Part shown: piece after piece, positions 1-64,000 of the stretch | Position numbering within the stretch: the stretch's first letter is position 1 | Layout: every line of letters starts with the position of its first letter | Origin: Myxococcota bacterium | Lineage (GTDB): Bacteria > Myxococcota_A > UBA9160 > UBA6930 | NCBI GenBank assembly: GCA_965223415.1 | Contig: OZ245002.1 | Coordinates: forward strand, 5,440,001-5,504,000 | Direction: 5' to 3' | Length of the DNA stretch: 64,000 nucleotides | Program-made: the position numbers and the translations under genes | The notes under the pieces: generated by a model | What the model saw: the letters and a program-made list of their open reading frames with translations, nothing else | What the model was told of the DNA's origin: nothing | The model's database searches: none

Positions 1-1
1 G

Positions 2-985
2 GAATTCAGGCGGGTTCGCGCCCCGATGGATCCGAGCGGCGTCGGCACGATGATGCTCGTCCCGACGCTGCTCGACCGCGGTGCCGAGTGGCAGAAGGAC
101 AAGTTCGTGCGGCCGACGATGCGCGGCGAGATGATCTGGTGCCAGGGCTATAGCGAGCCGGGGGCGGGCAGCGACTTGGCGTCGATCTCGACGCGCGGCG
201 AGTTGGTCGGCGATAAATGGGTGATCAATGGGCAGAAGGTCTGGACCAGCGGCGCTCATGCGTCCGACTGGATGTTCTGCCTGGTCCGCACCGAACCGCA
301 TGCGCCCAAGCATGCCGGCATCTCCTACCTGCTGATCGAGATGAACCAACCCGGCATCGAGGTGAAGCCGTTGCGCCAGATGACCGGTGCAGCGGACTTC
401 AACGAGGTCTTCTTCACCGACGTGCGTACGCCCAAGGACCACATCGTCGGCGAGCGTGGCCAGGGCTGGCAGGTCTCCCGGACGACGCTCAAGCACGAAC
501 GCAACTGGATCGGCGCCGCGACGCAGACCACGAAGCTGTTCGAGGGCCTGGTGCAGCTGGCGAGCACGACGTCCCGGGGCGGCCGGCGCAACATCGAGGA
601 TCCGGCCGTGCGGCGACGTCTGGTCGAGATCGAAGGCTATGTGCGGGCGCACGAGTACTCGAGCTACCGGCAGCTCACGAAGAACGCCAAGGGCGAGGAC
701 CCCGGCATCATCCAGCAGATGAACAAGTTGAGTTCGACGAACATCGGTCAACGTGTCGCCGCGCTCGCACTCGACCTGCTGGGCGACGGAGGTTTGCTCG
801 ATGCGACCGGGATCGAGCGCGACGGGCAACGCCCGACGAACGAGCGATCCTGGATCACGCACTACATGTACACGCTCGCCGGAGCGATCGCGGGCGGGAC
901 GGCGAACATCCAACGCAACCTGATCGCCGAACGCGGGCTCGGGCTTCCACGCGACGTCCACCTCCAGAAGGACGCCGCACGATGA
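2..985 (+). CDS. Acyl-CoA dehydrogenase (5'-partial)
   Basis: Motifs WCQGYSEPGAGSDLAS, INGQKVWTS and GGTANIQRN; frame is open to the window edge. Confidence 0.92.
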   Translation, partial: EFRRVRAPMDPSGVGTMMLVPTLLDRGAEWQKDKFVRPTMRGEMIWCQGYSEPGAGSDLASISTRGELVGDKWVINGQKVWTSGAHASDWMFCLVRTEPHAPKHAGISYLLIEMNQPGIEVKPLRQMTGAADFNEVFFTDVRTPKDHIVGERGQGWQVSRTTLKHERNWIGAATQTTKLFEGLVQLASTTSRGGRRNIEDPAVRRRLVEIEGYVRAHEYSSYRQLTKNAKGEDPGIIQQMNKLSSTNIGQRVAALALDLLGDGGLLDATGIERDGQRPTNERSWITHYMYTLAGAIAGGTANIQRNLIAERGLGLPRDVHLQKDAAR

Positions 986-2058
986 ACTTTGATGTGTCCG
1001 CGGAGCAGGAACTGCTCCAGGGCGTGATCCGCGAGTTCCTCGAGCGCGAGTGGCCGCCGCGGGCCACGCGCGAGGTCATCGAGTCCGACACGGGCTTCGA
1101 CCCCGGCTTGTGGAAAGGACTCGTCGAACTCGGCGTGACGGGCACCCAAATCGAAGAGGAGTGGGGTGGGGCGGGCCTGGAGCTGCTCGACCTCGCATTG
1201 GTCGCCGAGGCCCTCGGCTACGGCGGCGTGCCGGGCCCGTTCCTCGGTCACGTCCTCGCGGCGATGGCGATCCAGCTAGCCGGCTCGGCCGACCAGCGAC
1301 GAAGCTGGCTGCCGCGCCTCGCGGCAGGCGACGCGATCGGCACCGTCGCGTTCGCCGAGGAGGGCGGCGCATGGCAGCCGAACGAGTGGAAGCTGGGCGC
1401 CGGTGATTCGCTCACGGGCACGAAGCTCCACGTTCCGTTCGCCTCGGTCGCCGATGTCCTCGTCGTGGGGACCGCGGGCGGCGGCTTCGTCCTCGTCGAG
1501 CGCGATGCCGCCGGCATGAGCGTCGAGGCCTCCGAAGGCGTCGATCGGTCGCGGCGCATCGACAACGTGACCTTCGATGCCACCCCCTGCGAAGTTCTCC
1601 CCGATGCCGTGGGTGCGGCACCGCGTGTCCGCGACGCTGCGCTCGTCCTGCTGGCCGCGGATGCCTTCGGTTGTGGCTCACGGCTCGTCGAGATGTCGGT
1701 CGACTACGCGAAGGCCCGCGAGCAGTTCGGTGTCACGATCGGCCACTTCCAGGCGGTGAAGCATCAGCTGGCGACGATGGCCGTGGAGCTCGAGCCGTCG
1801 CGGGCGCTCTTCTGGTACGCCGCCCATGCGTTCGACGACTTGCCCGACGAGCGCGAACGCACGGCAACCCTCGCCAAAGCGCACATCACCGACCGGGTGA
1901 TGCAGATCGCGCGCGACGCGGTCGAGGCGCACGGCGGGATCGGGTTCACCTGGGAATGCGACGTCCAGCTGTGGTTCAAGCGGGCGATGTTCGATCGCGC
2001 GTTCCTGGGTACCCCGGACGTGCACCGTGACCGGGCGGCAGGGCTGGCCGGCTGGTAG
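982..2058 (+). CDS. Acyl-CoA dehydrogenase (probable partner subunit of a heteromeric pair)
   Basis: MNFDVSAEQELL start, ATGA overlap with upstream stop; REQFGVTIGHFQAVKH and HGGIGFTWE motifs. Confidence 0.9.
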   Translation: MNFDVSAEQELLQGVIREFLEREWPPRATREVIESDTGFDPGLWKGLVELGVTGTQIEEEWGGAGLELLDLALVAEALGYGGVPGPFLGHVLAAMAIQLAGSADQRRSWLPRLAAGDAIGTVAFAEEGGAWQPNEWKLGAGDSLTGTKLHVPFASVADVLVVGTAGGGFVLVERDAAGMSVEASEGVDRSRRIDNVTFDATPCEVLPDAVGAAPRVRDAALVLLAADAFGCGSRLVEMSVDYAKAREQFGVTIGHFQAVKHQLATMAVELEPSRALFWYAAHAFDDLPDERERTATLAKAHITDRVMQIARDAVEAHGGIGFTWECDVQLWFKRAMFDRAFLGTPDVHRDRAAGLAGW

Positions 2059-2122
2059 GCGTCCGACCCGCACTCCGGCTCCTCTTTCGAAAGCGCAGCG
2101 CAAACTGATAGGGTTCCGACCC

Positions 2123-2815
2123 GTGGCCGAGACTTCGAATCCCAAGACCGCCTCGAGAGGCCGCCCCCCGCGCGTCACCGCGGAACGTCTGCAGGACGCG
2201 ATCCTCGCCATCGAGGGAGAAGTACCGACGCTGCCGGGCCTTGCCCGACAACTCGGCATCGGCGTGGCCACGATCTACAGCCACGTTCGTGGCCAGGAGG
2301 AACTCCGGCGGCTTGCGGCGGATGTCGTCCTGGACACCTGGCCGATTCCGCCCGCTCAACCGGGCACCCACTGGGCGGATTGGCTGCTCGAGTACGCGCG
2401 CGACTCCCGCCGCATGATCGAACGTTATCCCGTCGCCCATGGAACCCGGCCGATGGCCGGCGGCCAGCTCCGCCACGCCGAACGCGTCCTCGCCCAGCTG
2501 ATCGCGCTCGGGATGAACGGCAGCGAGGCTGTGTACGCGTTCCACCAGGTCGGGCTCCTGGTACTCGGACTCGGAGCGCAGATCGAAGCAACGCGGGCCG
2601 AGGGTGCGCAGTCCGGTCTCGACGAATGGGGACTGCTCCAGGAAGCGTTCGCGAGCCATCCGGATGAGCTGCCTGTCCTGGGTGGACTCGAGCGGACCGA
2701 TCTCCCCTCTCTGAACGCCGCCTTCGACGAACTGGTCTGGTTCACGCTCGCAGGCATCGCCCGCCGCCGAGGTGAGGTCTTGCCCAACCAGCCTCCGGCT
2801 GCGACGGCGCCGTAG
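2123..2815 (+). CDS. TetR-family transcriptional regulator
   Basis: GRPPR plus HTH LARQLGIGVATIYSHV and a TetR_C-like C-terminus; GTG start is inferred. Confidence 0.82.
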   Translation: MAETSNPKTASRGRPPRVTAERLQDAILAIEGEVPTLPGLARQLGIGVATIYSHVRGQEELRRLAADVVLDTWPIPPAQPGTHWADWLLEYARDSRRMIERYPVAHGTRPMAGGQLRHAERVLAQLIALGMNGSEAVYAFHQVGLLVLGLGAQIEATRAEGAQSGLDEWGLLQEAFASHPDELPVLGGLERTDLPSLNAAFDELVWFTLAGIARRRGEVLPNQPPAATAP

Positions 2816-2849
2816 GCTCGGACCTCCGGAAGATCCACGGCACTCCCCT

Positions 2850-3704
2850 TCAGGGCGTCTCGAGCGACGATCCCTGGATCGAGGAGCAGTGAAGCGCCAT
2901 CTCACTGTACTTGTCAGCGAGAGCCTCCATCCCCGGTGCGATCTCGACATCGTGGGGCGTGTAGCTGGGCATGTAGATGCGGAGCAGCCCCGGAAACACA
3001 TCGCGGACCCTGCCGGATCGGGGAACGAGGGATGCCTCCCTCAACTCCGCCTTCTCCCGTGCGCTGCGCTTCGGCGGCGGACGCACGGACATCATGTACT
3101 TCACCACGCGGCGCACCCATCTGGAGAAGTGGAGTTGGGCCCAGGTGCCGACGGCCAGGCGATAGAGGTAGCCGCCGCAAACGTGATCGTAGACGTCGAA
3201 TGCGACGGTGCGATGCTCCAGCTCTTCGACGAAGTGCCACTCCCACATCTGCAGGAAGGTGGGAAGGTCTTCGCCGAAACCGTTCGGTTCCATCAGGTGC
3301 TTGACCACGTGCATCGTGAAGGCTTCGAAGCCTTCCGCGTACGCGAGGTTGAAGCGCAGCGACTTGGTCTTGGAGAATCGGTGGTAGTCGTCCGAGAGCT
3401 CCTTCTCCAGCGTCTCGAGTCCGGGAAAGCCCGAGCGGCGGATGGTCTCATTGAACTTCATGTGCATCCGGTAGTGCTGGCCCTCCTGGGCGGCGAACCC
3501 CTTCAGGCCCTCGAGAACCTTCGGATCGGTGACATGGCTCTGTGCGGCCTTCATCGACCGAATCAAGTAGGGCTCCAGGTGCGGGAGCAGGAGCGAGGCG
3601 GCGATGAAGGTGAACGACTGTTCGTGATCGCCCTCGATGAAGACCGGGTCGATCTCATCAGGAAACTCGAACGGCATCCGTCGGACGGTGATGGTGTCCA
3701 GCAT
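2850..3704 (-). CDS. Predicted metal-dependent hydrolase
   Basis: QEGQHYRMH and WHFVEELEHRTVAFDVY motifs; GAGGAG RBS before ATG 3704. Confidence 0.85.
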   Translation of the reverse strand: MLDTITVRRMPFEFPDEIDPVFIEGDHEQSFTFIAASLLLPHLEPYLIRSMKAAQSHVTDPKVLEGLKGFAAQEGQHYRMHMKFNETIRRSGFPGLETLEKELSDDYHRFSKTKSLRFNLAYAEGFEAFTMHVVKHLMEPNGFGEDLPTFLQMWEWHFVEELEHRTVAFDVYDHVCGGYLYRLAVGTWAQLHFSRWVRRVVKYMMSVRPPPKRSAREKAELREASLVPRSGRVRDVFPGLLRIYMPSYTPHDVEIAPGMEALADKYSEMALHCSSIQGSSLETP

Positions 3705-3754
3705 GGTTTCTCCTCGGGGCAAAATGCAACTCGGCCGCACTGGGATGTTCGACA

Positions 3755-4573
3755 TCATCCGTCGTCTTCATTCCAGAACAGACGCGCCGCGTTCTGGTAG
3801 AGAAAACGATCGAGGACCCCGGGGCGAAGGTCGAGCTTTCGCGCCTCTTCGACACATCTGGGCATCTGAATGGCCGGATGGTCGGACGCGAAGATGGTCT
3901 TCTTCTGGCCACGCGTATTCATGAAATGAATCAGCTCGGGCGGGAAGTGCTTGGGAAGGTAGGCCGACGTCATCAGGTGCAACCCGGGATACTTGAGCAT
4001 CAGGCGAAACGCGACCTGCCACCACGGATCGGCGCCGTGGGCCATCACGAGCTTCAATTCTGGAAAGTGGAGGCAGACCCGATCGAGGAACATCGGGTTC
4101 TGGCATTCGCCCGGCACCTGTGGCCCGGGAATTCCGGTGTTGATCGTGATGGGCAGGTCGAGCTCGATGCACTTCGCATACACCGGGTAGTAGATGGCGT
4201 CGTTCGGTGGGATGTCGAACAAGAAGGGGGTGATGCGCGCCAGCACCACCGGGTGGTCCCGTCGGAAGGACTCGAGTGCGCGGAGTGTCTTCATCCCGCG
4301 GCGTGGGTTCAGCTGGGCGCCGAGCGAGAACCGTTCCGGGTGCTTCTCGGGAAACTTCATGACGTGCTCGGACGGCTTCGCGGGATCCGTCGTCAGGATG
4401 GCCCGCGCGACGCCGCAGCCATCCATCATGTCGAGCATCTCCTGGACTTCGTAGTTGCGGAAGAAGTCCTCGCCCTGCTTGAAGTAGTCCTTCCCTACCT
4501 GTTCCAGGTAAGCGGGCCGGCCGAACTCGGCCACGTTCACGTTCACCCAGCAGTCGATTGCGCGCGGCGCCAA
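3755..4573 (-). CDS. Amidohydrolase_2 family protein
   Basis: YYPVYAKCIELDLPI, MAHGADPW and FASDHP motifs; TTG start. Confidence 0.88.
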   Translation of the reverse strand: MAPRAIDCWVNVNVAEFGRPAYLEQVGKDYFKQGEDFFRNYEVQEMLDMMDGCGVARAILTTDPAKPSEHVMKFPEKHPERFSLGAQLNPRRGMKTLRALESFRRDHPVVLARITPFLFDIPPNDAIYYPVYAKCIELDLPITINTGIPGPQVPGECQNPMFLDRVCLHFPELKLVMAHGADPWWQVAFRLMLKYPGLHLMTSAYLPKHFPPELIHFMNTRGQKKTIFASDHPAIQMPRCVEEARKLDLRPGVLDRFLYQNAARLFWNEDDG

Positions 4574-4634
4574 GGTCTCTTCCTCCGGAAGGGTGGGCGG
4601 CCGCGAGGCAGCCTATCATATTTGAGATCTTTTT

Positions 4635-4663
4635 CTGTAAATCATTCTCTAAATGATCTACAG
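4635..4663. promoter_or_regulatory. Palindromic operator candidate in a divergent promoter region
   Basis: CTGTAAATCATT-CTCTA-AATGATCTACAG, 12-bp arms with 1 mismatch, in an AT-rich intergenic patch. Confidence 0.6.
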
Positions 4664-4719
4664 TAGGTCCCACGGCCGAGCTTCGGCTCACCGCAACCGC
4701 CGATGGGAGCCTGCAGCGC

Positions 4720-5907
4720 ATGAAGTTCGGAATCTTCTACGAGCACCAGCTGCCCCGGCCGTGGACGGACGATGCCGAGCATCGGCTGATGAAGGACTCG
4801 CTCGCCCAGTGCGAGCTCGCGGACAAGCTCGGGTACGACTACGCGTGGGAAGTCGAGCACCACTTTCTCGAGGAGTACTCCCACTCCTCGGCGCCCGAGG
4901 TCTTCCTCGCCGCCGCGAGCCAGCGCACCGAGCGGATCCGGCTGGCGCACGGAATCATCCAGCTGACGACGAACCACCCGGCGCGAGTGGCCGAGCGAGT
5001 CTCCACACTCGACCTCGTCAGCGACGGGCGCGTGGAGCTCGGGATCGGTGAGGGTTCGACGTCGACCGAGCTGCACCCGTTCGATCGGCGATTCCGCGAC
5101 AAGCGGCCGGTCTGGGAGGACGCCGTTCGGGCGCTCATCCCGATGTTCACGGAGCCGGTCGCCGAGTATCACGGAACCCACTTCGACTTCCCGCCGCGCA
5201 ACGTCTTGCCGAAGCCGTTGCAGAAGCCGCATCCGCCCTTGTGGGTGGCGTGTTCCCAGCTCGAGACGATCCAGATGGCGGGGATGCGCGGCATGGGCGC
5301 GTTGGGCTTCCAGTTCGCCTCGGCCGACACCGCGACGAAGTGGGTCCATGCCTACTACGACGCCTACCTGAATCAGCTGGACAAGCTCGCGGACTACCAG
5401 ACGAACCCGAACATCGCCGTCGTCTCCGGCTTCATGTGCGCCGAGACCGACGAAGAGGCCCTGCGAAAGGCCGATGGTTGGACCTTCTTCCAGTTCGCGC
5501 TCCGGTACTACGGGAGCAAGGGCGTGCTTCCCCCCGGAGAAGTCTCGCTCTGGGAGGAGTACGAGAAGTGGCGGGCGACGCCGGAGGGCCAGAAGCAGAG
5601 CCGCACCGGGCTGATCGGCTCGCCCGACACACTGCGGCGTCGTCTCCGCAAGTTCGAGCAGTCGAACGTGGACCAGGTCATCCTGCTCAATCAGGCTGGC
5701 AAGAATACGCACGAGGACATCTGTTCGAGCCTCGAGTTGTTCGCGCGCGAAGTGATGCCGGAGTTCCACGGTCGCGACCCGGAACACCAGGAATGGAAGC
5801 GCGCGGTCCTCAACCGGGAGCTCGTACTCGACCGTCCGGACACGACGCAGCCCGAGGACACCACCGCTCTCTTCAAGCCGACGCAGCCACCGTCCTCGGG
5901 GGCGTGA
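4720..5907 (+). CDS. Luciferase-like (LLM) flavin-dependent oxidoreductase
   Basis: MKFGIFYEHQLPRPW, VEHHFLEEYSHSSAPE and PKPLQKPHPPLW motifs. Confidence 0.92.
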   Translation: MKFGIFYEHQLPRPWTDDAEHRLMKDSLAQCELADKLGYDYAWEVEHHFLEEYSHSSAPEVFLAAASQRTERIRLAHGIIQLTTNHPARVAERVSTLDLVSDGRVELGIGEGSTSTELHPFDRRFRDKRPVWEDAVRALIPMFTEPVAEYHGTHFDFPPRNVLPKPLQKPHPPLWVACSQLETIQMAGMRGMGALGFQFASADTATKWVHAYYDAYLNQLDKLADYQTNPNIAVVSGFMCAETDEEALRKADGWTFFQFALRYYGSKGVLPPGEVSLWEEYEKWRATPEGQKQSRTGLIGSPDTLRRRLRKFEQSNVDQVILLNQAGKNTHEDICSSLELFAREVMPEFHGRDPEHQEWKRAVLNRELVLDRPDTTQPEDTTALFKPTQPPSSGA

Positions 5908-5980
5908 GGTTCATCGGGCCGGCGGATGTCGGCCCTTCACGGGCTTCGGCCCTGCACTCGACTCCATCTGGAGGCACACG

Positions 5981-7738
<1,758 letters not shown>

Positions 7739-7879
7739 TGGACGCGAGGGCCGACCCGGGGCTCACGATCTGAAGGCGAGGTCGCCCTCCGCTCGGTGGC
7801 CGACACGGCGGAGCTGGGGCCGGGAACACTGGAGATCTCCCGTGGTTGCGCCACCGTCGGAACGGCGAGGAGGACCCAC

Positions 7880-9646
7880 ATGGCTTGGCTCGACGAACTC
7901 ACTGCGATCGGACGTCTAGTAGGGAGCGCTCGACGTGCGCTGCCCAAATCGAACTGGACCATGACGCGGCTGCTCGAGGAGCGCGCACACCGGGCGCCCG
8001 GCGATCTTGCCCTCGCGTACCTCGATCGTCGGTATACCTGGGGCGAGATCGACCAGCACGCGAATCGCTGGGCCCACGTGTTCCTGGACGAGGGCATCGA
8101 GCCCGGCGACATCGTGGCGCTGATCATGGACAACCGACCGGAGTACCTCTTCGCGGTCCATGGCCTCGCGAAGGTCGGTGCGGCGGCGGCGCTGATCAAC
8201 ACGAATCTCACGGGTCAGTCCCTCGTCCACGCGATCACCGTGGGGAACTCGCGCAAGGTCGTCGCCGGCGACGAGCACGCGGCCGCCGTCGAAGAGGTGA
8301 TCGCGGAGCTCGAGACCCTCGACGACGAGCACCCGGTCCTGCTCCACGTGGAGGACGCGACGCAGCCGCGACCCGGTGGGGGCGTGCCGCTCAACGAGGC
8401 GCTGCAGTCGGCCCAGGCGTCGAAGCCGCAGGTCGCAGTCGAGGCCGACTCCGAGATCCTCTTCTGCTTCATCTACACGTCCGGGACGACGGGGCTGCCG
8501 AAGGCTGCGGTCGTCTCGCACCGGCGCGCGATGATCGGGGGGCTCGGCGCTGCGCACCTCATGATGCGGCTCGAGCCGGGTGACGTGAGCTACGTGGCCC
8601 TGCCGCTCTATCACTCGAGCGCGATGTTCATCGGCTGGAGCGCCGTGCTGAACTCCGGCGCTGCGATGGCGTTGCGGCGCAAGTTCTCGGTCACGCATTT
8701 CTGGGACGACGTGCGTCGCTTCGGCGCCACGCACTCCGTCTACATCGGCGAGCTGTGTCGCTACCTCCTGAACGGGGAGCCCGGTCCGGGCGATCGCGAC
8801 CACGACCTGCGTTGCGTAATGGGCAACGGACTGCGACCGGACATCTGGAACGAGTTCCAGGAGCGCTTCGGGATCCCGGAGATCCGCGAGTTCTATGGCG
8901 CCACCGAAGGCACGGCGGGGCTCATGAATCGCACGGGCAAGCCGGGCATGGTGGGCAAGATCGGCTTCGGCATGAAGCTGGTCACCTGCAACCAGGAGAC
9001 CGGCGAGCCGATTCGCGGCGCCGACGGTTTCTGTACCCCGGTCGACCCGGGGCAGATCGGCCTGCTGCTGGGACCGATCTCGAAGGCGACCTCGTTCGAC
9101 GGCTACGTCGACCGGGAGGCCTCGCAGAAGAAGATCCTGACGGACGTGTTCAAGAGCGGCGATCGCTTCTTCAACACGGGGGACCTGTTGCAACTCCACG
9201 AGGGCAAGTGGCTCTCGTTCGCGGATCGGGTGGGGGACACCTTCCGCTGGAAGGGCGAGAACGTCTCGACCAACGAGGTCGCGGAGGTCTGCAACGGAGC
9301 GCCGGGTGTGCTCGAGACCAACGTCTACGGCGTTCAGGTTCCGGGCGCAGACGGCCGGGCCGGCATGGCGGCGATCGACACGGACGAGGGCTTCGACCTC
9401 GAGGCGTTCGCCGGGTTCGTGAAGTCGGCGCTTCCCGGCTACCAGCGTCCGCTCTTCGTGCGCCTGCTGGGCGGCGAGATGCAGACCACCGGCACCTTCA
9501 AGCACCAGAAGGTGCGATACCGCAACGAGGCGTTCGATCCCGGCCAGTGCGAGGACCCGCTCTACTACTTCGATGGCGAGTCGTATCGGCCCATCGACGC
9601 CGCGGTCTTCGACGCCATCGGCAAAGGCGAGATCCGGGTGGGCTAG
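7880..9646 (+). CDS. Long-chain acyl-CoA synthetase (FATP/FadD6-like)
   Basis: YTSGTTGLPK, FYGATEG and DRVGDTFRWKGENVST motifs; GAGGAGGA RBS. Confidence 0.92.
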   Translation: MAWLDELTAIGRLVGSARRALPKSNWTMTRLLEERAHRAPGDLALAYLDRRYTWGEIDQHANRWAHVFLDEGIEPGDIVALIMDNRPEYLFAVHGLAKVGAAAALINTNLTGQSLVHAITVGNSRKVVAGDEHAAAVEEVIAELETLDDEHPVLLHVEDATQPRPGGGVPLNEALQSAQASKPQVAVEADSEILFCFIYTSGTTGLPKAAVVSHRRAMIGGLGAAHLMMRLEPGDVSYVALPLYHSSAMFIGWSAVLNSGAAMALRRKFSVTHFWDDVRRFGATHSVYIGELCRYLLNGEPGPGDRDHDLRCVMGNGLRPDIWNEFQERFGIPEIREFYGATEGTAGLMNRTGKPGMVGKIGFGMKLVTCNQETGEPIRGADGFCTPVDPGQIGLLLGPISKATSFDGYVDREASQKKILTDVFKSGDRFFNTGDLLQLHEGKWLSFADRVGDTFRWKGENVSTNEVAEVCNGAPGVLETNVYGVQVPGADGRAGMAAIDTDEGFDLEAFAGFVKSALPGYQRPLFVRLLGGEMQTTGTFKHQKVRYRNEAFDPGQCEDPLYYFDGESYRPIDAAVFDAIGKGEIRVG

Positions 9647-9804
9647 GCGCTCCGAGCTTCCTCGGCTGGGTGCTTAACTGCGCAGTGCCGTCACTGCTGG
9701 CTGGCCTGGAACGGCAACGCATCGAGTCGCTTCGCATCTAATGCTGAGCCCCAGGTGCGTTGCCTGAGGCTCGATGCTGCCGTGCGGTAAGTGCGCGAGT
9801 TCGC

Positions 9805-9859
9805 TGGCACGCCGGGAGGGATTCGAACCCCCGACCCCCAGGTTCGAAGCCTGGTGCTC
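9805..9859 (-). pseudogene. 3' remnant of tRNA-Arg(TCG), att-like scar
   Basis: Minus strand GAGCACCAGGCTTCGAACCTGGGGGTCGGGGGTTCGAATCCCTCCCGGCGTGCCA: anticodon arm, T-arm and CCA present; 5' acceptor strand and D-loop absent. Confidence 0.85.
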
Positions 9860-10051
9860 GATGTCGAACCACCGGACAACGCAGTTCGAAGAGCCGCGCG
9901 CATCCAGCGTTCAGCGGCCCGGAACCAGGCGCTCGCCGCGACAACCAAGCACGACCAAAACGCGAAATCAGACACCGCCAGAACGCGAATTCCTCAGCGA
10001 ATCCGGCGACTTGTGGCGGGGCGGACGGGACTCGAACCTACAACCTCCGGC
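9855..10051. repeat. ~197-bp direct repeat, copy A (spacer plus tRNA-Asp 3' end)
   Basis: Ungapped match to 16543-16739; about 32 mismatches by hand count (~84%). Confidence 0.9.
10014..10051 (-). pseudogene. Degenerate 3' duplicate of tRNA-Asp (attR-like)
   Basis: Matches the 3' 38 nt of the tRNA-Asp at 16702-16739 with 3 mismatches. Confidence 0.85.
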
Positions 10052-10091
10052 CGTAACTCCGCGGAAACGCAGGGGTCCGGATCGGTGAAGC

Positions 10092-10110
10092 TTGTATCCC
10101 GTTGTATCCC
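10092..10110. repeat. Tandem TTGTATCCC x2, candidate integrase arm-type sites
   Basis: TTGTATCCC-G-TTGTATCCC with a 10-bp period, ~40 bp from the tRNA-Asp fragment. Confidence 0.5.
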
Positions 10111-10303
10111 AACCTCTCCGGGACCCCCCGCTGCCCCGAGCGCAGTGGGGTTTGGCGGGACCCAGTCAACCAGGTGCGACCAGTTCGAACCGGACTTCGC
10201 GCGAAGAGGACGCGGGAATCGAACCCGGGCTCAAGGGACGCAAGCGCCGGAAAGGAGTGGCGTCGATCTCTCGTATCGTCACTCACCACCCGTGAGGCGT
10301 GCA

Positions 10304-11383
10304 TCATTCGCCCGCCGCGGCGGACTGAAGCCGCGCCCGTCGACGGATCTCCGAAGGCGCGCATTGCGCCCAGCGCTTGAACGCCTTGCGGAAATTCGAG
10401 GCGTCCTCGAACCCGACCCGTCGCCCGATCTCGTCCACGGGAATGCGCGTGTTCTCCAGATACTCGACCGCCACCGACAAGCGTGTTTCATCGACGAGCT
10501 GCTGGAAGCGAAGCCCGTCGTCGCGAAGACGCCGGTAGAACGTCCGGAGGGATAGACCGAGGTTCTTGGCGATCTCAGGTGCGGTCGAAGCATACCCCTG
10601 GCGCGCGAGGCAGAGCCTTCGAACGTCCCGAGCAAGTCTCGTTTCCCCGACGCCGCTCGACACGATGCGTTCGCAGAAGTCCTGACACACGCGTGCGGTG
10701 GCATCGCTCGCCTCGGGACAGGGCCGTTCCAGAACGGCCGCATCGAAGTGCCACTCCATCACATCGCTGGCGAAATGGATCGGACATCGGAGCGCGTCGC
10801 GGTACGCCGCTGCGTGGGCAGGCGCTTCGTACGGGAAGTACATCGCGCTCGAGGGGAAAGGCGCCCCGACCACGTAGCCGAGTAGCGTCGACATCGAGCT
10901 TCGCCAGAACTCGGCCACGAATGGGAGCGCACTGCCCAGCGAGTGCGCATCGTGGGAGCGCAAGACGCCCACGTCGCCCTGCAGCTCGAAGGTGATGCGC
11001 AGGACGGGACCGGCGAGCTCCAGGTGCTCGAGACCGAACTCGAACGCTTCGCCGACGGTACGACTCGTCAACAGCGCATAGCCGAAGAGGCCGAAGTCGC
11101 TGATGCGCTGCCGCGCGCCGGCCCGCAGGGCCGTGTCAGGCCGTCGTGCGAGGCGCTCGGCGCTTCGCAGCAGCGCAACTCGCCGACCATGATCGATCGG
11201 GTGCTCGGAACTCAACGCGTCGCCCAATGTGACGCCCGACGCGGAAGTCCATGCTCGGTGATCGATGCCCTGCTCGGCGAGCTCGCGGCCGAGCGCGTCG
11301 AGTCCGAAGCCGAGGGAGGCTCCGGACGAGAGGTCAACGGGGACTTCCGGACGTTCTCGTTGAATGGGCAGCTGGGAGGGCAC
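10304..11383 (-). CDS. AraC-family transcriptional regulator (arabinose-binding-like N-domain)
   Basis: FGLFGYALLTS, SLRTFYRRL and VGFEDASNFRKAFKRW motifs; start uncertain. Confidence 0.9.
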   Translation of the reverse strand: MPSQLPIQRERPEVPVDLSSGASLGFGLDALGRELAEQGIDHRAWTSASGVTLGDALSSEHPIDHGRRVALLRSAERLARRPDTALRAGARQRISDFGLFGYALLTSRTVGEAFEFGLEHLELAGPVLRITFELQGDVGVLRSHDAHSLGSALPFVAEFWRSSMSTLLGYVVGAPFPSSAMYFPYEAPAHAAAYRDALRCPIHFASDVMEWHFDAAVLERPCPEASDATARVCQDFCERIVSSGVGETRLARDVRRLCLARQGYASTAPEIAKNLGLSLRTFYRRLRDDGLRFQQLVDETRLSVAVEYLENTRIPVDEIGRRVGFEDASNFRKAFKRWAQCAPSEIRRRARLQSAAAGE

Positions 11384-11427
11384 CGGCCGACGTTCCTCGC
11401 TATTCGCTCGAGCCTTCGAGCCTAGGA

Positions 11428-11463
11428 TGGCACGATTTCACTCGATGATTGGCAGGATATCAC
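11428..11463 (+). promoter_or_regulatory. Tandem direct repeat, probable AraC-family binding site
   Basis: TGGCACGATTTCAC / TGGCAGGATATCAC (12/14 identical, 22-bp period) between the AraC gene and the divergent operon. Confidence 0.6.
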
Positions 11464-11521
11464 CTCACAGTCGGTGGCGCTGTCGCAGATACTCCTGGTG
11501 CCCGTCGAGCAGGAGTCCCCG

Positions 11522-12940
11522 ATGACGACCCAGCCCCCCATCGAAGCCCTGTCCCAACGACTCCGATCCCAACGCGCCGCCTTCGCCGCGGAGCCGTACC
11601 CGACGCTGGCTCGGCGGCGCGAGTGGATCGATCGCATCCTCGACATGACCGCCCGCTACCAGCACGAGATCGTCGAGGCGGCACACGTGGATTTCGGGGG
11701 CCGCGCGCCGGCCGAGACGACCATGGTCGAGGTCTTCGGAACGACCGCCAACGCGCGCAACACAAAACGCCGCCTGAAGAAGTGGATGCGCGCTCGCCGG
11801 ATGCCCACCGCGCCGCCCTTCCGGCCCGGCTACAACCGTCTCATGGCGCAGCCCGTAGGCGTCGTCGGTGTGATCGCGCCGTGGAACCTCGCCTACAACC
11901 TCTCGATGGGGCCGGCGATCGCAGCGTTTGCCGCGGGGAACCGTGTCATGTTGAAGCCAAGCGAGATCACGCCGGCCAGTGCCGAGCTGATCCGTCGCAT
12001 GGTCGGCGAGAACTTCGACCCCGACGAGTTCGACGTCTTCCCGGGTGGTCCGGAGCTGGCTGCTGCCTTCTCGGAGCTTCCCTTCGACCATCTCCTCTAC
12101 ACGGGATCGACGTCGATCGGTCGGCGCGTGGCCGAGGCCGCCGCGCGCAACCTCACGCCGGTCACGCTCGAGCTCGGCGGCAAGAGCCCCGTCATCATCG
12201 ACGACTCCGCGGACTTCAAGCGAGCGGCACGGCGCATCGCGTTCGCCAAGCTCCTCAATGGCGGCCAGATCTGCATCGCCCCCGACTACGCGCTCGTGCC
12301 GCGTTCACGGCGTGACGAGTTCGCCCAGGCGGTCATCGCGGAGGCGTGTGACCTCTACCCCGACGCCACTACGAACGACGACTACTGCTCGATCGTGTCC
12401 GACCGGCATCATGAGCGCCTGCTCGGGCTGTTGTCGGAGGCGAGAGCCGCTGGCACCGAGGTGTTGAACGTGGCGCGCATCGAAGAGAGCCACGATCGCC
12501 GGATCCCCATGCAGATCCTGCTCGACCCGGACGAGAAGCTCGGCGTCATGAAGGAGGAGATCTTCGGGCCGCTCCTGCCCGTCGTCTCCTACGAAACGCC
12601 CGATGAGGCCATCCGCTACGTGAACGAACGGCCGCGCCCCCTCGCGCTCTACTGGTTCGGCCAGGATCAGAAGCGTCGAGAAGAGGTGCTCCACCAGACG
12701 ATTAGCGGTGGCGTCACGATCAACGACGCGATCTGGCACTTCGCCCAGGAGGACCAACCCTTCGGCGGTGTCGGCGAGAGCGGCATGGGCGCCTATCACG
12801 GCGAGGCGGGCTTCCGCACCTTCTCGAAGGAGAAACCCGTCTACCACTCGGCGGCGTGGCCGTACTCGATGGCGATGTTCCAACCGCCCTATTCCGACCG
12901 CACCCTGAAGCTACTGGAATTCCTGCGGCGGATCGTTTGA
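11522..12940 (+). CDS. Aldehyde dehydrogenase (coniferyl-aldehyde DH-like)
   Basis: TLELGGKSP, NGGQICIAPDY, EEIFGP and PFGGVGESGMGAYHG motifs; AGGAG RBS. Confidence 0.92.
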   Translation: MTTQPPIEALSQRLRSQRAAFAAEPYPTLARRREWIDRILDMTARYQHEIVEAAHVDFGGRAPAETTMVEVFGTTANARNTKRRLKKWMRARRMPTAPPFRPGYNRLMAQPVGVVGVIAPWNLAYNLSMGPAIAAFAAGNRVMLKPSEITPASAELIRRMVGENFDPDEFDVFPGGPELAAAFSELPFDHLLYTGSTSIGRRVAEAAARNLTPVTLELGGKSPVIIDDSADFKRAARRIAFAKLLNGGQICIAPDYALVPRSRRDEFAQAVIAEACDLYPDATTNDDYCSIVSDRHHERLLGLLSEARAAGTEVLNVARIEESHDRRIPMQILLDPDEKLGVMKEEIFGPLLPVVSYETPDEAIRYVNERPRPLALYWFGQDQKRREEVLHQTISGGVTINDAIWHFAQEDQPFGGVGESGMGAYHGEAGFRTFSKEKPVYHSAAWPYSMAMFQPPYSDRTLKLLEFLRRIV

Positions 12941-12983
12941 CCGCGAATCCACCGACCCAATCCGACTCACAAGGAGAGAACCC

Positions 12984-13763
12984 ATGTCAGAAGAGACCTC
13001 CGTGAGCTACGAGCAGGACGGCCCGCTGGGCATCCTGACGATGCACCACGCCCCGCACAATCTGCTGGGTCCTCCCTTGATGAAGGGCGTGCGCGACGCG
13101 CTGGCCACCGCAGAGAAGGAAGGTGCGAGAGCGGTCCTCCTCAAGAGCGGCTTGCGGCATTTCTCGGCGGGCGCCGACATCGCGCTCTTCGAAGGCGCCA
13201 TGGACGGAGGCGGCGGACTCGAGCTCTCGCCTGTCAACTTCCTGAAGGTGCTCGAGGCGTTCCCGCTGCCGATGGTGGCAGCCGTGCACGGCGTCTGTGT
13301 CGGCGGCGGTCTGGAGCCCGCCCTCACGTGCGACTTCATCATCGCCGCGCGCTCTTCGAAGATCGGATCGGTCGAGGCCACGATCGGGCTCAATCCGCTC
13401 ATGGGCGCGATCCAACGGCAGGTCCAGCGGGCCGGGGCGCTCCGCGCCAAGGAGATGTCGATGCTCGGCCGGCGCTATGACGCCGAGACCCTCGAACGCT
13501 GGAATCTCGTGAACCGCGTGGTCGACGACGAGAACCTCGAAGCGGCCGCCCACGCCGTGGCGATGGAACTCGCCAACGGTCCGACGGTCGCACACCGCAT
13601 CACGAAGGAGCTCGCGCGCATTGCGGAAGACGAAGGCGTTGCAGCGGCGGACGCGGTGATGGAGGAGAAGCAGAAGGCGCTCTGGTCGTCCGAGGATCTG
13701 AAGATCGGCCTCGAATCGCTCATGAAGAACGGTCCGGGCCTCGCCCGCTTCGAGGGGAGGTAA
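12984..13763 (+). CDS. Enoyl-CoA hydratase/isomerase family
   Basis: FSAGADI and AAVHGVCVGGGLE motifs. Confidence 0.9.
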   Translation: MSEETSVSYEQDGPLGILTMHHAPHNLLGPPLMKGVRDALATAEKEGARAVLLKSGLRHFSAGADIALFEGAMDGGGGLELSPVNFLKVLEAFPLPMVAAVHGVCVGGGLEPALTCDFIIAARSSKIGSVEATIGLNPLMGAIQRQVQRAGALRAKEMSMLGRRYDAETLERWNLVNRVVDDENLEAAAHAVAMELANGPTVAHRITKELARIAEDEGVAAADAVMEEKQKALWSSEDLKIGLESLMKNGPGLARFEGR

Positions 13764-13766
13764 ACC

Positions 13767-15089
13767 ATGTCGGGACCTCTCGAAGGACTCAAGGTCGTCG
13801 ATTTTTCGCGCGTATTGGCCGGTCCGCTCTGCGCGCGCACGCTGCAGGACCTCGGCGCGGAGGTGCTCAAGATCGAGCCGCCGCGTGCAGACGTCTCCCG
13901 CTTCTCGGCTCCGATCAATCCCAACGGCATGTCGGGCTACTACGCCCAACAGAACGCCGGCAAGCGGAACATCTCGATCGATCTCAATCGGCCGGAGGCG
14001 CGGGAGATCGCGCTCAAGCTATGTGACGAAGCGGACGTACTCGTCGAGAATTTCCGGCCGGGGGCACTCGGTGCATTCGGGCTCGACTACGCGACGCTCG
14101 CCGAGCGTAATCCGCGACTCATCTACGTCTCGATCTCGGGCTACGGGCAAGGCGGTCCCTTCAAGGGGCGCATGGCCTACGCGCCGACCGTTCAGGCCGA
14201 GGCGGGCTTCACCCATCACTCCCTTCGCCACTTCGGGGAGAATCTCCAGGCGCCCCAGACCGACGCCCTCTCCCACGCCGACGTCTACGCCGGCTTGCAG
14301 GGGGTGATCGCGGTGCTCGCCGCCGTCCGCCAGAGGGAGACGACGGGGACCGGGCAGCACATCGACGTGGCGATGGCGGCAACGGTGATCGCGATCAACG
14401 AGCGCGCGCACGTCGATCTCAACGGGCTCGAGCTCGAGGACGAGCCCGCGATCCTCGGCGCGACCGATGGCTCGTTCTTCACGGGACCGGGTGGCGAGCC
14501 GTTCATCTCCGCGATCAGCATCGTCGGAACGATCACCTTCCGCTTCTTCATGGCGGCGATGCGCCGACCCGACCTCGCCCTCGACCCGCGCTTCGCAACA
14601 CCCGGCGCGCGCCGGGCGAACCTCGAATCCCTGAAAGACGTGATCCAGTCGTGGATCTACTCCTTCCCCGACATGGCCTCCCTCGACGCTCAGCTCGACG
14701 AAGCGAAGATCGCGATCGGAGAGATCCGACCGCTCCAAGAAGTGGCCGAGTCCGAGTGGGCCGACTACTGGACTGCGACCCACGAGGTCTCGGACCGCAA
14801 CGGCGGCTCGTTTCGGCTACCGGGCCGACCGTGGAGGTTCTCGGGCGCGGAACTCTCTCCGCCCGGCGAGCCAGCGCTCCAGGGCGAGCACAACGCTCAG
14901 GTCTGCTCCGAGCTCGGACTCGACGATGCCGCAGTCAAGGAACTCGAAGAAGCGGGCGTACTGGTCGGAAACTTCGCAGCGCGAATGATCGAGAGCGTCG
15001 AGCAGAGTGTCGCGGCCGATCTCGCGCGGATCAACGCGGCACCCGAAGTGGCCGATTCGTCGGAAGGCGCGGGAGATCGACCTGAATGA
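13767..15089 (+). CDS. CaiB/BaiF class III CoA-transferase
   Basis: PLEGLKVVDFSRVLAGP, NAGKR, ENFRPG and SISGYGQ motifs. Confidence 0.92.
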   Translation: MSGPLEGLKVVDFSRVLAGPLCARTLQDLGAEVLKIEPPRADVSRFSAPINPNGMSGYYAQQNAGKRNISIDLNRPEAREIALKLCDEADVLVENFRPGALGAFGLDYATLAERNPRLIYVSISGYGQGGPFKGRMAYAPTVQAEAGFTHHSLRHFGENLQAPQTDALSHADVYAGLQGVIAVLAAVRQRETTGTGQHIDVAMAATVIAINERAHVDLNGLELEDEPAILGATDGSFFTGPGGEPFISAISIVGTITFRFFMAAMRRPDLALDPRFATPGARRANLESLKDVIQSWIYSFPDMASLDAQLDEAKIAIGEIRPLQEVAESEWADYWTATHEVSDRNGGSFRLPGRPWRFSGAELSPPGEPALQGEHNAQVCSELGLDDAAVKELEEAGVLVGNFAARMIESVEQSVAADLARINAAPEVADSSEGAGDRPE

Positions 15090-16351
15090 CGACGGTCGAC
15101 GAGACCCACGACCCGCAGCTCCGGAGCTGGGTCACGAGCGCGAACGATCCCGACTCGGACTTTCCGATCCAGAATCTCCCGTTCGGCATCTATCGATCGC
15201 GCGACGCCGGATCGCAATGGCGGGGCGGTGTGGCAATCGGCGACCAGGTCTTCGACCTGGCCGCCGTCGACGCGGAGACCGGCCCGACCTTGAACCCACT
15301 GGCTGCTGCCGGTCGATCGACCTGGCGAGACTTGCGCCAGAGGCTCTCGCACGCGCTTTCCGATCGGGGCCACTCCGCGAAGCTCGAGCGATACCTGACT
15401 TCCCTTTCGGACGTCGAGCTCGGTCTCCCCGTCGCCGTCGGCGACTACACCGACTTCTACAGCTCGTATTTCCATGCGTATCACGCAGGGCAGCTCTTTC
15501 GTCCCGATGATCCGCTCACGCCGAACTTCAAGTGGATTCCCATCGGCTACCACGGCCGGTCCTCGTCGATCGTGCCGAGCGGAGCTCCCGTCTACCGGCC
15601 GTCGGGGCAACAGTCGCCCGAAGGCGAGGGCCCGCCGATGTTCGGCCCCTCGAAGGCACTGGACTACGAGGTCGAGCTCGGACTCGTCGTCGGCCCGGGG
15701 AACGAGCGCGGCAATGCGATCCCCATCGATCGTGCGGAGGACCATCTCTTCGGTGTCGTTCTTCTGAATGACTGGTCCGCGCGCGACGTTCAGGCCTGGG
15801 AGTATCAACCGCTCGGCCCCTTCCTCTCGAAAAGCTTCGCGACGACACTATCGCCTTGGGTCGTCACCCTCGAGGCGCTCGCGCCGTTTCGCGCCCCCGC
15901 CTTCGCGCGTTCGCAGGGGGATCCGGAGCCGCTGCCCTACCTGACCGATTCGCGCAACGAAAAGCGGGGCCACTTCGACATCCAGGTCGAGGCGTGGATC
16001 AGGACGGCGGACGCGACCCGGCCGTATCGCCTGTCTCATAGCTCGTATGCGACGAGCTATTGGACAGCCGCGCAGCTCATCACGCACCACACCTCCAACG
16101 GCTGCCCTCTCGAGCCAGGTGATCTCCTGGGAACCGGAACCGTGTCAGGACCGAACCCGGAAGAGGCAGGGACGTTGCTCGAGCTGTCGAAAGCCGGCGC
16201 ATCGCCAGTAGTGCTGCCCGACGGTGCCAAGCGCGGATTCCTCGAGGATGGTGATGAGCTCGTGCTGCGCGCAGGCTGCAATGCGGAAGGCTACCGAGGA
16301 ATCGGGTTCGGTGAGGCAACCGGAACGGTGGCTGCCACGGTCGATTCTTGA
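15086..16351 (+). CDS. fahA: Fumarylacetoacetase
   Basis: DFPIQNLPFG, DYTDFY, GYHGRSSS, LDYEVE and NDWSARDVQAWEYQPLGPFLSKSF motifs. Confidence 0.92.
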   Translation: MTTVDETHDPQLRSWVTSANDPDSDFPIQNLPFGIYRSRDAGSQWRGGVAIGDQVFDLAAVDAETGPTLNPLAAAGRSTWRDLRQRLSHALSDRGHSAKLERYLTSLSDVELGLPVAVGDYTDFYSSYFHAYHAGQLFRPDDPLTPNFKWIPIGYHGRSSSIVPSGAPVYRPSGQQSPEGEGPPMFGPSKALDYEVELGLVVGPGNERGNAIPIDRAEDHLFGVVLLNDWSARDVQAWEYQPLGPFLSKSFATTLSPWVVTLEALAPFRAPAFARSQGDPEPLPYLTDSRNEKRGHFDIQVEAWIRTADATRPYRLSHSSYATSYWTAAQLITHHTSNGCPLEPGDLLGTGTVSGPNPEEAGTLLELSKAGASPVVLPDGAKRGFLEDGDELVLRAGCNAEGYRGIGFGEATGTVAATVDS

Positions 16352-16542
16352 ATCGAACTGCAGCGGTCGAGACCCCTGGCACCGATTTCTCACCGCAGAT
16401 CAACGCATTGCTCCGCCAGCGAGCTCTCGCGAGTGTGCGGAGACACCGCGAGAGCTGCAGCCTATCCGACGGTTCGGTTGCGCCGGAGCCTCCGGGCAGG
16501 CGATCCCAGGTCCGATCGACCAGGCGGACCCAGACCCCCAGA

Positions 16543-16739
16543 TGCTCGATGTCGAACGGCCGGACAACACAGTTCGGACAGACGCGCGCATCCAGGCGTC
16601 AGGACTCCGAGATCGGGCGCTCGCCGCGACAACCAAGCGCAGCCAAAGCCCCGAACCAAGCACCGCCAGAACGCGAATTCCTCAGCGAATCCAGCGGCTT
16701 GTGGCGGGGCGGACGGGACTCGAACCCGCAACTTCCGGC
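16543..16739. repeat. ~197-bp direct repeat, copy B
   Basis: Matches 9855-10051; includes the 3' half of the intact tRNA-Asp. Confidence 0.9.
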
Positions 16740-16778
16740 GTGACAGGCCGGTGCTCTAACCAATTGAACTACCGCCCC
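16702..16778 (-). tRNA. tRNA-Asp(GTC)
   Basis: GGGGCGGTAGTTCAATTGGTTAGAGCACCGGCCTGTCACGCCGGAAGTTGCGGGTTCGAGTCCCGTCCGCCCCGCCA; full cloverleaf with CCA. Confidence 0.97.
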
Positions 16779-16817
16779 GCGGCGGGCTCAGGAAGTAGCT
16801 GATCGGCCCTTGGGGCG

Positions 16818-17792
16818 CTAGCGATCGGGCGCCTTCGAGGCGGGAGTCGCGGTCTCGCGGGCCTCGGCGCGGGCGGCCTGGCGCGCCGCGCGGCGGTCGG
16901 CGCGGATCGCGTCCTTGGGGAAGCGCCAGGTGAGGCTCCCCTCCGTCGCGTCGGCCACCGCCCGGATCTCCGCCACCTCGTCCGGGAGCTTCTCCGCGCG
17001 CCGACCGCTGCGCAGCTTGTGGGCGACGCGACGCACGGCGTCCTGGAGGAGCAGCCACTCCACGTAGCCGGGCTCGATCCAGTCGGGATCCGCCTCGGTG
17101 GCGTAGCCCTCGAAGTAGGCCTCCAGGGTGTCCGAGTCGTTGGCCGTCTTGAGCAGGGTGGCCAGGGAGCAGCCGCGCGGTGCGAGACCGATGGCCTCTT
17201 CGTCCACGTAGCGGAGGTCGTCGTCGTCGGGCCTCCACATGAAGTTGTCCTTGTGGACGTCGTCGATCTCGAGCTCCACGGGCAGGCCGTGGCGGAGGGC
17301 GTGGCGCAGGGCCTTGCGGAGCACCCGGCCCACGCTGCGGCCCGGGAGCCCGGCGCGGGTCGCGACCGTGGCGAGGTCCGCGACGAAGCGGCCGAGGGCC
17401 GTGAGCGAGGCGAGCCATCGCGGGGGCGTGGGCATCGCGTCGTGCGGGGCGCGGCCCATCGTGTGGAGGCGTGCCGCGAGGCTTCCGACGCGGCCGGCCT
17501 GGGCGAGCAGCTCGTGGCGGGTGAGGGGCCGGTGGTCGGCGAGCAGGTCGAGGAGCAAGAAGCGGCCGTTTCGCGCGACGAAGGGTGGGAAGAGCCAGGG
17601 CAGCCCGCGCACCAGGGCCTCGATCTCTCTCGCGCGGCGCTCACCGGCGCAGGCGCGCAGCTTGTAGGCGCGGCCCGCCCCGTCGGTCACGCGGAAGGCG
17701 GTGCCGCTGTGGGCGCCCTCCCCGCCCAGGCCTTCCAGCGCGACGAGCCGGCGCTCCGGCTCGAAGGGCCGCTCCTCGAGGATCGGATGCAT
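16818..17792 (-). CDS. Aminoglycoside/choline-kinase-like phosphotransferase
   Basis: AYKLR, AARLH, DDVHKDNF (DxxxxN) and YVDEE motifs; start MHPILEE. Confidence 0.7.
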   Translation of the reverse strand: MHPILEERPFEPERRLVALEGLGGEGAHSGTAFRVTDGAGRAYKLRACAGERRAREIEALVRGLPWLFPPFVARNGRFLLLDLLADHRPLTRHELLAQAGRVGSLAARLHTMGRAPHDAMPTPPRWLASLTALGRFVADLATVATRAGLPGRSVGRVLRKALRHALRHGLPVELEIDDVHKDNFMWRPDDDDLRYVDEEAIGLAPRGCSLATLLKTANDSDTLEAYFEGYATEADPDWIEPGYVEWLLLQDAVRRVAHKLRSGRRAEKLPDEVAEIRAVADATEGSLTWRFPKDAIRADRRAARQAARAEARETATPASKAPDR

Positions 17793-17809
17793 GGCGCGGC
17801 GGCGGAGCG

Positions 17810-18481
17810 CTAGGCGCCGCTCCCGCTCCCACCCTGCTGCTGTTGCTGCTGGGCGACCTGCATCTGGATCGCCTGCATCTGCATCATCAGCGTCATGTCG
17901 CCCTCGACCTGGATCTTGCCGGACATGAAGGCGGTCATCGGATCGAGCTCGCCGCTCTCCATGGCGGCGGCGTCCTCGCCGGTGATCCGCACCGTGGTCG
18001 TTGCCTCGTCGGGGATCGGGCCCTGGCCGAGGCAGAAGCCCACGCTCCAGGCCTCGTCGGCGGCGACCACCATGCGGATCAGGCCCGAGAGCTGCTGCAT
18101 CTCCGCCAGGGCCTGGGGCGTGGGCGCACCGCCCAGCCCCGGGGCGCCGTCGCCGGCCTGCTTGAGCGCGTCGGGCCGGAAGAAGAGCGAGGCGCCCTTG
18201 CCGATCGCCCCGCCGCGGCCCTCCCACAGGGCGCCCTGCCAGTCCGCCACGCTCTGGACGTAGGTGAAGGCGGCCTCGTCCCGCGAGCTGGCCTCGATCG
18301 TGACCTGCCCCCCGGCCACGTGGACCACCCACTCGCCCCCGCCCTCTCCTTCGAGCCGAACCCCGAGCTTCACGTCCACCTCGTCGGCCCCGGGCATGGG
18401 ACCGGCCTCGGCGAAGGCCTTCGGCAGCCATTCCTCCAGGAAGGCGGCCGGGGCGAGGGGGGCGTCGGGAAAGGCGGGCAT
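17810..18481 (-). CDS. SCP2 sterol/lipid-carrier domain protein (probably tandem SCP2)
   Basis: LEGEGGGEWVVHV and ELDPMTAFMSGKIQVEGDM motifs; poly-Q tail. Confidence 0.8.
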   Translation of the reverse strand: MPAFPDAPLAPAAFLEEWLPKAFAEAGPMPGADEVDVKLGVRLEGEGGGEWVVHVAGGQVTIEASSRDEAAFTYVQSVADWQGALWEGRGGAIGKGASLFFRPDALKQAGDGAPGLGGAPTPQALAEMQQLSGLIRMVVAADEAWSVGFCLGQGPIPDEATTTVRITGEDAAAMESGELDPMTAFMSGKIQVEGDMTLMMQMQAIQMQVAQQQQQQGGSGSGA

Positions 18482-18555
18482 GAGACCTCCTGGGAGCCCG
18501 CAGTGTAACGACCCCCCTGCGGGTCCGGGCGCGGCGCGCGCCGTGCGCTAGAAAC

Positions 18556-19800
18556 ATGCGGATGCTCGCCATCCTCCGCCGTGCAGCCCGGCGCCGTCAC
18601 GAGCGGCGGAACGAGCGGGTGCGCAGCGCCGATGCCCTCGAGCAGCTCGGACGCTACGGCGAAGCGCGAGCCGTCTACGCCGAGGCGTTGGAGCGGGAGC
18701 CGGCCCACGCCGGCGCCCTGCGGCGACTCGCCGCGCTCTCGCAGCTCGAGGATCGCATCGACGAGGCCGAGGATCTCTGGCGACGGCTCCTGGCCGAGCG
18801 ACCCGAACGGGCCGACGCCTGCCATGAGCTCGCCCGCCTGCGTCTTCGGGCGGGCGATCCCGAGGAGGCGCTGCGGCTCGCCACCCGCGCCGCCGAGCTG
18901 GCCCCGCCCGGCAAGCCCCATGCCCTGGCGCACCGGGCCAAGAACCTGCGCGATCACCTGGCGCGGGGCGAGGTGCCCCTGGCCGCCCGCCACCTGGCCA
19001 TCGCGGGCATGTCGTTCTGCGGCTCGACCCTGCTCGGCTACCTGCTCGGGAGCCGGCCGGACGCGGCGAACGTCGGCGAGTCCCACGCGCTGGTCTACCG
19101 CCGCCAGGGCATGCGACCGATTCCCGTCGACTACGCGAGCGACGAGCCAGAGGGCATGATCCGCTGCACGCTCTGCGGAGAGGGCGAGTGCCCGATCTGG
19201 ACCGTGCCGTTCCGGCGCACCCTCGCCGCCGACCCGATCGATTGGTACGGCAAGCTGGCGGTCCAGGCCGGCGCACCAATCCTCGTCTCCTCGGACAAGA
19301 GCCACGCCAAGCTCTCCGGGCTCGATCCCTTCAGCCGGCACGACGTGGTGATCCTGTTCAAGACGCCCTCGGTGCACTTCGCGTCGGCGCGGCTCCGGCC
19401 CCGGCCGCCGAAGGACCCGCAGCTCTACATGACCCGCTGGGAGCGCGAGTACGCTCGCCTGCTCCACGACCTGCCGGTGAAGGGCCGCAAGATCGTGCTG
19501 CACTTCGACGCCTTCCGGCGAGCGCCGGAGGTGCACCTGCGCCGGCTGCTCGAGCGACTCGACCTGCCCGTCTCGGATACGACGGACCCGCTCGAGGTCG
19601 ACCCGGCCCAGCACGTGATCGGCGGCAACCCGTACACCCGCCAGGACGTCCGTGAGGAAGGGCGACGGCTCGGGATCCGCACCGGCGACGTGCACGAGCT
19701 GCCGGACGAGGCGGGGCGGGCGATCGCCGAGCGCCAGGAGCGCAGCACGGTCTTCGCCGAGCTCCAGGAGCGACACGCCGAGAGCTTCGACGGATGCTGA
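18556..19800 (+). CDS. TPR-repeat plus sulfotransferase-fold protein
   Basis: N-terminal TPRs; AGMSFCGSTLL...NVGE, CTLCGEGECPIW, VSSDKS and HVIGGNP motifs. Confidence 0.75.
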   Translation: MRMLAILRRAARRRHERRNERVRSADALEQLGRYGEARAVYAEALEREPAHAGALRRLAALSQLEDRIDEAEDLWRRLLAERPERADACHELARLRLRAGDPEEALRLATRAAELAPPGKPHALAHRAKNLRDHLARGEVPLAARHLAIAGMSFCGSTLLGYLLGSRPDAANVGESHALVYRRQGMRPIPVDYASDEPEGMIRCTLCGEGECPIWTVPFRRTLAADPIDWYGKLAVQAGAPILVSSDKSHAKLSGLDPFSRHDVVILFKTPSVHFASARLRPRPPKDPQLYMTRWEREYARLLHDLPVKGRKIVLHFDAFRRAPEVHLRRLLERLDLPVSDTTDPLEVDPAQHVIGGNPYTRQDVREEGRRLGIRTGDVHELPDEAGRAIAERQERSTVFAELQERHAESFDGC

Positions 19801-20999
19801 AGAGGATCGCGCGGCGCCTGTCGGCGCGGCGGGTCCGCCAGGCGGAAGCCGCCCACGAGGCGCTGCACCTGCCGGAGGAGCGCGAGGCCTGGGAGGCGGT
19901 GCTGCGCACCCGGGCCGACCATCCCCGCGCGCTCCGGCGGGCGGCGGAGCTGGCCGCGCTTTGCGGCGATGCGGGCCGCGCGCGCGAGCTGTGGGAGCGG
20001 GCGCGGGACGTCCCCGACCTCGCCCTGCGCGCCCACGGCGAGCTCGCGCGCCGCACCTTCGAGGCCGGGGAGACCGAGCAGGCGCGCGCCCACGCCGACC
20101 GCTTCCTCGCCGAGAGCGAGCCCGAGCCCCGCGCCTTCAGCCTGCGGCGGCAGGTCGAGAGCCTGCGCGCCCACCTCGAATGCGACCCGGAGCGCAGCGA
20201 CGTCCGCCACGTCTGCGTCACCGGCGTCGCCTTCAGCGGGAGCACGCTGCTCGCGAACCTGCTCGGAGGCCAGCCGGGCCTCTCGAACATCGGCGAGAGC
20301 CACTGGCTCATCCACCGCCGGGTCGAGCGGGAGAGCTACGACATCGACTTCGACGCGGACCGGGAGGCGGCGGTCTTCCACTGCAACGGCTGCGGCCCGA
20401 CCTGCCCGCTGTGGACCTGGGAAGCACGCCGTGCCCTCTCCGAGGACCGGCGCGACTGGTTCCACCGCATCGGGCTCGCGCTCGGCACCCCCGTCCTGGT
20501 CTCCTCGGACAAGAACCAGCTCAAGCACCTGACCCAGGACCCGTGGCTGCGCTTCGATGCCCTCGTGCTGTTCCGGCACCCCCGCCACGCCTGGCACTCG
20601 GCGGTGCGGCCCGGACGCAAGTGGCGCGAGGTCGTCCCCTACCTAAAGCGGTGGGAGGAGCACTACCGGCGCCTGGCCTTCGACCTGCCCAACCGGGGCC
20701 GCAAGCTCTTCCTCGACCTGGATCGCTTTCGCGAGGACCCGGATCGCCACCTGGCACGGCTCGCGAGCCTGCTCGCCTTCCCCGATGCGGGAGCCGCCGG
20801 CGCGTCGCAGGCGGACCACTCCATCGGCGGCAACGCGCCGGTCGTGGCGGCCTTCCAGCGAGAAGGAGAGCCGGCCGTCGTCTCCCAGGAGAGCGCCGAG
20901 CTCACCGACGAGGAGGAGGCCCTCACTGAGCGCTTCGCGCGGGAGTCGGAGCTCTACGCCCACCTGGGCGCGCGCCATGCCGAGGCCTTCGGTCCGTGA
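19794..20999 (+). CDS. TPR-repeat plus sulfotransferase-fold protein (paralog)
   Basis: TGVAFSGSTLL...NIGE, CNGCGPTCPLW, VSSDKN and HSIGGNA motifs. Confidence 0.75.
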   Translation: MLKRIARRLSARRVRQAEAAHEALHLPEEREAWEAVLRTRADHPRALRRAAELAALCGDAGRARELWERARDVPDLALRAHGELARRTFEAGETEQARAHADRFLAESEPEPRAFSLRRQVESLRAHLECDPERSDVRHVCVTGVAFSGSTLLANLLGGQPGLSNIGESHWLIHRRVERESYDIDFDADREAAVFHCNGCGPTCPLWTWEARRALSEDRRDWFHRIGLALGTPVLVSSDKNQLKHLTQDPWLRFDALVLFRHPRHAWHSAVRPGRKWREVVPYLKRWEEHYRRLAFDLPNRGRKLFLDLDRFREDPDRHLARLASLLAFPDAGAAGASQADHSIGGNAPVVAAFQREGEPAVVSQESAELTDEEEALTERFARESELYAHLGARHAEAFGP

Positions 21000-21796
21000 T
21001 CATCAGCCACGAGCATCGCTACGTGTTCGTCCAGGTCCCGGACTCCGCCTCCACCGCGATGGGCCGGGAGCTCTGCGCGCTCTACGACGGCGAGGAGATC
21101 GGCGCCAAGCACGACCACCTGGTCACGCTGCACGCGGCCACCGACGGCCGCTACCGCGACTACTTCGCCTTCGGAACGATCCGCCACCCGCTGGAGATCA
21201 TGGTGGCGCGCTACTTCAAGCTCAAGGTGGATCGGGGCGGCATGTTCACGAACCCGGAGTTCTGGGTCGAGAACGGCGGGCACATCACCGAGCGACAGCG
21301 CGAGCGCTACCAGTTCATCCAGGAGAAGGACGCGGACTTCCCGAGCTACTTCCTTCGTTTCGCCCCTCGTCTCTACGAGAGCCCCTACTTCACGGGCCTC
21401 CTCGATCGCTTCGACCTCGTGCTGCGCAAGGAGAGCCTGGACCGGGACTTCCGGGCCGCGCTGGCACGGCTGGGTATCCAGGCCCAGCGCGACATCCCGC
21501 CGGCCAACGTCACGCCGGCCCGGAAGGGCCCCTTCGCCGACTACTACACGCCGGAGATCCGCGAGCGCACGGTCGCGAGCTTCGGCCCCTACATGCGCCG
21601 CTGGGGCTTCGCCTTCCCGGAGGCCTGGGGCGCCCGTCGGCCGCCGCGGGCGGCGATGCTGGAGTACGAGCTGGGGCTGCGGGTCGCGCGCTTCGGCCTG
21701 TGCCGGCTCGGCTGGAGCCCGGAGCGCGCCCTCGCGGTGCGCGATCGCGTGCGCTCGCGGGTCAGGAAAGCGGCGCGAAGGGCGGGAAGCGCCTAG
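20996..21796 (+). CDS. Sulfotransferase family 2-like protein (atypical PSB loop)
   Basis: MIISHEHRYVFVQVPDSAST, FGTIRHP and DYYTPE motifs; GTGA coupling. Confidence 0.75.
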   Translation: MIISHEHRYVFVQVPDSASTAMGRELCALYDGEEIGAKHDHLVTLHAATDGRYRDYFAFGTIRHPLEIMVARYFKLKVDRGGMFTNPEFWVENGGHITERQRERYQFIQEKDADFPSYFLRFAPRLYESPYFTGLLDRFDLVLRKESLDRDFRAALARLGIQAQRDIPPANVTPARKGPFADYYTPEIRERTVASFGPYMRRWGFAFPEAWGARRPPRAAMLEYELGLRVARFGLCRLGWSPERALAVRDRVRSRVRKAARRAGSA

Positions 21797-23343
21797 CCAT
21801 CGGCTGCCGGGCCCTCCTTGAGCACGCGGCGGATCGCGCGCCGGGCGCCTTCGGCGGACAGGTCCGGGCGCAGGCCCCGGGAGACGGCGTCCCATGCCCT
21901 GGCGTCCTCCCGGCGTTGCGCCGCCGCCACCCAGGCACGGCGGATCGCCCTGTACCCCCGCATGGGAAGCCCGAGGACGGGCCGCTCGGCCCAGGCCGCG
22001 CCGAAGCGGCGCAGCTCCTCTCGCGGGGATCGGACCGCCGGCGCCGCAGGCGTCTCCCGTGACGAGGCGGGCGGCACCGCCGCGGACGGAGGAGCCGGCG
22101 ACGAGGCGGGCCGTGCCGGCGCCGCCACCCAGTGTCCCCGCAACCAGCGCGAGGCGACCAGCAGGTCCGCGTCGATCGCCGGTGCGACGGCTGCGAGAGC
22201 TTCGCGGGTGTAGGCCGGAGGCAGGGGCGCCGCCCGCGCCGTCACACCCTCCAGGGCGTCGTAGGCCGCCAGGTGCGCCTCGACCTGGGCGGCCAGGGTG
22301 AGGCCTTCGCGAACGCGACGGGCCCCCGCGGCCCCCATGGCCAGACGCTGGTCACGCCCGCGGGCGAGGCCGGCCAACGCGGAGGCCAACGCCTTGGCGT
22401 CGCCCTCGGGCACCAGGGCCCCGGTCTCGCCGTCCCGGACGACCTCGGGAATGCCCCCGTGGCGGGTGCCCACGACGGGAAGCCCCGTCGCCGCGGCTTC
22501 GACCACCACGTTGGGGATGCCCTCAACGTCGCCGTCCGCCGCCCTGCGGGAGCAGTGCACGAGCACGTCAGCCCAGGCGAAGTGGTCGCGGACGCCGGCG
22601 GCGTCGGTCGGCTCCACGAGCTCGAGGCCGTCGACCACGCCGAGCCTGGCTGCCGCGTCGGCGATCGGCGCCCTGTCCCCGGCGCCGACCACGCGCAGCA
22701 CGGCGTCGACGCCCTCCGCGCGGAGGGCGGCCAGGGCCTCGAGAGCGTCGCCGTGCCCTTTCTTCTCCACGAGTCGACCCATCATGAGCAGACGCAGGGG
22801 TCCGTCGCTCCGCCCCGCGCGGTCCACCACCTCGAAGTACGACGTGTCCGCGCCGCGCCGGATCAAGCGAATCCGCCCGGCCTCGACGCCCTCGGCCTCG
22901 AGCAGGCCGGCCAGCGTGTCGGACACGCACACGCACAGGTCGGTGGCCTGCAGGAGGCGCCGGTAGAGCGGTGCGTGCAGGGGGTCGCGGAGATCGCTGC
23001 CGAGATCGCGGCCGCCGAACGTGGTGACGAGGGGAACGTCGAGGCACTCGCGAAGGAGAAGGGAACGGATGCCGGACCAGCCGAAGTGCGCGTGGAGGAG
23101 GCGCGGCTGCCAGGCGCGTCGGAGCGCCTCGGCGACCAGGGCCGCCCCGGCGGGCCGCAGCAGCGCCTGGGTCGTGGCGCAGGCGTAGCGCGGCAGCGGG
23201 AAGCGCTCGCGATGCTCGCGGCGGTTGCACAGAATGGCGCCCGGCGCCTCGGGCTCGAGGCCGGTGATGAGCCGGTGCAGGAAGGGCTGACTCCAGGCCA
23301 GGTAGGCCGCGAACTTCGCGTGCAGCACCACGCCCCGGGTCAC
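21793..23343 (-). CDS. Glycosyltransferase family 4 (WcaL-like)
   Basis: HAHFG, GRLVEKKG and EGIPNVVVEAAATGLPVVGTRHGGIPE motifs; GTG start overlaps the upstream TGA. Confidence 0.88.
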   Translation of the reverse strand: MTRGVVLHAKFAAYLAWSQPFLHRLITGLEPEAPGAILCNRREHRERFPLPRYACATTQALLRPAGAALVAEALRRAWQPRLLHAHFGWSGIRSLLLRECLDVPLVTTFGGRDLGSDLRDPLHAPLYRRLLQATDLCVCVSDTLAGLLEAEGVEAGRIRLIRRGADTSYFEVVDRAGRSDGPLRLLMMGRLVEKKGHGDALEALAALRAEGVDAVLRVVGAGDRAPIADAAARLGVVDGLELVEPTDAAGVRDHFAWADVLVHCSRRAADGDVEGIPNVVVEAAATGLPVVGTRHGGIPEVVRDGETGALVPEGDAKALASALAGLARGRDQRLAMGAAGARRVREGLTLAAQVEAHLAAYDALEGVTARAAPLPPAYTREALAAVAPAIDADLLVASRWLRGHWVAAPARPASSPAPPSAAVPPASSRETPAAPAVRSPREELRRFGAAWAERPVLGLPMRGYRAIRRAWVAAAQRREDARAWDAVSRGLRPDLSAEGARRAIRRVLKEGPAADG

Positions 23344-24620
23344 GGAAGCGCTCCACGCCACCAGCTCGCGAAGAGCCGCGCGGGCCAGCGCCAGCGCTCG
23401 CGACGGCCGATCGCCTCCGGCAGCTCGACGTGGCCGGCCAGGGCCCGGTGCCACGCCGCCCGCCGCGCGGAGCGCGGGAGCGCGCGGTAGGCCGCGACGG
23501 CCGCATCGATGTGCGCGGCCAGCGCGCCCCCGCACACCGCCAGCCCGAACTCCGCCTCCACCTTCGCGCGCCCCGCCCTTCCGAAGCGTTCCCGGAGCGC
23601 CGGATCCGCCAGCTCGAGCACGGCGCGGGCCAGGCTCTCCGGCGCGTGCTCGGGCACGAGCCGTCCGGTCTCGCCGTCCACCACGGCCTCCGGGATCCCG
23701 CCGTGGCGGGTCGCGACCACCGGCAGCCCCAGCGCCATCGCCTCGAGGATGCTGTTCGGCACGCCCTCCACGCGCCCGTCGTCGTCCTGCTCGCTGGGCT
23801 GGAGGAGCACGTCCGTGGCGGCGAGCTCGGCGCGCAGCACCTCGACCGGCACGGCACCGTGGAAGTGCACGGCGTCGGCGAGCCCCGAGCTCCTCGCGAG
23901 CTCGCGCAGCGAGGCTTCGAGCGGACCGCGGCCGAAGAGGTGCAGGCTCGACCCGGGCAGCTCCTTGCGCACCGCCGCCAGGGCCTCGAAGGCGGTGGCG
24001 TGCCCCTTCACCTCCATGAGCCGACCGCTCAGCGCGAGGCGAAGCGGGCCCCGGCCTTCGTGGGGCCCGCGCGGCCGGTAGGCGGCGAGGTCCACCGCCA
24101 GGTGGAGGGTGTGTGCCCGCTCCGCCGGAAAGCCCGCGGCGACGACCTTGCGGGTGAGGTGATCCGCCACGCCCAGCGCGACGGCACCCGGTGAGGCGTA
24201 CCAGCGCTCGAAGAGCTCCCGGTAGGCGGGGTCGCGCACTTCCAGGTTGGCGTCCTCGCCGTGGAAGATGGCGAGGACGGGCACGTCGGCGACGGCGCCG
24301 AGGGCCAAGGCGCGAAACGCGTTCTTTCCCAGGTGGGCGACGACCGCCCGGACGCGGCCGTGACGGCCGCGGATCGCGGCCACGAGCTGGCGCGGCGGGA
24401 ACGCCTTGCGGAGCAGGCCGAGGTCGATCGGATGGACGTGGATGCCGCGCGCCGCCTGCGCCGCCCGCTCCTCGGCGGTGGGTGCCGCATCCACGTAGCC
24501 CGCCCGCGGGCTCTCCAGGACGATCTGCGGCTCGTGCCCGGCGAGGGCCTCCACGGTGCGATGGACGCCCGGATGGCTCCCGGGCGCGAAGGTCTGGGAC
24601 GTGAGGTGGAGGACGCTCAA
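23340..24620 (-). CDS. Glycosyltransferase family 4 (WcaL-like)
   Basis: FHGED, GRLMEVKG and EGVPNSILEAMALGLPVVATRHGGIPE motifs. Confidence 0.9.
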   Translation of the reverse strand: MSVLHLTSQTFAPGSHPGVHRTVEALAGHEPQIVLESPRAGYVDAAPTAEERAAQAARGIHVHPIDLGLLRKAFPPRQLVAAIRGRHGRVRAVVAHLGKNAFRALALGAVADVPVLAIFHGEDANLEVRDPAYRELFERWYASPGAVALGVADHLTRKVVAAGFPAERAHTLHLAVDLAAYRPRGPHEGRGPLRLALSGRLMEVKGHATAFEALAAVRKELPGSSLHLFGRGPLEASLRELARSSGLADAVHFHGAVPVEVLRAELAATDVLLQPSEQDDDGRVEGVPNSILEAMALGLPVVATRHGGIPEAVVDGETGRLVPEHAPESLARAVLELADPALRERFGRAGRAKVEAEFGLAVCGGALAAHIDAAVAAYRALPRSARRAAWHRALAGHVELPEAIGRRERWRWPARLFASWWRGALP

Positions 24621-24626
24621 GGCCGG

Positions 24627-25694
24627 TCAGCGCCGTCCCCGCCACCAGGACCGGGCCGTCTCCTCCGCGGACGCCTCCGGGGTCGTCCGCAGCTCCTGCA
24701 CACGGGCCAGCACCCGCAGCACGGCGGCGGCCTGCTCGGGCGCGAGGTCGGCCAGGTCCGCGGTGCGGGTCGGCCGTCCGCGCGCTGGAGCGTTCGGCCA
24801 GGGCCCGCCCCAGACGCGGCTCGCGAACGCGTCGAGGGCCGGCTGCAGGGCGCCCCATGTCTCCTCGAGCGCCGCGTCGGTCCAGCCCCAGAATGCCTCG
24901 GTGTTCCAGCCCGCCTCGTCGGCGAGCTCGCGGAAGGTCCGACGCAGCGGCTTGTAGCGCGGGTGGCGATCGGAGAAGGCGGGGTCTTCGGCGCGAAGCG
25001 CTCGGCCGACGAGGCGCGCCACCTCGACGGTGAGCGGCCCCACCGACACGTTCTCGCGCCCCGCCACCTCCTCCAGACCGGCCAGGCCGCCCGCGTCGAG
25101 CCCGAGTGCGGAGGCCAGCATGGCGAGCGGCGCCTGGGCGCGGACCTGCCCATACGGGACGGCGACGAGCTCGATCGCCGGATGGGCGGACACGGCCTCG
25201 AACTGCGCCCCGGGATCGAGCGCCCCCTCGGCGACCAGCCGGCGCCGGAAGCCGTCGAAGGACTCGGTCACGGCGAAGTCGCGCACGTTCTGCTGATAGG
25301 TGCTGTTGAGCCAACCGATCGGCTCGCGGACGACGGCCAGGATCGTGAGGCTGCGGCCCGCCTCCTTGGCGTGACCGACCAGCCGCTCGAGGGCCTCCGG
25401 CGAGCGCAGCACGTGGGCGAGGTTCTCGCAGGACACCAGGGCCACGGGCGCTTCGGTTCCGCGCAGCTCCCGGGTGAGCTCGTCCCAGGTCCCGAGGCTG
25501 GGGTCGAAGCCCGGGTCGCCCAGCAGCTCCCGGACCAGGTTGTAGGGGGGACGGCGGTGCCCCTTGGTCCCGGTCGCGGGCACCTCGACGCCCGCGCGCG
25601 CCAACGCCTCCCGGTGCCCGAAGAGCTGCGCCTGGAGGTGCGTAGAGCCGGTCTTGGGCAGACCCACGTGGAGAACCAGGCGCAAGCGATCCAC
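24627..25694 (-). CDS. Sulfotransferase-fold (P-loop) protein
   Basis: LHVGLPKTGSTHLQ, VSCENL and VVREP...STYQQ motifs. Confidence 0.75.
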   Translation of the reverse strand: MDRLRLVLHVGLPKTGSTHLQAQLFGHREALARAGVEVPATGTKGHRRPPYNLVRELLGDPGFDPSLGTWDELTRELRGTEAPVALVSCENLAHVLRSPEALERLVGHAKEAGRSLTILAVVREPIGWLNSTYQQNVRDFAVTESFDGFRRRLVAEGALDPGAQFEAVSAHPAIELVAVPYGQVRAQAPLAMLASALGLDAGGLAGLEEVAGRENVSVGPLTVEVARLVGRALRAEDPAFSDRHPRYKPLRRTFRELADEAGWNTEAFWGWTDAALEETWGALQPALDAFASRVWGGPWPNAPARGRPTRTADLADLAPEQAAAVLRVLARVQELRTTPEASAEETARSWWRGRR

Positions 25695-25809
25695 TCCTCG
25701 ATGCGGGAACCGAGTCTAGTGGATCGGGGCGCCGCTCCGCGGAACGGCTAGCCTCGCACTCCGTGAGCCCCGGCCTCGTCCACCTCCCGCCCCATGGGGA
25801 GCCCGTCCG

Positions 25810-26880
25810 GTGACGCCGCGCATCCTGTTCCTGCGCGAGCACTTCCGCTGGATGGGCCGCCACAGCGGCTACGACCCGCTATGCGATGCGGTGCTCCGCC
25901 TGCGCCCCGGCGATCACCGCTCGGTGTTCGTGAAGCGCCGCCTGCCCCGGGGCAGTCGGCCGCTGCTCGATCGGCTCCGACGCCACGGCCGGGGCAGCCC
26001 GTTCTACAACGTCTTCGGGGCCCGCGCCGAGGCCGAGACGCTCCTGCGCGCGCGCCTCCAGCGCCCGGACCTCGTCCACGTCACCTACGTCGAGAACCAG
26101 CTCGGCCTGCTCGCTCGCCACCGCGACCGGCTCCCGGCCCGGCTGGTGGGAACGGTGCACCAGCCGCCGGGCTGGTACCGCATGCGCCACAAGAACCCGG
26201 CCCAGCTCGAGGCCCTCGACGCGCTGATCGTGATGGGCCGGGAGGCGGCGCGCTGGTTCGAGGCGCGGGTGCCGGGCCGCGTCCACTTCGTGCCCTACGC
26301 CGTGGACACGGACTTCTTCCGTCCCGCCGACCCGGGGCGCAGCCCGCGCGAGCCCCGTTGTCTCTTCGCCGGCCGCTGGCTGCGAGACCTCCCGGCCCTC
26401 GAGGAGGTGATCGAGCAGGTGCTGGCCCGCGACCCGAAAGTGGGCTTCGACCTGCTCGTCCCCCACGACGACCGCAAGGACGATCTCTTCCTGCGCCTCG
26501 CCCGCCACGAGCAGGTGCGCTTCCACGCGGGCCTCTCCGACGACGCGCTCCTCGCCCTCTATCGCAGCGCTAGCCTGCTGCTGCTGCCGATGTTCGACTG
26601 CCTGGGCAACAGCGTGCTGCTCGAGGCGCTGGCCTGCGGGCTGCCGGTGGTGACCAACGACGTCGGCGCCCTGCCCGACTACACCCGTCCCGAGTTCGCC
26701 GATCGGCTTCCCCGCGGTGACGTGAGTGGAATGGCCGAGGCCGTGCTGCGGCGGCTCGGGGATCCCGCCGAACAGGACGCCCGCGGCACGGCGGCAAGGC
26801 GCTTCGCCGAGCAGGAGCTCTCCTGGGACACCGCGGCCCGAGCGACGCTGGACATCTACGATGCCGTCCTCGCCCGCTGA
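25810..26880 (+). CDS. Glycosyltransferase family 4
   Basis: VDTDFFRP, AGRWLRD and NSVLLEALACGLPVV motifs. Confidence 0.88.
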   Translation: MTPRILFLREHFRWMGRHSGYDPLCDAVLRLRPGDHRSVFVKRRLPRGSRPLLDRLRRHGRGSPFYNVFGARAEAETLLRARLQRPDLVHVTYVENQLGLLARHRDRLPARLVGTVHQPPGWYRMRHKNPAQLEALDALIVMGREAARWFEARVPGRVHFVPYAVDTDFFRPADPGRSPREPRCLFAGRWLRDLPALEEVIEQVLARDPKVGFDLLVPHDDRKDDLFLRLARHEQVRFHAGLSDDALLALYRSASLLLLPMFDCLGNSVLLEALACGLPVVTNDVGALPDYTRPEFADRLPRGDVSGMAEAVLRRLGDPAEQDARGTAARRFAEQELSWDTAARATLDIYDAVLAR

Positions 26881-28183
26881 TCGGCCGCTCCTGATCCAGA
26901 CGACGTCGCACCGCTTCACGCCACGGGCGCATCCCACCATCTTCCGTCTGGCGGGCGGCCTCGCCGACAGCTTCCGGCAGCTGGTGCTGGAGCTCGACGA
27001 CAACGCCTACGTCGAGAGCGAGCTCTCCCCGGACGCCCGGCGGGAGCTCGCGGAACGGGGGATCGCGGTGCGTCGCGTCGACCGGGCGCGGCTCCACCAC
27101 GAGGAGTACGTGCGCTGGCTCCTGGCCGGCATCGCGCGCCGCTACGGGCGGCCCGTCGCGATCCTGGCCCAGCTCGGCAACAACGGCTGGCGCAGCCTGG
27201 TGCTGGCCGCCCACGCGCGGGTGCCGCTGGCGACGCTCTTCCACGGCGGCGACGCCCGGGTCGGCATGGCCGACGAGCGCTTCCGCGAGCGCTTCGATCG
27301 GCTGCGGCGGCTTCCCGGGAGCCACCTCGGCGGCGTCTCCCGCAACGTCGTCCAGGACCTGGAGGCCTGGGGGGTCGCGCCGGAGCAGACTTTCCTCCAG
27401 CACCACGGCGTCGACCTCGCCCGCTTCCAGCCGCCCGCGCGGGCGGCCGGCGCGGGCCGGCTGCGCATCGCGATGGCCGGCCGCTTCGTCCCGTTCAAGG
27501 ACCACGCCACGGGCCTGCGGGCCTTCGCCGCCCACCACGCCCACCACCCGGAGAGCCGGCTCCATCTCTACGGTGAAGGGCCGCTCGAGGAAGACACCCG
27601 TAACCTCGCGAACCAGCTCGGAATCGCAGGGGCCGTGACCTTCGAAGGGCTGGTGCCGGTAGAGACGCTGACCCGGGCCTGGGCGGAGGCGGACGTCGCC
27701 CTCCAGCCGAGCCGCACCGATGCGGAGGGCCACGCCGAGGGCATCCCCACGACGGTGCTCGAAGCCATGGCCATGGGGCTGCCGGTCGTCGCGACGAAGC
27801 ACGCGGGCATTCCGGAGGCCGTGGTGGACGGCGTCACCGGGCTCCTCGCCGACGAGGGCGACGCGGGCGGGCTGGCGCGCCTGCTCGACGACCTGGCCGA
27901 GATGCCCGAGCGGCGAGTCGCGCTCGGCCGGGCGGCCCGCGCCCGCATCGAGGCCGAGTTCGAGGTCCACGGCCTGGGCCGCCGCTTCGCCGAGCAGATC
28001 CGGTCCTGGTGCGACGCCCACGCTGCGCTCCCGGCCGCCGTCGTGGACGCCGGCATCGCCGAGGCGACGGCCGGCTTCGAGCAGCCCCTCGCCCGTCACG
28101 GCCTGGTGCGCCGGCTCGCGCTGGAGGGCCGCATCGCGGCCAACCGCTGGGCCGGCCGCATCGAGAGCGGAGCCCCGGCGTGA
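26861..28183 (+). CDS. Glycosyltransferase family 4 (WcaL-like)
   Basis: FHGGD, GRFVPFKD and EGIPTTVLEAMAMGLPVVATKHAGIPE motifs. Confidence 0.88.
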   Translation: MPSSPADRPLLIQTTSHRFTPRAHPTIFRLAGGLADSFRQLVLELDDNAYVESELSPDARRELAERGIAVRRVDRARLHHEEYVRWLLAGIARRYGRPVAILAQLGNNGWRSLVLAAHARVPLATLFHGGDARVGMADERFRERFDRLRRLPGSHLGGVSRNVVQDLEAWGVAPEQTFLQHHGVDLARFQPPARAAGAGRLRIAMAGRFVPFKDHATGLRAFAAHHAHHPESRLHLYGEGPLEEDTRNLANQLGIAGAVTFEGLVPVETLTRAWAEADVALQPSRTDAEGHAEGIPTTVLEAMAMGLPVVATKHAGIPEAVVDGVTGLLADEGDAGGLARLLDDLAEMPERRVALGRAARARIEAEFEVHGLGRRFAEQIRSWCDAHAALPAAVVDAGIAEATAGFEQPLARHGLVRRLALEGRIAANRWAGRIESGAPA

Positions 28184-28863
28184 TCGTCCACCACCAGCGC
28201 CGTTGGATCTATCTCGGGATCCCCAAGACGGCGAGCACCACGCTTCACCGGTTCCTGCCCCAGCACGGCGGCGAGGCCCACGGCGACCAGCACGAGACCG
28301 CGATCCCCGAGGCCTGGCGACACTACCGGGTGTTCGTCACGGTGATGAACCCGTTCCGCCGGGCCACCGCACTCTGGCGCATGTGGGGCAAGGACGTGGC
28401 CAAGGGCGCCTGGTGGACCGAAGGCTACCGCCCGGAGCTCGTGCGGGAGTTCCGCGCCTTCGTGGACACGTTCTTCCTCGACCCTCCGGAGCCGGACAGC
28501 CGGCCGGTGATGGAGTGGTCGATGTGCCGCTGGCTCGACTACGCGGCGCTCCCCGAGGAGCCGGAGGTGCTGTACGCCGAGCGCCTGGGCGAGGAGCTGT
28601 TGCGGGTCGGCATCCTGACGCGAGCGGAGGACGTGCCCGTCCAGAACAAGTCCGGCAACGAGGCCTGGTGGGAGAGCTACGACGAGGGCCTGGTCCGGGA
28701 CGTGCGCGCCTGGGCCACCCGCGACTTCGAGCGCTTCGGCTACCCCACCGATCTCGACGCCGCCGTCGCTTCGCAGCGTGCGGTCGAGAGCCCGCCCCCG
28801 GCCCGCCGAAGCCCCTGGAGGCGCCTCCGCGCCCGCCTCCGCGGCCTGCACGGCAGCCGCTAG
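28180..28863 (+). CDS. Sulfotransferase family 2-like protein
   Basis: IYLGIPKTASTTL, VMNPFRR and DFERFGY motifs; GTGA coupling. Confidence 0.8.
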   Translation: MIVHHQRRWIYLGIPKTASTTLHRFLPQHGGEAHGDQHETAIPEAWRHYRVFVTVMNPFRRATALWRMWGKDVAKGAWWTEGYRPELVREFRAFVDTFFLDPPEPDSRPVMEWSMCRWLDYAALPEEPEVLYAERLGEELLRVGILTRAEDVPVQNKSGNEAWWESYDEGLVRDVRAWATRDFERFGYPTDLDAAVASQRAVESPPPARRSPWRRLRARLRGLHGSR

Positions 28864-28890
28864 CGGGCGGATTGCCTACCCTCCGCCGCG

Positions 28891-29664
28891 ATGAAGGTCG
28901 TGATCCTGTGCGGGGGGCTCGGCACGCGGCTTCGCGAGGAGACCGAGTACCGGCCGAAGCCGATGGTCCCGATCGGCGACCGCCCGATCCTCTGGCACAT
29001 CATGAAGCTCTACGCCCACTTCGGGCACAAGGAGTTCGTGCTGTGCCTCGGCTACAAGGGCGAGGTGATCAAGGACTTCTTCCGCAACTACCAGTGGAAC
29101 ACGAGCGATCTGACCCTGAAGCTCGGACCGACACCGGAGATCACCTACCACAATGCCCACGACGAGGAGGACTGGACCGTCACCCTCGTCGACACCGGCC
29201 AGGAGACCCAGACCGGCGGGCGCCTGCGGCGGGCCCTCGACTACGTCGACGACGACGTCTTCCTGTGCACCTACGGCGACGGCCTCACGAACTGCAACCT
29301 GAACGCCGTCGTCGGCTTCCACCGGGAGCACGGCGGCATCGCCACGCTCACCGCCGTGCGTCCCGCCGGCCGCTTCGGCGAGCTCGGCCTCGACGGCCGG
29401 ACGATCACCTCCTTCCACGAGAAGCCGGAGAAGGAGAGCGCCTTCGTGAGCGGCGGCTTCTTCGTCTTCGATCGGCGAATCGGCGACTACCTGCCCGGCG
29501 ACGACGCGATCCTGGAGCGGGAGCCCCTGGAGCAGCTCGCCAGCGAGGGCCAGCTCAAGGCCTTCCCGCACGACGGCTTCTGGCAGTGCATGGACACCTA
29601 CCGGGAACAGCAGCTGCTCCATCAGCTGTGGACCGACGGACGGGCTCCCTGGAAGCTCTGGTAG
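28891..29664 (+). CDS. rfbF: Glucose-1-phosphate cytidylyltransferase
   Basis: CGGLGTRLREETEYRPKPM, TYGDG, GFWQCMDT and APWKLW motifs. Confidence 0.95.
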   Translation: MKVVILCGGLGTRLREETEYRPKPMVPIGDRPILWHIMKLYAHFGHKEFVLCLGYKGEVIKDFFRNYQWNTSDLTLKLGPTPEITYHNAHDEEDWTVTLVDTGQETQTGGRLRRALDYVDDDVFLCTYGDGLTNCNLNAVVGFHREHGGIATLTAVRPAGRFGELGLDGRTITSFHEKPEKESAFVSGGFFVFDRRIGDYLPGDDAILEREPLEQLASEGQLKAFPHDGFWQCMDTYREQQLLHQLWTDGRAPWKLW

Positions 29665-29666
29665 GG

Positions 29667-30761
29667 ATGTTCGGCGACGCATTCAGGGGCCGTCGGGTCC
29701 TGGTCACCGGCCACACCGGGTTCAAGGGTGCGTGGCTGTCGCTCTGGCTGCGGGAGCTGGGAGCCCGGGTGACGGGGCTCTCGCTGCCGCCGGACCCGCC
29801 GCCGAACCTGCACGGGCTGCTCCGAGCCGGCACCTTCGAGGCGGAGATCCCCTGCGACGTCCGCAACGTCGATGCCTTGCGCGAGGCCGTGGCCCGTGCG
29901 GAGCCCGAGCTCGTCTTCCACCTGGCGGCCCAGTCGCTCGTGCGCCGCTCCTACCGGGAGCCGCGGCTCACCTTCGAGACCAACGCCCTCGGCACCCACC
30001 ATCTCCTGGAGGCGATCCACGAGGTCGGCGTCCCGGGCCCGGTGGTGATCGCGACGACGGACAAGTGCTACGAGAACCGCGGCGAGGGCCGGGCCTTCCG
30101 GGTGGGCGACCCTCTCGGCGGCCGCGATCCGTACTCCATGAGCAAGGCCGCGACGGAGCTCGTCGTGACGTCCTTCCGGGCGAGCTTCCTGGGCGGGCCC
30201 TCGGCCCCGGGCGTGGCGACGGTCCGTGCCGGCAACGTGATCGGTGGCGGCGACTATGGCGAGGACCGCCTGATCCCGGACGCGGTTCGGGCGCTCGTGC
30301 GCGGCTCCGCCGTGCCGGTCCGGAACCCGGATGCGGTGCGACCCTGGCAGCACGTGCTCGACTGCCTCTCGGGATACCTGCGCCTGGCCCAGGAGCTCGC
30401 CGAGCGACCGGGGGACCCGGAGCGGCCGGGCGCCTTCAACATCGGCCCGGAGCTCGGGAGCCGCCTCAGCGTGCGCGAGCTGGTCGAGGCGTTCCTCGCC
30501 CGCTGGCCCGGAACCTGGGAGGACCTGCGCGAGGCCGACGCCCCGTACGAGGCCGCGCACCTGGAGCTCGACATCACGGCAACACGCGACGCCCTTGGCT
30601 GGACGCCGGCCTGGGACGCCGCCGCCGCCGTCGCCCGCACGGCCGATTGGTACTGCGCCCGCCACGAGGAGAAGCGCGATGACCTGGACGCGCTGTGTGT
30701 CGAGCAGCTCCGCCACTGGGCCGCGGACGCGGCGCCCGCCACGCGCGGGGAAGCGGCGTGA
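29667..30761 (+). CDS. rfbG: CDP-glucose 4,6-dehydratase
   Basis: VTGHTGFKGAWL, TDKCYEN, DPYSMSK, RAGNVIGGGD and RPWQHVLD motifs. Confidence 0.95.
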   Translation: MFGDAFRGRRVLVTGHTGFKGAWLSLWLRELGARVTGLSLPPDPPPNLHGLLRAGTFEAEIPCDVRNVDALREAVARAEPELVFHLAAQSLVRRSYREPRLTFETNALGTHHLLEAIHEVGVPGPVVIATTDKCYENRGEGRAFRVGDPLGGRDPYSMSKAATELVVTSFRASFLGGPSAPGVATVRAGNVIGGGDYGEDRLIPDAVRALVRGSAVPVRNPDAVRPWQHVLDCLSGYLRLAQELAERPGDPERPGAFNIGPELGSRLSVRELVEAFLARWPGTWEDLREADAPYEAAHLELDITATRDALGWTPAWDAAAAVARTADWYCARHEEKRDDLDALCVEQLRHWAADAAPATRGEAA

Positions 30762-31984
30762 GCGTTCCGGCCTGCCGTTCCTGCGGCACGCCCGCGCCGG
30801 CGCCCTTCCTCGACCTGGGCCGCCAGCCCCTGGCGAACCAGCTCCTGCGGGAGGCCGACCTGGATCGGGAGGAGCTTCGCGTGCCGCTCCGGGTCTTCGC
30901 CTGTCCCGACTGCTGGCTCGTACAGATCGCGGACGAGGTACCGCCCCACGAGCTGTTCAGCGACTATGTCTACTTCTCGTCGACCTCCGACGCGATGGTC
31001 GCGCACGCCCGGGCGGCGGTGCACGCCCATCGCGCTGCGCTGGGCCTGGACGGCGATTCCTTCGTGGTCGAGATCGCGAGCAACGACGGCTACCTGCTGC
31101 AGCACTGCGCCCGGCTCGGGATCCCCTGCCTGGGCATCGAGCCGGCGGCCAACGTGGCCGCTGCGGCGGAGGAGCGCGGGATCGAGACCCGGGTCGCGTT
31201 CTTCGGCGCGGCTCTCGCGGACGCCCTGCGTACCGAGCGCGGCCCGGCGGATCTCGTCCTCGGCAACAACGTCTTCGCCCACGCGCCGGACGCGAACGAC
31301 TTCGTCGCCGGGCTCGCCCGGCTCCTCGCACCGCAGGGCCGTGCGGTCCTCGAGTTCCCCTACGCCCTCGATCTGATCGAGCGCGTCGAGTTCGACACGA
31401 TCTACCACGAGCACGTCTTCTACTTCACGCTCACGCCCCTGCTGCCGCTCTTCGAGCGCCACGGTCTCGCGGTGGTGGACGTGGAGCGGCTGGCGATCCA
31501 CGGCGGGTCGCTGCGCCTGAGCGTCGCCCACGCGGGAGCGGAGGCCGCGCCGCGGGTCACCGCCCTGCTCGACGAGGAGCGAGCGCGCGGCGTGGCGACG
31601 CCGGCCCTCTACGAGCGCTTCGCTGCCGATACCCGGGAGCTGTGCGTCGCCCTGGTGAAGCTCCTCGACGAGCTCGCGGCCGAGGGCCACCGACTCGCCG
31701 CCTACGGTGCCTCCGCCAAGGGGAGCACCCTGCTGAACGCCTGCGGCATCGGCCGCGAGCGGCTCGCCTTCGTGGCCGACCGGAGCCCCCACAAGCAGGG
31801 CCTCTTCACGCCGGGCACCCACCTGCCGATCCGACCGCCCGAGGCGCTCCTCGAGGAGGGCATCGACCGGGCCCTGCTCCTCACCTGGAACTTCGCGGAC
31901 GAGATCCGCGGGCAGCAGCAGGCCTGGGAGGGGGCCGGCGGCCGCTTCGTACTCCCCCTGCCGCAACCGCGGGTATGGACGTGA
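30758..31984 (+). CDS. NDP-sugar C-methyltransferase (Zn-ribbon plus SAM domain)
   Basis: CRSC...CPDC, EIASNDGYLL, FDTIYHEH, YGASAKG and LTWNFADEI motifs. Confidence 0.9.
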   Translation: MSVPACRSCGTPAPAPFLDLGRQPLANQLLREADLDREELRVPLRVFACPDCWLVQIADEVPPHELFSDYVYFSSTSDAMVAHARAAVHAHRAALGLDGDSFVVEIASNDGYLLQHCARLGIPCLGIEPAANVAAAAEERGIETRVAFFGAALADALRTERGPADLVLGNNVFAHAPDANDFVAGLARLLAPQGRAVLEFPYALDLIERVEFDTIYHEHVFYFTLTPLLPLFERHGLAVVDVERLAIHGGSLRLSVAHAGAEAAPRVTALLDEERARGVATPALYERFAADTRELCVALVKLLDELAAEGHRLAAYGASAKGSTLLNACGIGRERLAFVADRSPHKQGLFTPGTHLPIRPPEALLEEGIDRALLLTWNFADEIRGQQQAWEGAGGRFVLPLPQPRVWT

Positions 31985-32520
31985 TCTTCCGCGAGACCGG
32001 GCTGCCCGGCGTCTTCGCGATCGAGCTCGAGCGCCACGGCGACGACCGCGGCTGGCTGGCCCGCACCTTCTGCGAGGAGGAGTTCGCGGCCGCCGGCCTG
32101 CCCACCCGCTTCCCCCAGTCGACGGTCACGCGGACGCGCCAGAAGGGGATGCTGCGCGGGCTGCACTACCAGGCCGCGCCGAACCCGGAGGGCAAGCTCA
32201 TCCGTTGCGGGCGCGGGCGCGTGTTCGACGTCGTGGTCGATCTCCGCGAAGACCTGCCCAGCTTCTGCCGCTGGCTCTCCTTCGAGCTCGACGGCGAAGG
32301 CACGACCACCCTCTTCCTGCCGGCGGGCACGGCCCACGGCTTCCAGGCGCTCTCGGACGACGTGGAGATGGCCTACCAGATGACGACGGCCTACGTGCCC
32401 GGGGCCGAGCGAGGCGTCCGGTGGGACGACCCAACCCTCGCGATCCCGTGGCCGCTGGCCGATCCGATCCTGTCGGACCGCGACCGCGCCCTCCCCTCCC
32501 TCGCCGACCGCCTGCCGTGA
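31975..32520 (+). CDS. rfbC: NDP-4-keto-6-deoxyhexose 3,5-epimerase (RmlC family)
   Basis: DDRG, LRGLHYQ, DVVVDLR, AHGFQ and WDDP...LSDRD motifs. Confidence 0.92.
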   Translation: MDVIFRETGLPGVFAIELERHGDDRGWLARTFCEEEFAAAGLPTRFPQSTVTRTRQKGMLRGLHYQAAPNPEGKLIRCGRGRVFDVVVDLREDLPSFCRWLSFELDGEGTTTLFLPAGTAHGFQALSDDVEMAYQMTTAYVPGAERGVRWDDPTLAIPWPLADPILSDRDRALPSLADRLP

Positions 32521-33377
32521 GAGTCCTCGTCACCGGCGCGAGCGGCTTCCTGGGCGGCGCGATCGCCCGGGAGCTCGACGCCGCGGGCCACGAGCTGGGC
32601 CTGCTGCGGCACCGCTCGGACCCGCCCCCGCTGCAGGGCGCCGTCGCGATCGCCGGCAGCCTGGCGGAGGTCGACGACGGGGCGTTGCGCGCCTTCGCTC
32701 CCGAGGCCTGCGTGCACGCGGCCTGGATGGCGACGCCCGGTGCCTACCTCCAGTCTCCCGAGAACGCTTCCCTGGTGGAGGCGTCGCTCGTATTGGCCGA
32801 GCGGCTCACTTTTCTGGGAGCCCGCCACCTCGTCGTGCTCGGAAGCTGCGCCGAGAACGCCCCGGACGACGGTCCGGATTCCCTCGGCGGCTCCGCCTAC
32901 GCCCGGGCCAAACGTTCGCTGGCCGAGCAGCTCCTGGCGGAAGGGGCCCGCGTCCCTCCCACCAGCTGGCTTCGGGTCTTCCACCCCTACGGCCCGGGCG
33001 AAGCGGCGGAGCGGCTCCCGAGCGCCTGCGCCCGCGCCCTGGCGTCCGGCGAGACCTTCCACGTCAGGCACCCGGACGTTCAGCGCGACTTCGTCTTCGT
33101 GACTGACGTGGCGGCGGCGGTGCGCTGCGTGCTTGCGAGCGAGCCCATCGGCGCCGCCGACCTCGGAACCGGCCAGCCGGTCACGGTCGGCGAGCTCGTG
33201 GATCGTGTGGCCGCGCTGGTGGGCGCCGACCCGGCGCTCGTCGTGCGGGGTACCGGAGCGTCCGCCGAGCCGCCCCTCGTCGCGGATCCCCGCGCCCTCG
33301 CCGCCCTGGGCTGGGCGCCGAAGCACGACCTCGCGAGCGGCCTCGCCCAGCTGCTCGCGGCCCTGGGCCTGCGCTGA
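32517..33377 (+). CDS. NAD(P)-dependent epimerase/4-ketoreductase (extended SDR)
   Basis: VTGASGFLG, HAAW, YARAK and RDFVFVTD motifs. Confidence 0.85.
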   Translation: MRVLVTGASGFLGGAIARELDAAGHELGLLRHRSDPPPLQGAVAIAGSLAEVDDGALRAFAPEACVHAAWMATPGAYLQSPENASLVEASLVLAERLTFLGARHLVVLGSCAENAPDDGPDSLGGSAYARAKRSLAEQLLAEGARVPPTSWLRVFHPYGPGEAAERLPSACARALASGETFHVRHPDVQRDFVFVTDVAAAVRCVLASEPIGAADLGTGQPVTVGELVDRVAALVGADPALVVRGTGASAEPPLVADPRALAALGWAPKHDLASGLAQLLAALGLR

Positions 33378-33378
33378 C

Positions 33379-34263
33379 ATGGCCGCGCCCCGGGTCACGA
33401 TCGGCGTCCCCACCCGCAACCGGGCGAAGAGCCTCGACCACACCCTGAGCTGCCTGGCCGGGCAGGGCTTCCGCGACCTGGAGCTGCGGATCTCGGACAA
33501 CGCCTCTTCCGACGAGACCCCCGAGGTGATCCGCCGCTGGACCGCCGCCGACCCGCGCATCCGTGCCACCCGCCACGCCGCCGACGTGGGCCCGGTCGAG
33601 AACTTCGACGGCCTGCGCCGCGACGTCGAGAGCGAGTACTTCATGTGGCTCGCCGACGACGACGAGGTGGACCCGGACTACGTGGAGACCTGCGTCGCCT
33701 TCCTGGACGCCCACCCCGACCACGTCCTGGCCTCGGGGCAGGCGACCCTCGACAACGTGGAGGGCAGCGGGAAGGGAACCGTGGTGCCGGGCGTGCCCGT
33801 GAACCTGCAGGACGCCCGTCCCGCGGAACGCGTGCTCCGCTACTACGAAGAGGTGATGGACAACAGCAGCTTCTACGGCGTCATCCGACGAGCGGCCCTG
33901 GACCGCATCCCGTTCCGCAACACCCTCGGAGCGGACTGGCTGATCGTCGCCGCCCTGGCGGCCCAGGGCCGCGTCCGCACCCTGGAGACGACGGGCCTGC
34001 GGCGGCCCCACCGCTGGGGGCCGGACAGCTTCTCGCGCATCCTGGCCGCCCAGCAGCTCCCGGCGGGCTGGGCGCGCCTACCCGGCTGGATCATCGCGCG
34101 GGACGCGTTTCGCGACGTACTGAGCTCCCCGGCCTACGCTCTGATGAGCCGCCCGGAACGGCTCCGCCTGGGCGCGCGCTGCACGCGCGCCGTGTGCCGT
34201 CACTTCCGCATCGGCGCCCGGGACGTGTTGGGCTTCTACGCCTCCGGCCGATCTACTCGATGA
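33379..34263 (+). CDS. Glycosyltransferase family 2
   Basis: IGVPTRN, ISDNASSD and YFMWLADDD motifs. Confidence 0.9.
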   Translation: MAAPRVTIGVPTRNRAKSLDHTLSCLAGQGFRDLELRISDNASSDETPEVIRRWTAADPRIRATRHAADVGPVENFDGLRRDVESEYFMWLADDDEVDPDYVETCVAFLDAHPDHVLASGQATLDNVEGSGKGTVVPGVPVNLQDARPAERVLRYYEEVMDNSSFYGVIRRAALDRIPFRNTLGADWLIVAALAAQGRVRTLETTGLRRPHRWGPDSFSRILAAQQLPAGWARLPGWIIARDAFRDVLSSPAYALMSRPERLRLGARCTRAVCRHFRIGARDVLGFYASGRSTR

Positions 34264-35020
34264 CGCAGTAGGACACGTAGGGATCAAACGGGAAGCGTCG
34301 GATGCGGACCTGACCCAGGCCCAGCACCTCCTGCACCGCGGTCGTCTCTCCCGGGAAGATCTCGACGTTCAGCTCGTCGAAGGCGATGATGCCGCCCTTC
34401 GGCATGCGGGGGACGAAGGCCTCGAGGGCCGCCTTGGTCGGCTCGTACAAGTCGACGTCCAGGTGCAGGAGCGAGATGCGAAGGCCCGGGAAGTCCTCGG
34501 CGAACTTCGGCGCCGTCTCCGTGATGTCGCCCTCGATCACCACCGCCCGCTTCGCCCGGGGAAGGAAGCTGTCCCGGTGGAACAGGTCCACGTGGGTCAT
34601 CAGCTCGTCCCGGAAGGGCCCGGCGTCCCAGCCGCCTTCGCGCTTCTGCCACTTCTCGTCCGGCGGGCCGTCCTCGTCGGCGAGTCCGGTGAAGCCGGCG
34701 AAGCTGTCGAAGCCGAAGACGCGCCGCGTGCGGTCGCCGGGATGGAAGATCTCCAGGAACTTGGCCCAGGAGAAGAAGCTCACGCCTCGGTAGATCCCGA
34801 CCTGGACGACGTTCCCCGGGAGGTGGGCGACGCGCCGGTAGAGCTCGTAGTGCGCCAGGAAGCGCGTCATGGTGACGCGGCGTACGTAGACCGGGAACGA
34901 CTCCAGGATGTCGGAGAGGCGGTGGCCGGCCTTCTGGGTGACCGCGTCCAGCTCCTGCCGGATCTGCTCGTCGTGGTTGGTCGAGGCGCCGTGCCGCTGC
35001 CCCGCCTTCTCAGCCGCCAT
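34253..35020 (-). CDS. TylF/MycF-family sugar O-methyltransferase
   Basis: GFDSFAGF, ISLLHLDVDLYEPT and FDEL...FPGET motifs. Confidence 0.85.
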   Translation of the reverse strand: MAAEKAGQRHGASTNHDEQIRQELDAVTQKAGHRLSDILESFPVYVRRVTMTRFLAHYELYRRVAHLPGNVVQVGIYRGVSFFSWAKFLEIFHPGDRTRRVFGFDSFAGFTGLADEDGPPDEKWQKREGGWDAGPFRDELMTHVDLFHRDSFLPRAKRAVVIEGDITETAPKFAEDFPGLRISLLHLDVDLYEPTKAALEAFVPRMPKGGIIAFDELNVEIFPGETTAVQEVLGLGQVRIRRFPFDPYVSYCVIE

Positions 35021-35191
35021 GGGACCTCCGCGCGGGCGATCCCCTCCTGCCCGCTCGCGCCCTACTGATCTCCGAGAATCCTGCCAGATCGCCAAGCCTG
35101 CGCCGTCCCTCGGGAATCAGCCGTTGGCGGCACTGAACGAATCTCGCTACCCAGGACGCCCTGTCCCGGAGACCCACGAAACGGAGCCGTC

Positions 35192-36373
35192 GTGAGCGCG
35201 CCCCATTGCCCCGTCTGCGAAGGCTCGGAGAGCTTCCCGTTCCTGCGCCGGGAGCAGGTGGTCGCCAACCAGAACCGGCTCTTCGCCGACGCGGACGCGG
35301 CCCGGAACGCGCCGCGCGGCGATCTCGATCTCCGGCTCTGCACTGCCTGCGGCATGGGCTGGAACGCGGCCTTCGACCCGTCCCTCCCGCTCTACGGCGA
35401 GGACTACGAGAACGACCAGACGAGCTCGGCGGCCTTCCGTGAGCACCTGGGCGCGGTGCTCGACCGGATCCTCGCCAACGCGCCGGCAGCGGGCACCGTG
35501 GTCGAGGTCGGCTGCGGACAGGGAGTCTTCCTTCGCAAACTCCTGGCGGATCCCCGCATGGCGGGCTGGCGCGGCGAAGGCTTCGACCCCTCCTACCGCG
35601 GCGATGGCGAAGCAGACGCGGCCGAGCGCCTTCGCCTGCACCCGCGGCGCTACGACGCCGAGGCGGCCGCGCTGGCCGCCGACCTGGTGGTCTGTCGTCA
35701 CGTGATCGAGCACCTGCCGCGGCCGATGGCGCTTCTGAGCGACGCGGCCCGCGCGCTCCGCGGCTCCCCCGACGCGTCGGTCTGGTTCGAGACGCCCTGC
35801 CTCGAGTGGATCCTGCGCCACGGGGTGGCGTGGGATCTCTTCGTCGAGCATTGCGTGCTCTTCTCGGCCTCGTCCCTGGCGTTCGCCCTCTCGCGAGCGG
35901 GCTTCGCGGTCGGCGGCGTGGACACGATGTTCGGCGAGCAGTACCTGCTGGCCCACGCGACGCCCGGCCGCGCTGGCGTCGGCGCGCCGCCGAGCCGCGG
36001 CGCCACCCTCCCCCTGGCGCGTCGCTTCGCCGAGCTCGAGCCCAAACGGGTGGAGGGCTGGCGGGGCCTCGCCGCCCGGCAGCCGGGGCGCGGCACCAGC
36101 GTGCTCTGGAGCGCAGGCGCCAAGGGCGTGACCTTCGCGAACCTCGCGGATCCCGACGCGGAAGGTCTCGCCGCGGTGGTCGACAAGAACCCCGCCAAGC
36201 AGGACCTCTTCGTGCCGGGCACCGCCCATCGGGTGATCGCGCCGGCAGATCTTCGGGCCCTGGAGCCCTCGCGCGTGATCGTGCTGAATCCGAACTACAC
36301 CGCGGAGATTCGCGACGAGCTCCGGGAGCTGGGCGTGGATGCCGAGGTGATCGACCTGGGAGCCATCTCGTGA
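35192..36373 (+). CDS. SAM-dependent methyltransferase with C-methyltransferase-like C-terminus
   Basis: CPVC...CTAC, EVGCGQG, RHVIEH, WSAGAKG and VDKNPAKQ motifs. Confidence 0.82.
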   Translation: MSAPHCPVCEGSESFPFLRREQVVANQNRLFADADAARNAPRGDLDLRLCTACGMGWNAAFDPSLPLYGEDYENDQTSSAAFREHLGAVLDRILANAPAAGTVVEVGCGQGVFLRKLLADPRMAGWRGEGFDPSYRGDGEADAAERLRLHPRRYDAEAAALAADLVVCRHVIEHLPRPMALLSDAARALRGSPDASVWFETPCLEWILRHGVAWDLFVEHCVLFSASSLAFALSRAGFAVGGVDTMFGEQYLLAHATPGRAGVGAPPSRGATLPLARRFAELEPKRVEGWRGLAARQPGRGTSVLWSAGAKGVTFANLADPDAEGLAAVVDKNPAKQDLFVPGTAHRVIAPADLRALEPSRVIVLNPNYTAEIRDELRELGVDAEVIDLGAIS

Positions 36374-37140
36374 AGATCCTCGTGGACACCGATCGGGCGC
36401 TGCTGCGGGTCGAAGACGCGGAAGGCCAGCGCGAGATGGCGTTGCACTCGCCGGAGGCCTTCGAGGTGCTCTCCCGCGAGTGGCTGCGCGTGGGCTGGGG
36501 CCAGCGCTACAGCTACCGCTTCAGCTGGCTGGGTCGCCCGTTGATCCAGCTGCCCCAGGACCTGATGCGCATGCAGGAGCTAATCGTCGCCCAGCGTCCC
36601 GATCTCCTGATCGAGACCGGTGTCGCCCACGGCGGCTCGCTCGTCTTCCACGCCAGCCTGTTCGAGCTGCTGGGCCACGGCCGGGTGGTGGGCGTGGACG
36701 TCGAGATCCGCCCCCACAACCGCGAGGCGATCGAGACCCATCCGCTCGCCGGCCGCATCTCGCTGATCGAGGGGGACGCGATCGCCGAGGAGATCGTGGC
36801 GCGCGTCCGCGATCACGTGCGGCCGGACGAGCGCGTGATGGTGATCCTCGACTCGAATCACACCAAGGCCCACGTGGCCGGCGAGCTCGCGGCCTACTCC
36901 GACTTCGTCAGTCCCGGCCAGTACCTCGTGGTGGAGGACGGCTCGATGCGCGACCTGCACGACGTGCCGGGCGGGGACCCGTCCTGGATCCACGACAACC
37001 CGCTCGAGGCCGCTCGCGAGTTCCTCACCGCCCGTCCGGACTTCGAGCTGGCGCCGCCCCCGCCGCCCTTCCTCGAGAGCGAGATCCCCGAGGACCCGAA
37101 CACCTACTGGCCGGAGGCGTGGCTTCGCCGCAAGGGCTGA
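36370..37140 (+). CDS. CmcI/cephalosporin-hydroxylase family (rhamnosyl O-methyltransferase-like)
   Basis: WLGRPLIQLPQD, IETGVAHGGS and LDSNHTKAHV motifs. Confidence 0.88.
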   Translation: MKILVDTDRALLRVEDAEGQREMALHSPEAFEVLSREWLRVGWGQRYSYRFSWLGRPLIQLPQDLMRMQELIVAQRPDLLIETGVAHGGSLVFHASLFELLGHGRVVGVDVEIRPHNREAIETHPLAGRISLIEGDAIAEEIVARVRDHVRPDERVMVILDSNHTKAHVAGELAAYSDFVSPGQYLVVEDGSMRDLHDVPGGDPSWIHDNPLEAAREFLTARPDFELAPPPPPFLESEIPEDPNTYWPEAWLRRKG

Positions 37141-37151
37141 GCCGGGCTGCC

Positions 37152-37922
37152 GTGACCCGCCCCTTCCTCCTCCTCGCCACCCAACGCACCGGCTCCACCG
37201 TCGTCTGGCAGACCCTCGACGCCCACCCGCGGCTGCGCGTGCGGGGCGAGATGTTCATGAAGGGCATGGAACACCCGGAGTCGTACCCGGCTTCGCTGGC
37301 CCGCTGGGACCGCAGGCTGAGGGCGCGCCTGGCCCCGGGCGCGAGCGTGCAGCGCTACCTGAACGGCTTCTTCGCCGAGCGCGCCGGCATCGACGCCGCC
37401 GGCTTCAAGCTCATGTACAGCCAGGCGCGACCCGAGATCTGGGACTGGCTGGAGGCCCGGCGCGGCGACGTGCTCCACCTGGTGCGCGCCAACCCGCTCA
37501 AGATCCTGATCTCGAAGGCGGCGGCCGAGGCCAGTGGGCGGCGGCACCTGCCGCCCGGCGAGCGTCACGCGCCGCGTCCGGTCGCGTTGCCCACCGAAGG
37601 CCTGCTGGAGAGCCTCGACCGCATCCGCGCCCAGGTCGACACCCATCGCGCCCGGCTCGAAGGCCTGCGCCATCTCGAGATCACCTACGAAGAGCTGCTG
37701 GCGGCGCCCCAGGCGCTCTTCGACCGCTGCTTCTCGTTCCTCGGCGTCGAGCCCCGGCCGGTGGAGCTGGCGCTGCGCAAGCTCATGCCGGATGCGGTCC
37801 GCGATGCGCTGACGAACTACGAGGAGGTGGCGGCGATCCTCGCGGGCACGCCCCACGCCGCCCTCCTGGATCAGTCCGCCGACGGCTCCGCGCCCGCGGA
37901 TCAGTCGCCCGACGGCTCCTGA
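37152..37922 (+). CDS. Stf0-like sulfotransferase
   Basis: ATQRTGST, HP...GE, GFKLMY, HLVR, ITYEEL and LTNYEEV motifs. Confidence 0.85.
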   Translation: MTRPFLLLATQRTGSTVVWQTLDAHPRLRVRGEMFMKGMEHPESYPASLARWDRRLRARLAPGASVQRYLNGFFAERAGIDAAGFKLMYSQARPEIWDWLEARRGDVLHLVRANPLKILISKAAAEASGRRHLPPGERHAPRPVALPTEGLLESLDRIRAQVDTHRARLEGLRHLEITYEELLAAPQALFDRCFSFLGVEPRPVELALRKLMPDAVRDALTNYEEVAAILAGTPHAALLDQSADGSAPADQSPDGS

Positions 37923-38353
37923 TAGGGAATCACCTGGCCCGTCAGATCCGGCGGCCCCTGGTACAGCGGCTCGAACTGGCGGCGGGTGAAGAGCCAGCGC
38001 CCGTTCTGCTTGCGCAGCTCGTCGTGGTAGACGGCCAGGGTGAGCAGGCGGTCGCCCTTCGAGGTGTGGCCCATTTCGCTCAGGTAGAAGCGGCCGCGGG
38101 CGGTGTCGCCGTCGATCTCCACCGTGCCGGAGTAGATGAGCTGGATGACGAAGGAGAAGAAGCCCATGGCGCCGCGCCACATGTTCACGATGGCGTCGCG
38201 GCCCTCGATCGTGTTGCCCAGCATCTTCCAGACGCCGTCCTCGGCCCAGGTGGCGGCCCAGTCCGCCTCGGCGTGGCGGTTCACGGCGTCCGCGTAGCGG
38301 GCCACCAGGTTGCGGATCTCGAGCTCGTCCCGGAGGTTGTCGTCGCTGCTCAT
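37901..38353 (-). CDS. SnoaL/NTF2-like family protein
   Basis: EIRNLVARYADAV, GRDAI and YHDELRKQNGRWLF motifs. Confidence 0.85.
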   Translation of the reverse strand: MSSDDNLRDELEIRNLVARYADAVNRHAEADWAATWAEDGVWKMLGNTIEGRDAIVNMWRGAMGFFSFVIQLIYSGTVEIDGDTARGRFYLSEMGHTSKGDRLLTLAVYHDELRKQNGRWLFTRRQFEPLYQGPPDLTGQVIPYQEPSGD

Positions 38354-38392
38354 CCGGCGCAGTATGGCGCATTCCCGTAGCAGGAGAACCGC

Positions 38393-39364
38393 GTGGCCCG
38401 TCCCTTCCGATTCGCCGTCCAGTCTTTCAGCGCGCCGAGCGCCGCCGCCTGGCGCGATCGCGCCCGCCAGGTCGAGAGCCTGGGCTACGCGACCCTCCAC
38501 CTGGCCGACCACATCCTCGGGCCGGGCCCGGCGATCGCCTCGACGAACCACCCGATCCAGGAGCTGGCCGCGGTGCCCGCCATCGCCGCCGCGGCGGCCG
38601 CCACCGAGGCCCTGCGGGTCGGCTGCCGGGTCTTCTGCATCGACTACCGCCACCCGGTCATGCTCGTGAAGGAAGCCGCCACCCTCGACGTGCTCTCGGA
38701 CGGCCGCCTCGAGCTGGGGCTCGGCGCCGGCTGGCTGCAGGCGGAGTACGAGGCGATCGGCCTCCCCATGGACCCGATCGGCACGCGCATCGACCGGCTC
38801 GAAGAGACCCTGGGCCTGCTCAAGACCCTGACGGCTCCCGGCGAAGCGAAGGTGGAGGGACGCCACGTCCACGCGGCGGGCTTCGAGGGGGCTCCCCAGC
38901 CGGTGCAGAAGCCGCACCCGCCGGTCCTGATCGGCGGCGGCAGCAAGCGGGTCCTCTCGCTGGCCGGGCGCGAGGCGGACATCGTGAGCTTCAACTTCAA
39001 CAACCGCTCCGGCGTGCTGGGCCCCGACGGCATGGCGAGCGGCACCGCCGAGGAGACCGCCAAGAAGGTCGCCTGGGTGCGGGAGGCCGCCGGCGAGCGC
39101 TTCGATTCCCTCGAGCTCGAGATTGGCGCCTACATGACCTTCGTCACGGACGACGCGAACGGCATGGCCACGGCCATGGGCGGCGCCATGGGCCTCGAGC
39201 CCGAGGCGATGCTGGCCCATCCCCACGCGCTCATCGGCTCCGTCGACGGCATCTGCGAGGAGCTGGAGCGCCGCCGGGAGACCTTCGGCATCTCCTACGT
39301 CACGGTTCCCGACAACGTGATCGACGCGTTCGCGCCGGTCGTCGCGAAGCTCGCCGGACGTTAG
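38393..39364 (+). CDS. LLM-class (probable F420-dependent) oxidoreductase
   Basis: RPFRFAVQ, LADH, ATLDVLSDGRLELGLGAGW and IGGGSKR motifs. Confidence 0.88.
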   Translation: MARPFRFAVQSFSAPSAAAWRDRARQVESLGYATLHLADHILGPGPAIASTNHPIQELAAVPAIAAAAAATEALRVGCRVFCIDYRHPVMLVKEAATLDVLSDGRLELGLGAGWLQAEYEAIGLPMDPIGTRIDRLEETLGLLKTLTAPGEAKVEGRHVHAAGFEGAPQPVQKPHPPVLIGGGSKRVLSLAGREADIVSFNFNNRSGVLGPDGMASGTAEETAKKVAWVREAAGERFDSLELEIGAYMTFVTDDANGMATAMGGAMGLEPEAMLAHPHALIGSVDGICEELERRRETFGISYVTVPDNVIDAFAPVVAKLAGR

Positions 39365-39367
39365 GCG

Positions 39368-40294
39368 CTACTCGAAGCGGGGGCCGATCCAGCCGTCGGC
39401 CAGGAGCCGCTCCCGCTGGTCGGCGTCGTGGGAGGCCACCAGCCTCACCGACCCGCTCCGGTCGAGCTCGTGCAGGGTGCGGAACTGGGCCATGGTCGCA
39501 GCGCGGTCCTCGCCGAGCAGGAAGTCCGTCACCAGGCGGGGCCGGTAGACGAGCTCGCGGATCTGGCGCATGTGCCAGGCGGTATCGCCGACGAAGAGGA
39601 GCTCGCGACCGTCGCGGAGGGCCACGTAGACCATCTGGTTCCCCGGCGTGTGGCCGGCGGCCTCGATGGCCACGACGCCCGGTGCCACCGGCGCGTAGCG
39701 GTCGGCGGGGAGCGGCGTGCCACCGGTGCGCAGGGCCTCCGGCATGTCGACCAGGTCGAGGGCGGAGGTGTTGGCGAGCTGCGCGGCATTGAAGCGGACA
39801 CGACCGGCCAGCGCGGCGGCGTCGCCCCGGGCCGCGCCGTCGATGTGGTCCTCGTGCTCGTGGGTGAAGACGATCGCCTCGGCGCCCCCGAACCCGGCCT
39901 GCATGCGGTCGTAGGCGTCGGGGTGGAAGGCGGCCTCGCCGCCCGCGGACGCGGCCATCTCCCGGGCCGTGGTCTCGGCCATGGCCGCGTCGATCACCAC
40001 GCGGCGGTCCTCCCAGACGACCTGGAAGGAGCGGTGGACCAACGGGTGGGGCTCGAAGCTCTCGCCGGCGAACAGCGCCGCCCGGGACATCGAGGTCTCG
40101 GCCACCAGCTCCTCGTTCACGCGCAACGGCCTGGCCCCGGGCAGCGAGGCCGCCACGCGTCGCACCTCCACCAGGTCCAGCTCGTAGCTCGACTCCTCGG
40201 GGATCGGCTCCGGGCCGAGCAGCCAGGAGCGCCCGAGCCATCCGAGGCCGACCAGCACGGCTCCCACGATCGCGAGGATGCGCAGCGCCTTCAC
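39368..40294 (-). CDS. Metallo-beta-lactamase-fold hydrolase with N-terminal anchor
   Basis: THEHEDH, GHTPG, FVGD and SHD motifs; hydrophobic N-terminus. Confidence 0.85.
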   Translation of the reverse strand: MKALRILAIVGAVLVGLGWLGRSWLLGPEPIPEESSYELDLVEVRRVAASLPGARPLRVNEELVAETSMSRAALFAGESFEPHPLVHRSFQVVWEDRRVVIDAAMAETTAREMAASAGGEAAFHPDAYDRMQAGFGGAEAIVFTHEHEDHIDGAARGDAAALAGRVRFNAAQLANTSALDLVDMPEALRTGGTPLPADRYAPVAPGVVAIEAAGHTPGNQMVYVALRDGRELLFVGDTAWHMRQIRELVYRPRLVTDFLLGEDRAATMAQFRTLHELDRSGSVRLVASHDADQRERLLADGWIGPRFE

Positions 40295-40749
40295 GCATAG
40301 CTCCAGCTCTTCGCGGGTGCCGTGCCCTCGGCGTACTCCATGCACTGGATGTCGAACCAGATCGGCAGCAGGTACTTCACGTAGAAGGCGTGCACCGTCA
40401 CGTCGCCGGCGGCGAGATCCTCGTACTCCTTGATCCGCACGCGGTCGTCCTTCGCCTGCCACTTGCGGCAGGCTTCGAGCAGGGCGTCCACCTCGGCGCG
40501 GGTCTCGTAGAGGAGCCCCAGGTGGTCGTAGCCCGGCGAGTGGAGGGGCTCGTCCACCTCGGTCACGAGGATGAACTGGCTCGTCTCCGGATCCGAGCGC
40601 AGCAGCAGGCCGGTCTGCTTCAGGATGGGCACGTCGAGCCCCTCCCAGCCGAGGACCTCGCCGTAGAAGGTGCGCAGGGCTTCGCGGTGACGGGTGAGCT
40701 CGCCCTTGGCGAGGGTGAGCTCCATGTGGTTGAAGCGCATGTCGGGCAT
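40291..40749 (-). CDS. VOC/glyoxalase-like protein
   Basis: FNHMEL, FYGEVLGW and DHLGL motifs. Confidence 0.7.
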   Translation of the reverse strand: MPDMRFNHMELTLAKGELTRHREALRTFYGEVLGWEGLDVPILKQTGLLLRSDPETSQFILVTEVDEPLHSPGYDHLGLLYETRAEVDALLEACRKWQAKDDRVRIKEYEDLAAGDVTVHAFYVKYLLPIWFDIQCMEYAEGTAPAKSWSYA

Positions 40750-40786
40750 GCGGGGAGGCTACCCCAGGCGGCGCTACGCTCGGTGC

Positions 40787-41641
40787 GTGATCGAGGTGGA
40801 CGGCCTGGTCTTCTCCTACCCCGGGGCCACGAGACCCGCGGTGCAGGAGGTGTCCTTCGCGGTGGAGGCCGGCGAGGTCTTCGGCTTCCTCGGACCCAAC
40901 GGCGCCGGCAAGAGCACGACCCAGAAGATCCTGACGGGCCTGCTACGCGACTACACGGGCCGGGTGGACGTCCTCGACCGCGAGGTGCGGGCCTGGGGCG
41001 CGGACCTGTACGAGCGCGTGGGCGTCGGCTTCGAGCTGCCGGTGCACTACGGGCGGCTCACGGCCCGGGAGAACCTGCGCTACTTCGCGTCCCTCTACGC
41101 GGGGGAGACGGCGGACACGGACGAGCTGCTGGCCCAGGTGGACCTCCTGGACCAGGCGGACGTGCGGGTGGCGCGCTTCTCGAAGGGCATGCGGGTGCGG
41201 CTCTCCTTCGCCCGCGCGACCCTGAACCGCCCGGAGCTGCTGTTCCTGGACGAGCCCACCACCGGCCTCGACCCGCTGAGCGCGCGGCGCATCAAGGACC
41301 TGATCGAAGCGCACCGCGCCCGCGGAGCGACGGCCTTCCTCACCACCCACGACATGGCGACCGCCGACGAGCTGTGCGACCGCGTCGCCTTCCTGGTGGA
41401 CGGACGCGTGGCGCTGATCGATGCGCCGCGGGAGCTGAAGGTGCGCCACGGCGAGCGTCGCGTGCGCCTCGAGGTCCGGGCGAACGGGACGCTCGAGACC
41501 CGGGACTTCCCGTTGCAGGGCCTCGCCGAGAACGCGGCCTTCCAGGCGACCCTTCGCGAGCCGACCCTGGAGACGATCCACACCCAGGAGACCTCCCTGG
41601 AGGACATCTTCATCCGCGTCACCGGCCGGGAGCTCGGATGA
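40787..41641 (+). CDS. ABC exporter ATP-binding protein (Rv2688c-like)
   Basis: GPNGAGKST, FSKGM, LDEPTTGLDP and TTHDM motifs. Confidence 0.92.
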   Translation: MIEVDGLVFSYPGATRPAVQEVSFAVEAGEVFGFLGPNGAGKSTTQKILTGLLRDYTGRVDVLDREVRAWGADLYERVGVGFELPVHYGRLTARENLRYFASLYAGETADTDELLAQVDLLDQADVRVARFSKGMRVRLSFARATLNRPELLFLDEPTTGLDPLSARRIKDLIEAHRARGATAFLTTHDMATADELCDRVAFLVDGRVALIDAPRELKVRHGERRVRLEVRANGTLETRDFPLQGLAENAAFQATLREPTLETIHTQETSLEDIFIRVTGRELG

Positions 41642-42345
41642 GCCGGCTCACCGCGACCCTGCGGCTCGACGGGCGGCTCCAGGCGCGCAACCACGTGTAC
41701 TGGATCGTGGGCATCGCTGCCCTGGCCCTGGCGCTTCCCCTGCGCGCGCTCTTCACGCCGGACCAGCTCCGCTTCGTGATGCCGATCCTGGCACTCTCCG
41801 GCGTGACGCTCACGACGCTCTTCCTGGTCGGCGTGCTGCTGATGCTCGAGCGCGGAGAAGGCACCCTCGACGTGGTGCGGGTCTCGCCGCTGCGGCCCTC
41901 GGAGTACCTCGCTTCGAAGCTCGTGACGGTGACGGCCCTCGCCCTCGTCGAGAGCGCCGTCATCGTCGGCGCCGCCTACGGCGGGGACGTCTCGCCGCCC
42001 TGGCTCGCGCTGGCGGTGCTGCTGCGCGCCGGCCTGGTGGGGGCCATCAGCGTGGCGGTGGGCGTGCGGCACCGGAGCCTCACCGAGTTCCTGCTGCCGG
42101 CGATCGCCTGGACCCTGGCCCTCGACCTGCCGGTGCTCTGGTACCTGGAGCTGTGGACCTCCCCCATCCTCTACGCCTGGCCCACCCTGCCCTCCCTGCT
42201 GCTGGCCAAGGCCGCGTTCCTGCCCGTCGAAGGCTGGCAGCTCGTCTACGGCTGCGCGTACGGCGCGGTCGCGTTCGCGGCCGCCGTCGTCTGGGCCTCC
42301 CGCTCCCTCGATCGCTTCGTCGTGCGCGGGGAGCCGGCCTCGTGA
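41638..42345 (+). CDS. ABC exporter permease
   Basis: Hydrophobic; ERGEGTL...SPL...YLASK; ATGA coupling. Confidence 0.85.
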   Translation: MSRLTATLRLDGRLQARNHVYWIVGIAALALALPLRALFTPDQLRFVMPILALSGVTLTTLFLVGVLLMLERGEGTLDVVRVSPLRPSEYLASKLVTVTALALVESAVIVGAAYGGDVSPPWLALAVLLRAGLVGAISVAVGVRHRSLTEFLLPAIAWTLALDLPVLWYLELWTSPILYAWPTLPSLLLAKAAFLPVEGWQLVYGCAYGAVAFAAAVVWASRSLDRFVVRGEPAS

Positions 42346-43079
42346 GCGCGCCCCTCGGCCGGGCCCTGCGCGTCCTCGCGCCCAACGACGTCCGCCTCAT
42401 CTGGCGGGACGGCTTCCTGCTGCTCGTGATCGTGGCCCTCCCCCTCGCCTGCCTGGCGCTGCGCTGGCTGGTGCCGATGGTGACGGAGCTCGTCGCCGAG
42501 TGGGTCGCCCTGGAGCGCTACTACGGACTGATCCTCGCCTACCTGCTCGGACAGCAGCCCGTCGTCGTGGGCTACGCCATCGGGATCCTGTTCATCGAGG
42601 AGCGCGACGAGGGAACGCTGCTGGCGCTGCAGACGACGCCGCTTCCCCTCGCGAGCTTCCTCGGCTACCGGCTCGTCGCGGGCATGGCGGTGAGCGTGGC
42701 GCTCACGGTGCTCGGCGTCTCCCTCGCCGGCCTGGTGGAGCTGTCCCTCGCCGAGCTGCTGGGCGCGGCGGCCACCGCCTCCCTCGCGGTTCCGTTGGTG
42801 GCGCTCGGCTACGCGATCTACCTCGACAACAAGCTGCAGGCGGTGGCGTCCGGGAAGCTCGTGCAGGCCTGGGCCGGGCTCCCCGCCCTGCTCTTCTTCG
42901 CGCCCGCGCCCTGGCCGTGGATCGGCAGCCTGGCGGCGCCCCTCTACTACCCCATGCGGCTCTTCTGGAGCGCCGCCGAAGGACGCGCCGAGTGGTGGCT
43001 CGTCCTCCCCGCCGCGCTGCTCATGGGCGGCGCCACCCTCTGGCTGCTCCGGCGCTTCCGGCGCGCCTCCTTCGCTTGA
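42342..43079 (+). CDS. ABC exporter permease
   Basis: Hydrophobic; EERDEGTLLALQTTP; GTGA coupling. Confidence 0.85.
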   Translation: MSAPLGRALRVLAPNDVRLIWRDGFLLLVIVALPLACLALRWLVPMVTELVAEWVALERYYGLILAYLLGQQPVVVGYAIGILFIEERDEGTLLALQTTPLPLASFLGYRLVAGMAVSVALTVLGVSLAGLVELSLAELLGAAATASLAVPLVALGYAIYLDNKLQAVASGKLVQAWAGLPALLFFAPAPWPWIGSLAAPLYYPMRLFWSAAEGRAEWWLVLPAALLMGGATLWLLRRFRRASFA

Positions 43080-43112
43080 CAAGCTGCCGGCCATGGGCGA
43101 TTCGGAGGTGCC

Positions 43113-44282
43113 ATGGCCGTCCCGCTCCTCGACCTGCGCGCCCAGTACGCCGAGATCGCCGACGAGATCGACGAGGCACTGCGGCGGGTCGTGCGCAGCC
43201 AGCGCTTCGTGATGGGCGAAGAGGTCGAGGCCCTCGAGGAGGAGATCGCGGCCTACACCGAAGCGCGTCACGCGGTCGGCTGTGCCTCGGGCTCCGACGC
43301 GGTGCTCCTGGCGCTCTGGGCGTTGGACATAGGCCCCGGCGACGCCGTGCTCTGCCCGACCTACACCTTCTTCGCCACCGCGGGATCGATCTCCCGCCTC
43401 GGCGCCCGGCCCGTGTTCGTCGACCTCGACCCCGCCACCTACAACCTGTGCCTGGATTCCGCGCGCCGCGCCGCCGAGGGCCGGAGCGACCTCAAGGCCG
43501 TCATTCCGGTGGATCTCTACGGCCAGGCCGCCGACCTGGCGGGCACGCGCGCCCTGGCCGACGAGCTCGGCATCGCCGTGGTCGAGGACGCCGCCCAGGC
43601 GATCGGAGGGCGCGACCGGGAAGGCCGGCCGGTGGGCTCGGCCTGCGAGCAGGTCACCTTCAGCTTCTTCCCCAGCAAGAACCTGGGCGCCTTCGGCGAG
43701 GGCGGCATGATCACGACGGCGAGCGACGAGCTGGCCGAGCGCCTCCGCCTCCTGCGCCTGCACGGCGCCGAGCCCAAGTACCACCACACCCTCGTCGGCA
43801 TGAACTCGCGGCTCGACGCGCTGCAGGCCGCGGTGCTGCGGGTGAAGCTGCGCCACCTCGAGGGCTGGCACGAGCGGCGGCGCCAGAACGCGGAGCACTA
43901 CGACGCGCTCTTCCTCGGCGCGGGCGCCCGGGATTCGCGGATCTCCCTCGACGAGCCGGCCGAGCTGCCCCTGCGCGTGCCCTTCCGGGAGCCCGAGCCG
44001 GTCCGTCACATCGTGAACCAGTACGTCGTCCGCGTGCCTGCGGAGCGGCGCGACGCCCTGCGCGAGCACCTGGCCGCGGCGGAGATCGGCAGCGAGATCT
44101 ACTACCCGATCCCGCTCCACCTCCAGGCCTGCTTCACCGAGCTGGGCGGCCGCCCCGGCGACCATCCCCACGCCGAGCGCGCCGCCGCCGAGACCGTGGC
44201 CCTCCCCGTCTACCCCGAGCTCACGAAGGCGGGGCGCGAGACCGTCGCGACCCACGTGATCGACTTCCTGCGCCAGGGCTAG
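43113..44282 (+). CDS. DegT/DnrJ/EryC1/StrS PLP-dependent sugar aminotransferase
   Basis: EDAAQAIG, SFFPSKNLGAFGEGG and NSRLDALQAA motifs. Confidence 0.93.
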   Translation: MAVPLLDLRAQYAEIADEIDEALRRVVRSQRFVMGEEVEALEEEIAAYTEARHAVGCASGSDAVLLALWALDIGPGDAVLCPTYTFFATAGSISRLGARPVFVDLDPATYNLCLDSARRAAEGRSDLKAVIPVDLYGQAADLAGTRALADELGIAVVEDAAQAIGGRDREGRPVGSACEQVTFSFFPSKNLGAFGEGGMITTASDELAERLRLLRLHGAEPKYHHTLVGMNSRLDALQAAVLRVKLRHLEGWHERRRQNAEHYDALFLGAGARDSRISLDEPAELPLRVPFREPEPVRHIVNQYVVRVPAERRDALREHLAAAEIGSEIYYPIPLHLQACFTELGGRPGDHPHAERAAAETVALPVYPELTKAGRETVATHVIDFLRQG

Positions 44283-44288
44283 ACGCCC

Positions 44289-45671
44289 ATGGCCTTCTCG
44301 CGCTGGCGCGACCACGACCACACCCGCGGCAGCCTGCTCACCTCGATCCTGGCGCTGGCCGTGCCCTCGATCGTCACCTCGGTCGGCGCCATGGGCCTGT
44401 TCCAGATGGTCGACCTGTGGTTCCTGGGCCAGCTCGGGCCGGACGCCCTGGCCGCCGCCGGCGCCACGAACCAGACGCTGCGCCAGATCATCTTCCTCGT
44501 GACGATGGGGCTGATGACCGCGACCCAGATGTTCGTCGCCCGCAGCATCGGCGAAGGCGCCATCGACCGCGCCGAGCACACAGCCGGCCAGACCCTGCTG
44601 ATCGGCACGGGGATCTGGCTGGCCGTCACCGCCCTCGGCCTCTTCGCCGCCCGCCCGCTCGTGAGCCTGGTCGCGACCGACCCGGCGGTGATCGACCTGG
44701 GCGAGGCCTACGTGCGCGTCGCCTTCCCGTTCATGGCCGCGGCCATCTTCACCCAGCTCGCCTCGGCGGTGCTGGGCGGCGCAGGCGACACGACCACCCC
44801 GATGATCGCCAGCTTCGTGCAGACGCCCATCGCGCTGCTCGGCGAGTGGTGCTTCGGCTTCGGTCACCTGGGAGCCCCGAACCTGGGCATCGTCGGGATC
44901 GCCCTGGGCACGGGCCTCGGCGGTTTGGCGGGCCTGGCCGTGCTGATCGCCGCCCTCTTCCGCGGCGGCGCCCGCGTGCACGTGCGCGCCCATCACCTGC
45001 GCCCGGACCTCCGCGCCATGGGCGACCTCCTGCGCTTCTCCTGGCAGCCGGCGGCGCACATGCTGGCCCGCAGCACCATCGTCGTCTTCTTCATGACCCT
45101 CGCCGGAAGGCTCGGCGGCGAGGTGCAGGCCGCCTACACCATCGGCCTGCGCGTGGAGATGCTGCCGATCATGGTGGCGTTCCCGATCGCCAACGCCTGC
45201 GCCACGATGGTCGGCCAGAACCTGGGCGCGGGCTCCCTGCCCCGGGCCTGGCGCGCGATCCGCGTCACCTTCGCCGTCGAGCTCGCCGCCATGTGGCCCG
45301 CGGCCCTGGCGATCTTCCTCTTCCGCCACACGCTCGTCGGCTGGTTCACCGACGATCCGGAGGTCGCGCGCCTGGCCGCCGAGTACCTCGTCTACGCCTC
45401 CGTGATCCTCGCCTTCTACGGCCTCTACTTCGCCTCCTTCCGCGCGCTCCAGGCCGCCGGCGACATGACCTCCCCGATGGTCATCTCGATCAGCGTCGCC
45501 GGCTTCCTCGGCATCCCCCTGGCCCTCTACCTGACCGGCACCGACTACGGCGCCACCGGCATGTGGATCGCGAACCTGGCCTACGCCCTCGTGAACGCCC
45601 TGCTGATGGTCGGCTGGCTCCTCACCGGACGCTGGGCGCGGCCCCACGTCCCGGATGCGCCGCCAGGATAG
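44289..45671 (+). CDS. MATE-family transporter
   Basis: Multi-TM protein; GAGDTTTPM, VGQNLGAG and AAGDMTSPM motifs. Confidence 0.9.
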   Translation: MAFSRWRDHDHTRGSLLTSILALAVPSIVTSVGAMGLFQMVDLWFLGQLGPDALAAAGATNQTLRQIIFLVTMGLMTATQMFVARSIGEGAIDRAEHTAGQTLLIGTGIWLAVTALGLFAARPLVSLVATDPAVIDLGEAYVRVAFPFMAAAIFTQLASAVLGGAGDTTTPMIASFVQTPIALLGEWCFGFGHLGAPNLGIVGIALGTGLGGLAGLAVLIAALFRGGARVHVRAHHLRPDLRAMGDLLRFSWQPAAHMLARSTIVVFFMTLAGRLGGEVQAAYTIGLRVEMLPIMVAFPIANACATMVGQNLGAGSLPRAWRAIRVTFAVELAAMWPAALAIFLFRHTLVGWFTDDPEVARLAAEYLVYASVILAFYGLYFASFRALQAAGDMTSPMVISISVAGFLGIPLALYLTGTDYGATGMWIANLAYALVNALLMVGWLLTGRWARPHVPDAPPG

Positions 45672-45701
45672 AGCGCGGCCGTGGCCTATGTTCCGGAGCC
45701 C

Positions 45702-45775
45702 GGGCGCGTAGCTCAGTTGGCTAGAGCACCTGCCTTACAAGCAGGGGGTCCCCCGTTCGAGTCGGGGCGCGCCCA
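45702..45775 (+). tRNA. tRNA-Val(TAC), CCA not encoded at this copy (attL)
   Basis: GGGCGCGTAGCTCAGTTGGCTAGAGCACCTGCCTTACAAGCAGGGGGTCCCCCGTTCGAGTCGGGGCGCGCCCA followed by GGGG. Confidence 0.95.
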
Positions 45776-46651
45776 GGGGCGCGGGGGCGTCGAAGTGCCC
45801 GGCGCTACAGGCGAAGTGTCGACGCGCTCACTAGGTCGCTCACGGTCGGCTTGACCTGCCGCGACCGCCGGTGCCGCCAGGTGCCGTTCGGAGACGTTCG
45901 TGAGGGCGTCCGCGTAGCCAGTCGTCTCGTCGGGGAGGAAGTGCCCGTAGGTGTCCCAAAGCATCGACGCGCTCTCCCAGCCACCCTGGGCCTGAACCCA
46001 CTTCGGGTTCGTGCCCCGCGCCAGGTGGAGCGTCGCGAACGTGTGTCGCAGTCCGTGGGGGGTCAACCCCCGATCGGCCCCAAGGACATCTTCGACGAGC
46101 TTGTCGAAGGTCCGGCTACGGAAGTTCTTGGGATTGCGGAATCCCCCTTCCCGGGTCGGGAACACCAACGTGTCAGGGCCGAAGAGGTCGGGGCGCCGTA
46201 GCTCCAGCTCATGTCGAAGACGGCCAGACAGCTCGATGCTGCGACTCACTCCGGTCTTTGTGCTCTCCATCAGGTGCTTGCCGCTGGAGAAGCTTCGGCA
46301 AATTCGGGCTTTGCCCGCGTGCAGGTCTACGTCAGCCCAACGCAAAGCGCTCGCCTCGCCGATTCGAGCCCCTGTGTCGGCCATGAATAGGATGAAAGGG
46401 AAGTCGAACGGGAACCGGGCCTGAGCCCGCCTCAGAAACGCGTCAAGCTCGTCTCCAGTCAGGACGTTCTCGGGATTGACCTCACGAGAACGCCGGCCAC
46501 GTCGCCGCCGCCGGTTTCGCATCCAGACCTCTGCCGGATTGCGGGCGATGTGCTCCCTCGATTCGGCATCCGCGAGGACAAGCCGGAGGGTCTTGATGAC
46601 CTTGAGAATCCATACATCGGACCAGACCTCCCGACGGACCCAAGAGCTCAA
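45713..46651 (-). pseudogene. Tyrosine integrase, N-terminally truncated
   Basis: TGARIGE, TKTG, HGLRHTFAT, GGW and DTYGH catalytic motifs; arm-binding and most of the core-binding domain missing. Confidence 0.88.
45870..45886. repeat. GGTGCCG x2, candidate arm-type sites (left)
   Basis: 10-bp period, ~95 bp from the att core; same motif recurs at 50035-50061. Confidence 0.6.
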
Positions 46652-46930
46652 GCCGTCGCTGATGTCATTGGACCGATGATCCCCATCGCCATCGCAAGTG
46701 GAGTAGCATCAACGGTAGTTGCGCCGGTGGCGGCCGGGGGCGTGTCTGTATACACGTCGGTGCAGGCAGGAGCTATCAACTACGTCGGCATCACGAACAA
46801 GATTGCGAGACGGGCTGGTGAGCAGCTCCTCGAGCGAGGCATCGCGATTCGGGGAGTTCCGGGCCTTGAGAACTTGACGCGTCTACAGGCGCGAGGAGTT
46901 GAGCAGGCTCTCATAAACTCCCTAGGTCTA

Positions 46931-48589
46931 CTTCCCGTCCGAGAAGAGCCGTTCGTCGGCCTCTTAGTGGATCGTTGGCGGTCTTCGCGGGCGTTGAGAG
47001 TAGCGATGTCACAGCAGTCCCGGAGCCGTCGGGGTGAGTGAGCGACCGTGTTCCGATGCGCGGGCGCACGTGTCCACCGACCGAACCACTCTCAGGGGTT
47101 CAGGCGAACTCGCGAGTCAGCAGGTGGCGGGCCAAGGCGACGAGGTTGAAGCTCGTCACACTGGCCCAGACATAGGCCTTGAAGGACGCCAGGCCCCGCC
47201 AGGTGCATCGGTCCATCTGGAACGCTCGCTTGAGCGTCGAGATCACGCCCTCGATCCCCGAGCGGAAGTCACGAAGGCGCCGGAAGACCCAGGCGCTGCG
47301 CACCATCTCGTGGACCTCGAGTCCGCTCTTCTTGTTGAAGGCCATGTCTTCCACGCCGAGCGCCTTGGCCTTGGCAACGTTGTCCATGGACGCGAAGCCT
47401 CCGTCCATCGCCACTTGGCGGGGTGCCTTGCCGAAGAGATCTGCATGGCGCTCGAGCGTACGTTCGACCAGCGTCGAGTCCGTAGGGTTTCCTTCCTCGA
47501 TGACACAGTCGAGGACGAGTGACGACCTGCCGCCAGTCAGACAGACCTTGTGACCGTAGTAGGTGCCTCGATTGTCCTTCACGAGGATGTCCGAGTGCGG
47601 CTCGAAGATCGACACGATCTTCTCGGCTGCAGGGACGCGCTCGCCTTCGAGGACACGGCGACGGCTCTGATCGATGACGCGCTCGACGAGGGGAAGCACC
47701 GCGAGGAGCTCTTCGCGAAGCGGCGTCGTGTCTTCGACTCGGGCGACCCTCTCCGCGACGCTACGGGCCGCTTGGCAGACCTCTTCCGTGGCCCGGATCA
47801 TGCACCGATAGCTCGCGACCAGGTTGATCGACCGCCGGTGGAACTTGATCGCGTAGGCGCGTCGCTTCACGCAACGACGACGATCCGGGAACATCTTGCG
47901 CAGCGAAGGGCGTTGCTTCGCCATCCTTCGCAAAATCCGCGTCATCACCCGAACGCTGTCCCAGAGCAGGGCCGAGTCGGCGGGCTCGTGGATGTTCGCC
48001 TCGACGACCGTCGTATCCGCCCGAATCGTCTCGCCTCGTTCGATTCCTTCCCGGCGAGCCAGGCCGATCAACGCACGGTGGATGGCTTCCCACGTCTCGG
48101 GCCGGATCCGTTTGACGTTGTCCTGAAGGGTCTGGAAGCGGGGCCAGTCACCAAGCCCGAGTCCTACGAAGCTGCGGAAGGCGGCCGAGTCCTGGAGGTG
48201 AAACTCCAACTCCCGGTAGCTCAGCCCGTGGATCTGCTTGAGTAGGGCGATTCGAAGGACCTGATCGCCGCTGAGGCCCCGACGGCCGGTATCGGCGCGA
48301 CGTTCCCCGATCAGATCTCCGTGCACAACAGCACCCAAGCGCGGATCCGCCCCGAGGATCCTGGCGATCATCTGCAGCTCTCGGGTATGTTGATGCGGAC
48401 CCCATGTGGGCGTGAGTGAGAGCTGAGTTTCTCGGAATTGGCGCATCGCTTCACCCCCCGGTTGGCGAATTGCTGTGTATGTTCGGTAGGTTGGCACCAC
48501 CTAACATACACCAATCGCAACTCGATCGGGAGGCGCGTTTGCGCCAATTCCTTTTCTTCTCAGTGACTTACGAGTTCTTGGACGGGAAG
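46931..48589 (-). mobile_element. Insertion sequence (~1.66 kb; IS5-like/ISNCY DDE type)
   Basis: Terminal IRs CTTCCCGTCC(G/A)AGAA (14/15); flanking duplication TAGGTCTA at 46923-46930 and 48590-48597. Confidence 0.92.
47100..48446 (-). CDS. DDE transposase
   Basis: SYRELEFHLQDS, RADTTVVEANIHEPADS, EKIVSIFEPH, MDGGF and FRSGIEGVIS motifs. Confidence 0.93.
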   Translation of the reverse strand: MRQFRETQLSLTPTWGPHQHTRELQMIARILGADPRLGAVVHGDLIGERRADTGRRGLSGDQVLRIALLKQIHGLSYRELEFHLQDSAAFRSFVGLGLGDWPRFQTLQDNVKRIRPETWEAIHRALIGLARREGIERGETIRADTTVVEANIHEPADSALLWDSVRVMTRILRRMAKQRPSLRKMFPDRRRCVKRRAYAIKFHRRSINLVASYRCMIRATEEVCQAARSVAERVARVEDTTPLREELLAVLPLVERVIDQSRRRVLEGERVPAAEKIVSIFEPHSDILVKDNRGTYYGHKVCLTGGRSSLVLDCVIEEGNPTDSTLVERTLERHADLFGKAPRQVAMDGGFASMDNVAKAKALGVEDMAFNKKSGLEVHEMVRSAWVFRRLRDFRSGIEGVISTLKRAFQMDRCTWRGLASFKAYVWASVTSFNLVALARHLLTREFA

Positions 48590-48741
48590 TAGGTCTAGCG
48601 AAGAACGGGGGATCTCTTCTGAACAAGATCAACAGCATTTCGCCGAAGAACGCCAACTACAACGCGTTGGTTCGGGAAGGCCAGCGGCTCCTGCGGAGAG
48701 CGGGGTTCCCGGGCTTCTAGAGGGACTCACGTAGGGGCAAC

Positions 48742-49209
48742 ATGACAGTCAAGAAAGCAAGGCCTGGCGATGTGTTCGAAATCGGCACCAGCCGCGGCCT
48801 CGCGTACGCGCAGATCACTCACCGTCACAAGCAGTACGGCCATCTGGTACGCGTCCTGCCAGGGCTCTTCCCTGCGACTCCCAGGGACCTCGGAGGTCTT
48901 GTGAGTGAGCCGGCCGCGTTCGCAACATTCTTCCCGCTCGACGCCGCGCTGAGGGCAGGGGTTGTCAAGGCGATTGGGAACTACCCGATTCCACGCTCAG
49001 CAGCCGGCTTTCCGTTGTTCAGAACTGGCGTTCCCAATCCTGCAACCGGCGAAGTGGAGACGTGGTGGTTTTGGGACGGCGAAAGGGAGTGGCGTGTCGG
49101 TTCGATCTCTGACGAGCAGCAGTCAATGCCCATCAGGGAGATCCTCACGCTCCCGACGCTTGTGGAGAGGATCGAGGATCAGGAGGCAAAGGGGGGCGGC
49201 TCCGGTTAG
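48742..49209 (+). CDS. Probable immunity protein (Imm26-like)
   Basis: GDVFEI...GLAYAQ...YGHLVRV and WWFWDGEREW; lies directly downstream of the toxin stop. Confidence 0.7.
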   Translation: MTVKKARPGDVFEIGTSRGLAYAQITHRHKQYGHLVRVLPGLFPATPRDLGGLVSEPAAFATFFPLDAALRAGVVKAIGNYPIPRSAAGFPLFRTGVPNPATGEVETWWFWDGEREWRVGSISDEQQSMPIREILTLPTLVERIEDQEAKGGGSG

Positions 49210-49225
49210 CCTTGCCGGCGAATCA

Positions 49226-49627
49226 ATGGGTGCATGGGGCGTAGGCTGCTTCGACAACGATGACGCTGTTGATTGGCTGAATCGGATCATTAGCGCGGAG
49301 GACGGTCTGCTAGAGGTCGAGGGGGCGCTTCAAGCTGTGGTTCATGACTCCGCCGCTGAGTACGTCGACGCACCGGAAGCCTGTGAAGCGTTGGTTGCGG
49401 CTGAGGTTGTCGCAGCCTTGTGCGGAAGTCCCGCGCGCCATCTCCCCCCCGAGTTGATCGCCTGGCTGAGCGGGAAGCCTGTTGCCGACAATGACACCCG
49501 AGGTCTCGCACGCGAGGCCGTCGAGCAGATCGGAATACGATCAGAGCTGCGAGAGCTGTGGGGCGAGTCCGGTGAGCTAGCCGAGTGGTTCTCGGTGCTA
49601 CGCGACCTGGCCGATCGCCTTCAATAG
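49226..49627 (+). CDS. DUF4259 family protein
   Basis: MGAWGVGCFDNDDAVDW, ALVAAEVVA and SELRELW motifs. Confidence 0.85.
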   Translation: MGAWGVGCFDNDDAVDWLNRIISAEDGLLEVEGALQAVVHDSAAEYVDAPEACEALVAAEVVAALCGSPARHLPPELIAWLSGKPVADNDTRGLAREAVEQIGIRSELRELWGESGELAEWFSVLRDLADRLQ

Positions 49628-49858
49628 TGCGAAGGCGCTTCGGTGTCGGCTGTCGCGTGGCGTACGAATGTTGAGCCAGCGGTCGGCGGGAGGACCGAGA
49701 ATGGCCGCAACGGACTGCCATGGCGGGTGCTGATCGGGCACGCGGATTTGGAGTGCCGGCGGTCGAGGTCTTGTCCCCCAGGGGAATAGCCACTCCCGGA
49801 GGTTCTCCAATTTTCGAGAGGTCCCACTGACGAAACCGAGGGGGGTCCGTGGGTGGGT

Positions 49859-49886
49859 CCCCCCCCCCCCCCCCCCCCCCCCCCCC
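49859..49886. repeat. Poly-C homopolymer (28 nt)
   Basis: Seen directly in the sequence. Confidence 0.9.
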
Positions 49887-50034
49887 TGGTGCCGGCAGGG
49901 CGGCCCAGCACATGCGGCACAACCACGTGTAGGGTCCGCCTGGGGGGCGTCGGGGCGTCACCGGCGCCCTGCCCTGCTCCCTCGCGCAGCCGCTTGGCTG
50001 AGCCGCGTTGCACGGCCGCGTGTCGCATCCAGAA

Positions 50035-50061
50035 CAGGTGCCGTCAGGTGCCGCGGTGCCG
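50035..50061. repeat. (CA)GGTGCCG x3, candidate arm-type sites (right)
   Basis: CAGGTGCCG-T-CAGGTGCCG-C-GGTGCCG. Confidence 0.6.
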
Positions 50062-50117
50062 TCCCAGGATCATCACGGTTCCGCACATTGCCGCTCCCTG
50101 CAGAGGCCCAGACACAA

Positions 50118-50755
50118 GTGACTGCTCCCCCGGCAAAGCCGGGGGCATCAGGTGAGCCGCTCAAAGCGGCTGGACGGGGCCGCTTCGCGACCCCTTGCGC
50201 CCCCCTACGGGGGGCAGTGATCCACCGAACTTCAGCTGATCCTGCTGGCGGTCCTCGTTCTCCTGATTCTGGATGTACCGCCGGATCACCTCTTCGTCTC
50301 GCCCCACCGTGGACGCGAAGTAGCCCCGCGCCCAGAAGTGATGCCCCACGAAGTTCCGGCGCCTTTCGCCGAAGTGCCTTGCGATGTGGATCGCGCTCTT
50401 CCCCTTGAGATACCCGATCACCTGCGCCACGGCGTACTTCGGTGGAATCGAGATCAGCATGTGCACGTGATCATCCATCAGATGGCCTTCCTCGATCTCG
50501 CTCTCCTTCTGGCGGGCAAGCCGATGAAAGACCTCCCCCAGGTGCCGCCGGAGCGTCCCGTACAGGACCTTTCGACGGTACTTCGGGATGAAGACGACGT
50601 GGTACTTACACTCCCATTCGCTGTGCTGTAGCTTCCGATGGTTCGACAAGATGCTCCCTCTCGCGATGCTTTGAGCGGCTCACGAGGGGGAGTTTCGCAT
50701 TCCGGAACTGTCAAACTCTGACTGCCTCCCCGGCAAAGCCGGGGGGACTCCCGAC
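50118..50755 (-). mobile_element. IS200-type element (tnpA only); boundaries approximate
   Basis: Subterminal hairpins CCCC(C)GGC-AAA-GCCGGGG(G) at 50127-50145 and 50728-50744 flanking tnpA. Confidence 0.85.
50161..50649 (-). CDS. tnpA: IS200/IS605 HUH (Y1) transposase
   Basis: CKYHVVFIPKYRRK, DHVHM, LKGKS, FWARGYF and YIQNQ motifs. Confidence 0.95.
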   Translation of the reverse strand: MSNHRKLQHSEWECKYHVVFIPKYRRKVLYGTLRRHLGEVFHRLARQKESEIEEGHLMDDHVHMLISIPPKYAVAQVIGYLKGKSAIHIARHFGERRRNFVGHHFWARGYFASTVGRDEEVIRRYIQNQENEDRQQDQLKFGGSLPPVGGRKGSRSGPVQPL

Positions 50756-50787
50756 GGGCTAGGCGTCGTCGTTAGGCCCCTTGTCGT

Positions 50788-50833
50788 CCTTACAAGCAGG
50801 GGGTCCCCCGTTCGAGTCGGGGCGCGCCCACCA
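50788..50833 (+). repeat. attR: displaced 3' end of tRNA-Val including CCA
   Basis: CCTTACAAGCAGGGGGTCCCCCGTTCGAGTCGGGGCGCGCCCA-CCA. Confidence 0.95.
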
Positions 50834-50860
50834 GCGGCCCCTCGACATCGGAGATCTGAC

Positions 50861-52321
50861 ATGACCGGCCAGGCAAGACGCGACCCGCGAGTCGCCATCG
50901 TAGGCGCCGGGCCGGGCGGACTCTGCACGGGCGTCTTGCTGAAGCGGGCCGGCTTCGAGGACTTCGTGATCCTCGAGAAGAACGCCGGGGTCGGCGGCAC
51001 CTGGTACCGCAACCGCTATCCGGGCCTCACCTGCGACATCGCGGCGCCGCTCTACTCCTTCTCCTTCGAGCTGAACCCGGAGTGGTCCGGGCCCTACCCG
51101 CCCCAGCCGGAGCTGCTCGCCTACTTCGAGCACACCGCCCGGAAGTACGACCTGCTTTCCCATTGCCGGTTCGAGGTCGCGGTGGAGAGCGCGGTGTGGA
51201 GCGACGAGGAGGCGCGCTGGACCCTGGGGCTCGATTCCGGCGAGACGCTCGAGGCTGACGCGGTGGTGAGTGCTGTGGGCATGTTCGGGGCCCTCAACCT
51301 CCCGGAGATCGAGGGCCTCGATTCCTTCCGCGGCACCTGCTTCCACTCCGCGGCGTGGGACCACGAGCACGACCTGCGCGGCGAGGCCGTCGGTGTGATC
51401 GGCAGCGCGGCCAGCGCCGTCCAGTTCGTGCCCGAGATCGTGAAGCGGGCGGAGCGGGTCCACCTCTTCCAGCGGAGCGCCAACTGGGTCCTTCCCAAGG
51501 GCGACGAGCCCTACACCGAGGAGCAGCGCGAGCGCTTCCGCAGCGACCCGGCGGCGGTCCAGACGGCCCGGGACGAGGTCTGGAACACCCTCGATCCGGG
51601 GGGAGCCGGCGCGTTCACGTCGATCCACGCCCAGATGGCGGAGGTGTGCCTCGGCCACATGGCCGTGGTCGAGGATCCGGAGATCCGGCGCAAGCTCGTG
51701 CCGGACCATCCGTGGGGCTGCAAGCGGCCCCTGCTCTCGAACCACTACTACCCGGCCTTCAACCGGCCCAACCTGGAGCTGGTGACCGAGGGCATCGAGC
51801 GGATCACACCGACGTCGGTCGTCACCGTGGACGGCAAGGACCGCCCGATCGACACGCTGGTGCTGGCGACCGGCTACGAGACCACGAAGTTCGCCTCGGT
51901 CATCGACTTCGTGGGCCGCGGCGGGCTCCCGCTCTCGGAGGCCTGGAACGACGGCGCCCAGGCCTACAAGGGCGTCATGACCTCGGGCTTTCCCAACCTC
52001 TTCATGCTCTACGGCCCCAACACCAACGGCGACTCGCTCATCACCACCATCGAGTTCGAGGCCGAGTACGCGGTGCGCCAGATCCGTCGCCTGGTGGAAG
52101 AGGACCTGGCCTGGGTCGACGTGCGGCCGGAGGCCATGGCCATCTACAACGAGAAGCTCCAGAAGGACATCGCCGCGGTCGAGCCCTGGCAGGCGGGCTG
52201 CACCGACTACTACCGCTCCCCGAGCGGCCGCATCGTGACCCAGTGGCCGGGCCGCATGAGCGAGCTGCGGGGGCTGCTGGAGACCCCGGACCCGGGCGAC
52301 TACGAGACCGCCCCGCGCTGA
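50861..52321 (+). CDS. Flavin-containing monooxygenase (Baeyer-Villiger type)
   Basis: GAGPGG, GGTWYRNRYPG, FRGTCFHSAAW and ATGY motifs. Confidence 0.92.
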   Translation: MTGQARRDPRVAIVGAGPGGLCTGVLLKRAGFEDFVILEKNAGVGGTWYRNRYPGLTCDIAAPLYSFSFELNPEWSGPYPPQPELLAYFEHTARKYDLLSHCRFEVAVESAVWSDEEARWTLGLDSGETLEADAVVSAVGMFGALNLPEIEGLDSFRGTCFHSAAWDHEHDLRGEAVGVIGSAASAVQFVPEIVKRAERVHLFQRSANWVLPKGDEPYTEEQRERFRSDPAAVQTARDEVWNTLDPGGAGAFTSIHAQMAEVCLGHMAVVEDPEIRRKLVPDHPWGCKRPLLSNHYYPAFNRPNLELVTEGIERITPTSVVTVDGKDRPIDTLVLATGYETTKFASVIDFVGRGGLPLSEAWNDGAQAYKGVMTSGFPNLFMLYGPNTNGDSLITTIEFEAEYAVRQIRRLVEEDLAWVDVRPEAMAIYNEKLQKDIAAVEPWQAGCTDYYRSPSGRIVTQWPGRMSELRGLLETPDPGDYETAPR

Positions 52322-52950
52322 GGGGCGCCCTCTCCCTTCCGGGCCACGAGGAAGACGGCCTTGCTCCTGCCCGGCTGCCAGCGGTAGGCGATCTCGAAGC
52401 CGGTGTCCGTCAGGCTCGCCTCGAGCTCGTCCGCGCTGAACACCTTCACCAGCGGCATCCTCCCGAGCAGCCGCCCGATCGGCAGGACGAGCTTCATGAA
52501 CTTCATCGAGGCGCCGAGGCAAACGGTGCTGGTCACGAACACGCCGCCGGGCGCGAGCCAGCGGTGGACGCGGGCGATAGCGGCGTCCCGGTCCTCGAGA
52601 AGGTGCAGGATGCTGAGGCCCAGCACGGCGCCGAGCGACCCGTCGGCCACTTCCAGCTCGTCGACGGAGGACACCTCGAAGGTGACGTTCGTGACGCTCT
52701 CCGACTCGGCCTTTCGCCGAGCGATCTCGATCATCTTCGGCGACAGGTCGATCGCCCGGATGTGCGCGACATGGGGGGCGTGCAGGAGGGCGGTCGACCC
52801 GGTGCCACAGCCCAGCTCCAGCACCTCCATGTCCGGCCGGAGGTACTCGCGGGTCTTGGCGAGCTTCTTCTGGTAGGCCGCCTCGTCGGCGATGGGCTGC
52901 TTCGAATAGCGTTCTGCGATCCGGTCCCAGAACGCCCGATCGCTGGGCAT
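52300..52950 (-). CDS. Class I SAM-dependent methyltransferase
   Basis: VLELGCGTG and LAPGGVFV motifs. Confidence 0.9.
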   Translation of the reverse strand: MPSDRAFWDRIAERYSKQPIADEAAYQKKLAKTREYLRPDMEVLELGCGTGSTALLHAPHVAHIRAIDLSPKMIEIARRKAESESVTNVTFEVSSVDELEVADGSLGAVLGLSILHLLEDRDAAIARVHRWLAPGGVFVTSTVCLGASMKFMKLVLPIGRLLGRMPLVKVFSADELEASLTDTGFEIAYRWQPGRSKAVFLVARKGEGAPQRGAVS

Positions 52951-53026
52951 CGGGAGAGCCTAGGAGATCCGGGTGCGACGCGACGCGGAGCCGCGTACCC
53001 TCCGCCCCCCGACGAGGAGAACGCTC

Positions 53027-53896
53027 ATGAGATTCGGCCTCGCCTTCGCGAGCAGTGTGGGAACCGATCCGGACTCGGCGCTCGAGGTGTGCCGGCGCGC
53101 CGAAGCGCTGGGCTTCGACTCGGTGTGGGGCGGAGAGCACGTGATCCGGCCGGACGCGATCGCCTCGTCCTATCCCTACACCGAGGACGGCGAGATGCCG
53201 GGCGACGCGGAGACGCCGATCCCGGACCCGCTGATCTGGCTCGCCTACGTGGCCGCGGCCGCGCCCACGGTCAAGCTCGGGACGTGCATCCTGATCGTCC
53301 CCCAGCGCAACCCGGTGGTGCTCGCGAAGGAGCTGGCGACCCTCGACCACCTCTCCGGCGGCCGGGTCCAGCTGGGCATCGGCGTCGGCTGGCTCGAGGA
53401 GGAGTTCCAGGCCCTCGGCGTGCCGTGGGAGCGGCGGGGCGCGCGGAACGACGAGTACGTCGCGGCCATGCGCGCGCTCTGGGCCGGCCCCCACGCGGAG
53501 TTCCACGGCGAGTTCGTCGACTTCCCGAGGGTCACCTGCAGCCCGCGGCCGGTGAACGGCTCGATCCCGATCCTGGTCGGCGGCGATTCGGCCGCGGCGA
53601 TCCGACGCGCCGCCCGCCTCGCGGACGGCTACTTCCCGGGCACCGGCGATCCCCAGGTGCTCGCCGGCCTGATCGAGCGGCTCGGCGAGGCGGCTGAGGC
53701 CGAGGGACGGAGCCGTGACGAGATCGCCGTCAACGCGATCTTCGGCGCCCAGATGGCCGATCCGCGGCCCGGGGCGGAGCAGATGGCGGAGCTCGGCATC
53801 TCGCGGGCGATGGTGCCGGCCTTCTTCTTTGCGGGTCCTGGCGGCCTGGATCGCCTGCAGGAGTTCGGCGAGGACGTGGTGAAGCCCCTCGCCTAG
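53027..53896 (+). CDS. LLM-class (probable F420-dependent) oxidoreductase
   Basis: GFDSVWGGEHV and AKELATLDHLSGGRVQLGIGVGW motifs. Confidence 0.9.
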   Translation: MRFGLAFASSVGTDPDSALEVCRRAEALGFDSVWGGEHVIRPDAIASSYPYTEDGEMPGDAETPIPDPLIWLAYVAAAAPTVKLGTCILIVPQRNPVVLAKELATLDHLSGGRVQLGIGVGWLEEEFQALGVPWERRGARNDEYVAAMRALWAGPHAEFHGEFVDFPRVTCSPRPVNGSIPILVGGDSAAAIRRAARLADGYFPGTGDPQVLAGLIERLGEAAEAEGRSRDEIAVNAIFGAQMADPRPGAEQMAELGISRAMVPAFFFAGPGGLDRLQEFGEDVVKPLA

Positions 53897-54017
53897 CTCG
53901 GCCCGCCGCTCGCCGGCTCCACGACTTCCACAGCCTTCGTTCACCGCTCTCCGCGGCGCCCGACCGAACATCTGGGCCTTCGCCCGCACCGGGCCCGGCG
54001 GGCACCCAGGCGTCCGG

Positions 54018-54605
54018 CTACGAAGCGCTGTCGTCCCCCGCGTAGGCCGGCCGCGCTTCGATGCGCTTCACGTAGGCCGCCACCTTCGGCGAAGCCTGGA
54101 GCATCCCGAAGCCGGTGAAGAAGGCGAGCGCCCCGCCGAACACCACGTCGGCGGCGGTGAAGTCGCCGAGGGCCCAGCCGCTCTCGGGGGTCATCGCCTC
54201 GATGGTGTCGCTCACCCGGGGCAGATCGCCGAAGCCCATGCTGAAGGCGTTGACATCCTCGATGCCGAGGCTGCGCACCGAGAGCAGCGGTTCCACGGTG
54301 ACGTGGGGAAAGAACAGGTACCGGTAGTAGGGGCCCCGCAGCGGCGAATCGAACGGCGGCGCGAGCCCCTTCTCGGGGAAGCGGTCGGCCAGGTAGGCGC
54401 AGATCGCCGGCGTCTCGGTGACCACCGCGTCTCCGTCGACGAGCACCGGCAGCTTGCCCATCGGGTTGAGGGCGCGGAAGGCCGGCTCGTTCTGGGCGCC
54501 GGCGTGGATGTCGACGTCGACCACCTCGTGGGGAACGTCGAGCTCCCGGAGCATCCACGCAGTCGTCTCCGCGCGGGTCCGCGGGTGGAAGTAGTGCTTC
54601 AGCAT
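54018..54605 (-). CDS. Glutathione S-transferase
   Basis: NPMGKLPVL, TETPAICAYL and FTAADV motifs. Confidence 0.92.
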   Translation of the reverse strand: MLKHYFHPRTRAETTAWMLRELDVPHEVVDVDIHAGAQNEPAFRALNPMGKLPVLVDGDAVVTETPAICAYLADRFPEKGLAPPFDSPLRGPYYRYLFFPHVTVEPLLSVRSLGIEDVNAFSMGFGDLPRVSDTIEAMTPESGWALGDFTAADVVFGGALAFFTGFGMLQASPKVAAYVKRIEARPAYAGDDSAS

Positions 54606-54697
54606 GGCCGAGCCCTCCTCGCTCCCCCGGCGCCCAAGCCTAGCGGGCAGGGCCGAGGCGATTCGAGGTAGCCTGGAGCCTGCTGACAGGAGATGCC

Positions 54698-55972
54698 ATG
54701 AGCGCGAACGCCACGAGCCCGCCGCCCTCCAAGGGCCAGGCCGGCGCGGACCCCTACGCGATCCCCCTCGAGCGCATCGACGTCTCCGACGCCGAGCTCT
54801 TCGAGACCGATACCCACTGGGGCTACTTCGAGCGCCTGAGGAAGGAAGACCCGGTCCACTTCTGCGCCGAGAGCGAGTCCGGCCCCTACTGGTCGGTGAC
54901 GCGCTTCGCCGACATCGTGGCGGTGGAGAAGGATCCGAAGACCTTCTCGTCCGAGCCCACGATCGTGATCGACGACCCGGAGCCGGACTTCCCCCTCGAG
55001 CCGGGCTTCATTTCCATGGACGGGGCGAAGCACGTCGCCCACCGCAAGACGGTCCAGCCGGTGGCGGCGCCGCGCAACCTGGCGACCCTGGAGCCCCTGA
55101 TCCGGGAGCGGGCGGTCGACATCCTCGAGAGCCTGCCGGTCGGCGAGACCTTCGACTGGGTCGACCGGGTCTCGATCGAGCTCACGACGGGCATGCTCGC
55201 CACCCTCTTCGACTTTCCCTGGGAGGAGCGTCGCAAGCTCACCTTCTGGTCGGACATGGCCACGGCCAGCGAGGAGCAGATCGCCGCCCAGGGCTACACC
55301 GAGGACGAGCGCCGGGGCGCCATGCTGGAGTGCCTCGACTACTTCACCCGGCTCTGGAAGGAGCGGGAGGTTCGCCCCGAGGGCGACCGCCTGGACTTCG
55401 TGACCGCCCTGGCCCAGGGCGCCGCCACCCGGAACATGGAGCCGATGGAGTACCTGGGGACGCTGGTGCTGCTCATCGTCGGCGGCAACGATACGACGAG
55501 GAACTCGATCTCCGGCGGCGTCGTGGCCCTGAACGAGAACCCGGCGGAGTACGAGAAGCTTCGCGCCGATCCGGGCCTCATCCCCAACATGGTGAACGAG
55601 ATCATCCGCTGGCAGACGCCCCTCGCCCACATGCGTCGCACGGCCACCCGAGACACCGAGCTGGCCGGCAAACGCATCCGCAAGGGCGACAAGCTGGTCC
55701 TCTGGTACGTCTCGGCGAACCGCGACAGCTCGGTGATCGAGCGGGCCGACGAGTTCCTGATCGATCGCCCGGACTCGAAGCAGCACCTCTCCTTCGGCTG
55801 GGGCGTGCACTTCTGCATGGGAAGCCGCCTGGCGGAGATGCAGCTGCGCGTGCTCTGGGAGGAGACCCTCGAGCGCTTCCGCTTCGTCGAGGTGGTAGGC
55901 GAGCCGATCCGCGTGCCGTCGAACTTCGTCAAGGGCTATTCGGAGCTCCCGGTCCGCGTCCATCCCTGGTAG
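54698..55972 (+). CDS. Cytochrome P450 (CYP153-like)
   Basis: LLIVGGNDTTRNS, EIIRWQTP and HLSFGWGVHFCMG motifs. Confidence 0.93.
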   Translation: MSANATSPPPSKGQAGADPYAIPLERIDVSDAELFETDTHWGYFERLRKEDPVHFCAESESGPYWSVTRFADIVAVEKDPKTFSSEPTIVIDDPEPDFPLEPGFISMDGAKHVAHRKTVQPVAAPRNLATLEPLIRERAVDILESLPVGETFDWVDRVSIELTTGMLATLFDFPWEERRKLTFWSDMATASEEQIAAQGYTEDERRGAMLECLDYFTRLWKEREVRPEGDRLDFVTALAQGAATRNMEPMEYLGTLVLLIVGGNDTTRNSISGGVVALNENPAEYEKLRADPGLIPNMVNEIIRWQTPLAHMRRTATRDTELAGKRIRKGDKLVLWYVSANRDSSVIERADEFLIDRPDSKQHLSFGWGVHFCMGSRLAEMQLRVLWEETLERFRFVEVVGEPIRVPSNFVKGYSELPVRVHPW

Positions 55973-56030
55973 GGCGCCCTCGGCGCCCCGGCGAAAGCGC
56001 TACCGTGCGGCACCCCGATCGAGGAGAACG

Positions 56031-56831
56031 ATGACCGACGAGCCCCGCGTGGTGCAGGCGCTGGACGAGGAGGGCGTGCTGGCGCTCACCCTCAACCGGC
56101 CGCGCCGCAAGAACGCCTTCGACGAGCCCCAGTGGGACGCGCTGGCGGATGCCCTCGACCAGGCCCGGCAGGATCCGCAGGTGGCCGTCGCCGTGCTCAC
56201 CGGGGCCGGCGGGAACTTCTCCTCCGGGGTCGACCTGAACTCCTTCGCCGGCGAGCGCCCGCCGCCGCGGGCCGACGGCAAGCCAAGCGCGTTCTTCGCC
56301 TGCGTCGATGCGGTCTTCGCCTTCGACAAGCCGCTCCTGGCGGCGGTGCAAGGCGTGGCGGTCGGGGGCGGCTGCACCCTGGCCATCGCGGCGGACATCA
56401 CCTACGTGGGCGAGAGCGTTCGCATGCGGCTGCCCTTCGCGAACCTGGGGCTCGTGCCCGAGATCGCCAGCAGCTACACGCTCCAGTCGACCATCGGGCG
56501 CCAGCGGGCCAACGAGCTGATGTTCACGACCGAGTGGATCGACGCCCCCCGCGCCCTGGAGATGGGAATGGCCGCCCGCTGCCTGCCGGACGAGGAGCTG
56601 CTCCCGGCGACCCTGGCCAAGGCCCGGGAGATCGCCCAGTGGCCGGTCTCGGCCCTGGTCGGCATCAAGCGGACGCTCCAGGTGGCCCACCGCGCGGGCA
56701 TCGCAGCGGCCCGCGAGATCGAGGACGCGGAGATGATGCGACTGGCAGGCTCGCCGGAAAACGTCGAAGCGGTGACCGCCTTCCTCCAGAAACGCGCGCC
56801 GGACTTCAAGCAGTTCCGCAGGAAGCCATGA
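56031..56831 (+). CDS. Enoyl-CoA hydratase/isomerase family
   Basis: LNRPRRKNA, FSSGVDL and PFANLGLVPE motifs. Confidence 0.9.
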   Translation: MTDEPRVVQALDEEGVLALTLNRPRRKNAFDEPQWDALADALDQARQDPQVAVAVLTGAGGNFSSGVDLNSFAGERPPPRADGKPSAFFACVDAVFAFDKPLLAAVQGVAVGGGCTLAIAADITYVGESVRMRLPFANLGLVPEIASSYTLQSTIGRQRANELMFTTEWIDAPRALEMGMAARCLPDEELLPATLAKAREIAQWPVSALVGIKRTLQVAHRAGIAAAREIEDAEMMRLAGSPENVEAVTAFLQKRAPDFKQFRRKP

Positions 56832-58255
56832 CCGCGCCCCCGCTCCGCAAGGCGAAGATCGTGGCGACGATCGGGCCCGCGTGCGACGACGTGGACGTCC
56901 TGGTGCAGATGATCGAGGCGGGCATGAACGTGGCCCGGCTCAACATGTCCCACGAGGACCACGAGAGCCATCTGCGCCGGCTGGAGCGCGTCCGCGACGC
57001 CAGCGCGCGGGTGGGCGTGATGGTCGCCAGTATGATGGACACGAAGGGCGCGGAGATCCGCACCGGAACCGCCATCGAAGGCACCCGGCTCGAGACCGGC
57101 TCCGCGTTCCGTCTCTTCGCCGCCGACACGCTGGGCGACGCCTCGGGCGTCTCCGTGTCCTACCCGGCCCTGGTCACGCGGCTCGAGCCCGGCACCCGGG
57201 TGCTGATCGACGACGGCCATCTGGAGCTGGAGGTCGAGGAGGTCGGACCCGGGGAGCTCGTGTGCCGGGTGGTCCGGGGCGGCCCCCTCGACAGCCACAA
57301 GGGCGTGAACGTGCCCTCGGTCTCCCTGCTGCTCGACGGACTGAACGACGCGAACCGCGCCGACCTGCGCTTCGCCGTGTCGGCCGGCATCGACTACGTC
57401 GCCGCGTCGTTCATGCAGAGCCCGGCCGACGTCATGGCCATCCGCGGTTTCCTCGAGCTCCACGGCGGTGCCCACATCCCGATCATCGCGAAGATCGAGA
57501 GCACCCACGGGCTCGAGAACCTGGACGCGATCATCGAGGTGGCCGACGGCACGATGGTGGCCCGCGGCGATCTCGGCGTGGAGATCAGCGCCGCCCACGT
57601 GCCGGCGGCCCAGAAGCGCATCATCCGCCGCACGGTCTTCGCCGGAAAGCCGGTGATCACGGCGACCCAGATGCTCGATTCGATGGAGCGGAACCCGGAG
57701 CCCACCCGGGCCGAGGCCAGCGACGTGGTGAACGCGGTGCTCGACGGCACCTCGGCGGTGATGCTCTCCGGCGAGACGGCCCGCGGCGGCTACCCGGTGG
57801 AGGCCGTGCGCACGATGGCGGAGCTCGCCTCGGTCGCCGAGGCCTCCCTGCGCGAGTACGGCTTCCTCCAGCAGATCGCGGCCCATCCCACCGCGCGAGT
57901 CACCGACGCGGTGAGCCGTGCGGCCAGCGAGATGGCCAACCACCTGAACGCCCGCGCGATCCTGACGCTCACCGAGAGCGGCTTCACCTCCCGCCAGATC
58001 TCCAAGTACCGACCGCGCTGCCCGATCCTGGCGGCGACGCGTTCGCCGGAGGTGGCGCGACGGCTGGCCCTCAACTGGGGCGTCACCGCCTGGCTCGCCG
58101 AGGGCGCGGTCTCGGACGAGGACAAGCTCGACGCCGCCCTGCGCTGGGCCCGTGGCCGCGGCTACGTGGAGGCGGGCGACACCGTGGTCGTGACGGCCGG
58201 CATCTCGAGCGAGGCTGGCAGCACGAGCATGATCCGGGTCGTCACGGCCCCCTGA
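56828..58255 (+). CDS. pyk: Pyruvate kinase
   Basis: KIVATIGP, RLNMSH, AKIES, VARGDLGVE, ATQMLDSM and MLSGET motifs. Confidence 0.96.
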   Translation: MTAPPLRKAKIVATIGPACDDVDVLVQMIEAGMNVARLNMSHEDHESHLRRLERVRDASARVGVMVASMMDTKGAEIRTGTAIEGTRLETGSAFRLFAADTLGDASGVSVSYPALVTRLEPGTRVLIDDGHLELEVEEVGPGELVCRVVRGGPLDSHKGVNVPSVSLLLDGLNDANRADLRFAVSAGIDYVAASFMQSPADVMAIRGFLELHGGAHIPIIAKIESTHGLENLDAIIEVADGTMVARGDLGVEISAAHVPAAQKRIIRRTVFAGKPVITATQMLDSMERNPEPTRAEASDVVNAVLDGTSAVMLSGETARGGYPVEAVRTMAELASVAEASLREYGFLQQIAAHPTARVTDAVSRAASEMANHLNARAILTLTESGFTSRQISKYRPRCPILAATRSPEVARRLALNWGVTAWLAEGAVSDEDKLDAALRWARGRGYVEAGDTVVVTAGISSEAGSTSMIRVVTAP

Positions 58256-58264
58256 CGCGCGGCC

Positions 58265-59056
58265 CTACTCGGCCTCGTCGCCGCCGTCGCCGAGGAGCCC
58301 CTCGAGCACCTTCTTCGCCGCGTCCGCGGCGGCGGGGCGATCCTCGAGCTTCTCGTCGATCCAGGCGTCCGCGGCACCGCGGGCACGGGCTCGGGCCACG
58401 GCCCCGGCGGCCCGGCCGAGGAGCTCTTCCAGCACGGCCTTGCCCAGCTCGGCGGGCGTGGCACCGCCCGGCCCGCCGACCCCCGTCATCGTGAAGCTCG
58501 GCAGGACGAACTCGCGGGCCGGCGCGTCCTCGTCGTGGGCCTCGAGGCGGATCGCGCCTTCGGCGAGCTCGAAGCGCTCCAGGCGCAGACGCAGGGGCTC
58601 GCCATCCGGCGTCGCGGCGCCCCCGGGCTGGGCGACCTCGGCGGCGGAGCGCGCGGCGACGCGCCGGCGCAGCACGTCGAGGTTGAGCTTCCCGTCGGCC
58701 ACCTCGGCGTTGATCTCCGGCCGGGCGGCGCGCAGGTGCTCGAGCACGATCGGCGAGCCGGTGAGCGAGCCGAGCCGCAGCTGCAGCGTCAGCTCCTGGA
58801 GCGCGAGGGCCGGTGCGCTCCCGAAGGCCAGCCCTTCCCCGGACGGGTTCGCGACGCGCAGCCCCCGGACCGTGCCAGCGCCCTCGGCCAGGTCGATCGA
58901 GACGCCGCCCACCATGACCGGGGCCCCGAGCAGATCGCTCCCGACTTGCTCGATGGCGGTCTCGACGAGCCCGTCGAGGGAGGACCGCAGCCACAAGAGG
59001 GCGGCCAGGACCAGCACGAGGACGGCGACCAGGGCCACCCCGAAAGCGCGTTGCAT
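58265..59056 (-). CDS. Membrane-anchored hypothetical protein (AsmA-like N-terminus)
   Basis: N-terminal TM helix; GLRVANP; beta-rich pattern. Confidence 0.6.
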   Translation of the reverse strand: MQRAFGVALVAVLVLVLAALLWLRSSLDGLVETAIEQVGSDLLGAPVMVGGVSIDLAEGAGTVRGLRVANPSGEGLAFGSAPALALQELTLQLRLGSLTGSPIVLEHLRAARPEINAEVADGKLNLDVLRRRVAARSAAEVAQPGGAATPDGEPLRLRLERFELAEGAIRLEAHDEDAPAREFVLPSFTMTGVGGPGGATPAELGKAVLEELLGRAAGAVARARARGAADAWIDEKLEDRPAAADAAKKVLEGLLGDGGDEAE

Positions 59057-59237
59057 TCCCCGAGGCTAGGTCACTGGGGGAAGTTTCCCACCCGGGGTCG
59101 CGCTGGGCACGAATCCTGCGAACATGGACGATTGGATCGAGGAGGGACCCAGGAGGACGCCGATTGGCGCACTCCGCCCCGGCGCGCTGGGGCGACATGG
59201 TTCACGGGTTCCCTTCCCGACCCGAGGAGGGGTCGAG

Positions 59238-62200
59238 ATGCTGGTTTGCCGTGCCGTGCCTGCGTGGCTGTGGGGATTCATCGCGGCGGGGCTCGCCCTG
59301 CCCTCGCCGGCCGCGGCCATCGACCTGTGGGACGGACGCGTCGAGATCCACGGCGCCTTCGAGATGCAGCTGCGCACGATGGCGCGCGATCTCGACATGT
59401 CCGACGACATCGACCTCACCCAGTGGTACAACATCATCAACCTGGAGATCGAAGCGGATCTGGCGCCGGACGGCTGGGGCCCCTTCGACCTCATCTCGGG
59501 CTTTGCACGCATCGAGGGGCGCTACGACTGCGTGTGGCGGCGCGGCTGCGGCCTCTTCCCGAACGTCGACGTGTACGGCGACCGGCCCGGGCGCCAGCCG
59601 AAGCGCCTCGCGGATGGCCGCCGGGCGGGCTTCCGCTCGACGGGCCAGCTCTTCAACGGCGACACGCGCTTCTTCCGCGACATCCCCCGAGAGTTCCTGC
59701 CCTACCGCTTCCGGGACCGCGATCGCGGCTCCCGGGTCGTCTCGCCCTTCTTCAACATCCAGGGCATCGACACCCTCTTCGACTCCCCCGGTGCTGACGG
59801 CGTCTTCGGAACCGAGGACGACCCGGCGCCCTTCTACTTCGCCGAGATCCTCGCCGACGACTGCGACTTCAACTTCCGCAAGCGCCGCGGCAGCATGGAC
59901 GGCGTCGGGAGCCAGATCATGGGCCCCTGGCAGCCCGCGTGCACGATCCGGCCCCTCGGAAAGCTGGCGGACAAGCCCAACCCCTTCTCCCGGCTCGATC
60001 GCTCGCCCATCACCGGCCGAATCGGCGCGGGCGAGCTCCCCTACCGGCCCGCACCCGCCGTGGCTGCCGACCACTGGGCGCCGAAGGACGTGGCCCGCGG
60101 CGCCTACTACCCGAACGAGCGCCTCCAGCAGGCCCTGCGCGAGAGCCGCTTCGATGGCTTCGACCAGAACTTCACGGTGAACGAGCTGCAGTGGAACCAG
60201 GGCGCGAGCCAGCAGGACGAGAAGTGGCTGAAGGAGGCCTATCTCGACGTCGAGGCCGTCGACAGCCAGCTCTGGCTGCGGCTCGGCAAGCAGACCATCG
60301 TCTGGGGCAAGACCGAGCTCTTCCGCAACCAGGACCAGTGGAATCCCCAGGATCTGGCCCTCGCCTCCCTGCCCAGCCTGGAGGACTCGCGTATCGCCCT
60401 GTGGGCGGCGCGCGCCGTGTGGTCCTTCTGGAATGTGGGGCCCTTCGAGGACGTCCGCGCCGAGGCCGTCGTCCTGATGGACCAGTTCGAGCCTGCCGAT
60501 CTGGGCCGCTGCGGCGAGCCCTACGCGCCCAACCCGGTCTGCGACAAGACCCTGGGCCTGTTCATTCACGGCCTCACCGGCTTCGGGGTCGCCGGCGAGC
60601 GGCGCCCGCCGAACCCGTGGAACAGCTGGCACGGCGTGGAGTTCGGCGCCCGCCTCGAGTGGCGCTACGACCGCTTCTCCTTCGCGCTCACGGACTACTA
60701 CGGCTTCACCGACATGGCCTACCAGGAGACGCTCTTCCGCTATGCCCGGAACGTCGATCCCGGGAGCGGACGGCCCCGTCACACCATGACCGAAGGCCGC
60801 TGCCGGACCGGGCGCGAGGGCGCGTGCCTCGACTCGGACGAGGCGCTCACCCGCCACAGTGCCAACCAGCAGCTCTTCGCCATGATCTGCTCGACGAGCA
60901 TCGGCTTCAGCTCCCTCGACCTGAGCGCCTGCGGCCAGTCCGTGCTGAACAGCCTGGCGACCGTCGACAACGACAATCCCGCCACGCCGGGGGTCGTCGA
61001 GGTGGCACCCCTTCCGGTGGTCGGGGTGGTCGGCACGATCCTCTCGGGCCAGAACGCGGCGGGCATCTTCGGCCCGACCCACGGCAACCAGTTCCTGCCC
61101 ACCCTGGCCGGCTACACGCCGGCTACCGTCACGGCGATCGCCGCCAACGCGCCCTTCGCCCAGTCCTACTTCAACCTCACCACCTTCACGACCGATCCCA
61201 CCGTGCTCGTGCCCCTGGTGGCCGACCCGGCCGACGGCGGCCAGGCCTTCGTCAGCCAGTATCCGGCCTCGGTCCAGGCGGCTCTGATCGCCGGCGCCGT
61301 CCCGCCGCTCCAGTCCAACGCGTTCCTCTCGAACGGCCTCTCCCCGTTCCTGACCGACGAGCAGGAGGCCCTGCTGGGGTGCGGCCCGTTCTACGGGACG
61401 AACTGCGACATCGACGGCGTCGACCTGCTGAACGCCGAGGCCACCGCACTGTTCCAGTCCTTCCCCGGCATCGCCGGCACCTTCGGCACCGACTGGGACA
61501 CCACCGACCGAGGCCTCGCCCAGCCCGGCACCGTCGGATTCGATCACGGGCCGCTGTGCACCCGCTGGGACGGCAGCGAGGTCGTGATCCTGCCGGGCTG
61601 CCGGGCCCCCGGCGAGGACGGCTACAGCCGGCTCGTCGACGGCAGCACCGCCGGTCAGGTCCATCCCTTCGTCGGCCAGGCCTGGCGCAGCGAGATGTCC
61701 ATCGTCTCGTGGAACTTCCTGATGGGCCTGGTCGGTCTCTCCAGCGCCGACGATCCGGCCAACCCCACCGAGAGCGACTTCGCGCCGAACAACCCGTTCC
61801 GCAAGAACGGCTGCTCCTTCGCCAAGCCCCAGCTCTGCAGCGTGGTGCAGTCCTTCTTCCAGATCACCGGCGTGCAGCGCAACACCCGCCGGGCCGGCGG
61901 CAACCACCGCTTCGGCCGGCGCGACTTCGCATGGCACGGAGGGCGCGACATCGTCCTCCGCTACCAGAAGCGCAACATCCTGGGCTTCTCCCTGGACTTC
62001 GCGGAAGACGTGACGAAGTCGAACGTCGGCCTCGAGTTCACCTGGGAGAACGACGTCCACCTGGCCGACTTCGACCGCATCGACGGCCTCACCGAGGTCG
62101 ACCAGTTCAACCTCACCGTCTCCGTGGACCGGCCGACCTTCATCAACTTCCTGAACGCCAACCGCACCTTCTTCATCAACACCCAGTGGTTCTTCCGCTA

Positions 62201-62561
62201 CGTGTCGGGCTACGAGGAGAGCTTCGCGAGCAGCGGCCCCTGGAACGTGCTGGCGGTCCTGACGGTGAACACCGGCTACTTCGACGACAGGCTCCAGCCG
62301 AGCATGCAGTTCGTGTACGACTTCCCATCGAACTCGAGCGCCATGATCAACCAGGTGACCTACCGGTACTCCTCGGACTTCTCGGTCACCTTCGGCTTCG
62401 CCCTCTTCCAGGGCCGTGAGGAGCGCCGCAACATGCCCCTCGTCCCGACCTCCCTCACGAACCGCGTCGGCCGGCACGCCTACAAGGACTTCGTCGAGAA
62501 CGGCCTCGCCGCCGTCCGGGACCGCGACGAGTTCTTCGTCCGCCTCCGCTACACCTTCTGA
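59238..62561 (+). CDS. Large DUF1302-like outer-membrane protein
   Basis: Signal peptide; LKEAYLD, RLGKQTIVWGKTELFRNQDQWNPQD and C-terminal RYTF; GAGGAGG RBS. Confidence 0.8.
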   Translation: MLVCRAVPAWLWGFIAAGLALPSPAAAIDLWDGRVEIHGAFEMQLRTMARDLDMSDDIDLTQWYNIINLEIEADLAPDGWGPFDLISGFARIEGRYDCVWRRGCGLFPNVDVYGDRPGRQPKRLADGRRAGFRSTGQLFNGDTRFFRDIPREFLPYRFRDRDRGSRVVSPFFNIQGIDTLFDSPGADGVFGTEDDPAPFYFAEILADDCDFNFRKRRGSMDGVGSQIMGPWQPACTIRPLGKLADKPNPFSRLDRSPITGRIGAGELPYRPAPAVAADHWAPKDVARGAYYPNERLQQALRESRFDGFDQNFTVNELQWNQGASQQDEKWLKEAYLDVEAVDSQLWLRLGKQTIVWGKTELFRNQDQWNPQDLALASLPSLEDSRIALWAARAVWSFWNVGPFEDVRAEAVVLMDQFEPADLGRCGEPYAPNPVCDKTLGLFIHGLTGFGVAGERRPPNPWNSWHGVEFGARLEWRYDRFSFALTDYYGFTDMAYQETLFRYARNVDPGSGRPRHTMTEGRCRTGREGACLDSDEALTRHSANQQLFAMICSTSIGFSSLDLSACGQSVLNSLATVDNDNPATPGVVEVAPLPVVGVVGTILSGQNAAGIFGPTHGNQFLPTLAGYTPATVTAIAANAPFAQSYFNLTTFTTDPTVLVPLVADPADGGQAFVSQYPASVQAALIAGAVPPLQSNAFLSNGLSPFLTDEQEALLGCGPFYGTNCDIDGVDLLNAEATALFQSFPGIAGTFGTDWDTTDRGLAQPGTVGFDHGPLCTRWDGSEVVILPGCRAPGEDGYSRLVDGSTAGQVHPFVGQAWRSEMSIVSWNFLMGLVGLSSADDPANPTESDFAPNNPFRKNGCSFAKPQLCSVVQSFFQITGVQRNTRRAGGNHRFGRRDFAWHGGRDIVLRYQKRNILGFSLDFAEDVTKSNVGLEFTWENDVHLADFDRIDGLTEVDQFNLTVSVDRPTFINFLNANRTFFINTQWFFRYVSGYEESFASSGPWNVLAVLTVNTGYFDDRLQPSMQFVYDFPSNSSAMINQVTYRYSSDFSVTFGFALFQGREERRNMPLVPTSLTNRVGRHAYKDFVENGLAAVRDRDEFFVRLRYTF

Positions 62562-62584
62562 GGGGCCGGTTCCGATGGTTGCGT

Positions 62585-63070
62585 TCAGCCGCCCATCGGG
62601 TCGAGGGTGACGACGTCGTCGCGGAGCAGGTTCTCGGAGAGGACCGACTCCTCCTCGTGGAGCATGTCGGTCTCGATGTCCGCGATGAGGAAGAGGGTGC
62701 GCCGGGCCAGGCGGCCGATGTCCGCGTTGGGCTTGCTCAGCTCCTGGACGTAGGAGAGGAGCAGCTTCCGCTGGTCGCGGTGCTCGTCGAGGACGAGCTG
62801 GGCCCGCTCCTCCCCCCAGGCGTCCACGGTGCGCAGCAGCGGCACCATGAAGCGCTCCTCCATGTCCAGATGGCGGAAGAACCGATCGGCGAAACGCTCC
62901 GCCTCGCGCTTGAGCTCGACGCTCCGGGTCCGATCCCCGGTCCGCGCCCACTCGGCGGCGGCACGGAGATCGCGGAGCAGGAGGCGGAGGCGGGCGTGGT
63001 CCTCGAGCACCATGCGGCGGATTTCGCTCGGGCGGAGCTCCCCTGGCCGCTCGGTACCTTCGGTCGTCAT
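62585..63070 (-). CDS. Hemerythrin/HHE-domain protein
   Basis: DH, HLDMEE, EH and HEE motifs; ATGA coupling to the upstream gene. Confidence 0.72.
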   Translation of the reverse strand: MTTEGTERPGELRPSEIRRMVLEDHARLRLLLRDLRAAAEWARTGDRTRSVELKREAERFADRFFRHLDMEERFMVPLLRTVDAWGEERAQLVLDEHRDQRKLLLSYVQELSKPNADIGRLARRTLFLIADIETDMLHEEESVLSENLLRDDVVTLDPMGG

Positions 63071-63999
63071 CGTGGATCCTCCGTGGCCCGCCGAAGGGGC
63101 GTCGGACGCCGAGCCGCGTCCACGAGCTCCCGACAAGCCTCATCGGTCGCCACGACGAGCTCATGAAGGTCCGGGAAGGCGTCCCAATCCGCATTGAAGC
63201 CCCAGGAGAGGCCGGCGGGTCCGTAGGCCAGGGAGATCCCGAGGGCGAGGCCGTGGGTGACCGGCTCGATAGGGATGGTCTCCTCGACGGGCGCCTCCAG
63301 CAGGAACCGGGGACTGGAGGGGCCGTGCTCGACGGCGATCACCAGGTGGAAGGGGTGGCGGCTGCGCAGGACGCGTGTGGCCAGGGAGAAGATGGCGCCG
63401 GGGATCTGCGTGCCGAGCTCCGCCAGCAGGCCCGCGCCCCGTCCCTGCTCCCGGGCCTCGCGGCTGCGGGTGCGGCGACGGACCTCCTCCAGGCGTCGCA
63501 CCGGGTCCGGCTCGTCCAGGGGCAGCAGGGTCATCCACGCGACCTGCTCGCCGGCGGCCGCCTCCGCCGCCACGTCGAGGGGCGCGAGGGCACGCAGCTC
63601 GAAGCCGTCGAGATCGATGGCGCGCGTCTCGGCGAGGAAGCGGGCCAGGGCGCGCGCCGCACAGGTGAGCGCGATCTCCTCGACACTCGCACCGAAGCGA
63701 CGCACCACCGAATCGACCGCCTCGCGATCCATCCGGCACCAATCGGTGCGGCGGAGCGAGCTCACCCGCACGTCGAAGGGGCTGTCGGAGCCGTGGTGGA
63801 GGCCGCTGGCGACGGCCTGCCCGACGGCTCGGAGGCGCTCGCCGAGCCCGGCCTCCCCCGGCTCCGGCGCGACCCAGCGACGCATGCGCTCCCACCAGGT
63901 GGCGGGCAGCTGCGCCAGCTCCTGCAGCTCGTCGAGCGCGAGCTCGGCCCGACTCGGCCGGGGATGGGGGCGCCAGTGGGCGGGCGGACCGACCTTGTC
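63067..63999 (-). CDS. Wax ester synthase/DGAT family protein (5'-partial, divergent)
   Basis: WRPHPRPS, LPLDEPDPVRRL, LALGISLAY and GFNADWDAFPDL motifs. Confidence 0.78.
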   Translation of the reverse strand, partial: DKVGPPAHWRPHPRPSRAELALDELQELAQLPATWWERMRRWVAPEPGEAGLGERLRAVGQAVASGLHHGSDSPFDVRVSSLRRTDWCRMDREAVDSVVRRFGASVEEIALTCAARALARFLAETRAIDLDGFELRALAPLDVAAEAAAGEQVAWMTLLPLDEPDPVRRLEEVRRRTRSREAREQGRGAGLLAELGTQIPGAIFSLATRVLRSRHPFHLVIAVEHGPSSPRFLLEAPVEETIPIEPVTHGLALGISLAYGPAGLSWGFNADWDAFPDLHELVVATDEACRELVDAARRPTPLRRATEDPR

Positions 64000-64000
64000 C

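Follow-up and report, generated by a model that had tools for sequence, protein, structure and literature searches.

The 64,000-nt stretch of a Myxococcota contig analysed here (the window) carries an intact tRNA-Asp(GTC) gene on its minus strand at 16702-16778 (called by ARAGORN; 70.8 bits with the Rfam tRNA model). This sole tRNA-Asp gene of the genome stands as an attL-type site at the head of an array of gene modules. Its upstream flank, encoding an SCP2 protein and neighbours, is syntenic with that of two relatives (G001, of the same genus, and G035, of another family). On the same strand the gene is followed by a 154-nt spacer (copy B, 16548-16701) and by a decayed mimic of tRNA-Arg(TCG) at 16520-16547, from which alignments and the sequence itself show that about 20 nt of the anticodon arm have been deleted: minus strand 16547..16532 reads GAGCATCTGGGGGTCT, which, compared with copy A, lacks the loop of the anticodon arm and the 3' strand of the stem.

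The same order recurs further along the minus strand, where a 38-nt tRNA-Asp 3' fragment or core (10014-10051; BLAST identity 92 % over 38 nt, confirmed by alignment), the final 25 nt of which match the gene exactly, precedes a second spacer (copy A, 9860-10013, identified by BLAST against the genome and by cross-genome comparison) and a 55-nt tRNA-Arg(TCG) 3' end (9805-9859). The latter, CCA included, is identical at 55/55 positions to the only intact tRNA-Arg(TCG) gene of the genome (1217012-1217088). A direct-repeat search paired 9850-10051 with 16538-16739 (202 nt, ungapped, 83 % identity, 6688 nt apart), and BLAST over the whole 5.83-Mb genome gave 83.8 % over 197 nt with an E value of 1.6e-55, so that the repeat is far beyond chance. 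The two spacers are 81 % identical over 154 nt, and copy B also aligns with 14 other copies; a block of 32 identical nt (GGATTCGCTGAGGAATTCGCGTTCTGGCGGTG) and a second of about 23 nt stand out. The initial annotation had described the locus correctly: the ungapped repeat pair (about 84 % over 197 bp), its conserved blocks, the decayed tRNA-Arg at one end and the clean tRNA-Arg end at the other.

Both ARAGORN and Rfam (36.9 bits) call a tRNA at 9809-9878. The Rfam alignment (9812-9875) covers model positions 4-67 only, with a score above the gathering score of 29 bits. Because only 4/7 acceptor-stem pairs can form (hand count) and a 5-bp hairpin replaces the D arm, we reject a functional tRNA-Arg here; the element is a tRNA fragment joined to non-tRNA sequence.

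Between the two copies lies the cargo of module 1 (10307-16351, both strands). Pfam assigns an AraC regulator to the minus strand (10307-11383) and four genes to the plus strand: an aldehyde dehydrogenase (11474-12940), an enoyl-CoA hydratase (12984-13763), a family III CoA-transferase (13767-15089) and a fumarylacetoacetate-hydrolase-family protein (15086-16351), which is the regulator-plus-operon module recognised at the outset. Beyond the clean tRNA-Arg end, positions 1-9804 hold cargo of what is termed an Arg-type module, with genes from Pfam and boundaries from unit alignments and an attR search. This module measures about 12.7 kb, extends 3 kb past the left end of the window and encodes an acyl-CoA dehydrogenase, a TetR regulator, two hydrolases, a luciferase-like monooxygenase, an amidohydrolase and an AMP-binding enzyme. 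Module 1 has lost the Arg mimic to deletion and ends on the right in no more than a generic T-loop-like remnant; its cargo cannot be assigned to the Arg type. A third tRNA identity was considered at 10208-10240 and discarded, the match being a generic 15-nt T-loop shared with many tRNAs.

Anatomy of the junction unit

Upstream of every Asp fragment lies a conserved left (P) arm with arm-type repeats, which in the window occupies 10052-10207 of the minus strand and was delimited by alignment of 13 copies. Within it, GGGATACA occurs twice (10093-10100 and 10103-10110); the arm also includes a stretch able to form a hairpin and, on the opposite strand, a conserved TGA. Its segment 10123-10207 has an 89 % match in contig C17 of G035. 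The left arms leave a 24-codon tail open, with a stop at a fixed position (codon 24) in 23/42 sites. Genome-wide, 20 of the 48 GGGATACA sites fall inside two arrays, mostly as pairs about 10 nt apart, that is 20 in 89 kb of arrays versus 28 in the other 5.74 Mb. The motif is also found in the right arm of an integrase-bearing element of G001. Spacer copies A and B represent the type-1 right (P') arm, which is devoid of the GGGATACA repeats that characterize two further right arm types (2 and 3); these in turn have no 154-bp spacer. Repeat boundaries coincide with the edges of the tRNA core.

Each unit looks like an attP site, in which a left arm bearing GGGATACA in pairs is followed by a tRNA-Asp core of 25-38 nt and a right arm. 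In type 1 the 154-bp right arm ends, as judged from the alignments, in a mimic of tRNA-Arg(TCG) comprising the anticodon arm and the T arm. The initial annotation had seen in the repeat a double-att adaptor joining sites of two tRNA specificities. The use of its Arg part as an insertion site is borne out below, while the unit itself proves to be only a portion of a larger attP-like junction of about 300 bases. Over its first ~40 nt the spacer is the counterpart of a core-proximal stretch which, in integrase-bearing relatives, adjoins the integrase frame at its 3' end or falls within that end. Beyond these no similarity to integrase is detectable, which disposes of the idea that the spacer is simply the 3' tail of an integrase gene; in tblastn with three Asp integrases, the matches here were confined to the tRNA overlap and, in a different frame, 58 nt of spacer B.

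Copies, cargo and use of the Arg mimic

Whole-genome BLAST revealed 11 tRNA-Asp 3' fragments besides the gene and 8 copies of the spacer, distributed over two arrays at 5.392-5.457 and 4.913-4.929 Mb. The spacer is present in 9/193 genomes of the order, patchily over four families, and the unit also occurs in four metagenome contigs. The conjecture that the unit is reusable is upheld by these counts, and the view that there are only two copies around invariant cargo, as after one old duplication, is not tenable. Copy A, taken with its Arg part, is 94, 95 and 90 % identical to three copies in G035 but at most 86 % identical to any other copy in its own genome, and the cargo next to these closest copies differs (an AMP-binding enzyme here, an aminotransferase gene in G035:C62, vapBC in G035:C97). 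We count this as evidence that the unit has probably spread horizontally.

Neither the 6.4-kb module 1 nor the 9.8 kb beyond it has a colinear match in 40 relatives; the neighbours of the unit differ each time, and the suspicion that its cargo is variable was well founded. Where units are separated by cassettes of about 1-1.2 kb, these contain nothing but toxin-antitoxin-like pairs (VapBC, Phd/Doc, HigA-like, DUF6036 nucleotidyltransferase); such cassettes were found in this genome, G035, G001 and metagenome contigs. Module genes lie in either orientation, and many modules are equipped with regulators of their own. The arrays are rich in IS21, IS3 and IS110 copies, as expected of a decaying region, and the 94 predicted proteins of both arrays include no relaxase, conjugation, replication or type IV secretion families. 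Parts of the stretch are contained in 22 public sequencing runs. Contigs of four of these, compared over window positions 5000-20000, end at 9833-9872, 10002-10085 and 16682-16753, i.e. in the repeats; a check for circle or deletion junctions yielded no trustworthy one, the listed joints having flanks of 20-36 nt and odd partners.

Several comparisons show that the Arg mimic is a used insertion site of Arg(TCG)-type modules. G035:C97 contains the unit, vapBC and a left arm in succession, and the homologous cassette of G001:C287 carries an additional 2.14 kb exactly at the Arg core, bounded by direct repeats of that core; this is the one clean empty/occupied pair, and the contigs concerned are short MAG contigs, in which repeats may be misassembled. 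Matched Arg attL/attR pairs are present in the genome under study. We read the 9805-9859 segment as the attL left by insertion of an Arg-type module into the mimic; its attR partner, at genome positions 5435556/5437041-5437111, consists of a left arm of family b and an Arg core that IS110 has split. Such a clean Arg 3' end with a distal attR is what an occupied mimic would display because Arg-targeting modules have inserted there. Homology between unit copies stops at the CCA of the Arg 3' end, which is complete to the CCA in 7/25 units examined and partial in the remainder. Arg fragments within the Asp arrays are accompanied by left arms of families a and b, and left arms of families b and c recur at genuine tRNA-Arg arrays in relatives. 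Furthermore, the 686 nt following the mimic at genome position 5419393 are 99.7 % identical to the DNA past the attR of the island at the real tRNA-Arg gene. The pseudo-5' part of the mimic is nearly invariant across two families, whereas the surrounding spacer varies by 10-25 %. We also asked if the DNA after the 55-nt Arg end might be an ancestral tRNA-Arg flank and rejected this, since by blastn the tRNA-Arg flanks of six relatives fall at 1.197-1.200 Mb of this genome, outside the window.

Integrases and the possible origin of the array

No Phage_integrase match (PF00589) lies in either array; all 11 genome-wide matches are elsewhere, and no integrase was found among the 94 predicted proteins, in agreement with the earlier description of the cassettes as integrase-less. 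The genome does have a tRNA-Arg integrase, at position 1217204. An orthologue of the Asp integrase is likewise missing from this genome, the best matches being paralogues of 35-44 % identity at other loci. In three relatives (G001:C534, G035:C17 and G022:C25) an integrase gene directly adjoins tRNA-Asp. In G001 (L021:3886-5262) and G035 (L025:5259-6662) the frame continues through the tRNA, reading ...LWRGGRDSN, and that of G022 ends before it; these head integrases are weak PF00589 matches (E 7e-7 to 8e-13). The head integrase is the single PF00589 match in the array of G035:C17, which is about 57 kb long. Of four tRNA-Arg arrays, that of G022:C14 includes one such match at the head, and no match lies in those of G009:C107, G018:C5 or G021:C5. 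A viral parent was sought and found wanting: the G001 Asp integrase gave no tblastn match at E 1e-5 among 50,697 phage records, a unit-specific pattern had no match in IMG/VR, and the paired GGGATACA pattern had 45. The latter are attributable to chance, because 0/45 have an Asp core in the fetched flanks and most have 33-58 % G+C.

The explanation that we hold to be probable, albeit with some reserve, is nested tandem accretion of CIME-like modules (see below) through two integrase specificities, the repeated unit being the module junction downstream of tRNA-Asp. New modules would enter at tRNA-Asp and push older ones outward, and the Arg mimic would provide a secondary attachment site for modules that normally target tRNA-Arg(TCG), with both specificities jointly building one nested array. 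An integrase such as those beside tRNA-Asp in the relatives would mobilise the modules in trans, as the initial annotation also supposed. Many modules measure about 1 kb, too small for past autonomy, and would therefore depend on integrases supplied in this way. Anatomy, copy counts, variability of the cargo, insertion at the mimic and lack of integrases are observed; what we infer is movement by an integrase acting in trans, the sequence in which modules arrived, a possible selective value for the mimic and the likeness to integrons. Against the explanation count the missing orthologue of the Asp integrase, the lack of GGGATACA repeats in the type-1 right arm, which may not make a full attP arm, the deleted mimic of module 1, the many IS copies, the single empty/occupied pair and the lack of transfer genes. 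This genome has probably lost its Asp integrase, and consequently the array here is probably frozen and eroding via insertion sequences.

A less probable though serious competitor is a passive stack of fossils in which each module has lost its own integrase and the mimic is a roleless scar of one old Arg-type insertion, carried along with the right arm; later Arg-type insertions would be opportunistic or due to homologous recombination between Arg copies. The heavy IS load would fit, together with rve fragments and an N-terminal Arm-DNA-bind_3 fragment that IS21 interrupts at genome position 4908270, as would the missing Asp integrase and the deletion of the mimic in copy B. Moreover, decayed elements in tandem with others are the usual case according to the part of the review drawn on here (PMC5704250). 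However, cassettes of 0.9-1.3 kb with both arms intact cannot accommodate an integrase gene of 1.2-1.4 kb plus cargo, and a mere scar is difficult to reconcile with the near invariance of the pseudo-5' part within a varying spacer. In addition, the surveyed arrays of relatives (one at tRNA-Asp, four at tRNA-Arg) have either no PF00589 match or one at the head, which is not the pattern that independent decay predicts.

With a comparably low probability, the locus could be a tRNA-anchored cassette platform, a functional counterpart of an integron made from tyrosine integrases that target tRNA genes. One head integrase, its gene overlapping the tRNA, would insert and shuffle at tRNA-Asp minimal landing pads about 0.45-1.2 kb long, in which a left arm, the Asp core and a right arm are often joined by one toxin-antitoxin pair, and the mimic would deliberately recruit the cargo of a second integrase, so that two recombinases would cooperate on an array of catabolic and defence-like genes.

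That the unit itself encodes a product is very improbable. The candidates are a tRNA-like RNA, for which the above-threshold Rfam score speaks, and a plus-strand frame of 104 codons (9774-10088), open in copy A and extending over the Arg part, spacer, Asp core and left arm. Variable spacer columns slightly favour third codon positions in this frame (32/52, versus 21/51 and 20/51; chi-square about 6.3, p about 0.04, by hand). Yet in 8/15 copies the frame is interrupted by stops within the 72 codons leading up to the core, the alignment contains indels of 11, 13 and 20 nt, and the translation is of low complexity; the RNA would have to do with an incomplete acceptor stem and no normal D arm, and no sequencing run was found on record as RNA. 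Scarcely credible, finally, is in-situ segmental duplication or unequal homologous recombination of one tRNA-Asp flank without site-specific recombination: the copies are indeed direct repeats in one orientation, but the cargo between them is unrelated, the boundaries sit at tRNA core edges, and the identities (at most 86 % within the genome versus up to 95 % across families) and patchy distribution over four families already contradict it.

Tandem islands beside tRNA genes are familiar; far less so are long arrays of integrase-less modules. The present case adds a junction unit linking two tRNA specificities, by which one element family would supply the landing site of another. Such a linkage would explain how catabolic operons build up at one locus without visible conjugative machinery. 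Island finders that demand an integrase or a single tRNA identity would overlook or mis-split arrays of this kind, and tRNA finders misreport the mimic as a tRNA-Arg gene. If mobilisation in trans is correct, the system would offer two orthogonal integrase/att pairs and a natural docking design for a phylum that is hard to engineer.

Relation to known mobile elements

Chromosomal integrons comprise many small cassettes between repeated recombination sites, toxin-antitoxin cassettes being frequent, with at most one integrase at the head. This IntI-type integrase lies beside attI, the cassettes are bounded by attC sites (folded hairpins), and IS110-family elements of the IS1111-attC group target the repeated site. 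The present locus shares the array of small cassettes, the toxin-antitoxin pairs, at most one head integrase and IS110 at the repeated site. However, it has neither an array-adjacent integrase nor attI, its repeats are tRNA 3' ends with arms, and the head integrase of relatives abuts or overlaps the tRNA gene. The integron-like character proposed in the initial annotation is thus limited to array layout: what recurs are direct repeats derived from tRNA, and regulators belonging to the module itself are present in many cases.

Phage Mx8, whose integration target is reportedly tRNA-Asp, has a host of the same phylum. According to the portions of the reports consulted, it has two neighbouring attB sites, and its integrase frame spans the attachment core, as in G001 and G035, so that integration alters the 3' end of the integrase (PMC6070905, PMC4383910). 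No sequence relationship to its IntP emerged in the tblastn comparison with the phage collection at E 1e-5, and the modules here are without phage genes. SGI1, an integrative mobilisable island, forms tandem arrays and has a secondary site; in the part of the account available (PMC2297512) it differs in encoding its own integrase and in that the secondary site is chromosomal and not within the arm of another element. The tycheposons of Prochlorococcus are tRNA-anchored islands in which successive integrations push older elements inward, leaving partial tRNAs scattered through variable cargo as here; they have their own integrase and often replication genes, and the excerpts available describe no conserved 300-nt junction or second-tRNA mimic (bioRxiv 10.1101/2020.12.28.424599).

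In the sections of the Islander survey used here, an island consists of an intact tRNA gene and a displaced 3' fragment in direct orientation, with an integrase in each island, and four tandems of three or more are given among 3919 islands, an integrase being required (PMC4383910). The tRNA-Asp gene and the 10014-10051 fragment lie on the same strand and bound such an island, but neither array has an integrase per island. CIMEs (cis-mobilisable elements) derive from an ICE or IME and are mobilised when a related element integrates beside them. Those of the ICESt1/ICESt3 family in Streptococcus are att-flanked elements without integration or transfer genes that are found in tandem at the 3' end of the target gene, as far as the consulted part of the review goes, with chimeric internal att junctions and a proposed mobilisation by the integrase of a neighbour (PMC5704250). 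Arms and cores at each junction likewise give the present modules attL and attR with no integration or transfer genes. Compared with CIMEs, the arrays described here belong to uncultured Myxococcota known from sequence alone, contain 7-8 or more modules each, many of about 1 kb and with no conjugation genes seen, and carry within the junction a second, different tRNA-derived site.

Two copies of a chimeric unit beside tRNA-Asp

A 202-nt direct repeat relates positions 9850-10051 of the window to 16538-16739, ungapped, at 83 % identity and with a spacing of 6688 nt (E 1.6e-55 in a BLAST search of the whole 5.83-Mb genome). Read on the minus strand, both copies of the unit to which it belongs (A, ~9805-10051, and B, ~16520-16739) have the same order: the 3' end of tRNA-Asp, a 154-bp spacer and tRNA-Arg(TCG)-like sequence, hereafter the Arg mimic. 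The intact tRNA-Asp(GTC) lies at 16702-16778 (minus strand, Rfam 70.8 bits). The final 55 nt of copy A (Arg55, 9805-9859) are identical to tRNA-Arg(TCG) at 55 of 55 positions, CCA included, and the Arg part of copy B has its anticodon arm deleted. The interval between the copies contains the gene of an AraC regulator along with an aldehyde/CoA operon of four genes. Repeat, Arg end, decay of copy B and intervening operon had all been described in the initial annotation, and each was borne out. The clean end of copy A is scored as a 70-nt tRNA-Arg by ARAGORN and Rfam but is actually a fragment; its reading as a true tRNA-Arg was rejected because only 4 of 7 acceptor positions pair and the D arm is absent. 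ARAGORN labels two Arg mimics tRNA-Arg(tcg), at window 9809-9878, which exceeds the Rfam gathering score, and at genome 5419351-5419420. Automatic annotation would thus list three tRNA-Arg(TCG) genes, whereas the real number is one (genome 1217012-1217088).

Besides the gene itself, a genome-wide BLAST search detected 11 tRNA-Asp 3' fragments, and the spacer is present 8 times rather than the two times first seen; all lie in a single orientation and in two arrays (genome 5.392-5.457 Mb and 4.913-4.929 Mb), the first of which has its head inside the window. According to an alignment of 13 junctions, the left arm upstream of each Asp fragment is conserved: it has a pair of GGGATACA repeats spaced by ~10 nt, and a stretch of it can form a hairpin. 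Genome-wide, GGGATACA occurs 48 times; 20 of these occurrences fall inside the arrays, which span 89 kb, 19 of them on the tRNA strand. Downstream of the core the right arms are of three kinds, type 1 consisting of spacer and Arg mimic, types 2 and 3 of GGGATACA pairs instead. Each junction therefore has the left arm-core-right arm layout of an attP site, and tandem integration at a single tRNA gene creates such junctions between adjacent elements. Only the final 25 nt of the Asp fragment are identical to the tRNA gene throughout, so crossover is expected within them. On their other strand the left arms hold an open 24-codon tail with a fixed-position stop in 23 of 42 Asp-core sites. This is the pattern expected of an integrase frame that runs across attP in the circular element, an arrangement described for Mx8 (PMC6070905, PMC4383910). 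A T-loop-like remnant, CCCGGGTTCGATTCCCGCG (minus strand, window 10208-10240), with 13-16 nt matches to many tRNAs and to none in particular, lies at the inner end of a left arm.

Cargo and spread of the unit

Genes were called with a home-made predictor based on a codon-usage score, and 94 proteins from the two arrays were scanned against Pfam. The arrays carry sets of catabolic genes accompanied by TetR or AraC regulators and are rich in toxin-antitoxin-like pairs (VapBC, PIN, HigA-like, Phd/Doc, and HTH with a 171-aa DUF6036 nucleotidyltransferase), and IS21, IS3 and IS110 copies are numerous in both. Relaxase, secretion and replication families were not seen among these proteins. The DUF6036 protein, weakly AbiEii-like, is the sole gene of ~1.2-kb cassettes adjoining type-1 units, which occur in this genome (gene at 5416381-5416896 and 4920561-4921076), in G035, a genome from another family of the order, and in two metagenome contigs (further gene sites at L027:324-836, L112:1068-1580 and L113:3070-3582 of fetched loci). 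The second array (genome 4908000-4931000) contains 5 tRNA-Asp fragments along with 4 copies of the spacer but lacks the tRNA-Asp gene itself; compared with the first, its cassettes are 78-85 % identical and its IS copies 99.8-100 %.

In a survey of 193 genomes of the order, which scored 4 candidates per genome, so that copy numbers are minima, the spacer turned up in 9, belonging to four families; it also occurs on 4 metagenome contigs. The initial annotation had allowed that one old duplication, with two copies and invariant cargo, might explain the repeat; there are eight copies, and the cargo varies. Over spacer and Arg part, copy A shares 94, 95 and 90 % identity with three G035 copies and at most 86 % with the other copies of its own genome, and the three closest copies have unrelated cargo alongside. 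Because the closest copies lie across families and the cargo differs, duplication in situ is rejected, and the comparison points to horizontal movement of the units with changing cargo. Among 40 relatives, no colinear match was found to the 6.4-kb module of the window (best 833 nt at 70 %) or to the 9.8 kb on its left (single genes match on scattered contigs, at no more than 82 %). L048, a 5-kb contig titled Spirochaetales MAG, carries one copy of the unit, with 94 % identity to copy A in the spacer and 98 % in the Arg part, which reflects mis-binning or else transfer beyond the phylum.

The Arg mimic as an insertion site

Five observations indicate that the Arg mimic is a used insertion site for Arg-type modules. 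Mutual homology of the occupied units stops exactly at the Arg CCA, and the sequences beyond differ yet all start with ATTYCGCG-like repeats ~11 nt apart, as does the DNA after the real tRNA-Arg. The extra Arg fragments of the Asp arrays follow left arms of three families, a (built on attcccg repeats), b (built on tgcaccctattgcac repeats) and c; arms of the last two are likewise found ahead of Arg fragments where relatives (G004, G005, G009, G018 and G033) have true tRNA-Arg arrays. For the Arg55 of copy A the partner is a family-b arm with Arg core 12.7 kb away (genome 5435556/5437041-5437111), a match that makes the catabolic genes at window 1-9804 the cargo of an Arg-type module. A second pair joins the Arg55 at genome 5419347 to a family-a site at 5416915. 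Beyond the mimic at genome 5419393, 686 nt show 99.7 % identity to the DNA that follows attR of the island at the real tRNA-Arg. Empty and occupied sites can be compared: contig C97 of G035 reads unit-vapBC-left arm-Asp core, and C287 of G001, a genome of the same genus, has a homologous cassette (80-87 % identity on both sides) with an extra 2.14 kb at the Arg core. This insert has Arg-core direct repeats at its ends, and a third core divides it into two small modules. Among 25 units examined, 7 have a complete Arg 3' end that includes CCA, and the rest have a partial one.

A 39.7-kb island of low codon-usage score has the real tRNA-Arg(TCG) at its head (genome 1217012-1256842; integrase at 1217204-1217749, 53-nt direct repeat at 1256790-1256842), and a 21-nt Arg fragment lies additionally at 1265313. 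A 1486-bp IS110-family element encoding a 391-aa DEDD transposase has four copies, 99.9-100 % identical (genome 4911545-4913030, 4921096-4922586, 4929071-4930557 and 5435556-5437041, the last lying 3-4.4 kb beyond the left end of the window). In four different contexts, each copy occupies one and the same point of a tRNA-Arg(TCG)-like core, with CAGGCTTCGAACCTG on one side and GGGTCGGGGG on the other, which points to sequence-guided targeting of the att core by this element.

Integrases and the growth of the arrays

In a six-frame PF00589 search, none of the 11 genome matches to the integrase catalytic domain falls in either array; an Arm-DNA-bind_3 fragment of 173 aa, which IS21 has cut, is the sole integrase trace and lies at the margin of the second array. 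One match (genome 5485941-5486462) belongs to an ORF at window 45713-46651 (minus strand) that terminates within tRNA-Val(TAC) (45702-45775, plus strand), another island head with integrase/tRNA overlap. In G001, G035 and G022 an integrase gene directly adjoins tRNA-Asp, and in the first two its frame enters the tRNA gene (C-terminus ...LWRGGRDSN). The upstream flank of tRNA-Asp (an SCP2 protein and neighbours) is syntenic between relatives and window, and the locus is therefore the same. The G035 array (C17, ~57 kb) contains 8 or more additional Asp cores within the 40 kb examined and a single PF00589 match, the tRNA-Asp-adjoining integrase. The integrase-bearing element of G001 has GGGATACA pairs in its right arm and is likely of the cognate type for the arms found here. 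No orthologue of its Asp integrase was found in this genome, where the best matches are 35-44 % identical paralogues elsewhere, and a search of phage records found no sequence relation to phage integrases. Among tRNA-Arg arrays, that of G022 (C14) has 6 Arg fragments beyond the gene and one PF00589 match, at its head, and those of G009 (C107), G018 (C5) and G021 (C5) have several fragments and 0 matches. Integrase-poor arrays thus appear to be general in these bacteria.

The best account of the array is nested tandem accretion, a reading drawn from sequence, with relatives that are mostly fragmented MAGs and public contigs that yielded no junction evidence. Modules of an Asp-specific family would stack at tRNA-Asp, the Arg mimic in the right arm of type-1 modules would serve Arg-specific modules as a secondary attachment site, and the integrases would work in trans; here the Asp integrase would have been lost, with insertion sequences now eroding the array. 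The main rival, less probable, takes the mimic for a mere scar and the modules for decayed autonomous elements. Three observations tell against it: cassettes of 0.9-1.3 kb bearing both arms are common, and so small a cassette cannot have contained an integrase gene; the pseudo-5' part of the mimic is near-invariant across families, and each array has either no integrase or one at its head. A coding or RNA role of the unit finds little support.

Word searches of the literature did not find a junction unit that embeds the target of a second integrase specificity, which does not imply its absence from print. Islander (PMC4383910) requires one integrase per island, and the arrays described here do not comply. 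With integrons they share the array layout and nothing else. Nested tandem accretion would resemble the CIMEs and accretion of streptococcal elements (PMC5704250) and, in the way of growing, tycheposon islands (bioRxiv 10.1101/2020.12.28.424599).

Follow-up and report, generated by a model that had tools for sequence, protein, structure and literature searches.

Bias between integration and excision is usually credited to separate directionality factors. The classic exception is the myxophage Mx8, which targets tRNA-Asp and in which recombination rewrites the integrase itself. As described in parts of PMC6070905 and PMC4383910, attP of Mx8 lies within the int coding sequence, and integration makes a new int 3' end, which is read as a way of regulating integrase activity. 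Mx8 IntP/IntX is the closest known system to the integrase family that we describe here. Both are tyrosine recombinases with attP inside int, and their hosts belong to the same phylum. Some 110 residues short of its end, Mx8 Int also holds a stretch (...STGLEPV...) that resembles the antisense of a tRNA T-arm. However, Mx8 Int aligns only partially to members of our family (BLASTP: 24-26% identity, E = 0.001), and the swapped segment is about 110 residues in Mx8 as compared to 6-10 acidic residues in our family. Also, Mx8 is a tailed phage, whereas our family is found on cargo-bearing islands. We considered a phage origin for these islands and rejected it: identity to cultured phages was at most 32% by tblastn, and a scan of IMG/VR gave no relative.

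In mycobacteriophage BPs (Clusters G, I, N, and P), immunity depends on integration: the att site is within a gene, so that recombination there gives the encoded protein a different C-terminus, and this decides the protein's fate; the BPs integrase also has a C-terminal proteolysis signal (sections of PMC4557955). This precedent was invoked by the original prediction for our locus, which was that integration adds an ssrA-like degron to the integrase. Toggling of a tag by an att site within a gene does occur in BPs, but the direction is the reverse of what was proposed: according to those sections, the gene that is crossed encodes the repressor, not the integrase, and it is the viral form that carries the ssrA-like tag while the prophage form is stable. 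In our window, the gene that is crossed is int, and no ssrA-like C-terminal tag is conserved among its relatives in one recombination state. Archaeal integrases of the SSV type also have their recombination site inside the integrase ORF (PMC7253208, PMC4383910), but there integration splits the gene in two. In the Myxococcota family, integration leaves the catalytic protein in one piece and alters nothing but a short tail.

A fossil island at tRNA-Val(TAC)

The window is a stretch of 64,000 nucleotides from a Myxococcota bacterium (contig OZ245002.1, positions 5,440,001 to 5,504,000). A search of the window for repeats found an exact direct repeat of 43 nt that bounds an island of about 5 kb (Table 1). 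GC content is 0.58-0.65 inside the island and 0.69-0.74 in its flanks. A small integrative island was once inserted here, at tRNA-Val(TAC), and this region is its fossil. More broadly, we think it probable that the integrases of this family have two isoforms, since the crossover precedes the int stop by 6-10 codons, and that the acidic tip of one isoform is functional.

Table 1. Features of the island at tRNA-Val(TAC), in window coordinates.
Feature	Position	Strand	Evidence
tRNA-Val(TAC), intact after integration	45702-45775	+	ARAGORN
Integrated-state tail AGALAN and stop	45713-45733	-	Antisense of tRNA anticodon-stem 5' strand and D-arm
Tyrosine integrase remnant, 5'-truncated; 312-aa open frame, residues 18-312 homologous	45713-46651	-	PF00589; alignment; tblastn range
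int-proximal att core	45733-45775	.	Exact 43-nt repeat; translation
IS element with 27-nt terminal inverted repeats; DDE transposase at 47100-48500	46919-48601	-	PF01609, PF05598
Cargo ORF, 155 aa, no Pfam family	48742-49209	+	Pfam search
Cargo DUF4259 protein	49226-49627	+	Pfam search
IS200-type element; tnpA at 50161-50649	50119-50758	-	PF01797; approximate ends
Excised-form (attP-type) tail DDKGPNDDA and stop	50759-50788	-	Translation; homologous G088 tail DDGEPNDDV
Far att core (displaced 3' tRNA fragment)	50788-50830	.	Exact 43-nt repeat

The integrase remnant matches PF00589 over residues 64-237 with 67.6 bits (the cut-off is 27.1 bits; E = 1.5e-18). R96, K132, H199, R202, W225, and Y235 lie in invariant or nearly invariant columns of the alignment of homologues, and going by the family motif, we take them to be the catalytic R, K, H-x-x-R, H/W, and Y. 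As the original prediction had cautioned, this copy is truncated: only residues 18-312 align to the homologues of 425-450 amino acids, and about 140 N-terminal residues are absent. (The orthologue in G088, a genome of the same genus, has 435 amino acids.) The island has also been invaded by two IS elements, and the DDE element interrupts a plus-strand ORF that begins at 46550. The switch is thus dead in the window.

From the catalytic tyrosine to the core, the int frame has no stop, and it then continues antisense through tRNA-Val to end in RPWARPDSNGGPPACKAGALAN, followed by a stop. On the minus strand across the far att copy, the same frame reads ARPDSNGGPPACKDDKGPNDDA, with the stop at 50759-50761. 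So int has the att core within its 3' end, integration swaps the residues beyond the core, and our translations reproduce both ends as they were originally described (PPACK-AGALAN when integrated and PPACK-DDKGPNDDA when attR and attL are joined). In the relatives as well, the core falls within the int ORF, which is the arrangement in Mx8.

The original prediction also pointed out that an IS200 end lies close to the second stop. A hairpin of the IS200-type element at 50119-50145 has a similar counterpart at 50719-50745, just beyond that stop. The genome holds one copy of this element, which leaves no second copy from which to define its ends; its limit on the att side is between 50746 and 50763, as bounded by the homology to the far end of the G088 island, which stops at 50764. 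The acidic tail in the window is native and not a product of IS200, because G088, with its intact integrase, reads DDGEPNDDV at the same place.

Read-through and the integrated-state tails

The stretch from the tyrosine to the core is 57 codons with 72% GC, and 39% of shuffled versions lack a stop too, so read-through in the window alone could be due to chance (P about 0.39). In a neutral account, a GC-rich int ORF would just happen to lack a stop and would continue to the first one it meets, and the acidity at the far end would reflect some need at the DNA level, such as binding sites adjacent to the crossover, with no selection on the peptide. A search for the family gave 60 loci, nearly all of them in MAGs of Myxococcota or "Deltaproteobacteria". 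Among the 23 Myxococcota loci where a tRNA lies antisense to int, no more than 400 nt from the int end, the int frame enters the tRNA (Val, Gly, Arg, Asn, Phe, or Thr) in 18; the other five stop short of it, as the neutral account would allow. By the same definition, 8 of 8 metagenome loci read through, although some of these duplicate genome loci. The intact homologues at tRNA-Val, which had been proposed as the check on read-through, also continue into the tRNA (P0002, P0003, P0004, and P0009, which is the G088 protein). P0114 and P0007 read tRNA-Val in other frames. Across the family, read-through is systematic but not universal.

The original prediction was that ALAN acts as a ClpXP degron, that the acidic end protects, and that the integrase is stable only when episomal. 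The host's tmRNA tag is ADDNYALAA, so the ALAN ends in the window and in G088 share three of their last four residues with it; the acidic tail of the excised form is conserved; and C-terminal proteolysis signals are known on the integrase and the att-spanning repressor of BPs (PMC4557955, in the sections noted above). But the last residue here is Asn or Ser instead of Ala, and in E. coli, a change to the last or second-to-last Ala raises the KM of ClpXP (from part of PMC7652416). Integrated tails in the Val clade end in ALAN, ALAS, ALTS, or ALTN, and among the proteins that read tRNA-Val, P0007 ends in TPCL and P0114 in VRQVL. In the Thr, Phe, Asn, and Arg clades, the ends are VSCSTS, VRCSTN, ADCSTD, SIQLSYRG..., or PLLYPTELPG.... 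Each of these tails is plain tRNA antisense; its residues are set by the tRNA, and so selection on the element has no means of tuning them. No degron is shared across the family, and we consider it very unlikely that integration switches the integrase by tagging it for ClpXP. As to the conservation of both tail types, the acidic one is found in G088 and in seven copies at tRNAs for Thr, Arg, Asn, and Phe, but the ssrA-like one is not, as the ends vary by clade.

Acidic tails at the far att copies

We matched nine far att copies to read-through islands (at tRNAs for Val, Thr, Arg, Asn, and Phe), and in all nine, the int frame encodes an acidic tail of 6-10 residues and then stops. With the tail after the hyphen, these read K-DDKGPNDDA (the window), K-DDGEPNDDV (G088), R-DTDDPSE (L062), R-EGSDDEENQ (L151), E-DPQDPKE (L192), E-DPDDPEQ (L206), R-RLDLDEEPDT (L207), T-GEEEPEE (L225), and S-EDPDTEE (L230). 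Similarly, the protein P0048 ends in RRLEG-APDDEE. Both att copies are on a single contig, with int between them, in the window, L062, G010, and G011 (in the last two, the copies are about 13 kb apart). For five of the nine, the far copy sits on a different contig of the MAG from int, and its pairing with an island is only probable. In L207, which comes from a k141 assembly, about 43 nt match the 3' end of the L015 int exactly, and the core and the acidic tail follow, as in an attP-type junction.

Several patterns argue against the neutral account, one being that a stop follows within 6-10 codons at each of the nine far sites. At the eight sites scored, the int frame has Asp or Glu at 30 of its 57 residues as compared to 3 of 114 in the two other frames, although the sites are related by phylogeny and a binomial probability would therefore overstate how independent they are. 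The tRNA-Arg core is read in one frame by one int clade and in another frame by a second, and the acidity moves with the frame (L207 versus L192 and L206). Between the window and G088, four of four Asp codons are retained, two of them through synonymous changes between GAC and GAT. And in five tails of equal length, the second codon position is the least variable and the third is the most variable (by a manual count). On the other hand, different clades also share the DNA just past the stop (T[AG]ACGC..CTTAC and, after it, CGGCA-type repeats that resemble arm sites), and therefore a constraint at the DNA level on the arm adjacent to the crossover could contribute to the acidic pattern. The linker of about 55 residues that precedes the core is poorly conserved among homologues and is predicted to be disordered, which would also suit a neutral origin. 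Overall, we consider the neutral account to be unlikely, but less so than the degron. (We also looked for a gene on the opposite strand under the tail region and discarded this idea: there are just 52-74-aa open frames, and their similarity follows the shared DNA.)

Instead, we propose that the two isoforms differ in function. In this family, the crossover would occur within the target tRNA's anticodon loop, 6-10 codons upstream of the int stop. The excised circle (attP) would encode an integrase with a short tail rich in Asp, Glu, and Pro, which lies at what will become the far end of the island. Upon integration, this tail would be removed and replaced by the antisense of the 5' half of the tRNA. 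We infer that the acidic tip is functional and that its loss at integration changes how the integrase behaves. Most likely this would be a change in activity or in partner binding that biases the reaction, as in Mx8 IntP/IntX; the gain of a degron upon integration seems less likely than either.

The linker is basic (an average of 7.1 Lys or Arg and 2.6 Asp or Glu per 35 residues, n = 84), and in an AlphaFold2 model of P0048, residues 1-375 are confident while residues 376-439 have pLDDT of 34-53. The acidic tip is thus predicted to cap a basic and disordered C-terminal region of about 60 residues. We tentatively suggest, at somewhat less than even odds, that the tip is a sensor of the recombination state, which only the excised or incoming circle can encode, and that it controls activity, partner binding, or stability of the integrase. 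If so, then directionality would be hard-wired through the position of the crossover in all elements of this widespread Myxococcota family, irrespective of the tRNA that they target.

These results suggest that a compact version of the Mx8 idea is spread across a family of non-phage islands with at least six tRNA targets. Its signature would be an acidic tip of 6-10 residues on the excised-form enzyme only. For annotation, this would imply that the true C-terminus of these integrases is encoded at the opposite end of the island, and that the "antisense-tRNA" ends in the databases belong to the integrated-state isoform.

Other junctions, targets, and cargo

Some tails count against our proposal. 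They are non-acidic and are present at several int-adjacent junctions with a partial tRNA: SAANP in L014, a tail of 35 amino acids in L042, RAGLRP.. in L017 and L049, FGEFPWASTHVH in P0047, and VA in L045 and L090. The partial tRNA-like copies G018:C86 and G017:C301 carry non-acidic tails as well. A partner site was found for none of these cases.

For the Val-clade islands in MAGs G006-G009, our search for far att copies gave two GC-rich matches of 15-19 nt, both in G009. We attribute these to chance because the matching letters all fall at the acceptor end and long non-acidic frames follow. A scan of metagenomes found no Val-clade relatives, and the 15 hits of a protein search with the C-terminal 91 residues of P0009 did not include an excised-form protein of this clade. 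As for L207, the words that span its junction occur in one sequencing run; the 31-mer contigs are too short for a core of about 45 nt and so are uninformative.

There is a second class of targets, whose tails contain PRSPIMHFTEPPPFF. Five loci with such tails had no match in an Rfam search; a protein gene, read in antisense, is the target. The islands of the integrase family carry cargo genes such as TIR and AAA_21/DUF3696.

A decayed island at tRNA-Val and its sister copy

The window contains a small, decayed integrative island that lies between two copies of the 3' half of tRNA-Val (the att core), with genes for a MatE protein and a flavin monooxygenase in the flanks. GC content is 0.58-0.65 between the att copies versus 0.69-0.74 outside. 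The piece tested of the split reading frame had no Pfam match.

Features of the island, in window positions
Feature	Position	Strand	Remark
tRNA-Val(TAC)	45702-45775	+	
att core, 43 nt	45733-45775		tRNA-Val anticodon loop to 3' end; exact copy at 50788-50830
Open integrase frame (int)	45713-46651	-	PF00589 catalytic domain; adjoins tRNA-Val
Split ORF	46550-46933 and about 48602-48720	+	abuts truncated int 5' end; split by DDE-transposase IS
IS with DDE transposase	46919-48601		27-nt inverted repeats; interrupts the split ORF above
155-aa ORF without family			within island, downstream of split ORF
DUF4259 gene			within island, downstream of split ORF
28-nt C run	49859-49886		between DUF4259 gene and IS200-type element
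IS200-type tnpA			within island; two similar hairpins

The int frame has no stop ahead of the core and, in the integrated state, ends ...PWARPDSNGGPPACK-AGALAN, with its stop codon supplied by the antisense of the tRNA D-arm. Read through the far copy of the core, it ends ...PPACK-DDKGPNDDA (stop at 50759-50761). Both frame readings confirm the open frame and the two ends described in the original prediction. Taken alone, the read-through in the window carries little weight; the 57 codons from the catalytic tyrosine to the core are 72% GC, and 39% of shuffles are also stop-free. The copy had been flagged as truncated, and it does align to 425-450-aa homologues over residues 18-312 only, which means that it has lost the arm-binding domain and some of the core-binding domain. 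The window copy itself is dead.

Among 401 Myxococcota genomes, the tRNA-Val 3' half is present in six, and only the window's genome and G088 (a sister genome from the same genus) have two copies. They share the order MatE-tRNA-Val-int, with 74% nucleotide identity over 44301-46402. The G088 integrase is intact (435 aa), with an HTH_17 excisionase-type ORF just upstream; it too ends in AGALAN, and the far att copy in G088 reads into DDGEPNDDV. Far-end homology between the two genomes extends to 50764, a point within the final codon of the tail and beside the stop. Thus, the IS200-type element does lie immediately past the tail, as had been cautioned, but the window's acidic tail is native.

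Acidic tails of the excised form

Each tail was obtained by following the int frame out of the far att copy and into the island's far end, with the sequence taken as it stands. Both att copies are on one contig with int between them in the window, L062, G010, and G011; in the remaining five cases the far copy is on a different contig from int, within the same MAG. By these readings, the family has a conserved acidic tail that only the excised form carries. We found no description of such a tail in the literature.

Excised-form tails (hyphen, end of core; each tail is followed by a stop codon)
Site	tRNA	Tail
Window	Val	K-DDKGPNDDA
G088, same genus	Val	K-DDGEPNDDV
Locus L062	Thr	R-DTDDPSE
Locus L151	Thr	R-EGSDDEENQ
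Locus L192	Arg	E-DPQDPKE
Locus L206	Arg	E-DPDDPEQ
Locus L207	Arg, other frame	R-RLDLDEEPDT
Locus L225	Asn	T-GEEEPEE
Locus L230	Phe	S-EDPDTEE

A database protein, P0048, similarly ends ...RRLEG-APDDEE. At L207, the core is preceded by about 43 nt that match the 3' end of int at locus L015 exactly. This attP-type junction, in a k141 assembly, is consistent with excised circles in that sample.

Across eight sites, D or E accounts for 30 of 57 tail residues in the int frame, compared with 3 of 114 when the two remaining frames are pooled (nominal P = 3e-32, too strong a figure because the sites are related). Where the tRNA-Arg core is entered in a different frame by each of two clades, acidity tracks the int frame. 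A stop follows 6-10 codons past the core at all nine far sites, and the window and G088 have the four Asp codons in common, two of them via GAC/GAT changes. These patterns argue for selection on the tail as a peptide. DNA-level constraint near the crossover might contribute to them: different clades also share the DNA just past the tail stop, and after it come CGGCA-type repeats resembling arm sites. Such repeats recur, together with a T[AG]ACGC..CTTAC stretch, from about 40 nt inside the far ends of L062 (129-250), L192, L206, L207, L225, and L230, islands that differ in their tRNA target; they are probably arm-type binding sites for the integrase. Also, tails are non-acidic at several int-adjacent junctions with a partial tRNA (L014, L042, L017/L049, L045/L090, and P0047) and at two partial tRNA-like copies (G018:C86 and G017:C301), all with no known partner site.

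In structural terms, the tail is an acidic tip on a basic, probably disordered tether. AlphaFold2 modeled P0048 (with 48 aligned relatives) with confident domains to residue 375 and pLDDT of 34-53 for residues 376-439, and the linker averages 7.1 K/R versus 2.6 D/E per 35 residues (84 proteins). This describes the protein and is not evidence of function.

Integrated ends and known systems

The original prediction was that integration adds an ssrA-like degron to an otherwise stable integrase. The acidic half of this proposal held up across the family; the degron half is not supported. The window's ...GALAN resembles the host tmRNA tag (ADDNYALAA), with Asn as the last residue; with E. coli ClpXP, KM is reported to rise when either the final Ala or the one before it is changed (PMC7652416). 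Relatives in the Val clade end in ALTS, ALTN, or ALAS, and other clades in VSCSTS, VRCSTN, ADCSTD, SIQLSYRG.., or PLLYPTELPG... Integrated ends are set by the tRNA, with no degron-like feature in common; what is conserved across the family is that an acidic tip is lost, and not that a tag is gained. The mycobacteriophage precedent has the opposite polarity to that proposed: the BPs repressor is described as tagged in the viral form, with the tag removed by integration (PMC4557955).

The closest known system is Mx8, whose attP lies within int and whose integrase behaviour is reported to be altered by the new int 3' end that integration creates (PMC6070905; PMC4383910). Identity between Mx8 Int and this family is low, about 24-26%, and Mx8 Int continues for about 110 residues past its T-arm-like stretch. 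Literature searches for an integrase attP with an acidic C-terminal tail in Myxococc- taxa, or for attP at the int terminus, found nothing relevant.

Read-through across the integrase family

A protein search identified 325 relatives, and among the best 120 of these, many have the antisense of a tRNA 3' half as their C-terminus. Species-representative genomes yielded 60 loci when scanned, almost all of them from Myxococcota or "Deltaproteobacteria" MAGs. At 23 of the 60, an antisense tRNA (Val(TAC), Gly(CCC), Arg(TCT), Asn, Phe, or Thr(CGT)) lies no more than 400 nt from where int ends; the int frame enters the tRNA at 18 of these and stops before it at five (L040, L046, L049, L054, and L061). 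Metagenome loci with such a tRNA read through in 8/8 cases, some of which duplicate genome loci. tRNA-Arg is read in two different frames by different int clades, and P0114 and P0007 read tRNA-Val in other frames.

The family's elements look like cargo islands rather than prophages. In the intact 13-kb island L011, located at tRNA-Arg, two genes (430-1593 and 3506-4882), for a TIR-domain protein and an AAA_21/AAA_15+DUF3696 ATPase, look like defence-type cargo. We found no relative in IMG/VR, and none above 32% identity in cultured phages.

A large clade of the same family has no tRNA target (L020 10765-11829 on the - strand, L016, L022, L035, L081, and others). Its int frame (...GPRSPIMHFTEPPPFFRNSETS...) runs antisense through the 3' end of a gene for a 354-aa protein that ends ...EFLKKGGGSVKCMIGDLG..., and Rfam found no family at this target.

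L075 has two int copies about 5 kb apart (5717 and 10553) upstream of one tRNA-Asn. The inner copy departs before the core (...APTR-VTDPRHG), which marks it as a remnant, either rearranged or tandem. At L015, L039, and L049, the stretch that separates the end of int from the complete tRNA holds additional partial att copies (21-36 nt), about 100 nt upstream of the tRNA. These suggest leftovers from insertions, earlier or in tandem, at that tRNA.
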